A program made the translations under genes and the position numbers. The notes below the pieces were generated by a model that saw only the letters and a program-made list of their open reading frames with translations, did not search any database and was not told the DNA's origin. 64,000 nt of DNA from IMG/VR virus record IMGVR_UViG_3300028886_000092, one strand, 5' to 3'. The DNA comes from an uncultured virus (IMG/VR IMGVR_UViG_3300028886_000092) (taxonomy: Duplodnaviria > Heunggongvirae > Uroviricota > Caudoviricetes). Shown here in pieces: positions 1 through 64,000 of this stretch; positions within the stretch are counted from its first letter, which is position 1, and every line of letters starts with the position of its first letter.

Positions 1-3000
1 CGATAAGGGCTTGCACCCACTTCGAGAACGATGTGGAGGGTGCCATCATGTCTGCAACAGACGAAACGCCCTTGAACCAGTCCATGCCCTGATAGTTCAG
101 AAGCTCGAAGCCGTCAGTCGGGTTGACTACGGAACCCGTAACCGTCCACTTGCCGTTAGCGTTCTGGACCATAGAGCCGGACTGCTCAACCCACTGAGAG
201 CCGTTATGCTTCATTATCTTGTAGCTGCTGCCGCAATACATTGAGAGCATATAGGTTGCAGAGGTGTCAAGTCCAGTCGTACCGAGGAATCGACTCTTTG
301 TCTGTGCCAGCGTCTCATTCGGGTTTCCGTAGAACTCGATGAAGTCACCATAGTTCAGACATCCCTTGTTATAGCCAGGACAGTCATTGAAACCGAGTGC
401 AACCTGCTCCTTCTTGTCCTCCTTCCAGTTACCCTTGGAGTGGAAGTAGGGGCTGCTGCCGGTATCGCTCTTGCTACGGAACATGGCAATGGGAATGTTG
501 GCAGTGGAATGGTTCATTACCAATCCCTCCAGTTCTACGCTCCCCTTCTTCCATGTGCCGTCAAAGGCTCTCTGAGCAGGTGTCATGTAGTTCCTACCCA
601 AAGCCCTGAAGGTGGCGTTCATCATGTCACAGATGCCGCAGTCATTGGCGTTGGAACTATCGCTATAGTCAACCTTGATGGTGATGATATCCACAGGGAT
701 GCTATCCTCATGCACCTGCACCTTATTGATTGCTGCAAGGGCGTTTGCCTTATCCCACAACTCGCCGTCATAGCCCATTGCTACAATCTGCTCACGAGTG
801 TTAAGCAACGTGAGCGTAGTGCCGCCTGTCTTTGCTGTCTTGTTGTAGGTAGAACCCTTCTTCTGTGCCAGGTAGTAGCGAGGATTCTTGACAGGACGCT
901 GTGCGGACGTGGTACCCTGATTCCTTCGTGCAACGTCTCTTGCCACGAAGTTAGTCCAAGGACGTGCAGGGTCAATGTAGTACAGCGTGACATAAATCTG
1001 GTCCTTAGTGGAAACGGTATTGTCAAGACCTTCAATGTTAGAGCCATTAAAGGGGCACTCGATGATGTATGCCATTCCTCTGTCTGCGAGTTCGGTAGCC
1101 TGAGGACGCAGCTTTGTTGTTAGTATATCGAGTTCTGTCACAGCCTGGGAAGCCATCACACCCTCAAAGTCGAACTCCACTACCATATCGTCTGTCTTTG
1201 TCAGCTTAACAAGGTAGTTCTGAAACGCTTGATCGAACAGGAAGTAATCATCCCATGCCAGCTGATAGAACAGGTAGAAGTCGCCCTGCGTGCCATAGTA
1301 AGAGATGTTTTCTTCCTGATTGAGGTTACTCTGTCCTGCCACATAGCCGATTACTGCCACTTCCTCACCATTCAGATACAACTTGATGAAGTAGTATGTG
1401 ACACCTCCACGGGTCTGACCGAGTCCTTCTGCGGCAGGTTCAACAACAACCGCAACACTCACCTTCTCGCCCTGTCTGTATGCACGTTGCTCAACATGGT
1501 TGGAAAGTCCGGACGCGCAGTATATACCTACGGTTTTGCCTGTAACGAAGAATCCTGCACCTACACCCTCGTTAAAACAATCCATCAGGATAGCATCATC
1601 ATCGACAAGGTTCTTAGATGCAAAAGCAAACTGTATTGCCAATCCGTTAGCCTCAATAGATGTAGGCTTGAAAGGCTGATGGTTGAGGGTCGCGGTAACG
1701 TCCTCCGCTATTCTCAGGCACTTCTCGCCAAGGAATGTAGTGAAGCCCGTCGTGCTCCAGTTTGAACCCCTCACGGCAAGTTCGTAGCCGTTGCTCACTA
1801 TCTCATGGCTTTCCTCCTCGTTGCTTCTGTTGGCAAACTCAAAAGAGTATATAGCACCGCTCTTCAGGGCTGCGTCAATAACGCTTCCGCTGACAAGGAA
1901 GGGAATCTCTATGCCATAAGACAATCCGCAACCTACCTTCACGATATGTGAGAAGGTTCCGTCTGATACAACTCCAGTCACCTGATGCGTGTAGCTATAA
2001 GGAACGGAACGATATGCGGTATGACTCTGTGCTGATGATCCGTCAAGATATACGGTAGCTGTGGGAGCGTTGTTAGTCGGGTCATAGACGGCATAGTTAA
2101 CAACTATTGTCTCATACAACTTGACTGTAGCATTAACGGTGTCACACGTCCAACTCTCAACAACAAGAGGATTAATACTGCTTTCATCGATACAGAAGAT
2201 ACCCGAATAGAGGTAGTTTCCGACAACACCTGATGCTATATCCACGCCATGAACACGTATAGGATAAGCACCATGAGTCAGGGCAACACCGAGACAGTTT
2301 TTCGGGTCTATTGTGATACCATGCGAATAGGTATCCTGAATGACACTGCTACCCAGCTGCCGCCACTCTCCGTTAAGCAAGATTTCAGTAATGGCGGTTA
2401 TACCTCTGTCACTTGCATTGTTGGCGAACTTGTAGAATGGTATGCTCTTTGAGGCTCCACCGACAACGAGAGCGGTACTCTGCGTGTACTGGAGCGTCTG
2501 CACACTCGTAACGGTAACGTCAACGGCTGTCACGTTGATATTCCTGCTACCTGTGTTGCCGCCATCGTCAGTAATCACACAACGGAACCTGCGGATTCCT
2601 GCCCTTGTGAAATACTGGGAAACATCCATCTCAAAGTCGTATGTTGACAACGAAGCGGATGAGGCCTTATTGAACATGAAGGTCTCAAGCAGCGTGTTCG
2701 TGTCACGGTCATAGAGGGCTATGCTGGCAATGGTATTCTCCTGCTCAGACTGTCCTACGGTAGTGATAGAACGTACTGCGGCACGCAGTATGAACGATGT
2801 TCCTGCATTGCCATACAGAGGGGAATACTGGAAAGCAGCCGTCACGATGGTACCACCGCCACCGCCGCCACCGCCGCCGGTACCGACTGGAATCTGCACC
2901 TCGTCACCAATAGCCTCACCCTTTGCGTTTACCATTTGCAACTTGGCAACACCTTCGGTCTCGGTATCTACACTCATGCCTACAGGAAGATGCTTGTATG

Positions 3001-4231
3001 CACCGCCTGCTGATAAGGCCTTTTCGCTGTCCTCTTCTGGTTCGTCAGTAACTTCTACATCAGTACCGCCACCAAAGTCCTTCCAAAGTCCGACCTCTCC
3101 AAAGTCAGTAACCTGCCCTTGGAACTGCTTTGTCTCCATCGTATTCTCTCCAGTACGGTAAGAAATGATGAGACCTTTCTTGGCGTAGTTTACGCTCGTT
3201 TCCTGCTGATAGGCTACGAGACGCGCTACGGCACTTTCAAGCGTGTAGTATTCTCCGGCTATTGGAGCGCCTATCATCTCATCTATGACGATGTAGGTCT
3301 CACTTCCTGCTGCAAGGCTACCAAAGTCCTTCCAGTTGTCCTTGTTGAGCCAGTTCGTCTCATTCACGGTCTTGCCGATATACTGGTAGGTTTTCCAGAT
3401 ACCTGCAGAAATCTCAAAGGACATAATAAGACCACTTGCCGCCTTGTCTGCCCTCCATGCTGCGTGAACGGCAGACATTTCTGTGTTCTGCTGATCCACA
3501 AGAACGTAATAACCGCTGATAGGTACGGAGTTGGTGACATTGAAGATACTGCTTGCACTGCTGCCTCCAGTCTCAACGAGTTTGTTGGCGGTTGAGTCAT
3601 ACATGTATATCTTGTTACCGCACACATACTGCTTATCAATGTATGGCATTTGAGTTTCGGGGTTCACGAACTCTTCTTGCCCTACCCATGACCTGTAGTA
3701 CTTGATGGTTGATGCTACGGTCACCGCCGCAAAGCAGTTCTCCTCCTTACACCATGCGACTATGAAATTTATGCTACGCAAACTTTGCTGCTCGAATGTG
3801 ATGTGACCCTCAATGACGCGTGCGAAGCGAGATGCGTGATGTGCCCTGTCGTTCTGGGCAATCTCTTCTATGAGGGCACTTTGGTCATAGTCTTTCCACG
3901 TGTTTGGATCTTCAAAGTTTTCTACATCGTCCCCATTCCACTGCTTGCTTTTCCAGCCATCATACGACAGGTATGTCAGTACAATACCAGGCGTTAAAAG
4001 GCCCTTTTCTTCCGCATGCTCATCTTCGTTTATGATTGTATCAATCACATCCGTGAAGTCGCAAGGTTCAAGCCCGTACAACTGAGTTACATTAACGATA
4101 CCTCCTCTTTGCACGTCGTTAATATCCTGCTGCGATACTCCGCTGGCGTCGTCAATCTCAGTAGACTTGGTAACACCTCTCCCTCCAGCTGAACGTCCCA
4201 ACTCAAAGGGTAAAATCATTTTGTTTGCCAT
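1..4231 (-). CDS. N-terminal part (allele A) of the giant DGR-target tail/adhesin protein; runs off the window start
   Basis: ATG at 4231 (MANKMILPFELGRSAGG...) is in frame with the 57871 ORF through the 127-bp overlap; 128-2696 is homologous to 61453-64000; the joined ORF would be about 2561 aa. Confidence 0.8.
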   Translation of the reverse strand, partial: MANKMILPFELGRSAGGRGVTKSTEIDDASGVSQQDINDVQRGGIVNVTQLYGLEPCDFTDVIDTIINEDEHAEEKGLLTPGIVLTYLSYDGWKSKQWNGDDVENFEDPNTWKDYDQSALIEEIAQNDRAHHASRFARVIEGHITFEQQSLRSINFIVAWCKEENCFAAVTVASTIKYYRSWVGQEEFVNPETQMPYIDKQYVCGNKIYMYDSTANKLVETGGSSASSIFNVTNSVPISGYYVLVDQQNTEMSAVHAAWRADKAASGLIMSFEISAGIWKTYQYIGKTVNETNWLNKDNWKDFGSLAAGSETYIVIDEMIGAPIAGEYYTLESAVARLVAYQQETSVNYAKKGLIISYRTGENTMETKQFQGQVTDFGEVGLWKDFGGGTDVEVTDEPEEDSEKALSAGGAYKHLPVGMSVDTETEGVAKLQMVNAKGEAIGDEVQIPVGTGGGGGGGGGTIVTAAFQYSPLYGNAGTSFILRAAVRSITTVGQSEQENTIASIALYDRDTNTLLETFMFNKASSASLSTYDFEMDVSQYFTRAGIRRFRCVITDDGGNTGSRNINVTAVDVTVTSVQTLQYTQSTALVVGGASKSIPFYKFANNASDRGITAITEILLNGEWRQLGSSVIQDTYSHGITIDPKNCLGVALTHGAYPIRVHGVDIASGVVGNYLYSGIFCIDESSINPLVVESWTCDTVNATVKLYETIVVNYAVYDPTNNAPTATVYLDGSSAQSHTAYRSVPYSYTHQVTGVVSDGTFSHIVKVGCGLSYGIEIPFLVSGSVIDAALKSGAIYSFEFANRSNEEESHEIVSNGYELAVRGSNWSTTGFTTFLGEKCLRIAEDVTATLNHQPFKPTSIEANGLAIQFAFASKNLVDDDAILMDCFNEGVGAGFFVTGKTVGIYCASGLSNHVEQRAYRQGEKVSVAVVVEPAAEGLGQTRGGVTYYFIKLYLNGEEVAVIGYVAGQSNLNQEENISYYGTQGDFYLFYQLAWDDYFLFDQAFQNYLVKLTKTDDMVVEFDFEGVMASQAVTELDILTTKLRPQATELADRGMAYIIECPFNGSNIEGLDNTVSTKDQIYVTLYYIDPARPWTNFVARDVARRNQGTTSAQRPVKNPRYYLAQKKGSTYNKTAKTGGTTLTLLNTREQIVAMGYDGELWDKANALAAINKVQVHEDSIPVDIITIKVDYSDSSNANDCGICDMMNATFRALGRNYMTPAQRAFDGTWKKGSVELEGLVMNHSTANIPIAMFRSKSDTGSSPYFHSKGNWKEDKKEQVALGFNDCPGYNKGCLNYGDFIEFYGNPNETLAQTKSRFLGTTGLDTSATYMLSMYCGSSYKIMKHNGSQWVEQSGSMVQNANGKWTVTGSVVNPTDGFELLNYQGMDWFKGVSSVADMMAPSTSFSKWVQALI

Positions 4232-4242
4232 AATCAGATAAT

Positions 4243-5559
4243 TTAGCTATTTGTTATTTTGAAATTCCATGCAACGTCAGATGCGGGTACAATGATGTAT
4301 GAATACAGGTCAGTTACATCGTAGTTGTTTTGTCTCGGTACCTGCACGGTTCCAGTTGTACAGCCTGAGATAATGGCTCCAGTCTCCGAGTGCCTGCACA
4401 TGAGGGTGACATTTCCAGGAACACCGAAGATGAAGAACTTGCCAGCCTGTAACGTACCGCTATAGGTTGTCGATGTGCTGAGTTGACTAAGGGTTCTTGC
4501 TTCTCGCAGATGAGTCGCTATGCTTCCTGCCTCAGGAGCCGCTGACAGCACGTCGCCATATATGAAGTTGACGAATCTGTACTGCTGCTGTGGCACATTA
4601 ACGGTAGTACCCTTGTGAGATACTGCGATGTTGAAAGAAGTGTTCTCTGTTATTGCGTCGTACCCAAGCCGCAAGCCGTTGGTGGTTTCACCAACCACTC
4701 GCAATGTAGATGATAGTGAAGCATAATTCTTGACGGTTACACCCCTTCGCATGATGTCTATTCTCACGTCAGGCGTTACAGAAGTGCCTTTCTCAAAGAG
4801 TCCTGCATTGGAACTGGCTACAGTAACCTCCAAGGGGAATACCTGCAAGACAACTGCGTCAAGGTCTTGTGCCTGCTCTGCAGACATGACTCCTGCAACT
4901 GGGTCTGTCTCTCCTTCAGGTATTGTCCCTGCCTTGGGGATAACAGCCGCAAAAGCATCTCCAAGGGTTACGTTCTCCACAACTACGGAAACGGATTCTT
5001 CACCAGTATCTACCCTCATGTTCGTCACCTTGGCTCCTTTCAGGTCTTCAAGTGATGTCTTGTCGGCTGCTGAGAGAAGTCCGGCCTTTGACGTGGTTGC
5101 CGCAGTCAGGGTTATTGTTGTAGTGCTGCCTTGGTCGTTGGTGAACCTTATCTCAAAATTGGTTGTACCATTCGTCCCCTTCGCCACATTGATGTTAGCC
5201 ATCCTAATGCCCAATGAGTTAAGCAGCATCGTAACATACTTCTGCGACATTACAAGTTCTGACGAATTGCCAGAAGCCTCAACGACATTCGCCTTGTCAA
5301 ACTTGTTGGTGTTAAGGGCCAAGACATTATTCTCCAGCGTACCTACACGCGATGTCAAGGGCGTTATAGAACCTTCTACAATAGCAGCCTGTATGAGGGT
5401 CAGGAATACGGATGCGCTTATCCTCCTGCCTCCGCTGAGTTCAATATAACCTCCAGAGGGCAATTCCTGCACCTCCGTAAGGTCCAAAATCTGTGCACTG
5501 TTAGTGCGAATCGACGAAATGACTTCCGATACGATTTCTTGTTTCTCTTCTGCTGTCAT
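4243..5559 (-). CDS. Tail fibre-like structural protein
   Basis: 438-aa ORF in the tail module with AATTSKAGLLSAADK / AGVMSAEQ repeats typical of phage fibre proteins. Confidence 0.55.
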   Translation of the reverse strand: MTAEEKQEIVSEVISSIRTNSAQILDLTEVQELPSGGYIELSGGRRISASVFLTLIQAAIVEGSITPLTSRVGTLENNVLALNTNKFDKANVVEASGNSSELVMSQKYVTMLLNSLGIRMANINVAKGTNGTTNFEIRFTNDQGSTTTITLTAATTSKAGLLSAADKTSLEDLKGAKVTNMRVDTGEESVSVVVENVTLGDAFAAVIPKAGTIPEGETDPVAGVMSAEQAQDLDAVVLQVFPLEVTVASSNAGLFEKGTSVTPDVRIDIMRRGVTVKNYASLSSTLRVVGETTNGLRLGYDAITENTSFNIAVSHKGTTVNVPQQQYRFVNFIYGDVLSAAPEAGSIATHLREARTLSQLSTSTTYSGTLQAGKFFIFGVPGNVTLMCRHSETGAIISGCTTGTVQVPRQNNYDVTDLYSYIIVPASDVAWNFKITNS

Positions 5560-5562
5560 AGC

Positions 5563-6405
5563 TTATACAATTAAGTTAAATGTTTCGTTATCTATGGTGG
5601 TCACTCTGTAATCATCATCAGCCCTGCGCATGACAAGCAGGTTCCTACCTTCCAAAACTGGATCGAGATTGACAACCCTCTGCAAGCCCTGCGTGAAGAT
5701 GTAGGACTTTAGCCCTTCAACCTCTGCAGTCATCTCCGGCACCTCGCTCTCGTTCCTCGTATAGCGCACCTTGTCAACATAGACATAGTTGCAACTGAGC
5801 AGACGGTTTACGAGGTCTGCAAACCATACGGGACAGCCGTCGCTGTTGCCTATCGTCAATGCTTTTATGGTACTCTCCTGTCCGAAAAGGTCTAACTTGT
5901 CGTTGTCACTGGTGGTAAACTGCTCATTGTTGACGGCAAAAGTCCAGTTGTCATCCTTGAACCCTCCAGGGATGCGGAAGTCGAAGAAACGCTGCATTCC
6001 GTCTATCCAGAATACGGCATCGTTACGTTGCCTGTTGTCAAGGTTGGAATACTGGATGAGGACGGTATCTTGCAGAACCGTCTCTTCTGCTGTAATGGCG
6101 AAGGCCTCACTTGTGCGATTACCTATGACTGCAATATATATGCCGTCACTCATTCCCTGAAGCTCTATGAAGTAAAGTGTCGTAGTGGCGTTCATGGCCC
6201 ATGCCTTCCAAGGGTATTCAGACTCATACCCATTCATGGTGTCACGGATGAGCAGGTTTGGCGGAGCCGATACCTCTCCAGTCGCTATCACCTCAATGAG
6301 TATGCGGTCTGTCTCGGAAAACACCTGCACACACTTAGGCTTGACACCGTGCTTATCGTCTGACGGTGGAAAGAGGATTGTTATAAAAGGACTTATTCTA
6401 TACAT
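5563..6405 (-). CDS. Putative minor tail protein
   Basis: 280-aa ORF coupled to its neighbours in the tail module. Confidence 0.5.
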   Translation of the reverse strand: MYRISPFITILFPPSDDKHGVKPKCVQVFSETDRILIEVIATGEVSAPPNLLIRDTMNGYESEYPWKAWAMNATTTLYFIELQGMSDGIYIAVIGNRTSEAFAITAEETVLQDTVLIQYSNLDNRQRNDAVFWIDGMQRFFDFRIPGGFKDDNWTFAVNNEQFTTSDNDKLDLFGQESTIKALTIGNSDGCPVWFADLVNRLLSCNYVYVDKVRYTRNESEVPEMTAEVEGLKSYIFTQGLQRVVNLDPVLEGRNLLVMRRADDDYRVTTIDNETFNLIV

Positions 6406-9011
6406 TTTTCGATGATATTGTATGTTATGGTACCAAGGTTGGCAAAACAGATGTCTATGCTGTCAAGGTAGCCCTTGTATGTCTTTCCTGCATACGCGAA
6501 CTCGATGAGGCCGTCCCACGTCTCAGGGAAGCTATGGTCATCGGTATCAATGGATATCTTGCCAACCTTGAAAAGCTGCTTTGTGATGTTGATATTGGCG
6601 TGCATAGAAGTGCCGCCTATTATGGCACTCGAATTGGCATCAGATGAGGTAAACTTCAATATCTTGGCGCATGAGCCAATGTATTCCTCGTTGTTCCTGA
6701 CAATCTTGTTCGGAGCAATGGCCGCATTGAACACGGTCTCACTATAGGCGTTCTGCACGGTAATGGAGCGGTCTATTTGCCAGCATCCATCTTCGGGCTG
6801 CGATGCTGAGGCTATGACTATGAAAACATCGTTATCGCTGTCCGTTGACTCGCTGTTATTGCTCTTTACAAGTAGTTCCTCTATCCCGTAGCAGTCTGCG
6901 CGATAGGGGCAGATGAGGCTCAAAGTCTGCTCCGTAAGGTCGCTGTCAGTCTTGTAGTAGTTCGTGAAGTTGAACTCGTTCAGACCTGAGTTTGCATTGT
7001 CGTAATCCTCTTTCGGATAGCCTACCTCAACATCACTGAAGACTTTGCTATCGTCAAACTGGAAAGAAAGGTTGTTGACGTTCAACAGGCTCTTTATTGT
7101 CTCTGACTTGAAGATATCGCTACGATGCTTGAATATAAGGTTTACAACGCTACTGTTGTTCTCGTTGGTGTCGAGCCATCCGTTAGTATGTTTTGCGTCA
7201 CAGAGAATAATGGAGCCGTTCCTGATGATACCATACATGTGCGTGCCGTCATTGTTGAGGAACGCACCGATGTTGAGTCCTATCATTTCACGCGCATGAC
7301 CATTCTCATCATTGTACCAGCTTCCCTGAATGACTGCATCGTTCCTGCTGAAATTTGCATACCACTTGCCAGTATTGTAGTCCTGAATGACAAAGGTGTT
7401 TGCGTACTCATTATAGAACACCTCTTCCATAAAGCCTATATCATGGCCAGCCTCCCACTCGTAGGTGAACGGTGTTGTCAAGTCGAGATCTGCGCCAAGG
7501 TCTTCACTTATGATTCCTCCTATAGGCAGCATTTTGTAGTAGCCAAGGTCGCTCAATTCTACCATAGACCTGCTTGTAATGTAAGACTTCCTGATGTGGG
7601 ACAGTCGCACCCGCTCACCTCTGTCTATCTCCCTCAGCTCCCTATCCATATAGTAGCCGACATGCTCCAGTGTATAGACATAGCCAAAGACGGCCTCCAT
7701 AAAGTCGCAGAACTGCGTGAACGATGAATATATCTTGTTCGTGGTAATCTTACGGATGGACTCTGCTGCAACAAGCAGTGTCTTTGGCAAGAGACTGTCA
7801 CCTTCCTCGATTCTTCCAAAGACGCAAATATCCTCACGGGTGGCAAACATCTTGTCTATGAGTTTCTGCAACAGGGATATGGGCTTTACGACGTTTATCT
7901 CTATCGGGTCGGTGTCGTAGTGACTCTCATTCACAAATGCAGTATTGGTATTGCTTCCCCATCGCAGGCCTGGGTTTAATACAAGACTTGAACTCCCAAC
8001 ATAAGTGCCATCGGGCTTTCGTGCTCCAGACCAATGCACAGTTTGCGTTTTTGTGAAGCTCAACCCAAAAGCCATCTTCTCTCCTGCCGCCATTGCAAAG
8101 TCTCCATGTATATTTACATCTACACTATTGAAGTCTGTGACTTCTTTTCTCCAGACTACGGTACTGCCAACAACAAGGATAAAATATGCTTTCACGGCAA
8201 ATAGCCAGCCATTCCACCAATTACCATACTGGTTAGTGAAGTGTACATCCATGTCTATGTGGACAGAACAGTCCGTTATACAAGTAATGAAACCCGCTCT
8301 GTCCCTATCCATAAGGGCTTTCATCAATGTACCGTCGTCCTTTCCGTTGGCTGCATTACTCCATGAGGCTTCCTCTTGCTGGTCATAGCATGTTATCTGC
8401 TCGCTTCCGAAATCATCTGCAGACACTCCTATATATGGAATGTACATACTGTAATAACCCTTGGAACCTGTAATCGTAACGTCCTTGGAAGAAACCATGT
8501 CAGTAGTTGACTCTCCTGTAGGTGTCTCTCCTGTAACAATGAATGAGAACGTGCGCCTTGTTATGACACCGTTGTACAACAAGTTTGCAGGGTCTTTCAG
8601 GCTTGACACATCAAACTCATACTTACTCTTCTTGTTTGCCTTGATGATGGCGGCTGCACTGTTATCAACGCAACCTATGGTGACTACATTGGCATCGTAC
8701 TGGAGAGTGGCAAAATCAAGAGGACACTCCCACACCTTGCTATAGTTCCAGTTGTTGTCTGCCATATATACGGCAAACACTCCCCTTGATTGCAGGTAGT
8801 GCTTTTCATAGTGGGCTATTATGGCATCGTAGGCCTTTCCGGTGAACTCCAAAGAGCTTCCGCACTTGCGCACTACACCTCCAAGGTCAACGCGGGCGTA
8901 TGACACCTTGATGCTGTCAAGGTTCTTAATCATGCTTGATACATCCATACATTCGGGATTGTCAGTATCTATAGCATAGCATCCAAGTTGAAGGTAGTAT
9001 TTACACAGCAT
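6393..9011 (-). CDS. Large minor tail / tail-tip protein
   Basis: ORF 6393-9092, likely start MLCKYYL at 9011 just behind a TAnnTTTG promoter; lies downstream of the tape measure gene. Confidence 0.55.
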   Translation of the reverse strand: MLCKYYLQLGCYAIDTDNPECMDVSSMIKNLDSIKVSYARVDLGGVVRKCGSSLEFTGKAYDAIIAHYEKHYLQSRGVFAVYMADNNWNYSKVWECPLDFATLQYDANVVTIGCVDNSAAAIIKANKKSKYEFDVSSLKDPANLLYNGVITRRTFSFIVTGETPTGESTTDMVSSKDVTITGSKGYYSMYIPYIGVSADDFGSEQITCYDQQEEASWSNAANGKDDGTLMKALMDRDRAGFITCITDCSVHIDMDVHFTNQYGNWWNGWLFAVKAYFILVVGSTVVWRKEVTDFNSVDVNIHGDFAMAAGEKMAFGLSFTKTQTVHWSGARKPDGTYVGSSSLVLNPGLRWGSNTNTAFVNESHYDTDPIEINVVKPISLLQKLIDKMFATREDICVFGRIEEGDSLLPKTLLVAAESIRKITTNKIYSSFTQFCDFMEAVFGYVYTLEHVGYYMDRELREIDRGERVRLSHIRKSYITSRSMVELSDLGYYKMLPIGGIISEDLGADLDLTTPFTYEWEAGHDIGFMEEVFYNEYANTFVIQDYNTGKWYANFSRNDAVIQGSWYNDENGHAREMIGLNIGAFLNNDGTHMYGIIRNGSIILCDAKHTNGWLDTNENNSSVVNLIFKHRSDIFKSETIKSLLNVNNLSFQFDDSKVFSDVEVGYPKEDYDNANSGLNEFNFTNYYKTDSDLTEQTLSLICPYRADCYGIEELLVKSNNSESTDSDNDVFIVIASASQPEDGCWQIDRSITVQNAYSETVFNAAIAPNKIVRNNEEYIGSCAKILKFTSSDANSSAIIGGTSMHANINITKQLFKVGKISIDTDDHSFPETWDGLIEFAYAGKTYKGYLDSIDICFANLGTITYNIIEKCIE

Positions 9012-9029
9012 ATTTTTACTATTTTTCAG

Positions 9030-9082
9030 CAAAGGTATATAAAAAAGAATCACGATTCCCAAAACGGAAAAATCTCGATTTC
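9030..9082 (-). promoter_or_regulatory. Class-II (putative late) promoter: TAnnTTTG -7 box plus upstream GAAATCGAGATTTT box
   Basis: CAAAGGTA at 9030 and AAAATCTCGATTTC at 9069; the same 39-bp offset recurs at 23168/23207 and 27130/27169. Confidence 0.65.
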
Positions 9083-9095
9083 GGGCATACAAAAA

Positions 9096-9127
9096 GCATG
9101 GTGGGTAATTCTCTTACTCACCATGCC
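9096..9127 (-). terminator. Intrinsic terminator after the putative spanin gene
   Basis: GCATGGTGAGTAA/TTACCCACCATGC stem followed by a T-run on the minus strand. Confidence 0.6.
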
Positions 9128-9150
9128 GACATACTATCGTGATTATGGAA

Positions 9151-9816
9151 TTAGCGTCTGAAAAATTTCAGATACACAAGTATTATTATAACGACTATCA
9201 CACAGAATATGATGGTACCGCCAACAGTTTTCACCCATCTCAAGAAGCTGAATTTCTCAACCACCTCCGTTTCCTTCTCATTGACAGAATCGGATATGGA
9301 GTCGAGTTTCGCCTTGTATATGGAAAGGCTGTCTGCAATGGATTTGAATCTATAGACACTGTCGTACTGGGCCTTCAGGTGCGCATTCTCTTTGATGAGG
9401 CTATCTATGGTTGCCTTGCTCTCCTTCACTATCTGCTGCCGGTAACGTTCAAGCTGCTGGTGTGACGTGACATTCTTTTCTCTGTAATGGTGATAGGTAA
9501 CGCTCCCGTCAGGGTTCAACTCCATCCAAGTAGTATCCTTTATACTCTCCTTCTCTGCCTTATATAGGTTCTCGTTGATGGAGTCCTGCACATACAGGTT
9601 ACGGTACATCTGACGCACGTTCCTCAACTCTGTGGCAAGGCTGTCTATTACTCCATGGTAATAGTTCGTACTGTCGCGCCTCTCTGAGAGAGATACGGCT
9701 GCAAGGGTGTCGGCTCCACTGCTGTAGTGATGCGTCGCAAGGGTACTCTCATTCTTCACGCTTCGGCATGATAGCAAACATACTACCGATACCAGGATAA
9801 AAAGTAATTTCTTCAT
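9151..9816 (-). CDS. Lipoprotein with C-terminal TM helix, putative unimolecular spanin
   Basis: Signal peptide II MKKLLFILVSVVCLLS-C and C-terminal hydrophobic segment GGTIIFCVIVVIIILVYL followed by basic residues. Confidence 0.6.
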   Translation of the reverse strand: MKKLLFILVSVVCLLSCRSVKNESTLATHHYSSGADTLAAVSLSERRDSTNYYHGVIDSLATELRNVRQMYRNLYVQDSINENLYKAEKESIKDTTWMELNPDGSVTYHHYREKNVTSHQQLERYRQQIVKESKATIDSLIKENAHLKAQYDSVYRFKSIADSLSIYKAKLDSISDSVNEKETEVVEKFSFLRWVKTVGGTIIFCVIVVIIILVYLKFFRR

Positions 9817-10009
9817 ATAGCAAATCTTTTGAAAACAATACAAAGGTACGAACTTAAAAGGCTCGAAAACCGACTTCTCGAAAAGTCAGTTTTCATGAGC
9901 TCACTATTTAACGGATAGTTCCGACGTTCGTTTTCAAATTAAAGGCGCATTTTCAAAAGAACTGCCAACAAAAATTAAGCCTCGGCCGGTCGCTCATTGG
10001 GCAACTATA

Positions 10010-10309
10010 TCACTTGAACATATTACTCTTACAAACAAGCACGTCACCAAGTATAAGAAGAGGATAATCCAATCCCATATCCTTCATGTCCTCTTCTGCA
10101 ATGTCTGATGCTGCAGGGTTAATCCATAGGTTTCTCGCAAAGGCGTTCTCGCTGGCTATCATGCAATACTCGCCATTGTCATATACAACCTCTACGGTAT
10201 CAAGAACAATCTTCTGTACCTCTTCAAGTTTGAAGTCTGTCCCGTTCTTCGGGACCACCGGCTCGATATCTCCAGTGGTCCTTACTATAAAAGCATCGTC
10301 TCTATTCAT
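10010..10309 (-). CDS. DUF3846-like small protein
   Basis: PKNGTDFKLEEVQKIV...INPAAS...GDVLVC motif pattern. Confidence 0.55.
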   Translation of the reverse strand: MNRDDAFIVRTTGDIEPVVPKNGTDFKLEEVQKIVLDTVEVVYDNGEYCMIASENAFARNLWINPAASDIAEEDMKDMGLDYPLLILGDVLVCKSNMFK

Positions 10310-10310
10310 C

Positions 10311-10637
10311 TTAGTAAATGGTTACAAGGTTCTCAATTCTGAAACACCTCATTGCCTGCTTCTGAGTATCAAAGTAGGCAAAAGTCTTATAGGATGGTGT
10401 CTTGCTCTTGCTTCCTGATGTTACACCTGCAGGGAGGTTCTGCAAGGTTCCCCAGGCATAGCGAAGGGTTCCGTCTATCTTCTGGAATGCGAACTTGACA
10501 GTACCTTCACGCATCTTCTTCGCAAGTCTGTACAACTCCCATGCTTTGAGCAGACATACCTTCCAGGTGTTAGCGGTTGTAGTAAACAGGAAGTGCGCAT
10601 ACTTCATAACTCTTACTCTGTAATTTCTCTTTTCCAT
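10311..10637 (-). CDS. SH3 beta-barrel (DUF2693/WYL_2-like) protein
   Basis: VKFAFQKIDGTLRYAWGTL...YFDTQKQAMRCFR motif. Confidence 0.65.
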   Translation of the reverse strand: MEKRNYRVRVMKYAHFLFTTTANTWKVCLLKAWELYRLAKKMREGTVKFAFQKIDGTLRYAWGTLQNLPAGVTSGSKSKTPSYKTFAYFDTQKQAMRCFRIENLVTIY

Positions 10638-10680
10638 AACTTTGGTTTTTACTGGTTTGACTTGTTTTTTTTGTTCTTCT

Positions 10681-10764
10681 TTACATCTGTAAAGTTAGCG
10701 TTTTTTGACAAGATATGAAAACAGAAACTTCACCATTTTAACACCTTAACTTTTACTAACATAT
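10681..10764 (-). promoter_or_regulatory. Class-I phage promoter, copy 1
   Basis: TTTACATCTGTAAAGTTA ... AACTTCACCATTTT with an identical 41-bp offset in four copies. Confidence 0.7.
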
Positions 10765-10765
10765 A

Positions 10766-11227
10766 TCACGATATGCACCTGCTGATTAGCTTCCTTCCAT
10801 GATGCACGCGGCTCTTGACAATATTCAGGCTCACGTTGTGCATATCTGCTATCTCGTTGTATGAATATCCCTGAGCATAAAGAAGGGCGGTCTGTACGCT
10901 TATGCTTGACCTTGCGCACTCCTCTATGATTCTCAGATATTCAGCGGATATGGTGTACGTACTCGGATCGTCAAAGAACCCGCACTCGGGGAGGTTCTGA
11001 AAGGGCTCAACAATGCCAGTATGCCGCTTGCCGCTACGGAAGGTGTTACGCATGATAACGAGTACCCACAGGCGGAAACTCTTGTCGGCATCGTACTTGT
11101 CTGCATTGAGAAGTATTTTTAGGACCGTATCTCCGGCAAGGTCTTCCGCATCGTCTCTGTTACGGCAAAAAGTACGTGCTATACCCCTTATCCAATTAAG
11201 GTTCCTTAGTAACAAAGACTCAATCAT
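10766..11227 (-). CDS. ECF-type RNA polymerase sigma-70 factor
   Basis: Region 2 (DDAEDLAGDT...FRLWVLVIMRN) and region 4 HTH (GYSYNEIAD...VKSRVHHGR). Confidence 0.85.
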   Translation of the reverse strand: MIESLLLRNLNWIRGIARTFCRNRDDAEDLAGDTVLKILLNADKYDADKSFRLWVLVIMRNTFRSGKRHTGIVEPFQNLPECGFFDDPSTYTISAEYLRIIEECARSSISVQTALLYAQGYSYNEIADMHNVSLNIVKSRVHHGRKLISRCIS

Positions 11228-11429
11228 GTTTGGATATGCTTATTATGTTACCGGCACGCCTACGCTCTTCAAGGCTGCATAGGTACATTTCTCTCGCTGA
11301 TTCCTTGATGCTGTCAAACAAGGAATCCTTACTGTCACTTTGCTCAAGTTTGCTCAGTATTCTGTCGCACTTTACATCTACTGACTTTATCGAATGCAAC
11401 AGATGGCGGTATCTGTATTTTGAACTCAT
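11220..11429 (-). CDS. Hypothetical protein
   Basis: Short ORF overlapping the sigma start. Confidence 0.4.
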   Translation of the reverse strand: MSSKYRYRHLLHSIKSVDVKCDRILSKLEQSDSKDSLFDSIKESAREMYLCSLEERRRAGNIISISKHD

Positions 11430-11490
11430 AAAAAAGGGGTTGTATGTCGATATGGATACACACAACCCCCTAAAAATGTTGTATCAGCCT

Positions 11491-12057
11491 CTATTTGGTT
11501 GCCTGCTGGCGCTGCTGCTTACATGCCATATTAACAAGGTTGGCATACACACTTGCCGATACAGTTTCAATGTTAATGGAGAACTTGAAGTGTGCCATAA
11601 GTCTTGCGGTCTGCATGTCGAATGACGCTCTGAACTCATCCTCCGAGAATGTCTCTTGGGAGCTCTGCTTCCTCTCGTTCTCCATGCGCTCATACTGGCT
11701 CTCCTCGCTCCTGAGCATCTGCTCAATCTTGGCCTTCAGACTATCTTTGTCACGCCTGGCAATTTTGTCTTCCTTGATGATTAGCAGGATATCCCTCACT
11801 TCATCATAAGCGTCATATACGTTGATAAGGTTAAGGAATATGCGATAAAGCTTGATCCTTGCATCGCTCCGGTACCGCCGCTCATCTTCAAGAAGCCGAG
11901 CCTTAGCTGAAACGGGGTCTGCCATATTGTTATACTGCTCCAACAGGCTGTTTGCAACCTGCTTGGAGGTGTCAGGGTCGGCACCGATAGAACTATAGTC
12001 ACCGCATGCGATGTCTATAAACTGAGCCATTGTAAACTGGTCTAATCTCTTCTTCAT
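11491..12057 (-). CDS. Hypothetical phage protein
   Basis: 188-aa ORF coupled to the tape measure stop. Confidence 0.6.
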   Translation of the reverse strand: MKKRLDQFTMAQFIDIACGDYSSIGADPDTSKQVANSLLEQYNNMADPVSAKARLLEDERRYRSDARIKLYRIFLNLINVYDAYDEVRDILLIIKEDKIARRDKDSLKAKIEQMLRSEESQYERMENERKQSSQETFSEDEFRASFDMQTARLMAHFKFSINIETVSASVYANLVNMACKQQRQQATK

Positions 12058-15000
12058 AATCTTGTCCTCTTGTAGTTACTATATGCTGTGTCATAGGCTA
12101 TTTTCCTCTGCATGTAGATGGAGTGTTTGAGCAGCTGGTTTGTCTGTGCTACAGAACGCTCAAGCTTCTTGCTATCATGGCTCACAATAACTATTGGGCT
12201 ATCCTTGGAATCTGATGGGGTTATTGTCATAAACACTGGTTCTGGAATCTTTTCGGCATCAGGATAAACAACAGCACCCTTAGGCATGTCTACGATGGTT
12301 GGAGTGTCAGGTGTTATCCACATCTTATTGTCGAAAACAACCGCCTCACTCTTTCCGGCATCACCCACTATGGCAAGTCCTCCGGGGTGACCATCCTTTC
12401 CGGTACCCTTTGCATACGTAGCTATAGGAGTGGCAATGATGGTGGCAACCTCCATGGCACCAAGTGCTCCGACGAGAGCGGCAAGGACAACGTTAGGCAA
12501 AGCCTCTGTTATGGCAAGGGCGGTTGCTATGCCAGCCTGGGCAATAGACGTTACCTTATTCCATACGGCCTGCTTATACTGGAGTTCCTGTTTCTTCTTC
12601 TCCAGTTCTTCCTGCTTCTCAGCAGAACGCTGCTCTGCCGCACGCTTACGGGCCTCTGCTTCCTCTTTGCTGATGGCTCCAGTCTCTTCAAGGTTCTCAA
12701 TCTGTTCTACCTCCTTCTCATAGGCTTTCTCGCTCTCTTCCTTCTCTTCCTCTATCTTCTGAATCTGACCGTCATAGATAGCAGATACAAGGCTGTTGAG
12801 CTGTCCTATCAAACGGGAGGCGGTACGCATGTATTGTTTGGCTATCTGCTCCCGCTTTCTCTTTGACTTTTGATCGTCGCTCTCGGTCTTTTTCATGTTC
12901 TTGAGTTCTTCGTCGGCAACAGTCTTTGCAAGGTTAGCCTTAGCCTTTGCAAGTTTGCCTGCAATCTCTTTGCGCTTATCGGCTACCAATGCCTCAGCCT
13001 GAAGAACCTTCTCCAACATCTCGATTTCCTTCTCGGCAGTCATGACTGCATATTTAATCTTGGTGTCAGACAATTGCTTCTGGTATTCCTCTTCGGTGAT
13101 GAGGCCCTTTGCTCGGGATTCCGTTATGGCGGTAATCTCACGCACAAGATTAAGGTCTCGTTCCTCCTGTTCCTCCGCATATCTCTTCTGGATAGATTCT
13201 ATGACAGCATCATTGTACTTCTGCTGTGCATCCTGCTTAGCCTTGAGTGCCTTCTGTTCTGCATAGTAGTCTTTATCCCTGCGCGATTGCTCAAGCTGCA
13301 GAAGGGAGGAATCATACTGCTCTTGTGAGATAGTCTTGTTTTTGAGGGAATCATCAAGGGCTTTTTTCTCCTTTTCATAGCCTTTCTGAATCGATATGAG
13401 GCGAAGTTGCTGCTCTGCCTCAATGTATTGGAGTGTAAGGTCGTATTCCTCCTTGCTGCCTTCCTCGGTAAGTGCTATACGCTCGGTGATAATCTCCTGA
13501 GTGTACTGGAGGATAATCTCCTTAATTTCCTCATAGGTCTTGGTGGTAGCCTCCTTCTCTGTACTTCCAGTGTTGGTTGATGAGGTTTTTTTAGCAGAAG
13601 TATTTAGTGTTTCAATGAATTGGTTAATGTCTATGGTCTTTTCGACCTTTTGCATTGCCTGTTCATAGTCTTCTGTTATTTTCCTCGCTTCATTCAGTCC
13701 GACCTTAGCGTCTGCTACTGCCTTTTCGAGTTGCGCATGTCTCGCTTTTCGACGTTCCTCGAAATCTTTTTCGTGAAGTTTGTTTAGATCATCAATTTCT
13801 GCTTCTTCTATACTCTTTATTCTCTTTCCATGTTTAACCCTTTCATCTTCGGATTTCTTCAACACATCCTTTAATCGGTCAGCACCTTCTCCATAGTTTG
13901 TTGCTTCAAAAGTGTTTAATTCTCCAATAGCCTTTTGCAACTTTTCTGTTGCTTCACCCATTTCCAAAAGGCTCTGAACGTATTTGTCCGCATATTGCTT
14001 AACAAGGTCCTGCTTAGCTTCAACCAGCGCTTTTGCTATTATCGCCTGACTTAAACTATCATATGCCTGTTTTGCTTGCCCTGCCATGATTACTTCTGCT
14101 TGTAGGTTTCCGAAATAAGCAGGGTATAGTTCTTGCATCTTCTTCACGGCAGCTATGCGCTCATCATAAGAAAGGGTAATGTCGTTTGCGGCATCGTACA
14201 GAATACGAAGTGTTGCAATCTCGTCAGAACATGACTCTACGCCTTTTTCCCTCGCTTCTGCAAGGCGTTTCTCAACATCAATAAACTCCTCGTACTCCTT
14301 CTTACTCCGCTCCATCTCCTCACGGGCTTTCTTCTGCTCCTCCGTCTCGCTCTTGGTAGCCTTGGTAAAGGTGAAGATGGCGGCAACAAGCAAGCCTATG
14401 CCAGTGGCCAGTAATACATAAGGGTTCATCATGGCTACCTTGTTGAAAGCAGCTTGGGCAACAGTGGCCGCTTTGGTGACGATGATACTCTCACCCTCAG
14501 CCGCTGTCTTTATCTTTACAGCGGTGGCATGTGCTGCCGCCTGTAACCTCGCTACACCTACCATGAGGTTACTCTCACTCTGTAAGGCGGTCTGCGCCTT
14601 TGTCAGAGCATTGCTGGCCGCAAGACTCGCCTGCAAAGTAGTCTGTATCTTAATCAGGTCCTTTTCGCCTATTCCGAGGGCGTGAGATGCTGCAGTCAAT
14701 CCTCCCACGCCACTGATAAGAAGATTTATACCCTCTGTTATTGCGCTGAAAGACTGGGTATCATTTGCACCCGACTTAATCTCCCTGTTCACATCTTCAA
14801 CGGCATCCTTCAACTCTGAGGCACGGGCTTTAAGGCCGTTCATCTTCTGCTCCAACTCCTGCCCCTGGGCAGAGGCTCTCTCCTCATCGCTCATATTGCG
14901 GTACTGGATGGTGAGAGTAGCTATTTCCTGCACCAACTCCCTCAGCTCCGTCTTTACTGACTGGTTGGCTATGGCATAGTTACCGGTGTTCCTCTGGAAC

Positions 15001-15761
15001 TCTCCCATATCGGCTGCAAGGTCTTTCAGATGGGCATCCATATTGCCTATCTCTTCACCGAGCTTCTTGCCTATGTCAGAGTTCTTCTCCTCATCGCTGA
15101 GGCCCTTATATGCTCTCTTCATCATTTCAAGTTGCAGAGACAGTTTCTGATAACTTCCGTCAGATGCCTGCATTTGCTTTTCCTGATTATTGAGGACAAG
15201 GTTAAGGTCCTTAATGGCCGCCTGGTATTCTCTCTGCTTTGCGATGAGGCTTGCACGCACTGCCGTAGCCTTCTCTTCGCTTATGGTGCCGGATTTCTCT
15301 TGGTCGTCAAGGTCTTTCTGAGCCTTCTTGACATCTTTCAACTCTCCCTGCAACTGTGCAAGACGCAGTATGTTCTGCTGACGAGTACCAAGCAGACTCT
15401 CAGCTATGTCAAGGGCGCTCTTATCCTGAGCAAAGGCTTCGCGCTTGGCCTTGTTCTCCTTCTCTATCTCCGCCAACTCCCGACTGATAACATTCGTGGT
15501 CTGGCCTATTATGGTGCGCTGCTTCTCAACAGAGGCGTTAAGCTGCTCCGTAGCCTCCTGAGCTTTGCGCCCGCTCTCTGCAACACCACGGTTGAACTTC
15601 TCAAGATCGCCGGACGTGCTTATCTTCATTTCGAGACCCTTCGCCAGCTCTCTTGCTGCCTCTATGTACTTATCCTTAACACCCTTGATACTCTCAGAGA
15701 GCTTTTCAAGTTCCTCAAAGACCTTCTCATCGACAAGGTCGGTAATCTTAATGTCTGCCAT
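12054..15761 (-). CDS. Tail tape measure protein
   Basis: 1235-aa coiled-coil, Ala/Lys/Glu-rich protein with hydrophobic segments and a C-terminal YAKGT...GGLAIVGDAGKSE motif. Confidence 0.85.
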   Translation of the reverse strand: MADIKITDLVDEKVFEELEKLSESIKGVKDKYIEAARELAKGLEMKISTSGDLEKFNRGVAESGRKAQEATEQLNASVEKQRTIIGQTTNVISRELAEIEKENKAKREAFAQDKSALDIAESLLGTRQQNILRLAQLQGELKDVKKAQKDLDDQEKSGTISEEKATAVRASLIAKQREYQAAIKDLNLVLNNQEKQMQASDGSYQKLSLQLEMMKRAYKGLSDEEKNSDIGKKLGEEIGNMDAHLKDLAADMGEFQRNTGNYAIANQSVKTELRELVQEIATLTIQYRNMSDEERASAQGQELEQKMNGLKARASELKDAVEDVNREIKSGANDTQSFSAITEGINLLISGVGGLTAASHALGIGEKDLIKIQTTLQASLAASNALTKAQTALQSESNLMVGVARLQAAAHATAVKIKTAAEGESIIVTKAATVAQAAFNKVAMMNPYVLLATGIGLLVAAIFTFTKATKSETEEQKKAREEMERSKKEYEEFIDVEKRLAEAREKGVESCSDEIATLRILYDAANDITLSYDERIAAVKKMQELYPAYFGNLQAEVIMAGQAKQAYDSLSQAIIAKALVEAKQDLVKQYADKYVQSLLEMGEATEKLQKAIGELNTFEATNYGEGADRLKDVLKKSEDERVKHGKRIKSIEEAEIDDLNKLHEKDFEERRKARHAQLEKAVADAKVGLNEARKITEDYEQAMQKVEKTIDINQFIETLNTSAKKTSSTNTGSTEKEATTKTYEEIKEIILQYTQEIITERIALTEEGSKEEYDLTLQYIEAEQQLRLISIQKGYEKEKKALDDSLKNKTISQEQYDSSLLQLEQSRRDKDYYAEQKALKAKQDAQQKYNDAVIESIQKRYAEEQEERDLNLVREITAITESRAKGLITEEEYQKQLSDTKIKYAVMTAEKEIEMLEKVLQAEALVADKRKEIAGKLAKAKANLAKTVADEELKNMKKTESDDQKSKRKREQIAKQYMRTASRLIGQLNSLVSAIYDGQIQKIEEEKEESEKAYEKEVEQIENLEETGAISKEEAEARKRAAEQRSAEKQEELEKKKQELQYKQAVWNKVTSIAQAGIATALAITEALPNVVLAALVGALGAMEVATIIATPIATYAKGTGKDGHPGGLAIVGDAGKSEAVVFDNKMWITPDTPTIVDMPKGAVVYPDAEKIPEPVFMTITPSDSKDSPIVIVSHDSKKLERSVAQTNQLLKHSIYMQRKIAYDTAYSNYKRTRL

Positions 15762-15764
15762 TGA

Positions 15765-15950
15765 TTAAAGGTAATGTCTGTATTCTACAATATCTCCTTT
15801 TGTCTCTTCACCGACAGGGGCAAAGGAGAATGTGCCGTCTGCCTTCCTATATACTGCCACCATAGTCTGCTCCATGATGGCGCATTTTCTCGCAAGTTCG
15901 CTGACTCTTGTCTGCTCGCTCATTAGTTTCTTTCTTTCACAACTGCAACT
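15765..15950 (-). CDS. Small conserved phage protein
   Basis: MSCSCERKK... ORF directly upstream of the tape measure gene. Confidence 0.5.
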   Translation of the reverse strand, partial: SCSCERKKLMSEQTRVSELARKCAIMEQTMVAVYRKADGTFSFAPVGEETKGDIVEYRHYL

Positions 15951-16471
15951 CATCTGTAACCGCAATTTTGCATAAAGTCATTCAACCAGGGGCGCAAAGC
16001 ATAGATATTGAAATACTCCTTTGCGTCATCCGTAAGTCGGAAGATGGCTTCACCATATTTCTTTTCGATAAGGGGGCCGTCCTGAAAACCGCTTGTAAAA
16101 ACCCTGAGAACATCACCCTGCCTTGATGCCTTGATGGATGAATGGAATAGTCCGGTAATAAAGAGGTTCGGAACGGCAACAGGTCTCGGCGGTAGGTTGA
16201 GGTTCATACTACGCATGGGCGGGGTAATCTTCTCCTTCCATTTCTTGTAGGCATAGTTCGCACCGTGCCACGGACCAAACTCATTGAAATAGGGATCTTC
16301 GTCATAAGTGGGTTTCAGATATTCACCTTCTCCGTCAATACCGCTATACAACTGCTCCGTAACACACATGGTGATGATGTCCCGCTTCTCTTCAAGACAC
16401 TCCATTATGCTATCCTTGATGCCGTCCCTGATAGCATTTACCACGCTCTCCAGTCTGTCGAAATCTGCCAT
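15950..16471 (-). CDS. Putative tail completion/neck protein
   Basis: PNLFITGLFHSSI motif reminiscent of HK97 gp10-like proteins; synteny. Confidence 0.5.
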   Translation of the reverse strand: MADFDRLESVVNAIRDGIKDSIMECLEEKRDIITMCVTEQLYSGIDGEGEYLKPTYDEDPYFNEFGPWHGANYAYKKWKEKITPPMRSMNLNLPPRPVAVPNLFITGLFHSSIKASRQGDVLRVFTSGFQDGPLIEKKYGEAIFRLTDDAKEYFNIYALRPWLNDFMQNCGYR

Positions 16472-16524
16472 AGTTCTGTAATTGAAGAGGGCTGGACTTT
16501 TCAACTGCCCAGCCCTCCGTTAAT

Positions 16525-16704
16525 CTACTCTTTCTCTTTCTGTTCCTTATGCTTTGTGATGATGTCGTAAACGTCGGCGAGCATCTTCTCACGCTCCTTC
16601 GGTTCACGGTCCTGCCAAAGCACATCCTTGTGAGCCTTGATGAAGTCGCTTTTCTTCATGGGCCTTATGGCCTGCTCAACGAAAGTGACACCTTCAAATA
16701 ACAT
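16525..16704 (-). CDS. Small protein (59 aa), possible tail assembly chaperone
   Basis: Hand-translated MLFEGVTFVEQAIRPMKKSDF...; follows the major tail gene. Confidence 0.45.
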   Translation of the reverse strand: MLFEGVTFVEQAIRPMKKSDFIKAHKDVLWQDREPKEREKMLADVYDIITKHKEQKEKE

Positions 16705-16716
16705 GGCTTTTTTCCT

Positions 16717-17574
16717 TTAGGCAGAAGCGAGCTTCACTGTCTTGTTCCACTCGATACCTGCAATGTCATTTGCAAGAAGAACGCTCGGAGCCTTAAGACT
16801 CGGTGTAGCACCGGCACTGGCTGTAATAGTCAACAATCCGTCTGCGTAGGTTGCAGTGGTCACGTTGTTCAGAACAGAACTTGCACCGCTGGCAACTGCC
16901 TGGCCGAACTCCTCGGTACGGTCATATCCGCCGATAGACTCAATAATCTTGTACTTACCGGATACGGTCTCCACAAGATCAACACTTACAAGACCCTTCA
17001 ACTCGTCCAGAGGATTGAAGTCCAGCTGTACATAGTCGAAGTTCTCAATAGCGGCACGGGCATCCTCCAGACAGCAGGAAACTGTCAGGCTTGCCTTTGC
17101 GCTCGAAGTTGGGTGAGGAACAACGGTGGGGTAAACAGTGCTCATGGGGATACCGGCAAGAATGTCGGTACCGTCATTGATACCGATGAGAAGGTTGTTC
17201 TCATCAACATAGTAAGCGTCAAAGCGCTTGTTCATGCACTTAGTCAGGCTTGCTGCCAGGTGCTCGCTGTACTTGTCAACGGTGAAGGTGTCAGTCTGGG
17301 CGCTGATACCCGTTACGCCGTTGCCGCCATAACCGACAGCACTTGTCTGAGGCTCGCCGCCGTTCTTCGCATACTCAACGATAGTTGCGATAGGATAGAT
17401 ACGGTTGGGAACGTCTGCATGACACTTCTCCTCAAAGACACCTTTCGTGAAAGTGTTGCCAAGGTTCGAACCATGAGGCACGAGGATTACGGCTTTTATC
17501 TTGCCGAAATCAATCTGACAAGCACTCTTGCCGGTTGCAAGGGTAATACCCATGCAATTACGAATTTTTCTCAT
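16717..17574 (-). CDS. Major tail (tube) protein
   Basis: 285 aa, strongly biased codon use, position after the head-tail genes. Confidence 0.6.
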   Translation of the reverse strand: MRKIRNCMGITLATGKSACQIDFGKIKAVILVPHGSNLGNTFTKGVFEEKCHADVPNRIYPIATIVEYAKNGGEPQTSAVGYGGNGVTGISAQTDTFTVDKYSEHLAASLTKCMNKRFDAYYVDENNLLIGINDGTDILAGIPMSTVYPTVVPHPTSSAKASLTVSCCLEDARAAIENFDYVQLDFNPLDELKGLVSVDLVETVSGKYKIIESIGGYDRTEEFGQAVASGASSVLNNVTTATYADGLLTITASAGATPSLKAPSVLLANDIAGIEWNKTVKLASA

Positions 17575-18130
17575 CTCGAATACAATTTAATTGTTTGATG
17601 GTTATTTGCAAATCACTAATGTTAATGGCATCTATGGGCTCACTTACCGCCTCTCCTGATGCGGTGTAGGCACCATATCGTCCATAGCTGTAGTTCTCTG
17701 AATATACATGCGGGAAACTGCCGTCGTAGTTACTCTCAACCATTGGGTGATTGTTCAGCAATTCCATGAAAGCATCATAGATGGGGCGAAGGATATTCTC
17801 AAAGGAATAAACCTTTCGCTCTTCATTGCTCCACTCCTTGCGGCTGCTGCACGCTATTAGCAAAGAAACCTTGGATTCGGAAGCTATACCTACAAGGCCC
17901 CTCTTCTCCTTTACAGGCGTGAAGAGGGCTATGAGAGGCAGCTTCTCAACACCGGTCACCTTGCTATAGTCATCAAGCTGGTCCTTGATGTACTGAGCGT
18001 CACCGAAGATGTAGGTTATGTCGGGCTGAATGTCATACTCTGCGCTTGCTGTAGCCATACGGACAGTAATATGACCGGATAATGCCTGTACAATACCTTC
18101 GAGTAAATCTATGATGTTCTGCTGCTGCAT
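17558..18130 (-). CDS. Putative tail terminator / head-tail protein
   Basis: Synteny; 190 aa. Confidence 0.5.
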   Translation of the reverse strand: MQQQNIIDLLEGIVQALSGHITVRMATASAEYDIQPDITYIFGDAQYIKDQLDDYSKVTGVEKLPLIALFTPVKEKRGLVGIASESKVSLLIACSSRKEWSNEERKVYSFENILRPIYDAFMELLNNHPMVESNYDGSFPHVYSENYSYGRYGAYTASGEAVSEPIDAINISDLQITIKQLNCIRDEKNS

Positions 18131-18134
18131 ATCA

Positions 18135-18614
18135 CTACAGGTTGAATTGATTTATACGGGTCAGCATGTTCTTTTCGATAGTAACACCTTCCACATCAAC
18201 CTCGCTGACAAACCTTTCCAGATTGTCCACCATGCGGTTCCAAGTCTGCACACCTTTTTCCAAAGGGCTTACATAGGAATTGGCACACTTCAACTGGACA
18301 AGTCCGGTTATTGTAGGCTGTACGTTCATATCTCTTAGCATATGGAAAAACACATAGTCCGCAAACGGCTCCTTTAACAGAGCGATGAGGCTTTCCATAC
18401 TTTCGTCCTTCTGCTCATGCTCTGTCTTGGAGAACTCGTCAACCGACTGGCACAAGCCATTGCCTACTACGCTCTTCAGGAAATCAGTCTGTAAAAACCC
18501 AATGTACCCGTTGATACGCTCGGCTACGGCTATCTGATTAGCGTTCTTCTGCGTCTCTACTGCATTTTCAATCTGACGCGGGCCGCTTGTGAAAGATGTT
18601 ACGTCGATTAGCAT
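18135..18614 (-). CDS. Putative head-tail connector
   Basis: Synteny after the capsid gene; 159 aa. Confidence 0.5.
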   Translation of the reverse strand: MLIDVTSFTSGPRQIENAVETQKNANQIAVAERINGYIGFLQTDFLKSVVGNGLCQSVDEFSKTEHEQKDESMESLIALLKEPFADYVFFHMLRDMNVQPTITGLVQLKCANSYVSPLEKGVQTWNRMVDNLERFVSEVDVEGVTIEKNMLTRINQFNL

Positions 18615-18617
18615 GTC

Positions 18618-19088
18618 TTATTTCTTTGAACTTTTCTTACCTTTGGTGTCGGGTACCTCTTCTACCTCTTTTGTGTCGGGAGCCTTGGGAGCATCCTTCT
18701 TGTCACCCTCTTCTGGAGCCTCGGTAGTGTCGGTTTCTTCACCTTCCTTGGTGTCGGTTTCTTCACCTTCCTTGGTGTCGGTATTGTCACCTTCACCGTC
18801 ATTTTCCTCGCCGTCACCCTGGGTGTCGGGAGCCTTGGGAGCATCTTCATTGGCCTTCTCTTCGAGAGTAGCCTTCAAGGTCTCGTTCTCCTGCATGAGT
18901 TCTTCAATGCGGGCATCTCTCTGTCCGATTGCTTCAACCATGTTCTTAACTTCCTCTTCGGTCACTCCTTCAGGAGTAGAGATTGAGTCGGCAGGGGAGA
19001 ATGATACCTGTCCCCTGCTAACCCTTACCCTATTCTCTTTGATAATGGTCTTAACAAGACGTTCCTCACCTTCGAGAATAACTTTCAT
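18618..19088 (-). CDS. Acidic low-complexity virion-associated protein
   Basis: Start MKVILEG; EGEETDTK and DAPKAPDT repeats. Confidence 0.55.
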   Translation of the reverse strand: MKVILEGEERLVKTIIKENRVRVSRGQVSFSPADSISTPEGVTEEEVKNMVEAIGQRDARIEELMQENETLKATLEEKANEDAPKAPDTQGDGEENDGEGDNTDTKEGEETDTKEGEETDTTEAPEEGDKKDAPKAPDTKEVEEVPDTKGKKSSKK

Positions 19089-19099
19089 AACACTCACGT

Positions 19100-20674
19100 T
19101 TAGGCTTTGGTGATTGCGGTGATGAGGCTTGCCAAGTCTCCATAGGCAAATGCCCAAGGCATGTAAACTGGCATGATTACCTCTTCCTGTGCGATGAGAA
19201 CAACCTGATTCTTCAGCTTGCTGTCAACATCGTCACACCATTCCAGACTCAGAGCGGTGTAGTCCACAAGGTTAGCACCGTTCACGAAGTCGCCAAGGAT
19301 ATACTTGCCGGCTGCGATGTTTGTGCTCTCGATGATGGGCTTGCCGTTGATGTAGTTCACACCGTTGCGGTTCTCGATGAGGTTCAGGTTACGGCCCAGG
19401 CTGTCCTTCTCACTGGCAATGCTGTTGACGGTGATGGGGTTCAGCACGATAGCGTTTGCAGAGAACTGAGCATAGTTCATGACTGCAAAGGCTGTCTTGA
19501 TAGCGTCACCGCTATTGGGGTCCTCAACACTCTTGAAACCGCTATGCTTAACGGTAAACGTCATGGTGGCGGTAGAACTTTCTGCGCCAGAATAGGCTGC
19601 ACCCTTGAGCAGAATCTCACGGTCGTTCAGTTTACGAACAGGGAATGTTCCGTTGGCACCTGTATTCACGGTGGCACCTGCCACGGTGATCATCATACCG
19701 TCGAGAATCTTGTCATCCACAGCGTTCAGCTCGATTACAGTGTCAGCATTGCTGTTGTAACCGGAAACCTTCTTGATGCTGCCTGCTGCACCAGTCGTAA
19801 CGGCTGTACCGATGAGCGCCTCAATAGAGGTTACGCCAGTGTAGTTCACGATACCCTGCAGGTTCTCACCGTTGCCGTCACCGAACAACATCTGGAAGTC
19901 CTCAGCCATGAGAACGGCCTCGGGCAGCATGTTCAGGATGAAGGAACGGATATACACGCGGCTCTTGAGCATACGCTTGGAGATACGCATGTGAGTACCC
20001 AGACGCTTGGTTGCTGCTACAACCTCCTTAGCCTTGATGCTGGACTCGGGCAGTGTGCCGTTCTCGGAAACCATTGCGGCATTGCGGTCGAAATCGTACA
20101 CCTGTGCGAAGGCGAGCTGAGGATACTCGGGATCACCCTGCAGAGTGGCGATAACGTCACGCATGTGCAACTTCTTGTTGGCTACCTGAGAGACAACCTT
20201 GCCCGTCTGCTGAGTGATGAGGTTGGTACCGGAATAGTTGGCGGCCATGCTAACCTCTTTCAGGGAGAATCCGTCAAAAGAGCCGGACTTGGTGGTATGG
20301 CCACTGGCAAATTCCTTGAACTTGTCAGAGTCGAGCATGGCGGTAACCTTCTCGTCAAACTTGTTGATAACTTCCATGGAGAGACCTTTCTCCTTCAGCT
20401 TCTTGACAGTCTCGCCAAGCTGCTTAACCTGCTCTACAAGGTCGTTGTTATCCTTGATGAGTGTATCGAATTTCTCAGCGTCAAAGGCCTTCAACTGATC
20501 GTTGATGCTCTTGAACTTGTCTTCGACATCCTCGGGGCTCATAGTACCCTCAAGGCTCTTGTTGGTAACGTCACACATGAGCTGCAGCATGTTGTTCATG
20601 AACGTCTTCTGCTCTTCGGACAAACCGTCCATCTTCAGCTGGAAGTCTGCAACTGTCACAAATTTCTTTTTCAT
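19100..20674 (-). CDS. Major capsid protein (HK97 fold) with beta-rich insertion
   Basis: N-terminal coiled-coil delta domain, AAMVSENGTLPES, FGDGNGENLQGI and terminal AFAYGD motifs. Confidence 0.9.
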   Translation of the reverse strand: MKKKFVTVADFQLKMDGLSEEQKTFMNNMLQLMCDVTNKSLEGTMSPEDVEDKFKSINDQLKAFDAEKFDTLIKDNNDLVEQVKQLGETVKKLKEKGLSMEVINKFDEKVTAMLDSDKFKEFASGHTTKSGSFDGFSLKEVSMAANYSGTNLITQQTGKVVSQVANKKLHMRDVIATLQGDPEYPQLAFAQVYDFDRNAAMVSENGTLPESSIKAKEVVAATKRLGTHMRISKRMLKSRVYIRSFILNMLPEAVLMAEDFQMLFGDGNGENLQGIVNYTGVTSIEALIGTAVTTGAAGSIKKVSGYNSNADTVIELNAVDDKILDGMMITVAGATVNTGANGTFPVRKLNDREILLKGAAYSGAESSTATMTFTVKHSGFKSVEDPNSGDAIKTAFAVMNYAQFSANAIVLNPITVNSIASEKDSLGRNLNLIENRNGVNYINGKPIIESTNIAAGKYILGDFVNGANLVDYTALSLEWCDDVDSKLKNQVVLIAQEEVIMPVYMPWAFAYGDLASLITAITKA

Positions 20675-20694
20675 TTTCGTTGAAATTTAATTGG

Positions 20695-21762
20695 TTAGTT
20701 AAAAATGTGATTCAGTTCCTTGAAGTCGGGCAAAGTGCCTTCGGCGGCTTTTTCCTTCACATCATCCCCTTGGGAGCTCTGCTCACCTTCTTTCTGAGTG
20801 TCTCCTGACGGCTCAGGGGTGGCAGTAGAGGGTGCTGCGGTACTTGCGTCCTGAATAATCGCATTTGATTTATAAACTCTACTATAGCAATGTGGACAGC
20901 GAACATAACTCATTATGTCTGTCAGTCCCTTCTGCTCAAACTCAGGCTTACCGCTCTTGGACAGTACGATGTCAAGTACGGCTGTAACCTGCTCCCTGAT
21001 TTCGGGAGTGAGTTTCTCCATCTCCTGACGTACAATGTCCTCAGTTATCCATCTCTGGAACTGAGCGGCAAGGTCTATCACTTGCTGACTGAAAGTGTGC
21101 TCGGGCATACTCTCGTAGTCAAACTGGTGCCCACAACAGGGACACGTTACAATCACGCCTCCGTTGAGGCTCTTCAAAAGTAAATTAAGTTCCATATCAT
21201 AGGCTTTAAGACGTTCGTCTGTGTAACCGTGCTGCTGGAACGCTTTGCGGATGAAGTCGCAGGCTTCCTTTACCTGATCGGCAGTAGCTGACTTGATACC
21301 TACAAGGAATGTTTGAGGATTGCTACCCCAATGGGTGAGGGTGCTATACTCAAACATCTTCCATTCAAGGACCTTGCGCTTGTCCTGCTCGTCGCGCTTC
21401 ATGGCTCTTACTCCAATGGAGTGTTCCAATGTCCTACCGTTCTCAGCAAACAGCTTATAGTCGGCAAGAATGTCGCGACCAATCTCCTTGTCAAGGTTCA
21501 ACTGGCCAGTCATGATAAGATTGCCACCCTCTTCCTTACCTTCCAGTGGCACACCTAACAACTGGTCTGTACGATGGTTCAGGAACCAGCGCATCCTGCC
21601 GATGTTCTCTTTCAGGGTCTTATTGAACGACCCGGGCATAGAAATGTCATCCTGCGAGTCCTTGACACCGATACCATTAACCGCTACGGTAACGATACCT
21701 TTCTCATCATCCACATCATTCGCCTTGGTTCTGTATTGTAGGCGCTTGATTTCTTCTTTCAT
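20695..21762 (-). CDS. HK97-family prohead protease with C-terminal Zn-ribbon extension
   Basis: DSQDDISMPGSF, FLNH, HSIG, FEYSTLTHWGSNP; CPCC and CPHC motifs. Confidence 0.85.
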   Translation of the reverse strand: MKEEIKRLQYRTKANDVDDEKGIVTVAVNGIGVKDSQDDISMPGSFNKTLKENIGRMRWFLNHRTDQLLGVPLEGKEEGGNLIMTGQLNLDKEIGRDILADYKLFAENGRTLEHSIGVRAMKRDEQDKRKVLEWKMFEYSTLTHWGSNPQTFLVGIKSATADQVKEACDFIRKAFQQHGYTDERLKAYDMELNLLLKSLNGGVIVTCPCCGHQFDYESMPEHTFSQQVIDLAAQFQRWITEDIVRQEMEKLTPEIREQVTAVLDIVLSKSGKPEFEQKGLTDIMSYVRCPHCYSRVYKSNAIIQDASTAAPSTATPEPSGDTQKEGEQSSQGDDVKEKAAEGTLPDFKELNHIFN

Positions 21763-23149
21763 CTTCTCTCGTTTTGATGTTAAAAACTCTGTTAATAAAC
21801 TCTATTTCTTCGTCGGTCATATTGAATATAACCTTGTCGAATACTTCTCCTTCCAGCTTCTCCTCGCAGATCTGCGCTCTCCAGTCATTGATGGTGATGA
21901 TACCGCTGAGGAACTGCATCTTGCAACGCTCATTGAGCAGCTTCTTAACCTCTTCCGCATCCTTCAGACCGTCCTGCAGACAGTCAACGTCCTTAAAACA
22001 GCAATCAAGATAGAATCCGTCTGCCTCCAATCCGAGGAATGATGTCAAGTCCTGACAGAATCGCTTCGTAAGGGGGATAATCTCGGAACTATAGACAGTC
22101 TTCTCAGCCGTTGACTGGTTGCTGAATGTGCTCTGGTCCTTACGTGGTACAAGAACGCTCGGTATGCCGAATGCTCCAGCAATGGTTATAGCGTCCTGCA
22201 AGTTCTCATCGAATGGCTGTAACTCAGATATTGAGAGGTTTGTTCTTATAAAGTCTATAGGCACATCGCTAATGCCGTATGGGAGTCTGTCACCAGTGAT
22301 GCCGTATTTAGCATCGTGTTGCTTTATTAGGGACTCCTTTTCCTTCTCCGTGAGGGCTATGGTGCCAGTGGGGTCTTGCTTCTTTGAAATGATGAAGCCC
22401 AATCCTCCCTGCTTAACATAGATGAGGTTACGGGCTTGATAGACGGCAATAAGGTTGCTTATGGCCTTCTGCTGACTTGCCAGGCGACTCTTACTCATCA
22501 TGAAATGGGAATCGTAGTTAAACGAAGGTCTGCCGTCCCTGTCATGCCATATCTCAGCAGGATCGATGTCGTAGTAGGCCATCATGCCATAGCCAATACG
22601 ATAAGCCTTGATAAGTTCCTCTTTGCTTGCCACTCCGAACATCTGCGACATGTCACGATTGGGAACTACCTGCATGTGGTCTGCTGGCATTTCCCAGAAG
22701 TTGTCACACCAACGCCAACGACGCTCAGGGTTTATGCAATCACCCATAGCGGCACGCATGAAGGCATTTCCTGTTGCCAGCTTATAGACGAAATGAAGAT
22801 ACACGAGTTCGCGGAACTTCATAAGGCAGTTAGGCTGGTCAAGAAACTTGTTGAACTCCTTGCGGTAATAGACTATGCTGTCATCCTTTACACGCTTTAC
22901 CTCAAAGGTGGCACCTGCTATGCGGCTTGCAATGTAGTTGATAGGGAAAAATACTTCGGGAACGGTCTCAAACAACTGAAGAAAGTTCTCACCGCAGAAA
23001 TACGGCAAGACATTCAACTCAAAATATCTCGGCGAATATTTCTCAACAGAACCTCCGCCTAACTCAATAGGAAGTTCTATTGTCCTATTGCCTGGCTGTG
23101 AATCAGACTTCTTGGCAAATGGGTTCTTAAATAGTGATTCAAACTTCAT
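21716..23149 (-). CDS. Portal protein
   Basis: HK97-type motifs QPN, LATGNAF, IAGAFGIPSVLV, STFSNQ, GIITINDWR. Confidence 0.9.
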   Translation of the reverse strand: MKFESLFKNPFAKKSDSQPGNRTIELPIELGGGSVEKYSPRYFELNVLPYFCGENFLQLFETVPEVFFPINYIASRIAGATFEVKRVKDDSIVYYRKEFNKFLDQPNCLMKFRELVYLHFVYKLATGNAFMRAAMGDCINPERRWRWCDNFWEMPADHMQVVPNRDMSQMFGVASKEELIKAYRIGYGMMAYYDIDPAEIWHDRDGRPSFNYDSHFMMSKSRLASQQKAISNLIAVYQARNLIYVKQGGLGFIISKKQDPTGTIALTEKEKESLIKQHDAKYGITGDRLPYGISDVPIDFIRTNLSISELQPFDENLQDAITIAGAFGIPSVLVPRKDQSTFSNQSTAEKTVYSSEIIPLTKRFCQDLTSFLGLEADGFYLDCCFKDVDCLQDGLKDAEEVKKLLNERCKMQFLSGIITINDWRAQICEEKLEGEVFDKVIFNMTDEEIEFINRVFNIKTREDERRNQAPTIQNQGE

Positions 23150-23167
23150 TTCTTATCAACTTTGGTG

Positions 23168-23220
23168 CAAATGTACGGAATTTCAATATACGATTTTCAA
23201 AATGCCAAAATCTCGATTTC
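23168..23220 (-). promoter_or_regulatory. Class-II promoter upstream of the portal gene
   Basis: CAAATGTA at 23168 and AAAATCTCGATTTC at 23207. Confidence 0.65.
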
Positions 23221-25228
23221 ACCTCTGCTTAATTACATACTGAATAAAACCACTCAAAATCGTACTTGCGTCTTTGTTCTGACTGTCCTTGTTATAGTCA
23301 TACAGACTGGTAAGGAATTTTCCATAGTCTATATTGTCGCTCGCCTCCTGTTCGTTGAACCTGATGAGGCTCCTCACATAGTCAGATGTTGCAGCTATGC
23401 GGCTGTCCACATCTGTGAACTCTTTTATGACCCTTATCTCCTTGGTACTGGACTCTCTCATCTCACGCACGAATGGGTAGTAGGCATCGCTGCACTCAAT
23501 TACAACACTTGGAGCCTCACGCGCCTCTATCGCTGCTTTCATGCTCTCAGTAGATACGGATTCAGTATAGACAACATCTATAATGTGCCACAGCTCTCCG
23601 CACTTCCTGCCGTACACCATCAGGAACATGCCTTCAATGTTCGGCATAACATAGCAGAGTGAGTCGCTATACTCGTACTCTCCTGTAGGATTGTAGAAGG
23701 TGACAAAACCATCCCTTGCGTAGAGGTTCCTCTTGCGCTTATTGGAGAACGCTATGAACTCTTCCTTCATAAGGTCACACACAACGTAGCGGAACGTGTC
23801 GGAGAAGTGGCCGTGCTCCTCATACGTCTGCATGGTCATCTTGTTCTTTACCCTTGTCTTGAGAATACCGCCGTTAGCATCCTTCTGCACTGACTGGTAA
23901 TCCTCCATGGAAACACGGCAGTTGTCACCTATGGTAATGGATAGTCCAGGGATGGACCCTTCAAACACGGCATTGATAAACTCACCGCTCATGCTCACAC
24001 TCGGATTGCTTGCACCGATAACGTCCTCTACCTCCACACCCTTCTCATTGAGGGTAGATATGAACAAGTCATGGAAAGACCTCTTCTCATCATCAATATT
24101 GTTTGCTGACTTCGTGCAGGCATCACCATGAAGATAAACCTTCCCTGTATAGTTCCACTTGTGCAATGTCTCCGCAACAAGTTTTGCAGATCTGCGCACG
24201 GTGTTGTTAGGGTTCTCAGCTGCCGTTTCATGAAACTGAAACAAATGCTTCCCGTTCTCAAAATCAATCTGCCAGTATGATATGGTGATATAGGGCAACA
24301 CGTTAGAGTCTATGGAAAGGTGTATGGGCAGGTTCTCATTGTACGGTACTGACTGCATGTGCCTACCTTTGTTGAAGCTGCCAAAGAACTCGCTGCCAGT
24401 GCGCAGGATTCCCCACTCACCAAGGGCGTACACGTTGTAATAGTCAGGGTCTTCCAGTCTGTCCTTCTCGAAGTCGGCAATACATTGCTCATCGTAGAAT
24501 CCGTACTTACCATCTGGAGAGCCTACTACCCAAAAGTTATTGAGGTAGGTGCTCTGTATGACTACGGTATCTGATGGGTGCTGCTCTATCTCCTTGGTGC
24601 GGACATTCAGTACACTTTTAGGCTCATTCATCAACAACCTCTTAACCTTTGTCAGCTGCTCGGGTATCTCTTGACCGCCGATAACAACCTTCATGGGTAT
24701 CTCATGCAGCTTTTCCTTGTCAAGGTAGCTCTTCTTTATCCAGTGTGTCTCACTGATGGGGTTGAAGGTCATAATGATCTGCTGACCCTTCTTACCACGC
24801 AGACGCTTGCGTATCTGCTTGAAATCCTCAATCTCAAACTCAGAGAACTCTTCAAGCTGCACTCTCTTGTAGTTGGATATTCCTTTTATCTTTTCCGGAT
24901 CGTCAAGACCGCTAAAGTCTATCTTGGCCCCATTGTATATACACCTGATGCTGTTCTGCGTGAAGCGGAACATCTTGTCTATTCTGAGGTTCTTAGCTGA
25001 TACTTTGTAGTCCTCATAGATAGTCTTCAAGATGCTCGCACCTACCTTGCGCATAACAAGCGTATTCTCCCCATCGTAGAGCGTCTGTATGAGTATCGTC
25101 TGGGCAACAGAATAACTCTTACCGGATGATGAGCCGCCAAACAGGATTATGAACCTTATCGTCTCGTCATTGAAGAACTGGAGACAATAAAATCCGTTCG
25201 GGTTGAGTTTCTTGTAATTGACTACCAT
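23219..25228 (-). CDS. terL: Terminase large subunit (PBSX-like)
   Basis: Walker A GGSSSGKS, Walker B-like LEE, TFNP, YALGEWG, nuclease-domain HFSDTFRY. Confidence 0.92.
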   Translation of the reverse strand: MVVNYKKLNPNGFYCLQFFNDETIRFIILFGGSSSGKSYSVAQTILIQTLYDGENTLVMRKVGASILKTIYEDYKVSAKNLRIDKMFRFTQNSIRCIYNGAKIDFSGLDDPEKIKGISNYKRVQLEEFSEFEIEDFKQIRKRLRGKKGQQIIMTFNPISETHWIKKSYLDKEKLHEIPMKVVIGGQEIPEQLTKVKRLLMNEPKSVLNVRTKEIEQHPSDTVVIQSTYLNNFWVVGSPDGKYGFYDEQCIADFEKDRLEDPDYYNVYALGEWGILRTGSEFFGSFNKGRHMQSVPYNENLPIHLSIDSNVLPYITISYWQIDFENGKHLFQFHETAAENPNNTVRRSAKLVAETLHKWNYTGKVYLHGDACTKSANNIDDEKRSFHDLFISTLNEKGVEVEDVIGASNPSVSMSGEFINAVFEGSIPGLSITIGDNCRVSMEDYQSVQKDANGGILKTRVKNKMTMQTYEEHGHFSDTFRYVVCDLMKEEFIAFSNKRKRNLYARDGFVTFYNPTGEYEYSDSLCYVMPNIEGMFLMVYGRKCGELWHIIDVVYTESVSTESMKAAIEAREAPSVVIECSDAYYPFVREMRESSTKEIRVIKEFTDVDSRIAATSDYVRSLIRFNEQEASDNIDYGKFLTSLYDYNKDSQNKDASTILSGFIQYVIKQR

Positions 25229-25234
25229 GTTATG

Positions 25235-25777
25235 CTATTCGTCTTCGTCAAATCCTATTCTTATTTCTTGTTTTGTCTTACCGCCGCCTATGTCAATCTG
25301 TGTCGGAGCGTTCCATCCGTTCCAGGCACCGAGCAATCTTGCGGCCTCTGTCTTACCGTTGAACTCATAGGACACGACACCCTTATTATTCTTGATGGTC
25401 TTCAGGGCGCTTCTTATCCTTTTGGGCATCTGACATGGAGACTTAAGGCGGTACTTGCCCGTCTTCTCATCGTAAACATACAACTCCGATGGGTCAGCAC
25501 TGATAATGTCCATGAGTATTCGTTCTACCCTTTGCCTCTCCACCTTCGATGTCTCTGCGTACTCTCGCTGTATCTCCTTTATCCTTTGTGAAACCTTTGT
25601 GTCTGAAAGGAGTTGGCTTGCATTGGTCCAGATTGATTCTGGCTTCATGCGTTCCGTGTTGTACGCCATGCGGTACGCCTCACTTGCTATGCCTGTGTCC
25701 ACATAATGTCGGCAGAATGCCTCTTGCTTCGCCGTAAGTGTTCCGTCTGCTATGGTGTTCTTCTGTTTTCTCTTCAT
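25235..25777 (-). CDS. terS: Terminase small subunit
   Basis: LTAKQEAFCRHY...ASEAYRMAY motif; adjacent to terL. Confidence 0.85.
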   Translation of the reverse strand: MKRKQKNTIADGTLTAKQEAFCRHYVDTGIASEAYRMAYNTERMKPESIWTNASQLLSDTKVSQRIKEIQREYAETSKVERQRVERILMDIISADPSELYVYDEKTGKYRLKSPCQMPKRIRSALKTIKNNKGVVSYEFNGKTEAARLLGAWNGWNAPTQIDIGGGKTKQEIRIGFDEDE

Positions 25778-25778
25778 A

Positions 25779-26327
25779 TCAGTTGTTATATATGCCTACG
25801 ATGCAAACGACTTGCTCCTTATCTTGGAAAAGGGCTCTCGTAGCAGTTAGTGTCGTTCCAGTTGTTATGATATCGTCAAATATGATTACTTTTCTTTCAG
25901 GTATCTCTCTTAGAAGATGGAACTCAGGGTTGAGTCTGTCTTTTGTGATACATTGTACAGAACCTTTGTAAAAGGGTATGTGTTTTGTATCTGATATTAA
26001 CCCGCTCACGAACTCGGAAAAATGAAAACCCTCAAAGTGTCTCCGTCTCGGAGTAGTGACGATACACCAGCCCTCCAGATTGAGAATAATGCGGTCGATG
26101 AGGCTGCACGCCCTCTCTGCCATAATGCGGGCGTGTTCCTCGCTCTGCTTGATGGTGTCGAAGTCCACACCTTCCTTTGTGCGCCTGAACAGGGAGTAAT
26201 AGAGGTAGTCATGCTTGACGTGCATACGCAAAGCGTCCGTGAAGTCGCATTTGCGGCATTTCTGCCTGCGCTCCACGGGCTCCTTATCCCATTCGTCCAT
26301 GCGGACTATCTTACTCCTCTTTCTCAT
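25779..26327 (-). CDS. Type I phosphoribosyltransferase-fold protein
   Basis: PRPP-binding loop VIIFDDIITTGTTL. Confidence 0.8.
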   Translation of the reverse strand: MRKRSKIVRMDEWDKEPVERRQKCRKCDFTDALRMHVKHDYLYYSLFRRTKEGVDFDTIKQSEEHARIMAERACSLIDRIILNLEGWCIVTTPRRRHFEGFHFSEFVSGLISDTKHIPFYKGSVQCITKDRLNPEFHLLREIPERKVIIFDDIITTGTTLTATRALFQDKEQVVCIVGIYNN

Positions 26328-27102
26328 CGAAACAAAGTTTCAGCCCCTCATCAACAGACCTGTAACACAGACTGATGGTCGGGATGCTATTGTTCACTAC
26401 CTGCTCGGGGTTGTCGTATTCCCTTATGTCCGGCAGGATCTGCAGCTTGACGGGTTTCATTGAGTGCTCAATCTGCAAGTGCTGGACTTTCTTCGCAAAG
26501 TCAAGGACAGTCAATGGTTCCTGATTCACGCAGTTGAGCAGAATCTCATCGCTTGAGGCTGCACGGATTAACCCCTCCACGATATCATCTATAAAAGTGA
26601 AGCATCTGATGTTTGCCCCGTTGTTGTAGAGCTTTACACACTCACGAGACATGAGCGTGTGAAGAAGAGTCCCTTGACGCGGGTTTGCTCCATACACGTT
26701 GTGAAGGCGAACGCCAGTTGCTTCCCTGTTATAGAAAAATGCGTACCTCTCTGCAAAATTCTTGCTGAGGCCATACATACTTGTTGTGTTGCAGGGTTCC
26801 GCTGTGGAGGAACTTGCATACACCAACTTTACACGATACATCTTGCAGTGGTCGCAGACATGGTAGAATGCTTCCAGGTTATCATCGAATATCTTCTGAT
26901 GGTCTGTATTGAATACAGATGTCTGAGCCGCAAGATGGAACACACACTTTATGCCGCCTGAGCGGAGCAGGCCTGACACCTCTCGGACATCATGCCCGCT
27001 CTTGCGGTCTATTCCGATAACCTCATAACCTAACTCTCTCAACCTCTTGGCAAGAGGACGGCCAATAAAGCCGTCACTGCCTGTTACAATCACCTTCTCC
27101 AT
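26311..27102 (-). CDS. NAD-dependent epimerase/dehydratase (extended SDR)
   Basis: VTGSDGFIG, FHLAA, YASSS, YGLSK, RLHNVYG. Confidence 0.88.
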   Translation of the reverse strand: MEKVIVTGSDGFIGRPLAKRLRELGYEVIGIDRKSGHDVREVSGLLRSGGIKCVFHLAAQTSVFNTDHQKIFDDNLEAFYHVCDHCKMYRVKLVYASSSTAEPCNTTSMYGLSKNFAERYAFFYNREATGVRLHNVYGANPRQGTLLHTLMSRECVKLYNNGANIRCFTFIDDIVEGLIRAASSDEILLNCVNQEPLTVLDFAKKVQHLQIEHSMKPVKLQILPDIREYDNPEQVVNNSIPTISLCYRSVDEGLKLCFDEKEE

Positions 27103-27129
27103 ATCAGTTATATTTTGGTTTATTCGTTG

Positions 27130-27182
27130 CAAAAGTACATAAAAATACCTCTCATTTCCCAGATTGTCAAAATCTCGGTTTC
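27130..27182 (-). promoter_or_regulatory. Class-II promoter at the head of the epimerase-PRTase-terminase operon
   Basis: CAAAAGTA at 27130 and AAAATCTCGGTTTC at 27169. Confidence 0.65.
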
Positions 27183-27334
27183 GTCTCGATGTAGTGCTCT
27201 CTGTCCTCTCCGCAATCATCCATCCACAAGTGGCCTTCCTCGAACATTGCTTTCAGGCCGTCAAGGAATCTCAGACAGGTCATTTTGAAAAGGCAGTTCT
27301 CGCCTTTACAATAACAGAAATTTTTCTTTGCCAT
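27167..27334 (-). CDS. Small Cys-rich protein (55 aa)
   Basis: Hand-translated MAKKNFCYCKGENCLFKMTCLRF... Confidence 0.45.
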   Translation of the reverse strand: MAKKNFCYCKGENCLFKMTCLRFLDGLKAMFEEGHLWMDDCGEDREHYIETKPRF

Positions 27335-27341
27335 AATCGCT

Positions 27342-27587
27342 CTATTTACAAAGTTCTTTAATCTTATTCAGCAACTCGATATACTTACGGTGCCATCGGC
27401 TTGACATATCGGCAGCTGCAAAGTATGCTCTCTTATACTTCTCCCGTTCCAGGCGCAGGAATCTGTTCTCCCTTGACACGCGGTCGGCGTATGCCATTTC
27501 GGGAGTGGCAAAGCGCCCCTTGGAGTCTCTGCACCTCATCTCTGGCGTGTTGGGGAATAACTCAGGCTCTTTTCGTTTTGTTTTCAT
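27342..27587 (-). CDS. Hypothetical protein
   Basis: 81-aa ORF with an RDSKGRF motif. Confidence 0.55.
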   Translation of the reverse strand: MKTKRKEPELFPNTPEMRCRDSKGRFATPEMAYADRVSRENRFLRLEREKYKRAYFAAADMSSRWHRKYIELLNKIKELCK

Positions 27588-28066
27588 AGTCCGTCAAATA
27601 AATCAAGTTGTCTTACAGGCTCCTTATAGTCTCTGTGCTCGCTCATGTACCACTTGCGCAACTCGTCGGCTATCCGGTTACGTTCGGGAAGGCTGACGTT
27701 GTACTGGTCGGCAAGAGAGTTGGCTCTTAGGGCCGCTTCGAGGCTCCCGGCAATCTTCTTGTCGTCCATGAATATGCAATACTCCGTAAATATCCGGTTG
27801 AGTTGCTTGGCATCGCTGGCCTCCCCTTCAGTCTGGTACCGCCAGCATACATTGTACTGAGCAGAGAGGAAGGAGCGGTTCATGCGGTGATGATCCGCTA
27901 CGCCCTCTTCGTTCTCATAGATGATGCTGATACCTTCGCGCTTGCGTATCTTGCCAAGCTTGCACCATCCGTAGAAAACACGGAGCCTCGACTTCTTGAC
28001 AGAGGTCTTCTCGGATGAGTGCTTCACCTCCAGCATTGCTAATTGGTCATTGAGTAGGGTGTTCAT
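27584..28066 (-). CDS. Hypothetical protein
   Basis: Likely start MNTLLNDQ; ends in QLDLF (clamp-binding-like motif). Confidence 0.55.
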   Translation of the reverse strand: MNTLLNDQLAMLEVKHSSEKTSVKKSRLRVFYGWCKLGKIRKREGISIIYENEEGVADHHRMNRSFLSAQYNVCWRYQTEGEASDAKQLNRIFTEYCIFMDDKKIAGSLEAALRANSLADQYNVSLPERNRIADELRKWYMSEHRDYKEPVRQLDLFDGL

Positions 28067-28246
28067 AGTAGTTTTATGAATTGTTGCGGATGTTTTCAAC
28101 CTTCTTGCGAAATTTCTCGTTCCACGGAATGCCAATGTATGGGCAAATGCTATCGAAGCACTCATCTCTGACATAATACCCTTCATGGTCAAGAATAGCA
28201 TCACATATCTCGAATAATACCTTCCGGTCTATCTTTACATACTTTT

Positions 28247-28951
28247 TCATTCTATACCCTCCTTATATTGATTGATTATTGGTTTGCAAGACTCCAATAC
28301 TTTAACAACCTTGTCAAGGTCAAACCAGTCATTAGTGCGTACACCAGACTCCATGTCTATCCAGAAGTCGCCTTCCGTATGTTCATAAAGATACGTCAGT
28401 TTCTCTGCCACGTTCTCAGGACTGATGCCGCCGGCATAGCCTATCTTTTTGCCTGCAAAAGCTATGAGAGGAGTATCTATACCCTCGCCACCGCTTGCGT
28501 CCAGCAGCATTGTGACATGTTCATTCGTGTTTGACTTTAAGTACAGGTCGCAATCTTCAACGGACCTCTGCTGAAGAATAATCTCGTCGAACAAGAAAGC
28601 GTCCTCGCACAACTCGAAGGAGTCTGGATTTTCTTTCGATGTCGCAATGTTTAGCTGACAGCGGTTGAAGATGAAGAATGGGAAAAACCTTGCCCAGTCA
28701 CGGAGTGGCTCAAAGTCGCCGCGTACTGCTGCCCGAGCAATGCTACCGCAAAGATGAGCCGACAGATTCAGACCACGACCCTCCAGTGCGTCGAGGTAAC
28801 TTGGGTTGAAATATCTATTGCCATTCTCGCGCCAGCTTTTTGCCACGAGTACCCCAAATTCTGCGATTGGATATTCCTGCTGAATTTCCCAAAGACGGCC
28901 AAGGTCAGTCTTCCCGTCGATGCCTGTAAATGTAATGTGTTGCAGTTTCAT
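28247..28951 (-). CDS. TrpF/PRA-isomerase-like TIM-barrel protein
   Basis: LLDASGGEG, GYAGGISPENV and IDMESGVR motifs. Confidence 0.7.
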   Translation of the reverse strand: MKLQHITFTGIDGKTDLGRLWEIQQEYPIAEFGVLVAKSWRENGNRYFNPSYLDALEGRGLNLSAHLCGSIARAAVRGDFEPLRDWARFFPFFIFNRCQLNIATSKENPDSFELCEDAFLFDEIILQQRSVEDCDLYLKSNTNEHVTMLLDASGGEGIDTPLIAFAGKKIGYAGGISPENVAEKLTYLYEHTEGDFWIDMESGVRTNDWFDLDKVVKVLESCKPIINQYKEGIE

Positions 28952-29287
28952 AGTCAGTCCTCCTTATATCCGTTTAGTTTGTTAATAGTATCTTCCATAC
29001 TAACAACCATTTCTTGAAATGTCCTCATTTCTCTTATTGGCATTTCTGCATCAGTCTTTTCTATAAGTATCTGTGTCTTTGTGTTTGGTGCTGCCACAAT
29101 TTTTAACGTCATTGTTCCTTTCATAATTCAGTCCTATTTAATTTCCTCGATAAAACTATTGATGCGGTCAATCGCCGTAGATATGCCTGCGATTTCGTAC
29201 GCCTGCTGAATCTCACGAACGACAGCCTTCGCACCAGCCATGTAGTTCTCGTAAGCCTTCTTGCCTACGCCACGTTGCATAGAGTAG

Positions 29288-29770
29288 TCAAAGGCCATGT
29301 CTTTTAGTGCTGCCATAGTTAGTAGTATCGTTGATCGGTAAAATGAATAATAGCCATAGGCTTTCCTTTGTCGTAGCCTTGAACCATTCTCTCCAGTCTC
29401 GTAGGCTTAGACCATCATTGAGGGCGATTATCTCGCGTGGCCATAGCTTGCCGTCAATAGTGGCTGCTATAAAGTCTTTCCGGATTTCCTTAAATTCAAG
29501 TTTTTGTATGCCGATACCGTCCTCATGGGTCAGTAATGCCAGCTCTCGCATAGAGGAACCTTTGCCGTATGGCTTTCCTACCCATTCGCGGATAGACAGG
29601 ACGGCTTCGCCTGAGGATATCTTCTCAAAGCGTTTGTGCCAGAATTCATAGTTGGCACGGATTGTGTGGATTTTGCTACGTCTCAGGCTCTCACTGAAAT
29701 ACGTAGGCTCCCCAGCTCTCGGATGAGTAGAGGGGAACACCTGCGATAATGTCAAATAGTACGTTTTCAT
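29288..29770 (-). CDS. Hypothetical (ASCH-like) protein
   Basis: KIHTIR...LSIREWVGKPY...IALNDGL. Confidence 0.45.
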   Translation of the reverse strand: MKTYYLTLSQVFPSTHPRAGEPTYFSESLRRSKIHTIRANYEFWHKRFEKISSGEAVLSIREWVGKPYGKGSSMRELALLTHEDGIGIQKLEFKEIRKDFIAATIDGKLWPREIIALNDGLSLRDWREWFKATTKESLWLLFILPINDTTNYGSTKRHGL

Positions 29771-29790
29771 TTTGGTTTGGTTTAACTTGT

Positions 29791-31485
29791 TTATAATCTT
29801 TTACATAGGGCCTCGCACAGAACACGAGCCATATTCACTTCTACGGCATTACCGATGAATTTCTTTTGCTCGGACTGAGTACCGATGAGGGTATAGTCTT
29901 CTGGGAAACCCATGATGCGCTTCAACTCTCGGACGTTCAGCATACGCATACGGATATCCGCTATGCCATACAGAGCCATAAACTCCTTGATGCTTGCAGT
30001 CATGGGGCTATCAGTCTCATATACCTCAATGGCTATTCCCTTTTCCGTGCTGATAAGGTAAGGGGGCATCTTATCCATTCTCGCTATGAGTGTGAAGCAG
30101 GGCTTGTCTATGGAGCTGCCTTTGCACTCAAACTGAGGGTTCATAAGATACTGGACCGATACGACTTTCTGTTTGGGAGTAGTAAGGACTGCCGGACAAG
30201 GTGTCTCGATGTCTGAGGTCTGCCCGCCGCCGCTGTACTCATTGGCAATAAACTTGCAGCCAGCAACTCCTATTTGTCCTACCGTGCATATCGCAGGGGC
30301 AGGTTCCTCAATGGAGCTGCCTTTGTTGTTAAATCGGTAGTTTACAATAAAGTTGGAACTGACAAGCCCGAGGCGGTCTTTTGTGGTAATGGTTGGAGCA
30401 GGGTCTTCAATGGAAGTGTTGAAGCCGTTGCCGTAGTGAGCGGACACAAAGGCATGATGATCGCGGCAAGTGATTGTCCCTGCCGGTCCCTCTACACTGA
30501 TGTTCTTTCCGTCCGGTTCACCTCCGAACTGCTTGGAGAGGAATTGCACCTTAGCCATTCCTAGTCGGTTCTGACATGCTACGGTGGGGCAGGGTTCGTC
30601 TATGCCAGGGGCAACGTATTTTCCAGTCTTTCCGTTTGTGCTGTTGTACTTCACCAGAAAGGCTTCCTTGCCGCCCGCAACGAACTTGATGAGGCCTGCA
30701 TATATGCGCTCCAGTGTTTTCTCAACAAGAGGCTTCTTGCGGCCGAAAATGCTCTTCCCCTCGTCATTGAGGTCGAGCACTTCACGCACAGGCTTCCATG
30801 GCTTCATTGCATCATCCTTGAAAAGCTCACCCTCACTTGTCCTGCTCTTGGCATGTGTGGCAATAGGGAACGCTATTGGTAGGCCCTTCTTTGCGAACTG
30901 TCCAAAGAACCGCTTGCGTGAGGTATAGGCTCCGAAGTCGGCAGCGTTGAGGATGCGCCAGTCGTAATCATAGCCGTAGGCACAGACGTTCTTAACCCAC
31001 ATCAGGTATGATGTCCCCTTGTCGCGGCTGATGGGCTTTCCGTTCTCGTCAAGGTCTCCCCAACACATGAACTCTTCCACGTTCTCTATCTGAATATAAT
31101 CGGGCTTGATAGCTTCGATATATCGGAAGAGGTGCTCTGCAAGTGTCCTGCTGTCTGCATCCCTTGGCATACCGCCTTTTGCCTTGCTGAAATTTGTACA
31201 TTCAAGTGAGGCCCACAATACCACATAGGCATCAGGGTACTTCTCTCTCATTCTCGCCAGGTGTTCAACCATAGGGGTGAGTTCAAGCGTCCTTATATCC
31301 TCCGTGAAGTGGACGGCATCAGGATGGTTGGCCGCATGGGAGGCTATGGCGTTGGCATCATGGTTCACGCACGCTATTACCTTGGCACATTTCTTCCCGT
31401 TGTATGAGGCTTTTTCCACTCCGGTAGATGTGCCGCCTGCCCCGCAGAATAAATCTACATACAAAAGTTTGATGTTACTGTTCAT
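29791..31485 (-). CDS. dcm: DNA cytosine-C5 methyltransferase
   Basis: DLFCGAGG, catalytic SLEC, ENV, RKRFF, MGFP, IGNAV; repeated SIxxPAPTITT segments. Confidence 0.9.
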   Translation of the reverse strand: MNSNIKLLYVDLFCGAGGTSTGVEKASYNGKKCAKVIACVNHDANAIASHAANHPDAVHFTEDIRTLELTPMVEHLARMREKYPDAYVVLWASLECTNFSKAKGGMPRDADSRTLAEHLFRYIEAIKPDYIQIENVEEFMCWGDLDENGKPISRDKGTSYLMWVKNVCAYGYDYDWRILNAADFGAYTSRKRFFGQFAKKGLPIAFPIATHAKSRTSEGELFKDDAMKPWKPVREVLDLNDEGKSIFGRKKPLVEKTLERIYAGLIKFVAGGKEAFLVKYNSTNGKTGKYVAPGIDEPCPTVACQNRLGMAKVQFLSKQFGGEPDGKNISVEGPAGTITCRDHHAFVSAHYGNGFNTSIEDPAPTITTKDRLGLVSSNFIVNYRFNNKGSSIEEPAPAICTVGQIGVAGCKFIANEYSGGGQTSDIETPCPAVLTTPKQKVVSVQYLMNPQFECKGSSIDKPCFTLIARMDKMPPYLISTEKGIAIEVYETDSPMTASIKEFMALYGIADIRMRMLNVRELKRIMGFPEDYTLIGTQSEQKKFIGNAVEVNMARVLCEALCKRL

Positions 31486-31490
31486 CGTTG

Positions 31491-31709
31491 TTAAAAGTCA
31501 AAAGTTAGTTGTATTGGTTTTGGGTCTCTGTGCTTTGGAATGAATCCGCAACCGCCTCTGGCGTCTAAGTTCACTTGTTCGCCATCAGGATCAACGTGGG
31601 CGCGACCATGAAGGCCGCAGAAGTGGTCACCATCTTTCCGCTGCTCGTATCTGCCGAATATGTAACAGTAATCCAGGTTCAGACAGGACCTACATTTAAT
31701 TTTTGCCAT
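31491..31709 (-). CDS. Small Cys-rich hypothetical protein
   Basis: CxxC...C...C pattern; 72 aa. Confidence 0.45.
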   Translation of the reverse strand: MAKIKCRSCLNLDYCYIFGRYEQRKDGDHFCGLHGRAHVDPDGEQVNLDARGGCGFIPKHRDPKPIQLTFDF

Positions 31710-31715
31710 AACGAG

Positions 31716-32189
31716 TTATTTTATCCATTGCTTTATGTTGTTCACATAGTCTTGCAAAACAGGGAAAGTAATCTCACCTCGCTCCAATGCCGTTATCTCA
31801 TCCCTGAGCTTACTGATTCTCTCATTCACTGACTGGCTTGTGAATCCGAAAAGGTCGTCATTAAAGGGAGTGCTCACAATCTCTTCAAGTTTTCTGCTCC
31901 TGCTTTTTAGCAGCGTAGCCCTGCGATACTCGACAAACTCTTTCCCGAGACGCATCTTCGGGTCCATCCTGCCTGCAGTCAGTTCAACAACCCTATGAGG
32001 GTGTGATACCTTTATCCTCGCCTGAAGATATTCAAAGTACCACAACCACCTCAGCAGAAAATCATACGTCATGCGGCATCTGTAATATACCGTAGCCTCG
32101 TTCACGCTTGTTTCATTCGGTAAACTGACGCACAATCTGACAAACCATATAGGGTCGTTAAGTGACCATAAAGGTTTAACGCTGTCCAT
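31716..32189 (-). CDS. Hypothetical protein
   Basis: 157-aa ORF in the operon. Confidence 0.55.
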   Translation of the reverse strand: MDSVKPLWSLNDPIWFVRLCVSLPNETSVNEATVYYRCRMTYDFLLRWLWYFEYLQARIKVSHPHRVVELTAGRMDPKMRLGKEFVEYRRATLLKSRSRKLEEIVSTPFNDDLFGFTSQSVNERISKLRDEITALERGEITFPVLQDYVNNIKQWIK

Positions 32190-32190
32190 A

Positions 32191-32463
32191 TCACGCCTTC
32201 ATGTTAAAATCTACTGGAACGTCCTCAGCCTTACCCATAATCACATCGTAGGAACTTGGGATAATGTCTCGCTTCCTGAGCAGGTGTTTTGTGGCTAACT
32301 TAATCTCCGCTATCGCCTGTCTTCGCTCAGGGTCAAGCATCCATGAGGGGTGATTGTTGATGAGGCGTATTACTACACTGGCCACCTGTTGGGCTGCCAT
32401 GAAGTAACCCTCCTTGTAACCGTTTTCAAATACTTCAAAATGTTCTTTGGTATCCATAGTCAT
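32191..32463 (-). CDS. Hypothetical protein
   Basis: 90-aa ORF in the operon. Confidence 0.5.
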   Translation of the reverse strand: MTMDTKEHFEVFENGYKEGYFMAAQQVASVVIRLINNHPSWMLDPERRQAIAEIKLATKHLLRKRDIIPSSYDVIMGKAEDVPVDFNMKA

Positions 32464-32501
32464 GATAATTAAAAGAGGGGCGGCATGTGCCGTCCCTCGG
32501 G

Positions 32502-33065
32502 TTATACGTCATCGAATAGGGTTGGTTCCCGTTCTGGAACAAGGTTGTCAAACAGTCCTGGAATGCGAGGCTGCAGAGCCTCATACTCATCTCGGAAGAA
32601 CTCCTCCTTTGTCCTGCCTCTCTTCTTGCCCTTACGGGTGTGAACGTCAAAGGTGTACTCAGGGATTGGTATGGGGTTTCTCCTGACATCCTCAATCCAT
32701 TTCTCTGCATCTACCATCTTGCGGTCGTAGATGAAGTTTTGAAGATGATCTGCATCCCTGCACTTTCCAGCACTGCACAGAAGCAATACAGCCTTGCTGA
32801 CAAAAATGCGGCCTTTAGGTTCTGTACTGCTCTTGTTTACAAGTTCATGACCCTGCCATAGGGCCTCTATCTCCTTGGTGATGCAGCCGTGGCAATCTTC
32901 TGCGCTGATTGTGAAAAGGCGTTTCCAGACATAATCTCTGTAGCCGCTCGTCCACAACTCCAAAGCAAAATATCCTGCTACGGTAGCATCATTCCGCCTT
33001 ATTGCTTTCTGCATGGCGGAGCTGACTTCAAAAAAGTCATAGCCGGTTACTGTTCTTATTACCAT
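32502..33065 (-). CDS. Stand-alone RarA/MgsA C-terminal-like domain protein
   Basis: SAMQKAIRR...WKRLFTISAED motif, with no P-loop. Confidence 0.7.
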   Translation of the reverse strand: MVIRTVTGYDFFEVSSAMQKAIRRNDATVAGYFALELWTSGYRDYVWKRLFTISAEDCHGCITKEIEALWQGHELVNKSSTEPKGRIFVSKAVLLLCSAGKCRDADHLQNFIYDRKMVDAEKWIEDVRRNPIPIPEYTFDVHTRKGKKRGRTKEEFFRDEYEALQPRIPGLFDNLVPEREPTLFDDV

Positions 33066-33388
33066 TACTTTGTGATAGTTTTGAAATCCTCAACAATGTA
33101 CTCTTCAATCTCAGAATCCCACAGGTCTTTGATTTCAAAGTCAAAGTCTTCAAGGTTGCACTCATCACCTCTATAGTGACTGATTCCGTACTTGTCACTT
33201 TCGTAGCAGGGCTCAAAAGAGAACTCTCCGGTTACGCTGACGGTAGCACTGAATTCTACACCATCGATGGTAACATCTAAATCAATGTCTTCTGAATAAC
33301 ATTCAGTTTCACTGCAGCAGTTTTCAAGATAATCCTTTACTTTGCTTTCAAGTGCCTTTTTGATGGGTTCTAAGTCTCTCATTTTCAT
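33065..33388 (-). CDS. Acidic hypothetical protein
   Basis: 107-aa, D/E-rich; first gene after class-I promoter copy 2. Confidence 0.55.
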   Translation of the reverse strand: MKMRDLEPIKKALESKVKDYLENCCSETECYSEDIDLDVTIDGVEFSATVSVTGEFSFEPCYESDKYGISHYRGDECNLEDFDFEIKDLWDSEIEEYIVEDFKTITK

Positions 33389-33403
33389 TGTTTTTTATTC
33401 TTC

Positions 33404-33474
33404 TTTACATCTGTAAAGTTATCGTTTTTTGGCGATTTTTGCAAACAGAAACTTCACCATTTTAACACCATTTT
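33404..33474 (-). promoter_or_regulatory. Class-I phage promoter, copy 2
   Basis: TTTACATCTGTAAAGTTA...AAACAGAAACTTCACCATTTT. Confidence 0.7.
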
Positions 33475-34227
33475 TCAGAAGGGGAACGTGGCAGAAATAT
33501 TGTACTGCACGAGTTGCCTCGTCTTATCTTTCCCGTTGTTCGTCTCACCCTTCAGACGTATGGCATTGCCGAAGTGTTTCCGTATGAAAAGTATGCTACG
33601 CCTCTCCTCTTCCTGATTGCGGATACCCGCAAGGCCTCCAGAGTTCACGAAGGTACTCTTTTGCGCGAAGTTGTACCGAATGTCGGTCAGTATCTTGCGC
33701 TCCTTGTACTTCATGTAGCAACTTATCCAAAAATCCTCTTTGAGTTTCAGTTCCTCATTCCACCATACGTTCTTGTTGTATCGCACACCATAGGAACAGC
33801 CAGTTATCATGTGCTGTAGGCTGAGGTATGCAGTCTCATCGTACATGACAGGTGTCACCCTTGAAGTGAACCCGAATACATGCACGTCGAGCATACAAGC
33901 AAGTTCGTACAGGTTGTTGATAATGCCTGTAATCTGCACGGGGTCACGAATGACACCGCTCTCGCCCTTCTCAACGAAGAGGCGCTTGCAGACGTGAACA
34001 TCATCGTCAAACATGAACAACTCTCCAAAATGCTTTGCCATCCAGTTGCGCTTGGGAACAAGCCCTATCACATCATCAGGGTGACACACTATCTCACACT
34101 CAGGGTTATACTCCTTGTATATCGCCTCCTGACTCTTTGCAACGCAAATGATAGGATCTACAACAAGTTTCTTTGAGAATACCCTGTCATGCCGTTTATG
34201 GCTTGGAATAACTATCTTCAAGGACAT
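33475..34227 (-). CDS. GREB1-related / TET-associated glycosyltransferase (TAGT-like, GT-A fold)
   Basis: IVIPSHKR, RNWM, MFDDD, LKEDFW, NSGG motifs. Confidence 0.65.
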   Translation of the reverse strand: MSLKIVIPSHKRHDRVFSKKLVVDPIICVAKSQEAIYKEYNPECEIVCHPDDVIGLVPKRNWMAKHFGELFMFDDDVHVCKRLFVEKGESGVIRDPVQITGIINNLYELACMLDVHVFGFTSRVTPVMYDETAYLSLQHMITGCSYGVRYNKNVWWNEELKLKEDFWISCYMKYKERKILTDIRYNFAQKSTFVNSGGLAGIRNQEEERRSILFIRKHFGNAIRLKGETNNGKDKTRQLVQYNISATFPF

Positions 34228-34858
34228 GGCGAATATCTTTTACGTCTATGACATTACTCTTGCTGACTTTCCCCGTCTTGTAGCTCTTCATGTGCTGCAT
34301 GTTCAGACGCTCACGCAGCCAGTTGGAATCTACCTCGTTGGATGATTGGATGATAAACAACTCGTGCTTTTCGTCATACTTTGGGATAAGGGGATAAATG
34401 GCACTATCATCGTCCATACTCTCAAACCGCTCCTTAAAAGCGTCTTTCGGCTTCTCCTGGGCAAACTCCATTCCCCAATCCTGAAGTTCTGACTTGTCCC
34501 ACTCGTTGTCTATGATGTCTTGGTCGTTCTCGCCAAAACTCACATTGTCCTTGCTGGCGTACTCCCTCAGTTTCTTCGGGGGTGTATCCTTGTCGAGAAT
34601 CTTGCAGGGTAGTTCCGTATATCCCAACTCCCTGCAGGCCCTGAAACGAAGGTTTCCACAGACAATAACATATCTACCCTCTGGGTAAGGATAGACTATC
34701 AGCTCTCGCAATTCGAGCATTTCAGGACTGTCCTGTATGCTCTTCTTCATAGCCTCATAACGATAATCCCTGAAGAAACGAGGGTTCTTCGGGAGTCCTT
34801 GAAGCTGTCCTTTGTTGAAATCCAACAAAGTGACCGGTAATAACTTTCTTTCTGTCAT
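34196..34858 (-). CDS. ParB N-terminal domain protein
   Basis: PKNPR, IVCGNLRFRA, KDN motifs. Confidence 0.8.
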   Translation of the reverse strand: MTERKLLPVTLLDFNKGQLQGLPKNPRFFRDYRYEAMKKSIQDSPEMLELRELIVYPYPEGRYVIVCGNLRFRACRELGYTELPCKILDKDTPPKKLREYASKDNVSFGENDQDIIDNEWDKSELQDWGMEFAQEKPKDAFKERFESMDDDSAIYPLIPKYDEKHELFIIQSSNEVDSNWLRERLNMQHMKSYKTGKVSKSNVIDVKDIRHVLEDSYSKP

Positions 34859-34916
34859 ACTTGCTATTTTTTCAACAACACTTTTTCAACTCACATCAAT
34901 AGCCAGTGTAACACTC

Positions 34917-35225
34917 TTATTTCTTCAACTTCATTTTGTTGTCTCTGTCGTTGTCATCCAATCTGCGACGCAGAAGGTTCTCGATGTTCCTTACACCTAA
35001 ATGGTGCAAAATTGCCATGATGAGCAGTATCATGTCTGCCAGGACAAGTTCTGTGCGAGAATAAACATACTTTGAACATTCTTTGTCATGTATGGATTCG
35101 TCTGCTTCCCGCCACAATCTGCTCAGATACAACAACCATGCCTTCATTGAGGTGTCTTCGTTAGCCCTGAACCTTTCAACCATCACTTTATGGGTTCTCT
35201 CCAACAGGTCATTAAGTTTAATCAT
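34917..35225 (-). CDS. Hypothetical protein (possible MazG-like helical fold)
   Basis: ELVLADMILL motif. Confidence 0.35.
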   Translation of the reverse strand: MIKLNDLLERTHKVMVERFRANEDTSMKAWLLYLSRLWREADESIHDKECSKYVYSRTELVLADMILLIMAILHHLGVRNIENLLRRRLDDNDRDNKMKLKK

Positions 35226-35315
35226 GATTCAGTCTCTTTTAATGTAATACGATAAGGGTGCTACTATGTATCAAGTTGGGGCCGTCTCTTATCTTCTGAT
35301 AGTTTCTCATACTCT

Positions 35316-35675
35316 TTATTTCTTCTGTTCTTCCTTTTTCTTCTGTCTCTGTAACCTTCGCTTGTGCAGCCTCTCTTCCCTCTTTGAGAGGAATAGGTTC
35401 ACTGCATGACCTCCTATCTCCAGTATGACATTCCGGATGCTTGAAGGCTGCCGTGAAGCCTTATTGAGGCATAGCATATACTCATCAAAGAATTTCTCAG
35501 GTTCCTTGTGCGGGTCGCAGAATCGTCGGCTTAACTCCTCATATACATTCTTCTTGTTATACAGGGGACCGAGCTCTTGACTCTTCCTGACAAGGAATGC
35601 CGCAACACCCTTCCATGCTTTCCTGATGAATGGGATAAGTTGCTTCTTCGTAATGTTCGGAACTTTTTTCTCCAT
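35316..35675 (-). CDS. Hypothetical protein
   Basis: 119-aa ORF coupled to dnaN. Confidence 0.5.
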   Translation of the reverse strand: MEKKVPNITKKQLIPFIRKAWKGVAAFLVRKSQELGPLYNKKNVYEELSRRFCDPHKEPEKFFDEYMLCLNKASRQPSSIRNVILEIGGHAVNLFLSKREERLHKRRLQRQKKKEEQKK

Positions 35676-35677
35676 GG

Positions 35678-36790
35678 CTATTCTTCAATTTTCATCGGCA
35701 TAAGAAGCATAATCAAATCATCTTCATCACCGGCAGGTTTGACAATACACGGGCGCTCAGGCGCTAACAGTTCAAGGGTTACGCTTTCTGTCTCAATGTT
35801 ATTCAGAATCTCTACAAAGAAAGTGTAGCCGAATCCTATGCTGAATGGTGCTCCTGTATAGTCGCACGCAACGAACTCTTCGGCACTGGTGGAGATATTA
35901 CTGTCACTTCCTGTCAGCACCGCCTGATTGTCACGCAACTCCAGCTTTATGAAGTTGCTGCTCTGATTACAGAAAACACCAACTCTCTTCAAGGCACCTA
36001 TCAGGGATTGTCTGTCAAGTTCTACGCTTATAGCCTTGCTATTTGGTATCACTGAATTGTAGTTCGGGTACCTTGTCTCAACGAGACGGAAATATACCGT
36101 AGTATCATCAATGGTGACTGTTGCCCTCTGCATATCGAAGAGTATATCTGCCTGGCTGTCCTTCTTTACAACCGTCTTGAGCAAAGAAGCGATACCTCTT
36201 GGCATAAGAAAACTGCCATTAAACCCAGGTTTAACATCTTTCAGGGTCTGTTTAACAAGCTTCCTGCCATCAGTTGCAACTACTATAAGACAATCTTCAC
36301 GAATGTCAAAATAGACACCTCTCTTGAACTGCATAACCTCATCGTCAGCTGTCGCTGTAAGGCAGTTGTTGATTGCAGCAACGAGTTCTTTTGAGGAAAT
36401 TGTAATCTTGCTGCCTTCATTGACAGGTACGGATGGTGGGAATACTTCCGCATCGGCACCTACGACTGAAAACTCTCCACTGCTGTGCTTCCCCCTCAGC
36501 TCAAAAGTTTTCTCATCATAGTCCAAAGCAAGCGGTTGCTCGGGGATTTCCTTTATCGTACTTATCAGGCGCTCGGCATTTATACACATGCGTCCTTCTC
36601 CGCTCTGCTCAATAACAGGAACCTTTGTGATGAGGCTATTCTCTGAATTACTGGCAGTGATGGTCATTGCGCCATCCTTAACCTCTATAAGGAAACAGTC
36701 AAGGATCGGCATTGGGTTCTTTTTTACAAGAACCTTGCCAGCCATAATGAGGTGACTGGCAAAGATAGTACTTGATATTGTTACTTTCAT
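35678..36790 (-). CDS. dnaN: DNA polymerase III beta sliding clamp (phage copy)
   Basis: 370 aa; PIL, VATDGRKL, YPNYNSVIP, terminal LLMPM. Confidence 0.9.
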   Translation of the reverse strand: MKVTISSTIFASHLIMAGKVLVKKNPMPILDCFLIEVKDGAMTITASNSENSLITKVPVIEQSGEGRMCINAERLISTIKEIPEQPLALDYDEKTFELRGKHSSGEFSVVGADAEVFPPSVPVNEGSKITISSKELVAAINNCLTATADDEVMQFKRGVYFDIREDCLIVVATDGRKLVKQTLKDVKPGFNGSFLMPRGIASLLKTVVKKDSQADILFDMQRATVTIDDTTVYFRLVETRYPNYNSVIPNSKAISVELDRQSLIGALKRVGVFCNQSSNFIKLELRDNQAVLTGSDSNISTSAEEFVACDYTGAPFSIGFGYTFFVEILNNIETESVTLELLAPERPCIVKPAGDEDDLIMLLMPMKIEE

Positions 36791-36806
36791 ATCTGTATTG
36801 ATTTGT

Positions 36807-36839
36807 TAATTGTTGAGTAATTGTTGAGTAATTGTTGAG
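36807..36839. repeat. 3 x 11-bp tandem repeat TAATTGTTGAG
   Basis: Read directly; fills most of the intergenic gap upstream of dnaN. Confidence 0.9.
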
Positions 36840-36840
36840 T

Positions 36841-39489
36841 TCACATTTTATCTACTCCATCGGGAACAGGCTCGTCAACAAACATATCATCCTCTATCCC
36901 GTCAAAGAGGGTAGGCATATCAACTCTCTCGGAAGCGGCCTTGCAGTAAGCTGCACCGTCGAGGAAGTAGGAGGGGTTAAGTTCGCACGCTACAGCCTTG
37001 CGCCCTTTCATGATCGCCCGATACGGAACAGTCATCAGACCTCCGAAGGGGTCACACACTACATCGCCAGGGTTGCTCATCTGCTCAATGACTCTGTCAA
37101 CTATGTCAAACTGGAGGGGACAAAGGTGCATTTCCTTCCCCTTGCTCCACTGGCTACCGTTCAGGGTTCTCATTCTTGTTATGTCTGCCCATACATCATC
37201 GCTCCACGACTGGGGCTGCAACAGCATGAAGCCCGATGGGAGTTTCCCATGGAGTTCCAACGTCTCTGCAACGCTTACGACATACTCCCAATCCCAGACC
37301 TCTGTCTGCGTGTATTTCTTGAACCACTGGAAGATGTCCTTGCAGTTGAGGCTTGCTACCTCTTCGGGTGTCATAAGCCTGTTTCCGTTGCTCCTTGTGC
37401 CGCCATGAGCGTCCAACTGCCAGCGGGCACGACTGTAGCCATTCTCATTGTCCCACGTCCGCGTCTTCTCGTCGTACCACTTCTTTTCCTTCACTACAGG
37501 AATGTCTGCGTATGCGTTGGTCCTGTCCGTGGAGGGCTTGCGGAACAGCAGAAGATACTCAGGCATACCAACACCCATCTTGGTACCGTCCTTGCACTGC
37601 TCTGTCCATCCGAGGCGATAAGTCTGGTTGTTTTCCCTCACTACGTCCGTGAGAATCGTCTTCATACCCATGTAGGCAAAGCCGTGCTTGGTGTAGTGGC
37701 TGATAGCGTCACAATGGAAGGGATAGACAGTCTGAACACCCATGCCGCTCAATCCCATGGGGACTATTCTGTCTTTTACATGTATGGCGCATATTCGGCC
37801 TGGCTGTAGTATTCTGTACAGGTTTGGTGTTAGGTAGTCCATCTGCTGCCAGAACTCCTCGTTTGACTCGCTATGCCCGAAGTCTGCATAGTTGGGGCTG
37901 TACTCATACTGGGTACTGAAAGGAATACTTGTAATGATGAGGCCTACGGAGTTGTCAGGGTGCTTCTCTTTGTCCGCGAACTCCGGCACGTTGTCATTGT
38001 TGACAATCGTATAGTCATCGGTCTTTATCTCTACACGCTCAACGCCCATCTTTCGGGCAAGCGTCTGTGCCATCTCTGAATGGGAGAGGCCGTATTTCTT
38101 GATTATCTCTGTCATTTTGATGATAAGTTTATTGTGGTTCTCCCACTTCGTTTCAAGAGCTTTGCGCACAGAACGCTCAGCCTCGGTGTAAATAAGATCT
38201 ACTCTCACAGTCTTTGTTTGAAGGAATCTCTGCAGGCGGTGTATAGACTGGATAAAATCATTGAACTTGTAACCGATACCCAAATATATTGCCCATGAGC
38301 AATAGCGTTGGAAGTTACAGCCGCTTCCGGCAATGACTGGCTTTGCCGCCAACTCCTGTATTCTGCCATAGCTGAAATCAAGGATAGCCTTCTCCCTCTT
38401 CTCGTAGTCCTGACTGCCATAGATGCTTACCACTCCAGGAACAGCCTTCTCTATGGCGTGGCGTTCGCTCTCGAGGTCGTGCCAGATGATACGGTGCGCA
38501 TCAGGGTCCTCCTCTCTCAACTCAAGCATCTTATTGATACGGTCCTGAAGGGAGTCTCGCTTCTCCTTGGCTGTCTGCTGCAATCCCAGGGCCTCTTCCT
38601 TGAACAGAAGAAACTGGCCGCTCTTGTCAACTCCTGCCTTCGTGTGGTCACTCGGAATCTCGTGCCAGCGTAGGTCTAAGTCCGGGAGTATGTAGCCCTC
38701 ATTGTCAGCTTCGTTCAGGGTAAGGTCTGAAGGTTTGCTGACGAACAACGCCCATGAGCTTACCCATAGCCAAAACTCTTCTTCCTTGTGTGCATGTAGG
38801 GTTAGGTGGTCTGCATGCGTAGAATCACGTTTGAAGAACCTTGTTTTGGCCTGGCTGACATCCATGATGCCAAGGAAGTCTGCGTATGCAAGCAGTTCTA
38901 TATACTCATTGGGAGAGGGCGTAGCTGTTGCCACAAAGCGGTACTTGATTTGCTCGGCACCGCGTCTGTCACCCATTGGGCCTGCATCACCAGTGAACAG
39001 CTTCATGAACTCACGGAAGGTCTTTGTACCTCCGAACCCTCTGAGCACCGATGCCTCGTCAAGGCTTGCCACAACGAACTTGGTAGGGTCAAGCCTACCG
39101 TCTCGGACACTCTCATAGTTGGTGAGGTATATGCCATCCTCCCCAATCTCTTCTGTGCGACGGATGAAGCGGGGCAGCTTGTCATCGCTCCAGCCTAAGA
39201 TGTTACGCGCATCCTCAACGAACTCTTGACGGACAGACAGGGGACAGCATATTAAACCTTTACCCCCCCCAGTTTTGGAAAGTGTGAGTCTTACGGCCTC
39301 TAACTGCGTAACGGTCTTGTGCAGACCGAAAGACGCGAAGCAGGCTCTCTTGCCACCTTCCACCATCCATTTTACCATGAGCTTGTTATGAGGTTTGATG
39401 TTCGGGTTTATCTCATCAATGCTCACTTCAAACCCTTGATTCTCGGATATGCGTATCTTCGATTTTAGGAACTCACTATATTCTTTCAT
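36841..39489 (-). CDS. SNF2-like helicase / N4-N6 DNA methyltransferase fusion
   Basis: FGLHKT, LDEAS, TATPSPN, helicase-C; then ITSIPF, HLCPLQ, DPFGG. Confidence 0.85.
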   Translation of the reverse strand: MKEYSEFLKSKIRISENQGFEVSIDEINPNIKPHNKLMVKWMVEGGKRACFASFGLHKTVTQLEAVRLTLSKTGGGKGLICCPLSVRQEFVEDARNILGWSDDKLPRFIRRTEEIGEDGIYLTNYESVRDGRLDPTKFVVASLDEASVLRGFGGTKTFREFMKLFTGDAGPMGDRRGAEQIKYRFVATATPSPNEYIELLAYADFLGIMDVSQAKTRFFKRDSTHADHLTLHAHKEEEFWLWVSSWALFVSKPSDLTLNEADNEGYILPDLDLRWHEIPSDHTKAGVDKSGQFLLFKEEALGLQQTAKEKRDSLQDRINKMLELREEDPDAHRIIWHDLESERHAIEKAVPGVVSIYGSQDYEKREKAILDFSYGRIQELAAKPVIAGSGCNFQRYCSWAIYLGIGYKFNDFIQSIHRLQRFLQTKTVRVDLIYTEAERSVRKALETKWENHNKLIIKMTEIIKKYGLSHSEMAQTLARKMGVERVEIKTDDYTIVNNDNVPEFADKEKHPDNSVGLIITSIPFSTQYEYSPNYADFGHSESNEEFWQQMDYLTPNLYRILQPGRICAIHVKDRIVPMGLSGMGVQTVYPFHCDAISHYTKHGFAYMGMKTILTDVVRENNQTYRLGWTEQCKDGTKMGVGMPEYLLLFRKPSTDRTNAYADIPVVKEKKWYDEKTRTWDNENGYSRARWQLDAHGGTRSNGNRLMTPEEVASLNCKDIFQWFKKYTQTEVWDWEYVVSVAETLELHGKLPSGFMLLQPQSWSDDVWADITRMRTLNGSQWSKGKEMHLCPLQFDIVDRVIEQMSNPGDVVCDPFGGLMTVPYRAIMKGRKAVACELNPSYFLDGAAYCKAASERVDMPTLFDGIEDDMFVDEPVPDGVDKM

Positions 39490-39521
39490 ACTGTGCTTAA
39501 ATTAAAAAGAAGGGGGAGCCT

Positions 39522-41213
39522 TTAGGACTCCCCTGTTATTTTCTTGCCTTTAACATTGTAACCAATCTCTTCAAGCCTCAGCTTTATCTTCTCACTCCGC
39601 TTCTCGAACTGGTCTGCATATTTCTTTGCCATCTCTTCAAATGGTTTAGGATATGCAATCCTGAAACACTCCCTCATGGCTCTTTGTGCGAGTTTATTGT
39701 AGGTAGCCTTTTCATAGCATATCTTGTTGATGAATGCACGCTGCCACCTTACCATATTCTCCTCAGTGAGGTTGTTCTTGACATAGGCGATAATCTTCTC
39801 TTGGTCGCAATATTCTGTAGCTCCACTCTCACGGATAATCTCGGAACCTGCATTGAGAACTACGAAGCACCAGAAGAACAACTCCTCCTTGTCGGCAAGT
39901 TTGCCCTTTCGCTCGCTGTACTGCTTCTCCATACACCACTTGCGCAACTCTTCATTCGCATTGTCGTTCATCTTATTCAAGAGTTTGTCATACTTGTCCG
40001 CAAGTTCACGTGCCTCTCTTGCAGTCGGGTCTTCATCAGGATCTGCGCCCTGCTGACCCTTGACATAATAGTAGCAAGAATCAACATTTATGCCCCATGA
40101 TGTACCGAGAGTAATACACTCTATTACCTTCTCTTGCTTCAGCAACTTGGGAATACGTTCATCGTCACCGTAGTATTTACACTGGCCGTCGAAAGCGTCA
40201 GGCTTGGCAATCATGTAACCCTTGTCTCTTATCATCTGCAAAAGGGCTTTTCTAATCCTCTTCACATTGTCATAGCCGTATTGCTCATCACCGCCATCTA
40301 CTATGACGACATTGCCAACCTGAACGGCATCGCCTTCCTTGGTGATACGTTCACCAAACTGCTCAATCTTGTTGAACCAGTAAGCGGCTGCCTTCTTCTC
40401 AAAACATTTGCGGTCAGTGCAACGGTGATCTTCTTTCATGGAGTAGAAAAGACAGCCGGAGTTTCCGGTGTTCATGCAGCAGTTAGCGCACTTCTCGAAG
40501 CAGGTGTTCCATTCCTCTGTTGGAGGCTTCGTCTCATCTTCTTCGTCATATTCAAGGAATGGAGCGGATTCAAGCCTCATGAACTCCCTACTTATCCATC
40601 CGTTTATCTCCCTTACTTCTATTGTGAGTTCGCTCATGTCACCGTATCGGTTCTTTATGTTCTCATAATAGGCTTTCTGTAAATCCTCTGTCAGCTTAGC
40701 TAACATGAATGCACCAGCAATGGGGATATTGCCGCTTGTAGTAAGTTCCTTCAATGGAGAAATAAGAGTGTTGAGCTTTACTCGCTCCTGGACGAATCTC
40801 TTTGTCTTGCCGAATCGCGCTGCAACCTCATCTATACTCTTACCAGAGTTAATGAGCTCACCGAATGCGAAGGCCTCCTCAATGGGGTCAACATCCTTGC
40901 GCTGCAGGTTCTCGGTAATCATAGCCTCGAATGCCTCTTCATCCGTCATATCTTTGACGAAGCAGGCAATGGTGGCTTTCTTCTTCTTGTCTTCTTCGGC
41001 ATTGAGTTTACATGCCCTGTAGCGTCTCTCACCACAGACAATCTCATAGGTCTTACCAATGGGCCTTACAGTGATGGGCTGCAATAGACCTTGGTTCCTG
41101 ATGTTCTGTGCAAGTTCCGCAAGGTCTTCCTCGCTGAATGTCTTGCGAGGGTTTCTTGGAGAAGGACTAATCTTTGTAATCTCAATCTCCATCAGTGTTG
41201 ATACGATTTTCAT
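39522..41213 (-). CDS. ParB/RepB/Spo0J-family protein
   Basis: NPRKTF, GLLQPI, GERRYRA, ENLQR, HTH. Confidence 0.85.
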   Translation of the reverse strand: MKIVSTLMEIEITKISPSPRNPRKTFSEEDLAELAQNIRNQGLLQPITVRPIGKTYEIVCGERRYRACKLNAEEDKKKKATIACFVKDMTDEEAFEAMITENLQRKDVDPIEEAFAFGELINSGKSIDEVAARFGKTKRFVQERVKLNTLISPLKELTTSGNIPIAGAFMLAKLTEDLQKAYYENIKNRYGDMSELTIEVREINGWISREFMRLESAPFLEYDEEDETKPPTEEWNTCFEKCANCCMNTGNSGCLFYSMKEDHRCTDRKCFEKKAAAYWFNKIEQFGERITKEGDAVQVGNVVIVDGGDEQYGYDNVKRIRKALLQMIRDKGYMIAKPDAFDGQCKYYGDDERIPKLLKQEKVIECITLGTSWGINVDSCYYYVKGQQGADPDEDPTAREARELADKYDKLLNKMNDNANEELRKWCMEKQYSERKGKLADKEELFFWCFVVLNAGSEIIRESGATEYCDQEKIIAYVKNNLTEENMVRWQRAFINKICYEKATYNKLAQRAMRECFRIAYPKPFEEMAKKYADQFEKRSEKIKLRLEEIGYNVKGKKITGES

Positions 41214-41260
41214 TTTGATAAAAATTAAAACAGTTTGACTTGTGTAAGATTTTAATCTTG

Positions 41261-41337
41261 TTTACATCTGTAAAGTTAGCTATTTTTGGCGAGTTTTGAA
41301 AACGAAAACTTCACCATTTTGTCACCTTAACATTTAC
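41261..41337 (-). promoter_or_regulatory. Class-I phage promoter, copy 3
   Basis: TTTACATCTGTAAAGTTAG...AAACTTCACCATTTT. Confidence 0.7.
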
Positions 41338-41529
41338 TGACGTTTTGGTCTCCTGCATATCCTATAGAACCCTTTTTCTTCACCTTCAAGCAACACTGGA
41401 TATTTAGGATCGTCGGTGCCGATATTGATTGGTGACATGTAGTTCACACTCAGATACCGGCTCATTCCGAAATAATCCTGTATGCGATGTATGAAAGGAA
41501 TATCTTTGATTCGCCAGGATAGCACAATC

Positions 41530-42348
41530 TCAACCTCTTCGGCTTTTGCCGGTGAGGGGGACAAGGTTGTAGGATTTGAATCTGTCATTGATGCGGTAAT
41601 TGAATCTTTTCTTGAAATCTTCTACGTCGTAGTTTGATGTCAGGTGCGTCCTGATATTCCACTGCTGGTATATCTCATAGCGGGCATACACAAACTCATC
41701 TACGACATCCCTAATGTCAGTACCATAGGACTTCTGCGACTCAACCTCCAGCCCGATGTCGTTGAGGCAAAGAGCGTATGGCGAACATTTGCCAGTCTCC
41801 TTATCCTCGTTGAACGTGAACTTGTTGATATGGCTGTGGACCTTGTAGTAGTTTATGAGCCTTATCATGGAGGTGTTATCGTAGGCGAGCCTGTTGCCTG
41901 TCATTTTAAGATACCTGCTGAATATATCCATCAGCATGGTTTTTCCGGTTCCGGCCTCACCGACGATAAGAATGTTTTTCTCAAGCAGGTGGTTCATGTT
42001 AGGGAAAACACTCTCACATTCCTTATGGTCGTTGAAGTAGAGAAGCAGGAATCTTATCACTTCCGCATTTCCTTCATCGATTACGAACCTTCGACCTTCT
42101 CGGCTGAGTATCGTATCGCCAATGTTCTTTATTAGCGTCAGATGCCTGTTGTATTCCTCAGGGTCGAGCATGTCGTATCTAGAAACCTTTGGTGTAATCC
42201 TTTCCACCATCATCCGGCTTACGGCTATTATTTCGTCCTCCCGTAGGGCTTGCTTTTTCTCCTTGCCCCTCTTCAGGTAGTCCAGTTGTTCGTCCGTAAG
42301 ACCGAAGATTTCTTGCATCGATTTCGGCTTGTTTTTCTCGTTCTCCAT
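41530..42348 (-). CDS. P-loop ATPase (DnaC/IstB-like helicase loader)
   Basis: GEAGTGKT, CLNDIG, LTSN, terminal GKSRR. Confidence 0.8.
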   Translation of the reverse strand: MENEKNKPKSMQEIFGLTDEQLDYLKRGKEKKQALREDEIIAVSRMMVERITPKVSRYDMLDPEEYNRHLTLIKNIGDTILSREGRRFVIDEGNAEVIRFLLLYFNDHKECESVFPNMNHLLEKNILIVGEAGTGKTMLMDIFSRYLKMTGNRLAYDNTSMIRLINYYKVHSHINKFTFNEDKETGKCSPYALCLNDIGLEVESQKSYGTDIRDVVDEFVYARYEIYQQWNIRTHLTSNYDVEDFKKRFNYRINDRFKSYNLVPLTGKSRRG

Positions 42349-43192
42349 TTTTCAATGCTAATGCTTTGTCGCTAATCCATAAATTCGCCCTCGACTCCCA
42401 GTCTTGTATCTTACGGTTGGAAGTTCCCATCCACCCTACAGAATCAAAGTGGTAGAAGAATAGTTCCGCTTCGGCTTTCCATTCCGGCAGCTTATCGGAT
42501 GCGTACTTCTCAAAGAAAGTTACAACTTCCTCAATATCCTTTGGAAGATGAGGCTCTACAGGGTTCCTCTTTTTCTTTAGTGGCGGAGCCTCTTCAGAAA
42601 AAAGAGTAAACTGGCCATTCGCGCACATGGGCGTATGCGCGGATATAGTGTGAGCGCTTTTCTTTTTTTCTTTTTTTTCTTTTATAGGGGGTGCAGGGGG
42701 AAATATTTTCTTTTCTTGCTTTTCTTCTTTTTTTTCGTTGAAAAGGTGTTCCCATTCCGTACCTTTTTTTCCATCATCATTTTCTTTATTTGCTGAAATA
42801 GAGGTGCTTGAGTCAGAAAAGGTGTTCCCATTCCGTACCTTTTTTTCATCGAAAAGGTGTTCCCATTCCGTACCTTTTTTTGTTAAAAAGGTGTTCCCAT
42901 TCCGTACCTTTTTTTGTGGTGCATCGGTTATGGAATAAACGGAATTTTCTCCGCGTCCGAATCGAGCCTGAAAAGAAATGAGTCCAGCTTCTACAAGTCC
43001 GCTACGAGCATCTCGCATGGCTGTGGGGCGACACATCAACGCTCCAATAAGTTCTTCATTGGAGAGGCTGAAAGTATCGGGCCATCCAAAACTATTGCAG
43101 CGGTATAGAAGGTAATGGTACAGGATTACTTCTTTGTCGGAGAAAGTTCTATCCATACCCCAAAACCTGTCGAGAAGCTCTGTATAGTTCAT
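42179..43192 (-). CDS. Replication initiator protein
   Basis: N-terminal wHTH, internal iterons, C-terminal FFYHFDSVGW...DWESRA. Confidence 0.8.
   Translation of the reverse strand: MNYTELLDRFWGMDRTFSDKEVILYHYLLYRCNSFGWPDTFSLSNEELIGALMCRPTAMRDARSGLVEAGLISFQARFGRGENSVYSITDAPQKKVRNGNTFLTKKGTEWEHLFDEKKVRNGNTFSDSSTSISANKENDDGKKGTEWEHLFNEKKEEKQEKKIFPPAPPIKEKKEKKKSAHTISAHTPMCANGQFTLFSEEAPPLKKKRNPVEPHLPKDIEEVVTFFEKYASDKLPEWKAEAELFFYHFDSVGWMGTSNRKIQDWESRANLWISDKALALKNGEREKQAEIDARNLRSYGRTTGLPEEGQGEKASPTGGRNNSRKPDDGGKDYTKGF
42741..42915. repeat. Four 29-bp iterons (AAAAGGTGTTCCCATTCCGTACCTTTTTT), putative replication origin
   Basis: Copies start at 42741, 42817, 42852 and 42886; adjacent T-rich tract 42658-42735. 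Confidence 0.85.
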
Positions 43193-43680
43193 AATCTCGC
43201 TTTCCTATAGGTCTCGTAGTTGTCGGCAAGATCTACAAGATAATCATCAGGCTGTATGTGAGCATACTCGCATACACCTCTTACCGATTCCTCAATACCA
43301 TGGCAGACTATGTACTTATACCCTGCTTTCTCAACCTGAGATTGGAACTCACGCTGTGCTTCACTTTGCCTGCCTGCTGACTTCTGCCCCTTTACCTTGG
43401 GGGTTTTCATCTCAATAAGCAGGGCACCGTAACCGCCTCTCTTGTGTAGGAGGATAAGGTCTGAGGCTCCGGCAAGGGCTCCTTCATATTTTCTCATGGC
43501 TCCGCTTGCTCCCGTCCTTGCTCCTCCGTTCGGTATTGCCAGAAGGAGACATTTCTTTTCGGGGAACTTAATCCGGAACCATGCAACAAATGAGTGCTGA
43601 ATCTGTGCTTCACTCATGGTTGCTTCAAGTTTCTTGATTTCGCTTAATTCCATATTTTTCTGATATTTGCTCGCATTCAT
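43189..43680 (-). CDS. VRR-NUC family nuclease
   Basis: SEAQIQ, AIPNGG, GASDL, IEMK, QSEAQ. Confidence 0.8.
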   Translation of the reverse strand: MNASKYQKNMELSEIKKLEATMSEAQIQHSFVAWFRIKFPEKKCLLLAIPNGGARTGASGAMRKYEGALAGASDLILLHKRGGYGALLIEMKTPKVKGQKSAGRQSEAQREFQSQVEKAGYKYIVCHGIEESVRGVCEYAHIQPDDYLVDLADNYETYRKARL

Positions 43681-43825
43681 TGAGCATCTTGGCTATCTTC
43701 TTCATCCTGACTTCGCAATGCCTGAAAGCTGCCAAAGTAACCCAGGCATCACCGAACAATGTCTGTTCCTTATGCTGGACGGCACATAGCCCGTTGCTCA
43801 ACTTAACGAATTTGTAATTTGCCAT
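43625..43825 (-). CDS. Hypothetical protein
   Basis: 66-aa ORF in the operon. Confidence 0.45.
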   Translation of the reverse strand: MANYKFVKLSNGLCAVQHKEQTLFGDAWVTLAAFRHCEVRMKKIAKMLNECEQISEKYGIKRNQET

Positions 43826-43826
43826 G

Positions 43827-45563
43827 TCATAGCTTGTCTTTGAATAGGTTCATCGTGATGTTTACCATATCCTCATCTATCTGCGTCGTGGTACCCGTCA
43901 CGCCGTCTGCTATGCTTCTCTTCGTCTGTATAAGGTCGTACATATCCTTATCGATTGTATCCTCACCGAGGAAGTAATAACAGTTGACGTTGTTCTTCTG
44001 CCCGTTGCGGTGTGCTCTGTCCTCTGCCTGTTCGCAGTCTGCGTAGGTCCAGGGGAACTCAATGAACGCCACACGCGATGAGGCTGTCAGAGTGAGGCCG
44101 GTACCGCCCGACTTGTAGTTGAGGATAATGAGTTTGGTATCGGGGTCTGTCTGGAATCTATCTACGGCGATCTGCTTTTGCTCGATGGTATCACTTCCAG
44201 TTACGGTAACTGCATCGGGAAAATGCTTCTTCATCTCCAGTACAACATCTTTCAGATAGGCGAACAGTATCAGCTTCTCGCCTCCGTCTATAATGTCGTG
44301 GACAAAGTCGGCTACTGCCTTAATCTTTCCTCGTGCCGCTATCGCCTTGAGTTTCCCCATCCGCACCATCACCTCACCACGCATGGCACGCTGTACCTCT
44401 TCATCGGTTGCATTCTTATACTGACGCAAATACTTGATGAGGTCCATTTCACAGGTCTCATACTCACGTCTTGTACTGATGTCGCAAATGATATACTGGC
44501 GTGTCTTCTCTGGCAACTCTGTAAGAACCTTCTGCTTCTCCCTACGGAAGAAACAAGAGTTCCACAGCCTCCAGTTTAACTCCCTTGTATTGGAAGATCG
44601 CTTGGGGCCGTCACAGAATCTTTTCATGAAGTGGGTGTAACCGCCAAAGTCTTCAAGTTTGTTCAGGATTTTCAGTTGCTGCACCAAGTCTGTGTTGTCA
44701 TTCACTACAGGGGTTCCGGTAAGTGCAAAAACAAATCTCTTGCCTTTGCAGATTCCTTCAACGTACTTGGATTGCTGCGTCTTGGAGGTCTTGCACTTGT
44801 GGGACTCATCTATGATAACAGTCTTGAATAGGTTGATACGTTCGTCAAAGACGATATTCCTTAGCGACATCTTTGCTGCAGGAAGAATCTTCTTGACAAA
44901 AAACTTCTTCAACGATTCATAGTTAGTAATGAACACGTTGCAGCAGCTTTCCCCGTCCTGACGCTTCATCATAATGTAGTTATGCCAAGTGTCTCTGTTT
45001 CTGTCATCAAGGATGATGGCATCCATTCCGCTGAATTTCTTGAACTCTCGCTTCCAGTTTACTTTCAGGGATGCGGGACAGATAACCAGACATGGGAAAG
45101 ACTCTCCGAATACGGCACGTTCCTTGTGGGCCTTAACGACTGCACAAATGGCCTGCAGTGTCTTCCCGAGTCCTGGCTGGTCGCCGAATATGCACCTCTT
45201 ATGATTGAGCGCGTAGGCCACACCCTCCAACTGATAGTTGTAAGGTCGCAGCAGCATGTAGTGCTCACCTGCAAGGGGTGTAAGTTCGGGTATCTCGAAA
45301 GTAATCTCCTCTTTTATTTCACGTTCAATAATCTTCTCGCAGTAGTGGTTCTGCACAGCCCACTGAGCGAAAACATGAACGTACCAGTCAGCAGGTTTAC
45401 CAGGAGGATAAAGAGGTGAATCTTTAGTGATAAGCCACGCCTTGTCTGCTCCGTCATAGCGTGGCTTACTGGGTACTCTCTTTATAACCTCAATCAGCTT
45501 CGCGTTGTACTCGAACTGAATCTTGTACTTGCTCGGCATAGAAGTTATATAGATAGGTTTCAT
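43827..45563 (-). CDS. SNF2-family (SMARCAL1-like) helicase
   Basis: DQPGLGKT, DESH, LTGTP, QAEDRAHRNGQ. Confidence 0.9.
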   Translation of the reverse strand: MKPIYITSMPSKYKIQFEYNAKLIEVIKRVPSKPRYDGADKAWLITKDSPLYPPGKPADWYVHVFAQWAVQNHYCEKIIEREIKEEITFEIPELTPLAGEHYMLLRPYNYQLEGVAYALNHKRCIFGDQPGLGKTLQAICAVVKAHKERAVFGESFPCLVICPASLKVNWKREFKKFSGMDAIILDDRNRDTWHNYIMMKRQDGESCCNVFITNYESLKKFFVKKILPAAKMSLRNIVFDERINLFKTVIIDESHKCKTSKTQQSKYVEGICKGKRFVFALTGTPVVNDNTDLVQQLKILNKLEDFGGYTHFMKRFCDGPKRSSNTRELNWRLWNSCFFRREKQKVLTELPEKTRQYIICDISTRREYETCEMDLIKYLRQYKNATDEEVQRAMRGEVMVRMGKLKAIAARGKIKAVADFVHDIIDGGEKLILFAYLKDVVLEMKKHFPDAVTVTGSDTIEQKQIAVDRFQTDPDTKLIILNYKSGGTGLTLTASSRVAFIEFPWTYADCEQAEDRAHRNGQKNNVNCYYFLGEDTIDKDMYDLIQTKRSIADGVTGTTTQIDEDMVNITMNLFKDKL

Positions 45564-45566
45564 CTC

Positions 45567-46118
45567 TTATGAGGCTTTATCGAGTGGGTCCGACTCTCCT
45601 GCTTCACCTTCATTTCCGAACGGGTTCTCCGTACCCTCAAAATCAAGGGTAGTCTGAACGGCTGAATACTTGTGTTCCTTAACGTACAACTTAGCCTCTT
45701 CAATAACGGCATCTACCGCCTCGTTCAGTTCAGACAGACGCTCATAGTTCTCTGCCTCTTCCTCAAGGGTTATAGGAGGCGTGTTGAGGCATAACACCTT
45801 ATTGGTGACAACAAGCGTTCTACGGCCCGTCAGAACGCACGAAACGAATGAATCAGAACCACTGATGGTAACACCAGTCACGTCCATACGTCTAACGAGA
45901 TCTGCGTTAGCCTCTGAATCGGGTGCGTTCCAGTCAAACTTCTCTGCTTCTTTCTGTTCCGTCAAGTCACAGAGGAACGGCACAAGCCGCTTCATCGCAT
46001 CCTTCAAGTCGGAATGAACGGGATTCGCACCTTTCAGGTTCACCTCATTACCCTCATCATCAATGAAGGTGGTCTCCAAACAACCGTTCTTAATGATTTT
46101 TGCTTTTTTGATAATCAT
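45567..46118 (-). CDS. Hypothetical protein
   Basis: 183-aa ORF. Confidence 0.6.
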   Translation of the reverse strand: MIIKKAKIIKNGCLETTFIDDEGNEVNLKGANPVHSDLKDAMKRLVPFLCDLTEQKEAEKFDWNAPDSEANADLVRRMDVTGVTISGSDSFVSCVLTGRRTLVVTNKVLCLNTPPITLEEEAENYERLSELNEAVDAVIEEAKLYVKEHKYSAVQTTLDFEGTENPFGNEGEAGESDPLDKAS

Positions 46119-46154
46119 AGTAGTGAAATTTTGAATTAGAAAAAAAGAGGAGCA

Positions 46155-46574
46155 TCACTTATTGCGATACTCCTTAATGAAATCTTCGTAGAACCTATCA
46201 GCCGGTAGCGGAAGTTGTATGCCTAACTCTGAAGCCGCGTCCGCCTGTATCAGGTTAAGGAATTTAGTCATCTGCATAGTCGTAAGGCTGGATGAGGAAC
46301 CTTTCACCATCGTCTCATTGATGCCTACCTTAACAGGCCTTGCAAGAAACTTCGTGCAATAGTAGTCGTATATGTCCTGTTTCGGTTGTCCCGTCTCCTG
46401 ACTTATACACTCCATCCACATCCACATGAGCGAGTTCTGTGCAACAGTCCTCGGCTCTTTCTTCCGCGAAATGGTAAGGTCGTATGTCCCGTTCGTCAGC
46501 TTGGAGCAGAGATATTCCAACGATTGTTCCATACTGACCTTACCATCCTTCTTGATAAGTTGAGTGGTTACCAT
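46155..46574 (-). CDS. NinB-like recombination protein
   Basis: RTVAQNSLMW...SSSLTTMQMTKFL...GIQLP. Confidence 0.7.
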   Translation of the reverse strand: MVTTQLIKKDGKVSMEQSLEYLCSKLTNGTYDLTISRKKEPRTVAQNSLMWMWMECISQETGQPKQDIYDYYCTKFLARPVKVGINETMVKGSSSSLTTMQMTKFLNLIQADAASELGIQLPLPADRFYEDFIKEYRNK

Positions 46575-46575
46575 A

Positions 46576-47115
46576 TTACCAAGGTTTATTATCCACCGGT
46601 ACCGCCTGCGATGCATGTCCGTACACGCCTACAGGTGGTTGTTGTGTAGGAGCTGCAGGGGCAGGTGCATACGGCTGTTGCACTGGAGCCTGACTGTACT
46701 GCGGGGCGGGTGCGTACTGGGGAGCCGCTGGCTGCGGAATGTAGCCAGGTTGAGGCATTACCTGCTGAGTCTGAGCCTGCGCCTTTGGTGTCAGCAGTTC
46801 GAGCACGTCGCACTGGACTTCCGTGTAAGACTTCTTTACGCCTTGCTGGTCGGTGTATTCTCCAGTGTAGGTTTTGCCCTCGATATACACCTTGTCGCCT
46901 TTGTGCAGGTATTGCTCTGCGACATCTGCCTTCTTGCCACGACAGATGATGTTGAACCACTCTGTATGGTCCGGTACTTGCGCACCGCTCTGTGTAGTGT
47001 AACATTTCTCAGTGACGGCTACAGAAAAGCGGCATGCCTTAGAGCCATCTGGAAAGCTGCGAACATCGGGGTCTTTCCCCAAGTTGCCAATAAGAATTTG
47101 TTTGTTTACGCTCAT
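46576..47115 (-). CDS. ssb: Single-stranded DNA-binding protein
   Basis: VNKQILIGNLGKDP, TEWF, KGDKVYIEG; P/Q-rich tail. Confidence 0.92.
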   Translation of the reverse strand: MSVNKQILIGNLGKDPDVRSFPDGSKACRFSVAVTEKCYTTQSGAQVPDHTEWFNIICRGKKADVAEQYLHKGDKVYIEGKTYTGEYTDQQGVKKSYTEVQCDVLELLTPKAQAQTQQVMPQPGYIPQPAAPQYAPAPQYSQAPVQQPYAPAPAAPTQQPPVGVYGHASQAVPVDNKPW

Positions 47116-47117
47116 CG

Positions 47118-48125
47118 TTATTTAAGTTTAAGAGTAAATGCTCCGGCCCTTACCGACTGCTTGATATACTGCTCGTACAGATCGGCATGGTCTTTCTTGA
47201 ATCTTGTTGTGTCAAAGGTGTTGGTAATGCTGTCCTTAGCTATAGTAGCAATGAACTTTCCACCATCCCAACTCTTTATGCCGTGCTCAAGCATGGCGTT
47301 CTTCAACTGGACTTTCAACTCATCAAGCCGCTTCTTTGCAGCCGTCTCTTCTTCAAGGATGGCGGCTATGACATTGATAACCTGCTGAGGTAAGAGGTTA
47401 TTCTCCTGGGCGGCCATAGAGGTACCAGCGTAGGCGAATCTCGACTTGTCACCAACATCATACACGAAGCCATGATCCGTGAGTTCGTAGGTGCAGTCGA
47501 GAAGCTGCGCGATGAGGCTGTCATCCTTGCGCTCGATTGCCCACTGCTTACACTGGGAATCACGGAACCAGTTGCCAAGCAATCCCTCAACCTTCAATGT
47601 CGGGTTCTGCTTCTCGAAGAGGAAGGCATAGCTACTAAGCTGCCAAGACAGATACTCAATGAGAGCATCTTCGCCGCCAGGGTAGAGGTCAAGGTTGTTA
47701 GTCTTGGTATCAACAAGCCAGATGCCTCCGGTATCTTTCTTCTGCCAGACATTATCAATGTTACTTGCGTACATGATATTGTCGCTGACAGTGTACTCGT
47801 TATCGATAGGGTCGAAACCTTCACGCAACTTGATGTAGTTCTCCAACTGGGCAGACACGTCAAGGTGCCCGTTCAGTGGGAGGTCATACTCGGTTATCTT
47901 CTCTCCTGTCTTGTCATACATCTCAATGGAGTGGTGTACTGCCGTTCCCTTCTCTCCAGCCTTGGGGATAAGATACTCTTTAACATAATCACTTGCGTCA
48001 CCATAAACACCAAGGCCGGTAGCGGCCTTGATGAGTGTAGTGATACCTGATAGCTGAACTCCCTGCAGGAAATATCCATGAGGGTTCTCGCTGAACTCAA
48101 CTTGACTTTGAACTAACTGAATCAT
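47118..48125 (-). CDS. PD-(D/E)XK (Cas4/YqaJ-like) exonuclease
   Basis: GTAVH, ASNID, LVDTKT, WQLSSY; adjacent to ERF. Confidence 0.7.
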   Translation of the reverse strand: MIQLVQSQVEFSENPHGYFLQGVQLSGITTLIKAATGLGVYGDASDYVKEYLIPKAGEKGTAVHHSIEMYDKTGEKITEYDLPLNGHLDVSAQLENYIKLREGFDPIDNEYTVSDNIMYASNIDNVWQKKDTGGIWLVDTKTNNLDLYPGGEDALIEYLSWQLSSYAFLFEKQNPTLKVEGLLGNWFRDSQCKQWAIERKDDSLIAQLLDCTYELTDHGFVYDVGDKSRFAYAGTSMAAQENNLLPQQVINVIAAILEEETAAKKRLDELKVQLKNAMLEHGIKSWDGGKFIATIAKDSITNTFDTTRFKKDHADLYEQYIKQSVRAGAFTLKLK

Positions 48126-48928
48126 GCTGTAAGAGTTTGACGTTTTGCAACAATAGCATTTCCGAAAGGAGTGTTGGCGGCAATGGTTGCAGGCCAAATG
48201 TCAGTCCAACGCTGAATGAGAATCTCTATGTCATCGTTTTTCTGGCACGTTTCCAATTCTGCAATACCGAAGCCAGATGCCTTCTGGAACATGGCATTAC
48301 ACAACTGCGTGTTTTGGCTCAATTCGGGATGCTCCTTTGAAATATCCTGCCAGTAAGCCATCAGTTCATCGATGCTCTGCTTTGCGTTCACATCGTTGAT
48401 GAATCCTTTCAGTTGGGCACCATTGATGCCAGCCTTGGTACTCGCTGCACCTTGCGTTGCTTGCTTGGTGGCACCCTGTTTCCCGTTGTACTCGACCTGA
48501 TTGCCACAAGCGGCATTGGCATCATCGTCTTCATCTGCAACAATGCCGAGGATGGCGCAATAGGCATAACGCTTCAGATAGGTAATCATGGAGCCTATCT
48601 GCTGAAAGGCGTTAGAGGATAGTGTGCCTTGATGAAGCGGCAACTGCGATGTTACGAACTCTCCTGACGAGTGAGCAAGGGTAGTCACAAGGACTTGCCC
48701 TTGGATTGTCTGAATGACTGCGAGACCGTTCTTCTGCAACTCAGGTGCGGCTGCGCTGATGCACGCAGCGAGATCTGCGTACTGGAACGTGTACGAGCGG
48801 CCGTCCTTCGTGGCGACTTTAACGGACTTGCTCAACTTGGGCTGCTTGAGGCTCCCTTGGAACTTTGACAGAGCTTCGGCGAGTTTGCCGATTGTTTCAC
48901 TCTGCATTGGAATCATTTTTTCTTCCAT
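48122..48928 (-). CDS. ERF-family single-strand annealing protein
   Basis: YADL, HSSGE, GSMITYLKRY...GIVADEDDD. Confidence 0.85.
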   Translation of the reverse strand: MEEKMIPMQSETIGKLAEALSKFQGSLKQPKLSKSVKVATKDGRSYTFQYADLAACISAAAPELQKNGLAVIQTIQGQVLVTTLAHSSGEFVTSQLPLHQGTLSSNAFQQIGSMITYLKRYAYCAILGIVADEDDDANAACGNQVEYNGKQGATKQATQGAASTKAGINGAQLKGFINDVNAKQSIDELMAYWQDISKEHPELSQNTQLCNAMFQKASGFGIAELETCQKNDDIEILIQRWTDIWPATIAANTPFGNAIVAKRQTLTA

Positions 48929-48973
48929 TTTGATTAAATTTAATTGGTTTGACTTATGTGAGAATTAATCTCA

Positions 48974-49058
48974 TTTACATCTGTAAAGTTAGGCATAAAA
49001 GACAAGATAAGAAAACAGAAACTTCACCATTTTGCCACCTTAACTTTTACTAACATAT
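48974..49058 (-). promoter_or_regulatory. Class-I phage promoter, copy 4
   Basis: TTTACATCTGTAAAGTTAG...AAAACAGAAACTTCACCATTTT. Confidence 0.7.
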
Positions 49059-49214
49059 TGTTGTCTGTTGGAATATTCAGAAAACCTGCACCGCCTCCTC
49101 GGACGATGCAGGACAATGTTTTATCGTCCATAAAAGATTGATTGATTGGCAGACAATAAAACAATCACTGGCTATCCTCACGAACCGTCAGTGTCGCGGT
49201 TTGAAATGATTGAT

Positions 49215-49291
49215 TGTGGGCCATCAGGGATTCGAACCCCTTCATCCCCTCCAGTCGCAACCACAGATACCACACTGGAGCGATAGGCCCA
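49215..49291 (-). ncRNA. tRNA-like element (T-arm plus acceptor-like stem, non-canonical core)
   Basis: GGGCCTATC...GATGGCCC stem, GGGG-TTCGAAT-CCCT T-arm, CTCCAGT/ACTGGAG hairpin. Confidence 0.5.
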
Positions 49292-49330
49292 TTAGGGAGA
49301 GGCGGCTACCTCTCCCAGTCCTGAATAAAA

Positions 49331-49579
49331 TCAATCGAGGTTTGATTTCCTATCCTCACGGACCAGATAATCAACCGTGTTCCTTACCCAGTCGGGTATC
49401 AGCAAACGCGAATACTTCAACAGGAATAAGGAATATATAATACCGATAAGGTTCACCAGATATGGACCATTGTCAATACCGATGAAACTTAACAGTGAAT
49501 AGCCTCCCTCGCAGAAAATGAGGATACATGGTGAGCACACGATTGTCACCCATAATACTGCAATAATTTCTTTCTTCAT
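49331..49579 (-). CDS. Small membrane protein
   Basis: Two hydrophobic segments. Confidence 0.55.
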   Translation of the reverse strand: MKKEIIAVLWVTIVCSPCILIFCEGGYSLLSFIGIDNGPYLVNLIGIIYSLFLLKYSRLLIPDWVRNTVDYLVREDRKSNLD

Positions 49580-49610
49580 GACTTTTATATTTAGATGGTT
49601 TGACTTGTGT

Positions 49611-49856
49611 TTAGCGTCTGTTCTTGCAATGCACCAGTACTTGTGGAGCACACACGAACCATTTGCCGTTTTGCTTATAGCATGGTTTTGAAGCTTTCAC
49701 TTGCTCTGATGCGATGAGGCTTTCAAGTTTGCCGGTACCGCCTACGATATGGGCGGCAAGTTCTTTGCTGAAAGTCTCATGCTCAAAGGCAAGCAGTATG
49801 TTCTGCAGCATTGCCGACTGGGTGGCAAGCGGCACATTGTCTAAACTTACTCTCAT
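49611..49856 (-). CDS. Small wHTH/excisionase-like DNA-binding protein
   Basis: FSKELAAHIVGG...KQNGKW pattern. Confidence 0.5.
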   Translation of the reverse strand: MRVSLDNVPLATQSAMLQNILLAFEHETFSKELAAHIVGGTGKLESLIASEQVKASKPCYKQNGKWFVCAPQVLVHCKNRR

Positions 49857-50071
49857 AAGAGGAACTCCTTTCTCCAGTAGTCCATTCCTTTCATGTGGAT
49901 GGTATCTACAAGCACTTTGATGAGTTTCCTCTTGCTGCCTTCTACTCCGATGCTGAAAATCTCCCAGTCAGAATCAGCAATCTGCTTCTCTGTAGCCTCA
50001 AAAAAGTAGGCAGACGTGTAAGGCATGCCAGCTCGATGAATCTGGCTTTTCAGTTTCTTGAAATTTATCAT
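49853..50071 (-). CDS. Hypothetical early protein
   Basis: 72-aa first long ORF of the early operon. Confidence 0.5.
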   Translation of the reverse strand: MINFKKLKSQIHRAGMPYTSAYFFEATEKQIADSDWEIFSIGVEGSKRKLIKVLVDTIHMKGMDYWRKEFLL

Positions 50072-50434
50072 CTTCGTTAAAATTTAGGGGGTTGTAGTGG
50101 CCATGCGTGTTCCGGTGTGTACGCTTACAGCCTCCGCTGAGGCTATGGCCCCAGGCAGGACGGTTTGAAAATGTGGAAAACCTGCCTTATAATTTAATAA
50201 TGTATTTATCTACTTCTCATCTCTCTGTCCGGATGATGGACTGTTGCTCTTTGCGACCGTCCCCTCTCTTTGGGTTATAATGGTCACTCCTCCGGGGAAC
50301 ATTCAGCCCCGTTTCCCTCCGCCCCTATCTACCCTTAACGAGCCTCGCCCGTGTTTATGTAGCTTTGGCGTCCAATGGGGAACTCCATAATTTTTATATG
50401 ATTTATGGAAGTCTGTCAAAGAACTCTTCTTCAA

Positions 50435-50509
50435 TGGCGATCATGCCAGGACTCGAACCTGATGCGCCCCTCTTGGCGCAGACCTGCGAACACACGAATT
50501 AGCATCCGC
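50435..50509 (-). ncRNA. tRNA-like element in the early leader
   Basis: 75 nt; CAGG-TTCGAGT-CCTG T-arm, TGCGCC/GGCGCA hairpin, ends in GCCA. Confidence 0.45.
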
Positions 50510-50608
50510 TTGTTACAATCAAGCCGAGAACGAGAGTTTTTGAAAGATTTCTTTGGTAAAATGCCTTTTTTGTCATAACTTTGCCCTCGATTGATTGATT
50601 TGATACCG

Positions 50609-50706
50609 CAAAGGTATAACATTTGGCGCAATTATTCCAAATATTTTTGGAAGAAATTGCAACACATGGCGCAATTTTGTGAAAAATAACGCCATTTGAC
50701 ACAATT
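50609..50706. promoter_or_regulatory. Genetic switch: early lytic promoter (TACCTTTG, minus strand) and three 22-bp operators
   Basis: Imperfect palindromes AATTGCGCCA-NN-TGGCGCAATT at 50612, 50655 and 50685. Confidence 0.7.
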
Positions 50707-50730
50707 TTTAACTAAAAAAACGGTTTGAAA

Positions 50731-51135
50731 ATGGAAGCAAAAGACTTTAGACAAGATGTTTTTAATCGGCTTGTCGAATTCAAGGAGCAGACAGGCTTGA
50801 CCTTAAACGCATTTGCAGGAGGCATTGGAATGAAACATGCCACACTACACAATCAGTTTCATGGCAAAAGAGACCTCTCTCTTGAAACTGTCATCAACAC
50901 CCTTGCTAATTACGGAGAACTTTCAGCAGAATGGCTATTGCGTGGGAACGGTAGTATGTATCTGGTTGAGCCATCTGTTACAACAGATGATGCCAAACAG
51001 AAAAATGATGCCCGTCTTGACACGCTTATTGACACAATAAAATTGCTGCAAGAGACTATAAAGTCGAAGAACGCCACCATTGACGCTCTCCAGGCTGAAC
51101 TTTCCAAGTATGAGAACAAATCAAAGAAAGCATGA
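50731..51135 (+). CDS. CI-like XRE/HTH repressor
   Basis: HTH LTLNAFAGGIGMKHATL, SAEWLLRGNGSM, C-terminal coiled coil; divergent from the lytic operon. Confidence 0.85.
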   Translation: MEAKDFRQDVFNRLVEFKEQTGLTLNAFAGGIGMKHATLHNQFHGKRDLSLETVINTLANYGELSAEWLLRGNGSMYLVEPSVTTDDAKQKNDARLDTLIDTIKLLQETIKSKNATIDALQAELSKYENKSKKA

Positions 51136-51818
51136 AAAAAGCAATTTTTATCTTGGCGTTTATTCTTCTTTGCGTTTTAGGTTGCTTTTTCAGTAATCAT
51201 AATAGCATGACTAACAATAATGACACATTAGAAGATACAACAGAAGTTGGGCCTGCAACAGAAGAGAATGATAATGCTAAAGATACAACAAAACGTGAAG
51301 TTGCAAAAGTGGAGCCGTTCCCTGAACATCTCATCGTAAGAACTCGTGATGAGATTAAGTACAGAACTCTTGTAGAACACAAGGGGCGTCAAAGGTTTGG
51401 AAGCTGCGTTTTGACAGCCATTTATTCTATTGAAGAACTGGACAATATAACGGGGAAGAAACTGAGTACTCCAAATGTAGGCTCGTTTCAGCTTGTAATG
51501 TACCTGTCACATAAAGGTGCGTACAAACCTGAGACCATCGTTCTCGTTTGCGACGGGGTGCCACATCAAATAACTCCAAATTTCATCCAGTCTGCTGGCA
51601 GTGGGAAGTTTATTCTCCTGTTTAATATAGGAATTATGAATAGTACTTCAACGGTTCCGCGTGACATAACAAAAGCGAAAACGGTTGAAATAAGGGTTCG
51701 TTATGATAATGGGGATGATATAATTAAGGTATCGGACAAAGACCAAGAAGCCATTAAGGTTATGTATTGGAGTTTCTATAGAGATGGAGGAACAAATACT
51801 GAAGTAGATGGCTATTGA
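51132..51818 (+). CDS. Membrane-anchored/exported protein co-transcribed with the repressor (superinfection-exclusion candidate)
   Basis: N-terminal MKKAIFILAFILLCVLGC signal; AT-rich; overlaps the repressor stop. Confidence 0.55.
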   Translation: MKKAIFILAFILLCVLGCFFSNHNSMTNNNDTLEDTTEVGPATEENDNAKDTTKREVAKVEPFPEHLIVRTRDEIKYRTLVEHKGRQRFGSCVLTAIYSIEELDNITGKKLSTPNVGSFQLVMYLSHKGAYKPETIVLVCDGVPHQITPNFIQSAGSGKFILLFNIGIMNSTSTVPRDITKAKTVEIRVRYDNGDDIIKVSDKDQEAIKVMYWSFYRDGGTNTEVDGY

Positions 51819-52115
51819 ATAATTATTAACTCAAAAACGGTTTGAAAATGGAAAAAGACGATTTTGTTTCCGATTTATTGTCGGGCTGAAAAAGCAAATG
51901 AGTCCGAATATGCGAGTTTTCCTAAGTTTCAAGCAGTTTTATTGCAAAAAAGTTGTATTTATGCACTAAAAACTGCCACAATTTACGGAAAACACGCAAC
52001 TATACGGACTTTAGAGAGTAACCAATTAAGAAAATGAGCCACTTTTGACGCAAATCTTATTGTCGGTTTGTGGTCCTTCTGGCTCAAAACATTTACTTTT
52101 TATTGTCGCAAAATT

Positions 52116-53318
52116 ATGGCAAATCTTAGCGCAGTTATTGTACCTGCAAAGGTACTAAAAGGTGGGAAGCATAAAATAAGGATCGCCGTCTCACACAATT
52201 CAAAAACACGATACATCGTAACGGATATTACAATAGATTCAGACAAAGAGTTTAAGGATGGTCGTATAGTCAAGCGGCCAGACGCAGCCATCAAGAACGT
52301 GAAGCTGCGTGGCCTGCTCGATAAGTATCAGGAGGCTCTGGACAATCTCGTCTTCGTTGAGAGCCTTTCATGTGAGGAACTTGTGTCACAACTGAAGAAC
52401 AATGACAGGTACCGCCATCGTACAATCCGCTCAATATATGATGAGTATGTAACAGTTAAGTCTATAAAAGCCTCATCGCGCTCTATATATGATATTCAAA
52501 TCAGAAGTATATTGCGATACCTCGGGACCGATATGCTGATGGAGAACGTGAGCTATTCTACGGTGATAGGACTGGAGAAATACCTTACCGAACAGGGGAA
52601 TTCATCAACAACTATAAGAGGTAAGCAGCTTTTCCTTATGACTCTATACTTCTTCGCTCAGAAGTGTATGTATATACCTTTCAAGACAGACCCTTGGTTC
52701 GGATACAAGTTTCCGGAAGCTAAGGTGAGAGATGCCTGGCTAACAATAGAAGAGGTGGCAAGGATTAGGGATGCCTCATTCAAGCAACGCCAAAGAAGTC
52801 AGGTGCGCGATATGTTCATGCTCTCATACTACCTTGGAGGAATTAACATGGTGGATATGCTCAGCATCAACTTCAACGAGTGCGGAAGGCATATTATTTA
52901 CGAACGTACAAAGACAGACAGAATGTCTAAAATTAACAAGTACGTTGAGTTTGACATGCCAGACGAGGCGATGGAAATAATCAACCGCTACAAGCAGCCT
53001 AATGGCTTGCTATTCTCAGCCTCATCAACGAGAAGCAGAAGGTTTCACCAGACGCTCGACTACAACATGAAGCGCATAGCGGAGGACTTGGGGCTTAACA
53101 AGCTCATCTTCTATTCTGCCCGTAAATCATTTGCACAACATGCTCTCGACCTCGGTATAGAGCAATGTACCATAGACTTTATTTTGGGCCACAAACTGAA
53201 CAAGAGGGGTACGAGTTTGTTCAATTATATAAAGGTAACACCTGAACTTGCAACAGATGCAGTGAAAAAAGTTTGCAGTTCTCTAAGAAATGTCGTACCT
53301 TTGCCAACGAATCAGTAA
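52116..53318 (+). CDS. int: Tyrosine integrase (Bacteroidetes type)
   Basis: Arm-binding N-terminus, SAM-like domain, GGINMVD, YERTKT, YSARKSFA, LGH, catalytic Y. Confidence 0.92.
   Translation: MANLSAVIVPAKVLKGGKHKIRIAVSHNSKTRYIVTDITIDSDKEFKDGRIVKRPDAAIKNVKLRGLLDKYQEALDNLVFVESLSCEELVSQLKNNDRYRHRTIRSIYDEYVTVKSIKASSRSIYDIQIRSILRYLGTDMLMENVSYSTVIGLEKYLTEQGNSSTTIRGKQLFLMTLYFFAQKCMYIPFKTDPWFGYKFPEAKVRDAWLTIEEVARIRDASFKQRQRSQVRDMFMLSYYLGGINMVDMLSINFNECGRHIIYERTKTDRMSKINKYVEFDMPDEAMEIINRYKQPNGLLFSASSTRSRRFHQTLDYNMKRIAEDLGLNKLIFYSARKSFAQHALDLGIEQCTIDFILGHKLNKRGTSLFNYIKVTPELATDAVKKVCSSLRNVVPLPTNQ
53272..53303 (+). promoter_or_regulatory. Consensus Bacteroidota housekeeping promoter inside the 3' end of int
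   Basis: TTTG (53272)-20 nt-TACCTTTG (53296). Confidence 0.7.
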
Positions 53319-53385
53319 GATTTCCATTTTGGTTATCACTGGTTTGACTTGTGTGGCACTGGGGGTGGTTCCCCAGTGCTTTTTT
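53308..53385 (+). ncRNA. Predicted ~78-nt trans-acting antisense sRNA
   Basis: Own promoter and terminator; body complementary to several lytic-gene translation starts. Confidence 0.6.
53356..53385 (+). terminator. Intrinsic terminator
   Basis: GCACTGGGG/CCCCAGTGC 9-bp stem plus T6. Confidence 0.85.
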
Positions 53386-53561
53386 ATATCCCTCATGCAA
53401 CCTTTCCAAATATTATGAGTATCTTATATAGAGTACCCCAATTGCGAGATGAGATTGTGTGGTTGAGGGGTATTCTTGGAGGCTGCGTGTTACTGTGCTG
53501 TGCAGCCTCCTTTTTTTGTTTGAGCCTCATCAAAAAAACGCGTCCCTCGGACGCGCCTTAT

Positions 53562-54245
53562 TCATAGTTTGGAATATTCCTTCAAAGCATCAAATGACGG
53601 ACAGCATTTTATCCACTCACAGGGTGATATGATTCCGTCACCGTTTTTGTCCGGGGAGAAATCCCGATGTCCCTTAATAATAGCCCTTGGATATTGACCC
53701 TTCAGCTCCTTTAAGAGCCTCATCAGGGATTGCTTCTGCTCTGGTGTCCGAGTGTCCTTTGCTTTCAGCTTGCTATACGGTACATTCGGATTGTTCTCCA
53801 ATCCTCCCACGTATGCTACACCGATGCTATGGGAGTTGTAACCGCTAACGTGCGCACCTACCTTGTCAACACTTCGCCCTCGTGCTATTGTCCCGTCTCG
53901 GTAGATAACGAAATGGTAGCCGATATCGCTCCAGCCGTTCTGCGTCATGTGCTCGTTTCGGATCTGCGCCACCGTCTTATCCTTACCCTCAGGAGTAGCA
54001 GTACAATGTACGGCAATATAGTCAATACGGCGTGCAGTTGTCTTAGCGACATCAACCTGCGGCAAAAGTTTGGCAAGGGTCTCTGGGCCTGCTATACCAT
54101 CAGGTGTAAGTCTGTTCTCACGCTGCCATGTTATAAGAGCCTCGCGTGTCAGCTTACCAAATATGCCATCAGGGATGAGGTGTAAAGCACGTTGTATCTG
54201 TTTGACTCCCTCACCTCTCGAATTGAGTTTATATATGGTAGTCAT
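53562..54245 (-). CDS. Endolysin: peptidoglycan-binding domain plus N-acetylmuramoyl-L-alanine amidase
   Basis: DGIFG/DGIAGPET repeats; VHCTAT, GWSDIGYHF, GAH, GHRD, KCCPSFD. Confidence 0.92.
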   Translation of the reverse strand: MTTIYKLNSRGEGVKQIQRALHLIPDGIFGKLTREALITWQRENRLTPDGIAGPETLAKLLPQVDVAKTTARRIDYIAVHCTATPEGKDKTVAQIRNEHMTQNGWSDIGYHFVIYRDGTIARGRSVDKVGAHVSGYNSHSIGVAYVGGLENNPNVPYSKLKAKDTRTPEQKQSLMRLLKELKGQYPRAIIKGHRDFSPDKNGDGIISPCEWIKCCPSFDALKEYSKL

Positions 54246-54715
54246 TATTCCTCCTTATCCTTGATATTACAATCCTCAATAAGACTAATTACACGCTCAC
54301 GGAAAGACGCTTCCGATAAAGCACTTTGCAGCAACCGTTTGAAATCATCCTGCAGCTTTTTCTCCTTGATATTGGCCGGCTCCGTTATGCTCCTAATCTC
54401 GACAAAGGCTTCGTAGAGTACGCCTATGAGTGTAAAAACTGGCAGCATAGGAATATCATACTGATACTCACGATAGAGCATATATAATAGGCTTATCTGG
54501 ACTGCATCAACAAGCGTCATGGCAAAGTGCATGGCAAAGTACTTGTTAATCTTCCCAACTGTCTTTTTAAGGCCCTCACTGGTGCGAAATTCGCCTCTCT
54601 GTTTAGCCTTGCGCACACCAGCCCACAAATCAGCAAAGATAAGACCTAATGCTACTATATAGAAAAGCAACACAACAAAACCGCACACAATCAAAGTTCC
54701 TATTCTTCCTTCCAT
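54245..54715 (-). CDS. Holin
   Basis: Three TM segments, DLWAGVRKAK...TSEGLKKT, EIRSI; directly upstream of the endolysin. Confidence 0.8.
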   Translation of the reverse strand: MEGRIGTLIVCGFVVLLFYIVALGLIFADLWAGVRKAKQRGEFRTSEGLKKTVGKINKYFAMHFAMTLVDAVQISLLYMLYREYQYDIPMLPVFTLIGVLYEAFVEIRSITEPANIKEKKLQDDFKRLLQSALSEASFRERVISLIEDCNIKDKEE

Positions 54716-54929
54716 TTTTGAATTTACATTAAAAATTAAACATAGGAAGAACGGCCACTGGCTCCCATCGGGCTGTCTCCCTATGCAAAGGTAGGACAAA
54801 ATGCGGTACGTTTAACATTTTGCCGGAATCTCAAATAAACAGGAAAAGCCCTGAAGGGTTATCCTCCAGGGCTAAATTGCGCTGACGGTCACCAGCGACT
54901 TTTGTCAATCGGCGAGATAGGGCCGAGAC

Positions 54930-55187
54930 CTAAAATATCTCATCAGCCGCCTTGCGAAGGCGTTCTGACATATCAATAAGAGCTCCGCGAAGCTGTAATG
55001 CTTCAGTTTCTGAAAATCCGCCTTGACCTCCGTTTCCGTCTATTCCATCCATCTTATGATAGAACCATGAAGACGATTTGTGGAAATACGTGTTTGATAG
55101 TTCCCTCCATGATACAATCATGAGAATGTCCTTTAGCTTTTTCTTCATGTCTGTAATAACATAAGGTTGTTTTAGTACTTCTTCCAT
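54930..55187 (-). CDS. DUF5053-like protein
   Basis: ELSNTYFHKSSSWFYHKMDG...FSETE...L..AL. Confidence 0.7.
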   Translation of the reverse strand: MEEVLKQPYVITDMKKKLKDILMIVSWRELSNTYFHKSSSWFYHKMDGIDGNGGQGGFSETEALQLRGALIDMSERLRKAADEIF

Positions 55188-55252
55188 AATTAAAAACTGG
55201 TTAATGGTTGTTTCTGTTATAAGGTTCCCTCCCCGAAGGGAGGGTTCCTTTT

Positions 55253-55405
55253 TCACTCGTAAGGCTGTCTTAACATGTTGTCGAAGAGCCTTTGTGCATA
55301 CCAGAGGAGTTCGGGATAACCATCGGGAAATGATTTGTTGTAGTTTCTGATGGCTGCGAGTAATTCCTCTTCTTGCTCACTTACTTCAATAAATTTCTTT
55401 TTCAT
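55253..55405 (-). CDS. Small protein (50 aa) paired with DUF5053
   Basis: MKKKFIEVSEQEEELLAAIRNY... behind its own promoter at 55432. Confidence 0.55.
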   Translation of the reverse strand: MKKKFIEVSEQEEELLAAIRNYNKSFPDGYPELLWYAQRLFDNMLRQPYE

Positions 55406-55591
55406 TTTTCTATCTCTTTTTGTTTGACAATACAAAGGTACTACGAATTTTCGTATTATGCAAATTTTTGAACAACTTTTTTTCAAAAAAATACAAAATT
55501 CTTGATTTTCGTACGTTATTTTGCGAAAATCGCACAAAAAAGGCGGCACATCGCTGCACCGCCAAAACCCTAAACTTTAACAACCATGACA

Positions 55592-56056
55592 CTATATGGA
55601 ATAGCAATTCAAATCAAGACTTGTCTTCTCAGCCCAGCAGGACTGCAGGCAGTCCTTTATATGGTTCTGCACACTAGAATAGAAGGCAGAATAATTATCC
55701 TTTGTCAGGGATATAGTCACATCGTTACCTTCTGCATCCTCCACCTTGATAACAACTGGGTATCTTCCCATGCTCTTGAACATGGCATAGTTCAACTGAT
55801 TCTCAACAGAGAGGTTAATCTTGTAACCATCATACACCATACCGCCAGTGATACGGGCACGGGTTTCGTTGTCTATAGCTTCAAGGATACATGTCTTTAT
55901 CTCTTCTGGAGTAGGCTTGTGGTCAAACTTGTGCCTATAGTTATATCCATGTTCGGCATCATCATTCTCCTTGCCGAAGCCATAGTACAAATAATACACC
56001 TTACCGACTTTGATAAGGGAATCTTGTCTTTGATTAGCGCCAAAAATCTTTTCCAT
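55592..56056 (-). CDS. DUF4376-like phage protein (possible fibre chaperone)
   Basis: FDHKPTPEEIK...INLSVENQLNY motif; lies downstream of the DGR. Confidence 0.5.
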   Translation of the reverse strand: MEKIFGANQRQDSLIKVGKVYYLYYGFGKENDDAEHGYNYRHKFDHKPTPEEIKTCILEAIDNETRARITGGMVYDGYKINLSVENQLNYAMFKSMGRYPVVIKVEDAEGNDVTISLTKDNYSAFYSSVQNHIKDCLQSCWAEKTSLDLNCYSI

Positions 56057-56103
56057 ACCTTTTGAGATTTTTTCCTACTGCAAAGGTATGAAAAAAAACA
56101 ATG

Positions 56104-57447
56104 CTATGTGAAAATGTACTTAATCTTGTTGTCAGCGAAAGGTTCTGCACGAATGACTGTCTCAAAGGGAAAGCCGTCCTCTATGTCGCTTATCTTGTCG
56201 AGAATCTGCTTCATCTCCTTGCTTGCTGTGAAGAACTTTTTGAACACTTCACCTTCTTTCACGGAAACAAGGTATCTGTCATCCCCGTTCTCTGTTTTCA
56301 AGTCCTTCTCATAGTCAAGTACAACTATGGGGACATTGGTAATGCTACTCAATCGCACGGTATTGCCGGGGAATCGTTTCTTCCCGTCTTCGGGAGTATA
56401 GGTCACCCCCATCTCGCTAAATTTCTTCATATATTTACTTGTTAATTTGTGATACAAGTTTTTGCAGTCGGCATGACAGGCCATTCCCAAAAACGAGCCT
56501 ATTATCTCCTGCCTGCGTTTTCTACTCTTTACCTTGTGCAGCTTCCTTGCCGCATTCTGCTTTATCCTCTTCCTGATGAGGCTGTAATCCTCAAACTGAA
56601 CATATCCGAGATAGTCGAGGCCTTCACTGATGGGGCGGACTGCCTCATTCGGCTTTATCCTCAGGCCGAGCTTTGCAATCTCACTTACATAAAGGTCGCG
56701 CAGCTTCCATAGATGTTTTTTGCTATTGGAGAAAATTACAACGTCATCACAATAGCGATAATAAAGAAACCTCACCTCTTCTCCGTCGTCAGTTTGCAAG
56801 ACGTAAGAATATACATGTTTCAGCATAACATGATCGACAGGAGAAAGAAAGAGGTTTGCATAACACTGGGATGAGCGCAGGCCCTTGGAGAGTCCGTTTG
56901 GTAGCAAGTCTACGAAGTTTTCAAGCATGGGGAGCAATACCTCGTCACAAACATATTTCCTCAGCTCTTGTTTCATCAGGGTATGGCTGATATTGTCATA
57001 GTAGTGCTCGATGTCGCTCTGCCAGTAGTATTTGCATAGCAGTGGGACGTTCTTAATATCGTCCTCTACAATATGGTGCATCCAGTGCATACCCCTTCCC
57101 TTGATTGAGGCAGCCGTATTTTTGATGAGGCTCGGATAAGTGTAGCGTTCTACAACTACCATGATGGCATGTATTCCTACTCTCTTATAGACGGTAGGAG
57201 CCTGCACGTCCCTCTCCTTTGGCCCGTCCTTCACATGGATATCACGCACATCCTCCCTATATATACGAAAAATGCCGCTCCCAATCTCTGCAGTCAGTTT
57301 CTCTACATAAGACATTCGGAGTGGCTTATACTTCTCTCGCTGTTCCTCATATTCAAGATGCCCGATAACATAGTCAAAGCTATCGTACATGTTTTCTTCG
57401 CAGACAATCTCAGGGATGAGGTTGTCAAGAGGATAGGAAAATTCCAT
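56104..57447 (-). CDS. DGR reverse transcriptase with fused C-terminal ~108-aa domain
   Basis: KERDVQAP, SIKGRG, SDIEHYYDNI, GLSKGLRSSQ, YYRYCDD, GLDYLGY; adjacent to TR. Confidence 0.93.
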   Translation of the reverse strand: MEFSYPLDNLIPEIVCEENMYDSFDYVIGHLEYEEQREKYKPLRMSYVEKLTAEIGSGIFRIYREDVRDIHVKDGPKERDVQAPTVYKRVGIHAIMVVVERYTYPSLIKNTAASIKGRGMHWMHHIVEDDIKNVPLLCKYYWQSDIEHYYDNISHTLMKQELRKYVCDEVLLPMLENFVDLLPNGLSKGLRSSQCYANLFLSPVDHVMLKHVYSYVLQTDDGEEVRFLYYRYCDDVVIFSNSKKHLWKLRDLYVSEIAKLGLRIKPNEAVRPISEGLDYLGYVQFEDYSLIRKRIKQNAARKLHKVKSRKRRQEIIGSFLGMACHADCKNLYHKLTSKYMKKFSEMGVTYTPEDGKKRFPGNTVRLSSITNVPIVVLDYEKDLKTENGDDRYLVSVKEGEVFKKFFTASKEMKQILDKISDIEDGFPFETVIRAEPFADNKIKYIFT

Positions 57448-57588
57448 TTGCCTTCAGGACTTTAAGATATTTTTCGGCTTTCCACCATTGATGCTGTTGC
57501 CGTTGCTCGGAGTCCTCGCACATACTATGGCCAACACGTAGCCTTGGCAGAGATGCGATTATCGGGTTTTACCCTAAGTTCTTTAGTT

Positions 57589-57702
57589 GAGACGCGCCCC
57601 GTTGTTCGTGTTCGAGTTCGAAGAAGCGTTGTTCGTGTTCGTATAGGCGAGACCGCCGTTAGCGTTCGCGTTGTTGTTCGCACGACTGACAACACGGCCG
57701 TT
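57589..57702 (-). repeat. DGR template repeat (TR)
   Basis: 114 bp with 13 AAC codons; matches VR except at adenines; own TACCTTTG promoter at 57719-57726. Confidence 0.95.
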
Positions 57703-57802
57703 GGACTCTTCCGCGCTGCAAAGGTACGCAATTTCAAAAAGATTTCCATATTTGGGCTCAAAAAATTTTTCGCCTTTGGCGATTTTTGACTTTGCAAACG
57801 AG

Positions 57803-57831
57803 AGAGGGAGCAGCCTTTCGGCTCTCCCTCT
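57803..57831 (-). promoter_or_regulatory. DGR target-recognition hairpin downstream of VR
   Basis: AGAGGGAG-AGCC-GAAA-GGCT-G-CTCCCTCT; GC-rich stem with a GNRA loop about 40 bp after the target stop. Confidence 0.75.
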
Positions 57832-57870
57832 GACGCTCTTTTCAAAATTTTCGCTCGACGCTCTGACGCT

Positions 57871-60800
57871 CTATTCGTCCACTTCGACTATGTCGCCCCT
57901 GAAGGCGAGACGCGCCCCGAAGCCCGTGCTCGAGTACGAAGAAGCGTAGTACGTGTTCGTACAGGCGAGACCGCCGCCAGCGACCGCGTAGTAGTACGCA
58001 CGACCGACAACACGGCCGGTTGAGCCGTTAATAGAGCCATAGCAGCAATAGTGCGTAATGAACCTGCTATTGTCTGATGGGTCGAGTTTGCTCGGAGTGG
58101 TGTCGCAGAATCTTCCATGCTTAACTCTTGCCACATTGTAGCCGGTCAATGCGCTTGGCGCAGGAACAACACGCTCTGTGTCACTTATCGGGTCGTAAAT
58201 GCGGAAATTGTAATCTACAACGTCGGCAGATGATGCGTTGCAGGAATTTTTCACAAAGTTCTTCCACGACTTGACATTGAAAGCTATGTTGCCCTTCCAC
58301 TCGTAGTTACATGCCACGATACCTTCAAGTCCGACGGCTTTGTTTACACCGCTTGCCTTGCTTGTATGCGATTTGCCGATAGCATCCGTGGAACCTGTGG
58401 TATAACCTGAACTTGTACCCTGTCCGATAACGTCTTGATCGTGACGGTTGCCAATGAGTGCCCAGAATATTTGAGCTACGATAATATCCTGCTCATGGTC
58501 CATAAGCTGATAACCAGGTCCGCGCATCTCTGCCACGTTCATAAAGTCTTTGCAGGTGTAGTGAAGACCACTCGGCAGTACGGAGTTCGTAACCTTGCCG
58601 TTGGCATCATACGTCCACTCTGGAGAGGTGGCAGAGGTACCGTCGCCTCGCCTTGTCACAACACCGCTGATAGAACGTGCACGGCCAATGTTATCCACAT
58701 ACATTCCATAGACTCCCATAAGTTCGTTATCCTTATGCTCTACCCAGTCGGGTTCTATTGCCTCTATCTCTGTGCTGTCAGTGGCAATAACCTCTGTATC
58801 GAGGCTTACTGTCTGATAGCAGCAGAAATAACACTTGACAGAACCTGCAGGAACGTCTGTAAAGACATAGTCGCCATCAACGAAGTCGAACAGTGAGTGA
58901 CTTATAGACATATTGAACTTGCCGGTCACTCTATCCTCGTCATCAACAAACACTGCCCCATATCCTGATATGTTCAAGCCGGGGAAACGTATCTGTTTCA
59001 TGCCTGTAACATCAAAGGCAAATGACATGAGGTTGCTCACTACTTGCAGATTTGCATCCGTGAAGATACCTCCTATTGTCACGTTGTTCAGATTTACGCC
59101 CATGTTGGCAAATGGTGACAATCGCCCAAGTATGCTACGGCTATACTCGCCGCTTGCTTCTGGCCTGCTCTCCAAAGAGGACAGGAAGGTGTACTTCAAC
59201 TGATTCTTGAAGTCGTTCACACCCTTGTACCAGAAGTGGCCAGGTCTCATCATAACATCATAACCCTCTCCCAAGCGGTCCGACGGGTCAAATTCGCTAC
59301 CGTCAGCATACTGGAGGTATGTGGCATCGCTGAGCTGCCTAACTTCCATCTTACCAGTCTGCTCGTTGAATTTGGCACGTACGGCGTGCATATTGTTCCA
59401 GATGTTCAGAATGTGAGCACTTGGAGTATAGACTGCACCTGTACCGTAGCCAGTGTTGTTGTCGAGGTTCGTGATGTTCTGAGGGTCTTGCTCGGTATCA
59501 TGGAAGCGAATGGCGGTGTACTGAACATTCTTAACCAACAGACCTTCAAAGGCGGCGTTGTATGCCTCTACCTCTTCATCCTCATAGTATCTTGTAAGAT
59601 TGTAGGTACCGATGAGAACAGGCTTGGGGCTTACATTACCTACGGCATCATATCCTCCGAGGTTCATTCCCATAATGGTTGTAAGGTCTGTTCCGGTACC
59701 GCTGGCCTTTACTGTCTTGATACGCACATTCCTCAACTGACTGTTGCCGGTGATGAGGCTCCGAAGCAATTCCATACCGTCTATCTTATCGCACTCCTCA
59801 AAGATAAATGATGTTACGTTGGCAGCGTTGGCAAGTATCAGTCCCTCACTGGTTAGATTGGGCAGATAGCGAAGCTTCAGATAGTTGTAGCTTGCAGGCA
59901 ACTGCAAATAAGTTATCTTGGCTCCGTCTGCTATGTCTGCACGTACCAACTGACTGCCTGCCGCATACAGAGACTCCAATCGTGGGCAGCTGCTACATAC
60001 AACATTGGTGATGAGGGTGTCCCTGATGTCGAGTTTCTTCAAGAACGGCAACTCTCCAAGGTTGAGGTTTGTCAGCAGGGTGTATGCTCCGATGGTGAGG
60101 TTGACCTTGCCTACCTTACCGATGTAGATTTCCTCAGCCAGTGTCATGACAGAGAAGTCGAAGTTGTTCGACAATGTGATTTCCGAGAGGTCTATCATAG
60201 ACATACGGTCTGCCTGATAGATGTACAGCAATGCACCCTCTTCATGCGAGAAGTTGGTAAAGACATGGGTATCTCCAGCCTCCAGATAGACGCTCTCAGA
60301 GATTGAGCCGCTACTATCGTTACCGATACCGAAATAACCTGTCTTAGCTGCCTTGATCGTAATTGTGGCACCATCGGGAGCATTAACACGTCCAGACAAC
60401 ACTCCGCTGAAGAAATTGCCGGTTCCGTAGAATCCGTCACGGATTCTCCATCTTCTTTCTATGAATGCAGGAAGTGAGGTGAGGCCCAATCCTTGCAGGG
60501 CATAGAAGTAGATGTTATTGGCCGTGGTACTCGTAAAGTCTATGTACTTGCGCTCTCCATCGTAGGAAGATACCTTCTTCTGCCAGCGCTTGATGCGTGC
60601 TTCAACGAAGAAATAGTACGCCCCTTCAGGTGAGAATGGCTGCAAGGTCTGACCGTCAACAGTGGCCGTGCAGCTTCGCATGGCTGAGGCTACCGTCCTA
60701 AGCGAGAGTTCGGTACCCTGAGCATCTACATTGACAGTCTGCTGCAAGTAGATGTTACGGAACAGGACTGAGTTGTACCCTGCGTATGGGTTGGTGTAAC

Positions 60801-63800
60801 CCGTCTGAGGGTCGGGCAGCTTGTTCGGGTCAACCTCTGCGTCAACAGTCTGACCACCATCATTGTCCTTGCCGTTGCAGGTATCGCAGTCATAGACCTT
60901 ATTCAGATACATGCGCATTGCGAGCATTCCGGTAGTGGAGTCGCTTGCCTGATTGTCGGCATTGTAGTACACACCGTCCACAACCTTACAGCCATCCTCC
61001 AGGAACCACATGGGCTGCATGTTCTTGGCCCTCTGGTCAACGGCTGCACAATAGTCCGTGAACACGTCGTAAGAGAGGCAGGAGTATGGGGAAGCGTACT
61101 TGTAGAGGTCTGTCTTCCACAGAGCGAGACGCGCTGCGCCGTTGTCGCCGTCCTCATCCTTGTAGGTGTCGTAGTCGCAACTGTCGCAGAACTTCATCCA
61201 ACGGTAGAGGTTGTAGGGAACCTTCTTTCCGAGGGCGTAGGCTATAGCCAGATTATCGTCATCAACCAGGCATTCATAGTAGTACGTCCAGGCAGGAACT
61301 GTCTCTACGGAAATGTCGCCACCGTCGATAAGGGCTTGCACCCACTTCGAGAACGATGTGGAGGGTGCCATCATGTCTGCAACAGACGAAACGCCCTTGA
61401 ACCAGTCCATGCCCTGATAGTTCAGAAGCTCGAAGCCGTCAGTCGGGTTGACAACAGATCCTGTGACAGTCCATTTGCCGTTAGCGTTCTGGACCATCGA
61501 GCCGCTTTGCTCCACCCACTGGCTGCCGTTGTGCTTCATCACCTTGTAGCTGCTGCCGCAATACTGGGTGAGTACATAGGTGGCTTCTGTGTCAAGGCCA
61601 TTAGTAGCAAGGAAACGGGTCTTGGTCTGTGCCAGCGTCTCATTGCTCAGACCGTAAAACTCTATGAAGTCGCCATAGTTCAGACAGCCCTTGTTATATC
61701 CTGGCACATCGTTGAAGCCAAGTGCCACCTGTTCCTTCTTGTCTTCCTTCCAGTTGCCCTTTGAATGGAAATACGGGCTGCTGCCAGTATCGCTCTTTGA
61801 ACGGAACATGGCCACAGGTATATTGGCGGTTGAATGGTTCATTACAAGACCATCCACAACAAGGGTGCCTTTCTTCCAGGTACCATCGAAGGCTCTCTGC
61901 GCAGGGGTCATATAGTTGCGGCCCAAGGCTCTGAAAGTGGCGTTCATCATGTCACAGATGCCGCAGTCATTGGCATTGGAGCTGTCGCTATAGTCCACCT
62001 TCACCGTGATAATATCCACAGGGATGCTGTCATCATGGATCTGTACCTTGTTGATGGCTGCCAGAGCGATTGCCCTGCGTCCTGCCTCAGTGCTGTCATC
62101 GGGGTTCAGCAGCGTGATCGTCGTGCCGCCCGTCTTGTTCACCTTGTCATAGGTTGAACCTTTCTTCTGTGCCAGATAGTAGCGAGGGTTCTTGACAGGG
62201 CGCTGGGCTGACGTGGTGCCCTGGTTCCTTCGTGCAACGTCACGGGCAACAAAGTTGGTCCAGGGACGTGCAGGGTCTATATAGTACAGGGTCACATAGA
62301 TCTGGTCTTTCGTCGATACGGTTCTATCAAGGCCCTCGATGTCGGAGCCGTTGAAAGGACACTCGATGATGTAGGCCATACCCCTGTCTGCCAGCTCTGA
62401 TGCCTGAGGGCGCAGTTTCGTGGTCTGTATGCCAAGTTCCGTGACAGCCTGTGAAGCCATCACACCCTCGAAGTCGTACTCAGTCACCATGTCACCGGTG
62501 TCGGTCAGCTTCACAAGGTAGTTCTGGAAAGCCTGGTCAAACTGGAAGTAGTCTTCCCATGCCATCATATAGAACAGGTAGAAGTCGCCCTGAGTGCCGT
62601 TGAAGGTGATGTTCTGCTCCTGGATCAGATTGCTCTGTCCTGCCACATAGCCGATGACGGCCACTTCTTCACCGTTCAGATAGAGCTTGATGAAGTAGTA
62701 GGTGGTACCACTACGGGTCTGTCCCAAGCCTTCTGCCGCAGGTTCAACCACGACGGCAACAGTCACCTTCTCACCCTGTCTGTAGGCGCGTTCCTCAACA
62801 TGGTTGGAAAGACCTGTTGAACAGTAGATGCCTACTGCCTTACCTGTGACATAGAAGCCTGCACCTACACCCTCATGATAGCATTGCATCAGAACAGCAT
62901 TGTCATCAACCAGGTTCTTTGAGGCAAAGGCAAACTGGATGGCAAGACCGTTGGCCTCTATCGATGTGGGCTTGAAAGGCTGGTGGTTCAGGACGGCTGT
63001 CACGTCCTCTGCAATTCTAAGGCACTTCTCGCCCAGGAACGTGCGGAAGCCGGTAGTGCTCCAGTTCGAGCCGCTGACGGCTATCGTCTTGCCGCCGCTG
63101 GTGATGGTGTGGTCGCTCTCTTCATTGCTGCGGTTCGAGAAGTCGAAGGCATAGATGGCACCGCTCTTCAATGCGGCATCAATCACCGTGCCGCTCACAA
63201 GGAACGTCGCTTCTGTGCCGTATGCAGCGCCCACGCCCACCTTCACGATATGCGAGAAGGTGCCGTCACTCACTACGCCTGTCACCTGATGGGTATAGGT
63301 GTATGAGGTTGAGCGGTAGGCCGTATGGCTCTGAACAGCGTTGCCATCCAGATAGACGGTGGCTGTCGGTGCATTGTTCGTCGGGTCATAGACGGCATAG
63401 TTCACGGTGATGGTCTCATAGAGCTTCACCGCTGCATTGGCTGTCTCGCAAGTCCAGCTCTCCACCACAAGGGGCGTTGTGCTGCTCTCATCTATCACGA
63501 AGATGCCTGAGTACAGGTAGTTACCCACAACACCCGATGCCACGTCCACGCCATGAACGCGGATGGGATAGGCACCATGTGACAATACTGAGCCAAGGCA
63601 GTTCGTCGGGTCAATGGTGATGCCGTGCGAATAGGTGTCTGATATGACACTGCTGCCAAGCTGCTGCCAGCTGCCGTTAAGATATATCTCAGTGATGGCC
63701 GTGATGCCTCGGTCACTCGCATTGTTCGCAAACTTATACAGGGGGATGCTCTTGGCACCGCCGCCAACTGTCAGGGCAGTGCTCTGGGTGTATTGCAGCG

Positions 63801-64000
63801 TCTGCACGCTCGACACCGTCACGTCAACAGCAGTCACGTTGATATTGCGTGAGCCGGTATTGCCGCCATCGTCTGTAATCAGGCAGCGGAAACGGCGCAC
63901 ACCAGCTGCTGCGAAATACTGCGAAACGTCCATCACGAAGTCGTAGGTGCTCAGCGAAACAGATGAGGCCTTATTGAAGAGGAACGTATCAAGCAGCGTG
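57871..64000 (-). CDS. Giant DGR target protein (tail fibre/adhesin with LRR-like region and C-terminal C-type-lectin-like VR domain); 5' end outside the window (allele B)
   Basis: ORF of more than 2021 aa; LRR-like LPFLKKLDIRDT/CPRLESLYA/LPNL repeats; C-terminal NYEW...GARLAF. Confidence 0.9.
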   Translation of the reverse strand, partial: TLLDTFLFNKASSVSLSTYDFVMDVSQYFAAAGVRRFRCLITDDGGNTGSRNINVTAVDVTVSSVQTLQYTQSTALTVGGGAKSIPLYKFANNASDRGITAITEIYLNGSWQQLGSSVISDTYSHGITIDPTNCLGSVLSHGAYPIRVHGVDVASGVVGNYLYSGIFVIDESSTTPLVVESWTCETANAAVKLYETITVNYAVYDPTNNAPTATVYLDGNAVQSHTAYRSTSYTYTHQVTGVVSDGTFSHIVKVGVGAAYGTEATFLVSGTVIDAALKSGAIYAFDFSNRSNEESDHTITSGGKTIAVSGSNWSTTGFRTFLGEKCLRIAEDVTAVLNHQPFKPTSIEANGLAIQFAFASKNLVDDNAVLMQCYHEGVGAGFYVTGKAVGIYCSTGLSNHVEERAYRQGEKVTVAVVVEPAAEGLGQTRSGTTYYFIKLYLNGEEVAVIGYVAGQSNLIQEQNITFNGTQGDFYLFYMMAWEDYFQFDQAFQNYLVKLTDTGDMVTEYDFEGVMASQAVTELGIQTTKLRPQASELADRGMAYIIECPFNGSDIEGLDRTVSTKDQIYVTLYYIDPARPWTNFVARDVARRNQGTTSAQRPVKNPRYYLAQKKGSTYDKVNKTGGTTITLLNPDDSTEAGRRAIALAAINKVQIHDDSIPVDIITVKVDYSDSSNANDCGICDMMNATFRALGRNYMTPAQRAFDGTWKKGTLVVDGLVMNHSTANIPVAMFRSKSDTGSSPYFHSKGNWKEDKKEQVALGFNDVPGYNKGCLNYGDFIEFYGLSNETLAQTKTRFLATNGLDTEATYVLTQYCGSSYKVMKHNGSQWVEQSGSMVQNANGKWTVTGSVVNPTDGFELLNYQGMDWFKGVSSVADMMAPSTSFSKWVQALIDGGDISVETVPAWTYYYECLVDDDNLAIAYALGKKVPYNLYRWMKFCDSCDYDTYKDEDGDNGAARLALWKTDLYKYASPYSCLSYDVFTDYCAAVDQRAKNMQPMWFLEDGCKVVDGVYYNADNQASDSTTGMLAMRMYLNKVYDCDTCNGKDNDGGQTVDAEVDPNKLPDPQTGYTNPYAGYNSVLFRNIYLQQTVNVDAQGTELSLRTVASAMRSCTATVDGQTLQPFSPEGAYYFFVEARIKRWQKKVSSYDGERKYIDFTSTTANNIYFYALQGLGLTSLPAFIERRWRIRDGFYGTGNFFSGVLSGRVNAPDGATITIKAAKTGYFGIGNDSSGSISESVYLEAGDTHVFTNFSHEEGALLYIYQADRMSMIDLSEITLSNNFDFSVMTLAEEIYIGKVGKVNLTIGAYTLLTNLNLGELPFLKKLDIRDTLITNVVCSSCPRLESLYAAGSQLVRADIADGAKITYLQLPASYNYLKLRYLPNLTSEGLILANAANVTSFIFEECDKIDGMELLRSLITGNSQLRNVRIKTVKASGTGTDLTTIMGMNLGGYDAVGNVSPKPVLIGTYNLTRYYEDEEVEAYNAAFEGLLVKNVQYTAIRFHDTEQDPQNITNLDNNTGYGTGAVYTPSAHILNIWNNMHAVRAKFNEQTGKMEVRQLSDATYLQYADGSEFDPSDRLGEGYDVMMRPGHFWYKGVNDFKNQLKYTFLSSLESRPEASGEYSRSILGRLSPFANMGVNLNNVTIGGIFTDANLQVVSNLMSFAFDVTGMKQIRFPGLNISGYGAVFVDDEDRVTGKFNMSISHSLFDFVDGDYVFTDVPAGSVKCYFCCYQTVSLDTEVIATDSTEIEAIEPDWVEHKDNELMGVYGMYVDNIGRARSISGVVTRRGDGTSATSPEWTYDANGKVTNSVLPSGLHYTCKDFMNVAEMRGPGYQLMDHEQDIIVAQIFWALIGNRHDQDVIGQGTSSGYTTGSTDAIGKSHTSKASGVNKAVGLEGIVACNYEWKGNIAFNVKSWKNFVKNSCNASSADVVDYNFRIYDPISDTERVVPAPSALTGYNVARVKHGRFCDTTPSKLDPSDNSRFITHYCCYGSINGSTGRVVGRAYYYAVAGGGLACTNTYYASSYSSTGFGARLAFRGDIVEVDE
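57907..58020 (-). repeat. DGR variable repeat (VR)
   Basis: 18 substitutions versus TR, all at TR adenines; encodes TGRVVGRAYYYAVAGGGLACTNTYYASSYSSTGFGARL. Confidence 0.95.
61326..61452 (+). repeat. Exact 127-bp copy of window bases 1-127
   Basis: Base-by-base identity ends at position 127/61452. Confidence 0.95.

What the first reader, a model, noticed from the sequence alone, without database searches (positions are those of the whole stretch)
53272..53385. int-3' sRNA antisense to the translation starts of several lytic operons (candidate RNA-based lysogeny lock)
Seen: a perfect Bacteroidota promoter (TTTG-N20-TACCTTTG) inside the end of int and a strong terminator at 53356-53385 delimit a ~78-nt plus-strand RNA. 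Its unpaired body (TTTCCATTTTGGTTATCACTGGTTTGACTTGTGT, 53321-53354) recurs on the plus strand just upstream of, and often across, the ATG of minus-strand genes. The sites are 10631-10665 (15-nt exact plus TTTCCAT), 41206-41245 (13-nt exact plus CATTTTG), 48923-48960 (TTCCATTTTG plus TGGTTTGACTT), 49596-49610 (15-nt exact) and, more weakly, 29766-29790. The RNA is therefore complementary to those mRNA leaders. Three targets are the first genes behind class-I promoters. Inference: one lysogen-expressed sRNA blocks translation of several early/middle operons. This parallels P1 C4 or P22 sar RNAs but is multi-target, and I do not recognise it as described for Bacteroidota phages.
Basis: partly seen in the sequence, partly recalled or inferred. 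Interest (0 to 1): 0.9.

Follow-up and report, generated by a model that had tools for sequence, protein, structure and literature searches.

The report
Phage small RNA mirroring gene leaders
A family of about 60-kb temperate phages, probably of Bacteroidota, carries beside the integrase gene a small folded RNA gene whose conserved core mirrors a short tag placed just upstream of the start of several of the phage's own early and regulatory genes, so one RNA probably silences them together.

Summary
At 53296-53385 (+) there is a free-standing small RNA gene. It has a consensus -7 box, a long 5' stem (P1), a 9-nt open linker and a terminator hairpin with an invariant apex. It is conserved in 20 of 20 relatives of the integrase (86-44% identity) and in over 110 IMG/VR stretches, with compensatory changes in both stems and better folding on the plus strand. 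In some relatives it stands behind another gene's terminator, away from int.

Its core UGGUUUGACUU complements a tag, AAGTCAAACCA. The tag occurs 5-12 times per phage on the gene strand, and 46 of 54 copies lie 14-20 nt upstream of an ATG (random baseline 5.5%). Tagged genes recur across phages: ERF/Rad52 recombinase, ParB-like and WYL_2. The RNA and the tag flanks co-vary phage by phage (2 of 40,320 permutations reach the observed match).

Not shown: the transcript, repression, or a role in lysogeny. The "unpaired body" is mostly paired. No Rfam family and no paper found describes it. Best reading: a multi-target antisense repressor, working like P1 c4 or Bacteroides FopS. It is a new variant of a known kind.

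The parts
53272..53275 (+). -33 element TTTG of the small-RNA promoter (inside the int reading frame)
   Evidence: This element is less conserved in relatives than the -7 box.
53296..53303 (+). -7 box TACCTTTG (consensus TAnnTTTG)
   Evidence: A TAnCTTTG box is present in all 20 of 20 related loci. It lies outside the int frame in L133-L135 and L139-L148. It lies behind another gene's terminator in L190, L242, L202 and L261.
53309..53385 (+). Predicted small RNA, about 77 nt; the start is inferred as about 5 nt after the -7 box
   Evidence: Fold -31.9 kcal/mol, z = -4.46. Model R1 scores 100 bits here and gives one strong hit per phage genome.
53309..53345 (+). Stem P1: 5' arm GAAUCAGU (53309-53316) pairs with ACUGGUUU (53338-53345) and encloses a variable inner hairpin
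   Evidence: Compensatory changes (for example G-C in 8 and A-U in 29 sequences at one pair). A conserved U.G pair is seen in 35 of 42 sequences.
53321..53332 (+). Anti-start segment UUUCCAUUUUGG, complementary to CAAAAUGGAA-type start regions
   Evidence: contiguous pairing across the AUG is 15 nt (ERF gene), 10 nt (29770 gene), 9 nt (ParB-like) and 7 nt (WYL_2).
53340..53354 (+). Anti-tag UGGUUUGACUUGUGU; the open linker is 53346-53354
   Evidence: Opening energy is 0.26 kcal/mol for the linker and 7.3 kcal/mol for the whole anti-tag.
53355..53385 (+). Terminator hairpin P2 with invariant apex GGGUGGUUCCC, followed by a U-run
   Evidence: Stem covariation (A-U in 26, C-G in 5, G-C in 5 and U-A in 3 sequences at one pair).
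10653..10665 (-). Tag in the leader of the WYL_2 gene (10311-10637), behind a class-I promoter block (10671-10771)
   Evidence: Seed duplex -24.5 kcal/mol.
29778..29790 (-). Tag, U variant (AAGUUAAACC), in front of gene 29288-29770 (PHROG 8581, function unknown)
   Evidence: It pairs through a G.U wobble.
41231..41243 (-). Tag in the leader of the ParB-like gene (39522-41213), behind a class-I promoter block (41252-41352)
   Evidence: Seed duplex -22.1 kcal/mol.
48945..48957 (-). Tag in the leader of the ERF recombinase gene (48122-48928), behind a class-I promoter block (48965-49065)
   Evidence: Seed duplex -25.8 kcal/mol.
49596..49608 (-). Tag in front of the small early gene 49331-49579 (82 aa, no family)
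   Evidence: Seed duplex -24.5 kcal/mol.
52068..53318 (+). Tyrosine integrase; its last ~45 nt overlap the small-RNA promoter
   Evidence: Arm-DNA-bind_5, Phage_int_SAM_5 and Phage_integrase domains.
50552..51135 (+). Lysogeny-side context: consensus promoter 50552-50583 and cI-like repressor gene 50731-51135, on the same strand as int and the RNA. A face-to-face leftward promoter lies at 50609-50641 (-)

Best explanation
53296-53385 is a phage gene for a trans-acting antisense small RNA of about 77 nt. It is transcribed rightwards from its own host-type (sigma-ABfr consensus) promoter and ends at an intrinsic terminator. Each phage of the family puts a short address tag (AAGUCAAACCA) 14-20 nt upstream of the AUG of 5-12 of its lytic-strand genes. 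In this window these are the first genes of the early recombination operon (ERF) and of the ParB/methylase operon, the WYL_2 gene behind the phage sigma factor, and two small genes. I propose the following sequence of events. The RNA's open linker (UGACUUGUG) nucleates on the tag. Pairing then spreads into the 3' arm of stem P1 and displaces the RNA's own 5' arm. A conserved U.G pair in P1 becomes C-G with the mRNA. In many members a CAU-containing inner segment also pairs across the start codon. The result is most likely a block of translation initiation, and perhaps decay, of all tagged messages together. The gene sits in the lysogeny module (cI-like repressor, int, RNA, one strand) and has one of only four consensus host promoters in the window. 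I therefore infer that it is made in lysogens, backs up the protein repressor against leaky lytic transcripts, and acts in trans on incoming relatives. Shown: the gene's conservation, fold, strand, complementarity and co-variation. Inferred: the transcript, the repression, and the lysogeny or immunity role.
For: 1) The gene is real.
- The element is present in W plus 19 of 19 int-related loci, down to 44% int identity.
- It occurs in more than 110 IMG/VR stretches. Of the 80 fetched, 77 match the full box-motif-apex-T-run pattern, giving 32 further unique sequences.
- Model R1 gives one strong hit per genome.
- On 42 distinct sequences, 95.4% of cells pair against 85.7% in shuffles (0 of 500 reach it). 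Six of 12 pairs carry compensatory changes. Slid controls reach at most 65%.
- The plus strand folds better than the minus strand in 15 of 17 sequences (mean -30.2 against -23.4 kcal/mol), with 2-7 against 0-3 G.U pairs.
- In L190, L242, L202 and L261 the gene follows another gene's terminator and has its own -7 box.
- Only 4 consensus promoters occur in 64 kb, against 0.62 expected.

2) The tag.
- The 9-mer is strand-specific in all 9 genomes: 68 copies on the gene strand and 4 on the other.
- 46 of 54 tags have an ATG-ORF of at least 40 aa starting 14-20 nt downstream. Of random positions, 886 of 16,000 do.
- The tagged genes recur: ERF, or Rad52 in G010; ParB_N+HTH_ParB; WYL_2; DUF3560.

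3) Link between RNA and tags.
- L131 and L136 have GGUUUAACUU in the RNA and AAGUUAAAC in 3 of 3 of their leaders.
- At tag position -1 the RNA base is G, A or U depending on the phage, and 46 of 54 leaders are pair-compatible with it.
- Flank pairing with a phage's own RNA averages 5.6 nt, against 3.6 +/- 0.47 in permutations; 2 of 40,320 permutations reach it.
- Anti-AUG pairing with the own RNA averages 5.96 nt against 5.30 +/- 0.23; a fraction of 0.0049 of permutations reach it.
- In the window, 4 of 66 start regions pair with the 22-nt seed at -22 kcal/mol or better, against a mean of 0.09 and a maximum of 2 in 300 shuffles.

4) Precedent in the phylum. FopS RNAs of B. thetaiotaomicron are about 65-70 nt, have sigma-ABfr promoters and a terminator hairpin, and repress translation by pairing to start regions at the 5' end of polycistrons (PMC11697453, passages read).
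Against: - No transcript has been seen. The only RNA-library material was low-depth contigs scattered over the whole phage.
- Half of the anti-tag is locked in P1, with an opening cost of 7.3 kcal/mol.
- The tag lies at about -28 to -17, upstream of the usual occlusion zone.
- Anti-AUG pairing is weak in G002, G005 and G011, at 3-6 nt.
- The 9-11-nt core is almost invariant across phages whose integrases share 44% identity. Mutual pairing alone does not require this, so there may be a third partner.
- Co-variation by identity could also arise from concerted evolution among repeats within one genome.
- In G005, G007, G008 and G011 one tag with the longest complementarity precedes a non-coding stretch and tRNA genes, not a start codon.
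- No structural or lysis genes carry a tag, and a cI-like repressor exists, so any 'lock' is partial.
- The host is unknown, so host targets could not be examined.
Confidence: 0.55

Rival explanations
1. The RNA is real and pairs with the tags, but it is not a lysogeny lock. It acts during lytic growth, either as a timing device that shuts off early and middle genes late, or positively by guiding processing or stabilising and activating tagged messages.
For: The tag keeps a fixed 14-20 nt distance to the AUG and an invariant core, as expected of an element with a positive role in initiation. One tag precedes a non-coding RNA/tRNA cluster in relatives, which fits processing. The promoter is constitutive in type, so the RNA could also be made during infection.
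Against: Pairing across the start codon in W, G007 and G010 (7-15 nt) argues for blocking, not activation. The leaders are A/U-rich with no obvious inhibitory fold to open (my reading). The gene lies in the lysogeny module, on the strand of cI and int.
Confidence: 0.2
2. The tag is mainly a start-associated site read by a protein or the ribosome, like the start-associated sequences (SAS) of Cluster K mycobacteriophages. The small RNA has another job, for example a host target or a role near the attachment site. Its complementarity would reflect descent from an inverted leader copy kept alike by recombination.
For: Fixed spacing to the AUG, an invariant core and one orientation resemble the SAS. 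The SAS authors left open whether an RNA or a protein reads them (PMC3203893, passages read). The RNA's 5' part looks like an antisense copy of a whole leader.
Against: The most conserved part of the RNA is exactly the anti-tag. Where the RNA has G at position -1, leaders carry C (13), U (4) or A (2); where it has A or U, they carry U or A. A conserved U.G in P1 sits where the target offers C-G. One Bacteroidota 16S rRNA shows no complementarity to the tag: best duplex -9.8 kcal/mol against a mean of -11.1 for shuffled tags.
Confidence: 0.12
3. The motif works on DNA, as oriented binding sites for a phage repressor (stoperator-like). The copy after int is one more such site, and the hairpin is only the int terminator.
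For: The sites are asymmetric, single-orientation, dispersed and intergenic, as described for L5 stoperators (mentioned in PMC3203893). The phage has a cI-like repressor and two ParB-like proteins.
Against: No copy of the motif lies at the switch promoters (50.5-50.7 kb), where a different repeat (TGGCGCAATT) occurs. The spacing is fixed to the ATG, not to the -7 box: it is about 15-27 nt in the leaders printed. One class-I promoter lacks the tag. This reading does not explain the conserved promoter, P1 covariation, plus-strand G.U bias, or free-standing gene copies.
Confidence: 0.05
4. Nothing functional: a relic leader copy plus a translated minus-strand mini-ORF (MEILLIRWQRYDIS), or a chance promoter match.
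For: On the minus strand the copy has the tag followed by an ATG 14 nt later.
Against: The mini-ORF is 1-14 codons with no conserved peptide. Its ATG is lost in L137/G004 and its spacing is 2-18 nt. The element is conserved in more than 40 distinct sequences with structure covariation.
Confidence: 0.03

Closest known systems
c4 antisense RNA of phages P1/P7 (Rfam C4), and the CI RNA of satellite phage P4 (the latter recalled, not read here)
   Same: A phage-encoded RNA of about 77 nt acts in trans by base pairing on the phage's own lytic-function messages as part of immunity. [quoted passage not shown] Its reference list names the 'processed 77 base antisense RNA' (passages read).
   Different: There is no Rfam match. 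c4 is cut out of the operon it controls and acts on one operon. Here the RNA has its own promoter and a regulon of 5-12 dispersed genes marked by a common tag. The host phylum is different. A protein repressor is also present.
FopS/GibS small RNAs of Bacteroides thetaiotaomicron
   Same: Size, sigma-ABfr-type promoter and terminator hairpin are alike. Several targets are bound at the start region of the first gene of a polycistron, and translational repression has been shown in vitro (PMC11697453, passages read).
   Different: Those are chromosomal, multicopy, have a 5' single-stranded seed and target susC-like genes. Here there is one phage-borne copy, the seed lies between two stems and partly inside one, and the targets are the phage's own genes. 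No sequence or model match at E <= 10.
Start-associated sequences (SAS) of Cluster K mycobacteriophages
   Same: An asymmetric short repeat, 11-19 copies per genome, in one orientation, just upstream of the start codons of non-structural genes. It is conserved across subclusters even in front of unrelated genes, and its reader is unknown and could be RNA or protein (PMC3203893, passages read).
   Different: SAS lie 3-7 bp from the start codon and contain a Shine-Dalgarno core. Here the distance is 14-20 nt, there is no SD-like core, and a complementary RNA gene is identified.
Stoperators of Cluster A mycobacteriophages (L5); named in PMC3203893, details recalled
   Same: Dispersed, asymmetric, orientation-specific sites that silence lytic genes in lysogens.
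   Different: Those are DNA sites bound by the repressor and identical to its operator. Here the motif is absent from the switch region and is mirrored by an RNA gene.
lambda OOP and P22 sar antisense RNAs (recalled, not read here)
   Same: Small phage RNAs from the immunity region that pair with a lytic-pathway message.
   Different: Those are cis-encoded antisense RNAs against one overlapping gene. This one is trans-encoded and multi-target.

Membership tests
Rfam C4 (P1/P7 c4 antisense RNA) | Match to the family's covariance model | tested here: not met
   cmscan of the window at gathering scores found only RT-3. cmscan of 53250-53570 at E <= 10 found only two chance-level hits, STnc420 and snoU83.
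Rfam C4 (P1/P7 c4 antisense RNA) | Processed out of the transcript of the operon it represses | not testable with these tools
   Here a conserved own promoter argues for a primary transcript. No RNA ends could be observed.
FopS/GibS family | Sequence and structure homology (the authors report depositing a model in Rfam) | tested here: not met
   No such hit at E <= 10. Whether the model is in release 15 was not checked separately.
FopS/GibS family | sigma-ABfr promoter, single-stranded seed, Rho-independent terminator, pairing to start regions | tested here: inconclusive
   Promoter and terminator are met. The seed is only partly single-stranded. Pairing is predicted, not shown.
Start-associated sequences (Cluster K mycobacteriophages), for the tag | Asymmetric repeat, many copies, one orientation | tested here: met
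   5-12 tags per genome; 68 copies on the gene strand and 4 on the other.
Start-associated sequences (Cluster K mycobacteriophages), for the tag | Lies 3-7 bp from the start codon and contains a Shine-Dalgarno core | tested here: not met
   The distance is 14-20 nt in 46 of 54 tags. There is no GGAG-like core, and no complementarity to one Bacteroidota 16S rRNA.
Start-associated sequences (Cluster K mycobacteriophages), for the tag | Absent from the host genome | not testable with these tools
   The host is unknown and no G000 is held. An unrelated Bacteroidota genome shows no enrichment: 2 copies against 7 of the control pattern.
Stoperator-type repressor sites | Same sequence as the operator at the early promoter | tested here: not met
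   No motif copy with up to 2 mismatches lies at 50.5-50.7 kb. A different repeat occurs there.
Intrinsic terminator of int only (no separate gene) | The hairpin follows int directly and nothing else is conserved | tested here: not met
   The invariant apex, P1, the -7 box and copies detached from int are all conserved.

The most novel reading that the evidence does not exclude
The tag and the RNA may form a phage-private address system for translation. The tag would be a start-associated enhancer read by a third partner, either a host factor or the phage's own Sm-like WYL_2 protein, which is itself tagged. This would explain why the core is invariant across phages whose integrases share only 44% identity. 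The RNA would mask the tag by toehold-driven strand exchange: an open 9-nt linker, then displacement of its own 5' arm, with a conserved U.G replaced by C-G. Because the core is shared family-wide, one resident prophage RNA would silence the early genes of any incoming relative. That would be a cross-immunity RNA spanning a whole phage family.
Probability: 0.2. Interest if true: 0.85.

Novelty: new variant of a known kind. Interest (0 to 1): 0.72.

Why it matters
Temperate phages of Bacteroidota are abundant but their regulation is almost unknown, and the phylum lacks Shine-Dalgarno-led initiation and Hfq. This is a widespread, strongly conserved RNA gene: more than 110 matching stretches in IMG/VR with the scan stopped at its limit, and one strong hit in each of the complete or near-complete ~60-kb relatives examined. 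Its predicted regulon is clear and co-evolving. It offers a directly testable case of one small RNA controlling several phage operons through a shared leader tag. It also names a candidate reader for start-associated repeats, whose partner has been an open question since they were described in mycobacteriophages. If the RNA gives immunity, it would shape which related phages can coexist in one host. The tag and RNA pair would also be a compact orthogonal translational switch for Bacteroides genetics.

Tried and rejected
- Expression. One run search and one laying of three RNA-library runs and one other run gave only Logan contigs, with depth 2-15, scattered over lytic and lysogenic parts alike. 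Two 151-nt contigs (53229-53379 and 53225-53375, 100% identical) start inside int. They cannot show a start, a strand or a separate small RNA. This is no evidence either way.
- Full-length RNAduplex of the 77-nt RNA against 69 start regions does not discriminate. Shuffled RNAs reach -40.7 kcal/mol on average for their best target. I replaced it with a 22-nt seed test.
- 16S rRNA pairing of the tag was tested on one non-host Bacteroidota 16S and found no signal.
- Host search. No genome is held for the window. The one genome-contig scan gave a chance match. The pattern was found in 0 of 401 genomes sampled from the phylum of G006. This means not found in those searched, not absent.
- GenBank phages. 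blastn of 49000-54000 found no match. The nearest integrases, Bacteroides phages BS-TP3 (44%) and BF1-TP2 (35%), came up. BS-TP3 has no R1 hit near int. A weak BT-TP2 hit is only terminator-like.
- The first two pattern scans returned mostly chance matches.
- Literature. Searches found no description of this RNA or tag. Search 88, for the motif letters, listed 15 of 118 papers, all eukaryotic primer contexts. I did not read the other 103.
- Minus-strand mini-ORF, relic and DNA-operator readings: see the rival explanations.
- Earlier scan notes by place and by sequence returned nothing.
Full report
**What the window is.** The window holds a temperate siphovirus-type phage of about 61.3 kb. Most genes run leftwards.
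- Structural and packaging genes: terminase, portal, capsid and a 1235-aa tape-measure-like ORF.
- Replication, recombination and modification genes: ERF, SSB, SNF2 helicase, VRR-NUC, two ParB-like proteins, DnaN, and C5 and N6/N4 methylases.
- Regulators: an ECF-type sigma factor (10766-11227) and a WYL_2 protein (10311-10637).
- A rightward lysogeny module: a cI-like repressor (50731-51135; PHROG repressor families), an unknown ORF (51132-51818) and a tyrosine integrase (52068-53318).

The window is longer than the phage. Bases 1-2231 recur at 61326-63535 with a spacing of 61325 or 61304 nt, but only 73-87% identity. A near-identical 61,513-nt viral record exists (G001). No whole genome is held and the host is unknown. 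A Bacteroidota host is suggested by three things: the promoter type, the integrase domain set, and the nearest GenBank integrases, which belong to Bacteroides phages.

- Promoter: TTTG-N20-TACCTTTG lies at 53272-53303. Only four full matches to TTTG-N19-21-TAnnTTTG occur in the 64 kb, against 0.62 expected. Two of the others are the face-to-face pair at the cI-like switch. The consensus is the one given for sigma-ABfr in PMC7366714 (passage read).
- Terminator: the hairpin is at 53355-53380 and is followed by T6.
- Motif: TGGTTTGACTTGT with up to 2 mismatches occurs six times, all on the plus strand, against 1.93 expected; 0 of 100 shuffles reach six.
- Position of the copies: the five copies away from int lie 9-19 nt upstream of the ATG of minus-strand genes. 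Three sit behind a conserved ~100-nt promoter block. A fourth copy of that block (33.4 kb) has no tag, so the tag is not part of the promoter.
The predicted RNA folds at -31.9 kcal/mol (z = -4.46). It forms a long stem P1 (53309-53345), an open linker (about 53346-53354) and the terminator P2.

**The element after int is a conserved gene.** I collected relatives of the integrase from viral and metagenome contigs.
- All 19 loci, with integrases from 86% down to 44% identical, carry the same architecture downstream of int. It consists of a TAnCTTTG box, a variable body, (G)GTTTGACTT, a hairpin with the invariant apex GGGTGGTTCCC and a covarying stem, and a T-run.
- In L133-L135 and L139-L148 the -7 box lies outside the int frame.
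Of the 80 fetched, 77 match the full pattern, giving 32 further unique sequences. By my reading, the other three have a TAATTTTG box and only a 3-T run.
- In the groups of L190, L242, L202 and L261 the order is int, a ~150-aa ORF, that ORF's own terminator, a -7 box, then the RNA. This shows an independent transcription unit.

**Fold and strand.**
- Single-sequence folds give P1-linker-P2 in 14 of 17 sequences.
- The P1 arms differ between lineages and stay complementary. Examples are GAAUCAGU/ACUGGUUU, AUCAAUAA/UUAUUGGU, AUCAAUGU/ACAUUGGU and AUCAAGGACUCGG/UUGAGUUUUUGGU.
- A covariance model (R1) finds exactly one strong hit per phage genome.
- On 42 distinct sequences the 12 modelled pairs are formed in 95.4% of cells. 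Shuffles give 85.7 +/- 0.8% (0 of 500 reach the observed value), and slid registers give at most 65%. Six pairs show changes on both sides. This alignment was fitted to the model, so the counts lean towards the structure.
- The plus strand folds better than the minus strand in 15 of 17 sequences (mean -30.2 against -23.4 kcal/mol). It uses 2-7 G.U pairs, against 0-3 on the minus strand.
- Rfam has no family for the element.

**The tag.**
- In every complete or near-complete relative examined, AAGTCAAAC (or its U variant) is confined to the gene strand. The gene-strand/opposite-strand counts are W 7/0, G002 4/1, G004 6/1, G005 13/2, G007 7/0, G008 10/0, G009 6/0, G010 6/0 and G011 9/0. The reversed-pattern controls give 0-2.
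- I left out G009, which has the same RNA as G007, and excluded the RNA-gene copies. Of the remaining 54 tags, 46 have an ATG-initiated ORF of at least 40 aa starting 14-20 nt after the 9-mer. Of random gene-strand positions, 886 of 16,000 do.
- The tagged genes recur across divergent phages. They are the single-strand annealing recombinase (ERF, or Rad52-type in G010), the ParB_N+HTH_ParB gene, WYL_2, DUF3560 and several small unknown ORFs.
- Structural, lysis and lysogeny genes carry no tag.
- The minus-strand reading of the RNA gene does not look like a real leader. Its ATG is 2-18 nt from the tag, becomes GTG in L137/G004, and opens 1-14 codons with no conserved peptide.

**RNA and tags change together.**
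- L131 and L136 (integrases 86% and 70% identical to the window's) have GGUUUAACUU in the RNA. All three of their leaders within reach have AAGUUAAAC.
- At the position just 5' of the tag, the facing RNA base is G in W, G004 and G011. It is A in G002 and G005, and U in G007, G008 and G010. Leaders are pair-compatible in 46 of 54 cases. Where the RNA has G, leaders carry C (13), U (4) or A (2). Where it has A, they carry U in 12 of 15. Where it has U, they carry A in 17 of 20.
- Contiguous pairing beyond the 9-nt core averages 5.6 nt with a phage's own RNA, against 3.6 +/- 0.47 when RNAs are permuted among the eight phages. Only 2 of 40,320 permutations reach the observed value.
- A second site, pairing across the AUG, is also better with the own RNA (5.96 against 5.30 +/- 0.23 nt; fraction 0.0049). 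It is strong in W (15, 10, 9 and 7 nt), G007 (CAUAAUUC against GAAUUAUG) and G010 (CCAUAAU against AUUAUGG). It is weak in G002, G005 and G011.
- In the window, four of 66 start regions pair with the 22-nt seed at -22 kcal/mol or better: ERF -25.8, WYL_2 -24.5, the 49579 gene -24.5 and ParB-like -22.1. Shuffled seeds give a mean of 0.09 and a maximum of 2 in 300 shuffles.
- The phages are related and repeats within a genome can homogenise. Co-variation therefore proves a link, but not by itself base pairing.

**Mechanism I propose.**
- The linker is open (0.26 kcal/mol to expose). Freeing the whole anti-tag costs 7.3 kcal/mol.
- The leader's ACCA and the RNA's own 5' arm AUCA compete for the same UGGU. 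The intramolecular pair is a U.G conserved in 35 of 42 sequences, and the mRNA offers C-G there.
- The geometry fits a toehold on the linker followed by strand exchange into P1. In many members the CAU-bearing inner segment then reaches the start codon.
- Bacteroidota messages lack Shine-Dalgarno sequences and depend on A-rich stretches at -3, -6 and -11 to -15 (PMC7366714). Own-phage pairing reaches about -12.
- Repression of initiation is therefore the most likely outcome, as shown for FopS RNAs of B. thetaiotaomicron on the first genes of polycistrons (PMC11697453).
- A role in lysogeny or superinfection immunity is inferred only from position, strand and promoter type.

**What does not fit neatly.**
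- The core is nearly invariant across the family. Pairing alone does not demand this, so a third partner is possible.
- One 16S rRNA shows no complementarity to the tag.
- In G005, G007, G008 and G011 the tag with the longest complementarity (12-22 nt contiguous; in three of the four it runs into the P2 arm) follows a stop codon and precedes a structured non-coding stretch. In the three loci where ARAGORN found tRNA genes (none in G005's L153), tRNA genes follow. The tag is therefore not only a start signal.
- No transcript was observed. The RNA-library contigs are uninformative.

**Comparison and novelty.**
- The element works like the c4 RNA of P1/P7, a trans-acting antisense RNA of 77 bases that represses Ant synthesis (PMC8546580), and like the P4 CI RNA (recalled). 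It fails the only membership test available, the Rfam models.
- It differs from those RNAs in having its own promoter and a dispersed, tagged regulon.
- The tag resembles the start-associated sequences of Cluster K mycobacteriophages in copy number, asymmetry, orientation and conservation in front of unrelated genes. The authors left its reader open (PMC3203893). It differs in distance to the start codon and in lacking an SD core.
- Stoperator-type DNA sites are unlikely, because the switch region lacks the motif.
- I found no description in Rfam 15, in GenBank phages or in five literature searches.
- Earlier notes of this scan report analogous anti-leader RNAs in unrelated phages. I did not test them, and they are not independent evidence. 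If they are right, this would be one case of a wider principle.

**Verdict.** This is a new variant of a known kind.

Noticed in passing
window 56104-58023 and 57871-63936 (-): A diversity-generating retroelement. It comprises a reverse transcriptase (56104-57447), an Rfam RT-3 RNA (57456-57560, 55.5 bits), and a template/variable repeat pair (57589-57705 and 57907-58023, 84% identical). The variable repeat lies at the C-terminal end of a 2021-aa ORF.
   Followed up: partly
window 1-2231 and 61326-63535: The window wraps round the ~61.3-kb phage. The two copies of the large DGR-target gene are only 73-87% identical at a constant spacing. This indicates either tandem related prophages or an assembly that runs on into a variant.
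   Followed up: partly
window 53386-53520 (+): A second conserved non-coding element lies between the small RNA's terminator and a second plus-strand terminator (about 53470-53520). It has a hairpin GAGUACCCC...GGGGUAUUC with a compensatory U-A to C-G change in L136 and L137, and a loop containing UUGUGUGG. An analogous conserved stretch plus terminator follows the RNA in G007 and G009. It could be a second small RNA or part of the attachment site.
   Followed up: partly
window 50552-50641 and 50624-50676: Two consensus promoters face each other, so their transcripts would overlap at the 5' ends. The rightward one precedes the cI-like gene. The repeat TGGCGCAATT occurs at 50624-50633 and 50667-50676 and looks like an operator.
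   Followed up: no
G005 about 19629; G007 2877; G008 2116; G011 48479 (gene-strand coordinates): In relatives, one tag copy with extended complementarity to the small RNA sits directly after a stop codon. It is followed by about 80-100 nt of GC-rich hairpins. In G007, G008 and G011 tRNA genes then follow, some with unusual anticodon loops by ARAGORN; ARAGORN found none in G005's locus L153. The window has no such site and no tRNA.
   Followed up: partly
window 10671-10771, 33395-33495, 41252-41352, 48965-49065 (-): Four copies of a ~100-nt promoter block with an invariant AAAATGGTGAAGTTT and TAACTTTACAGATGTAAA. The -7 box lacks the final G. The block may be read by the phage's own ECF-type sigma factor (10766-11227).
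   Followed up: no
window 25779-28951 and 33475-34227 (-): Genes suggesting DNA or nucleotide modification lie among the replication genes and next to the terminase. They are a TET-associated glycosyltransferase, an NAD-dependent epimerase, a phosphoribosyltransferase-like ORF and a PRA-isomerase-like ORF.
   Followed up: no
window 42729-42915: Four closely spaced direct repeats of AAAAGGTGTTCCCATTCCGTACCTTTTTTT (81-95% identical, spacing 34-76 nt) lie inside or beside ORF 42179-43192. They could be iterons or an origin.
   Followed up: no
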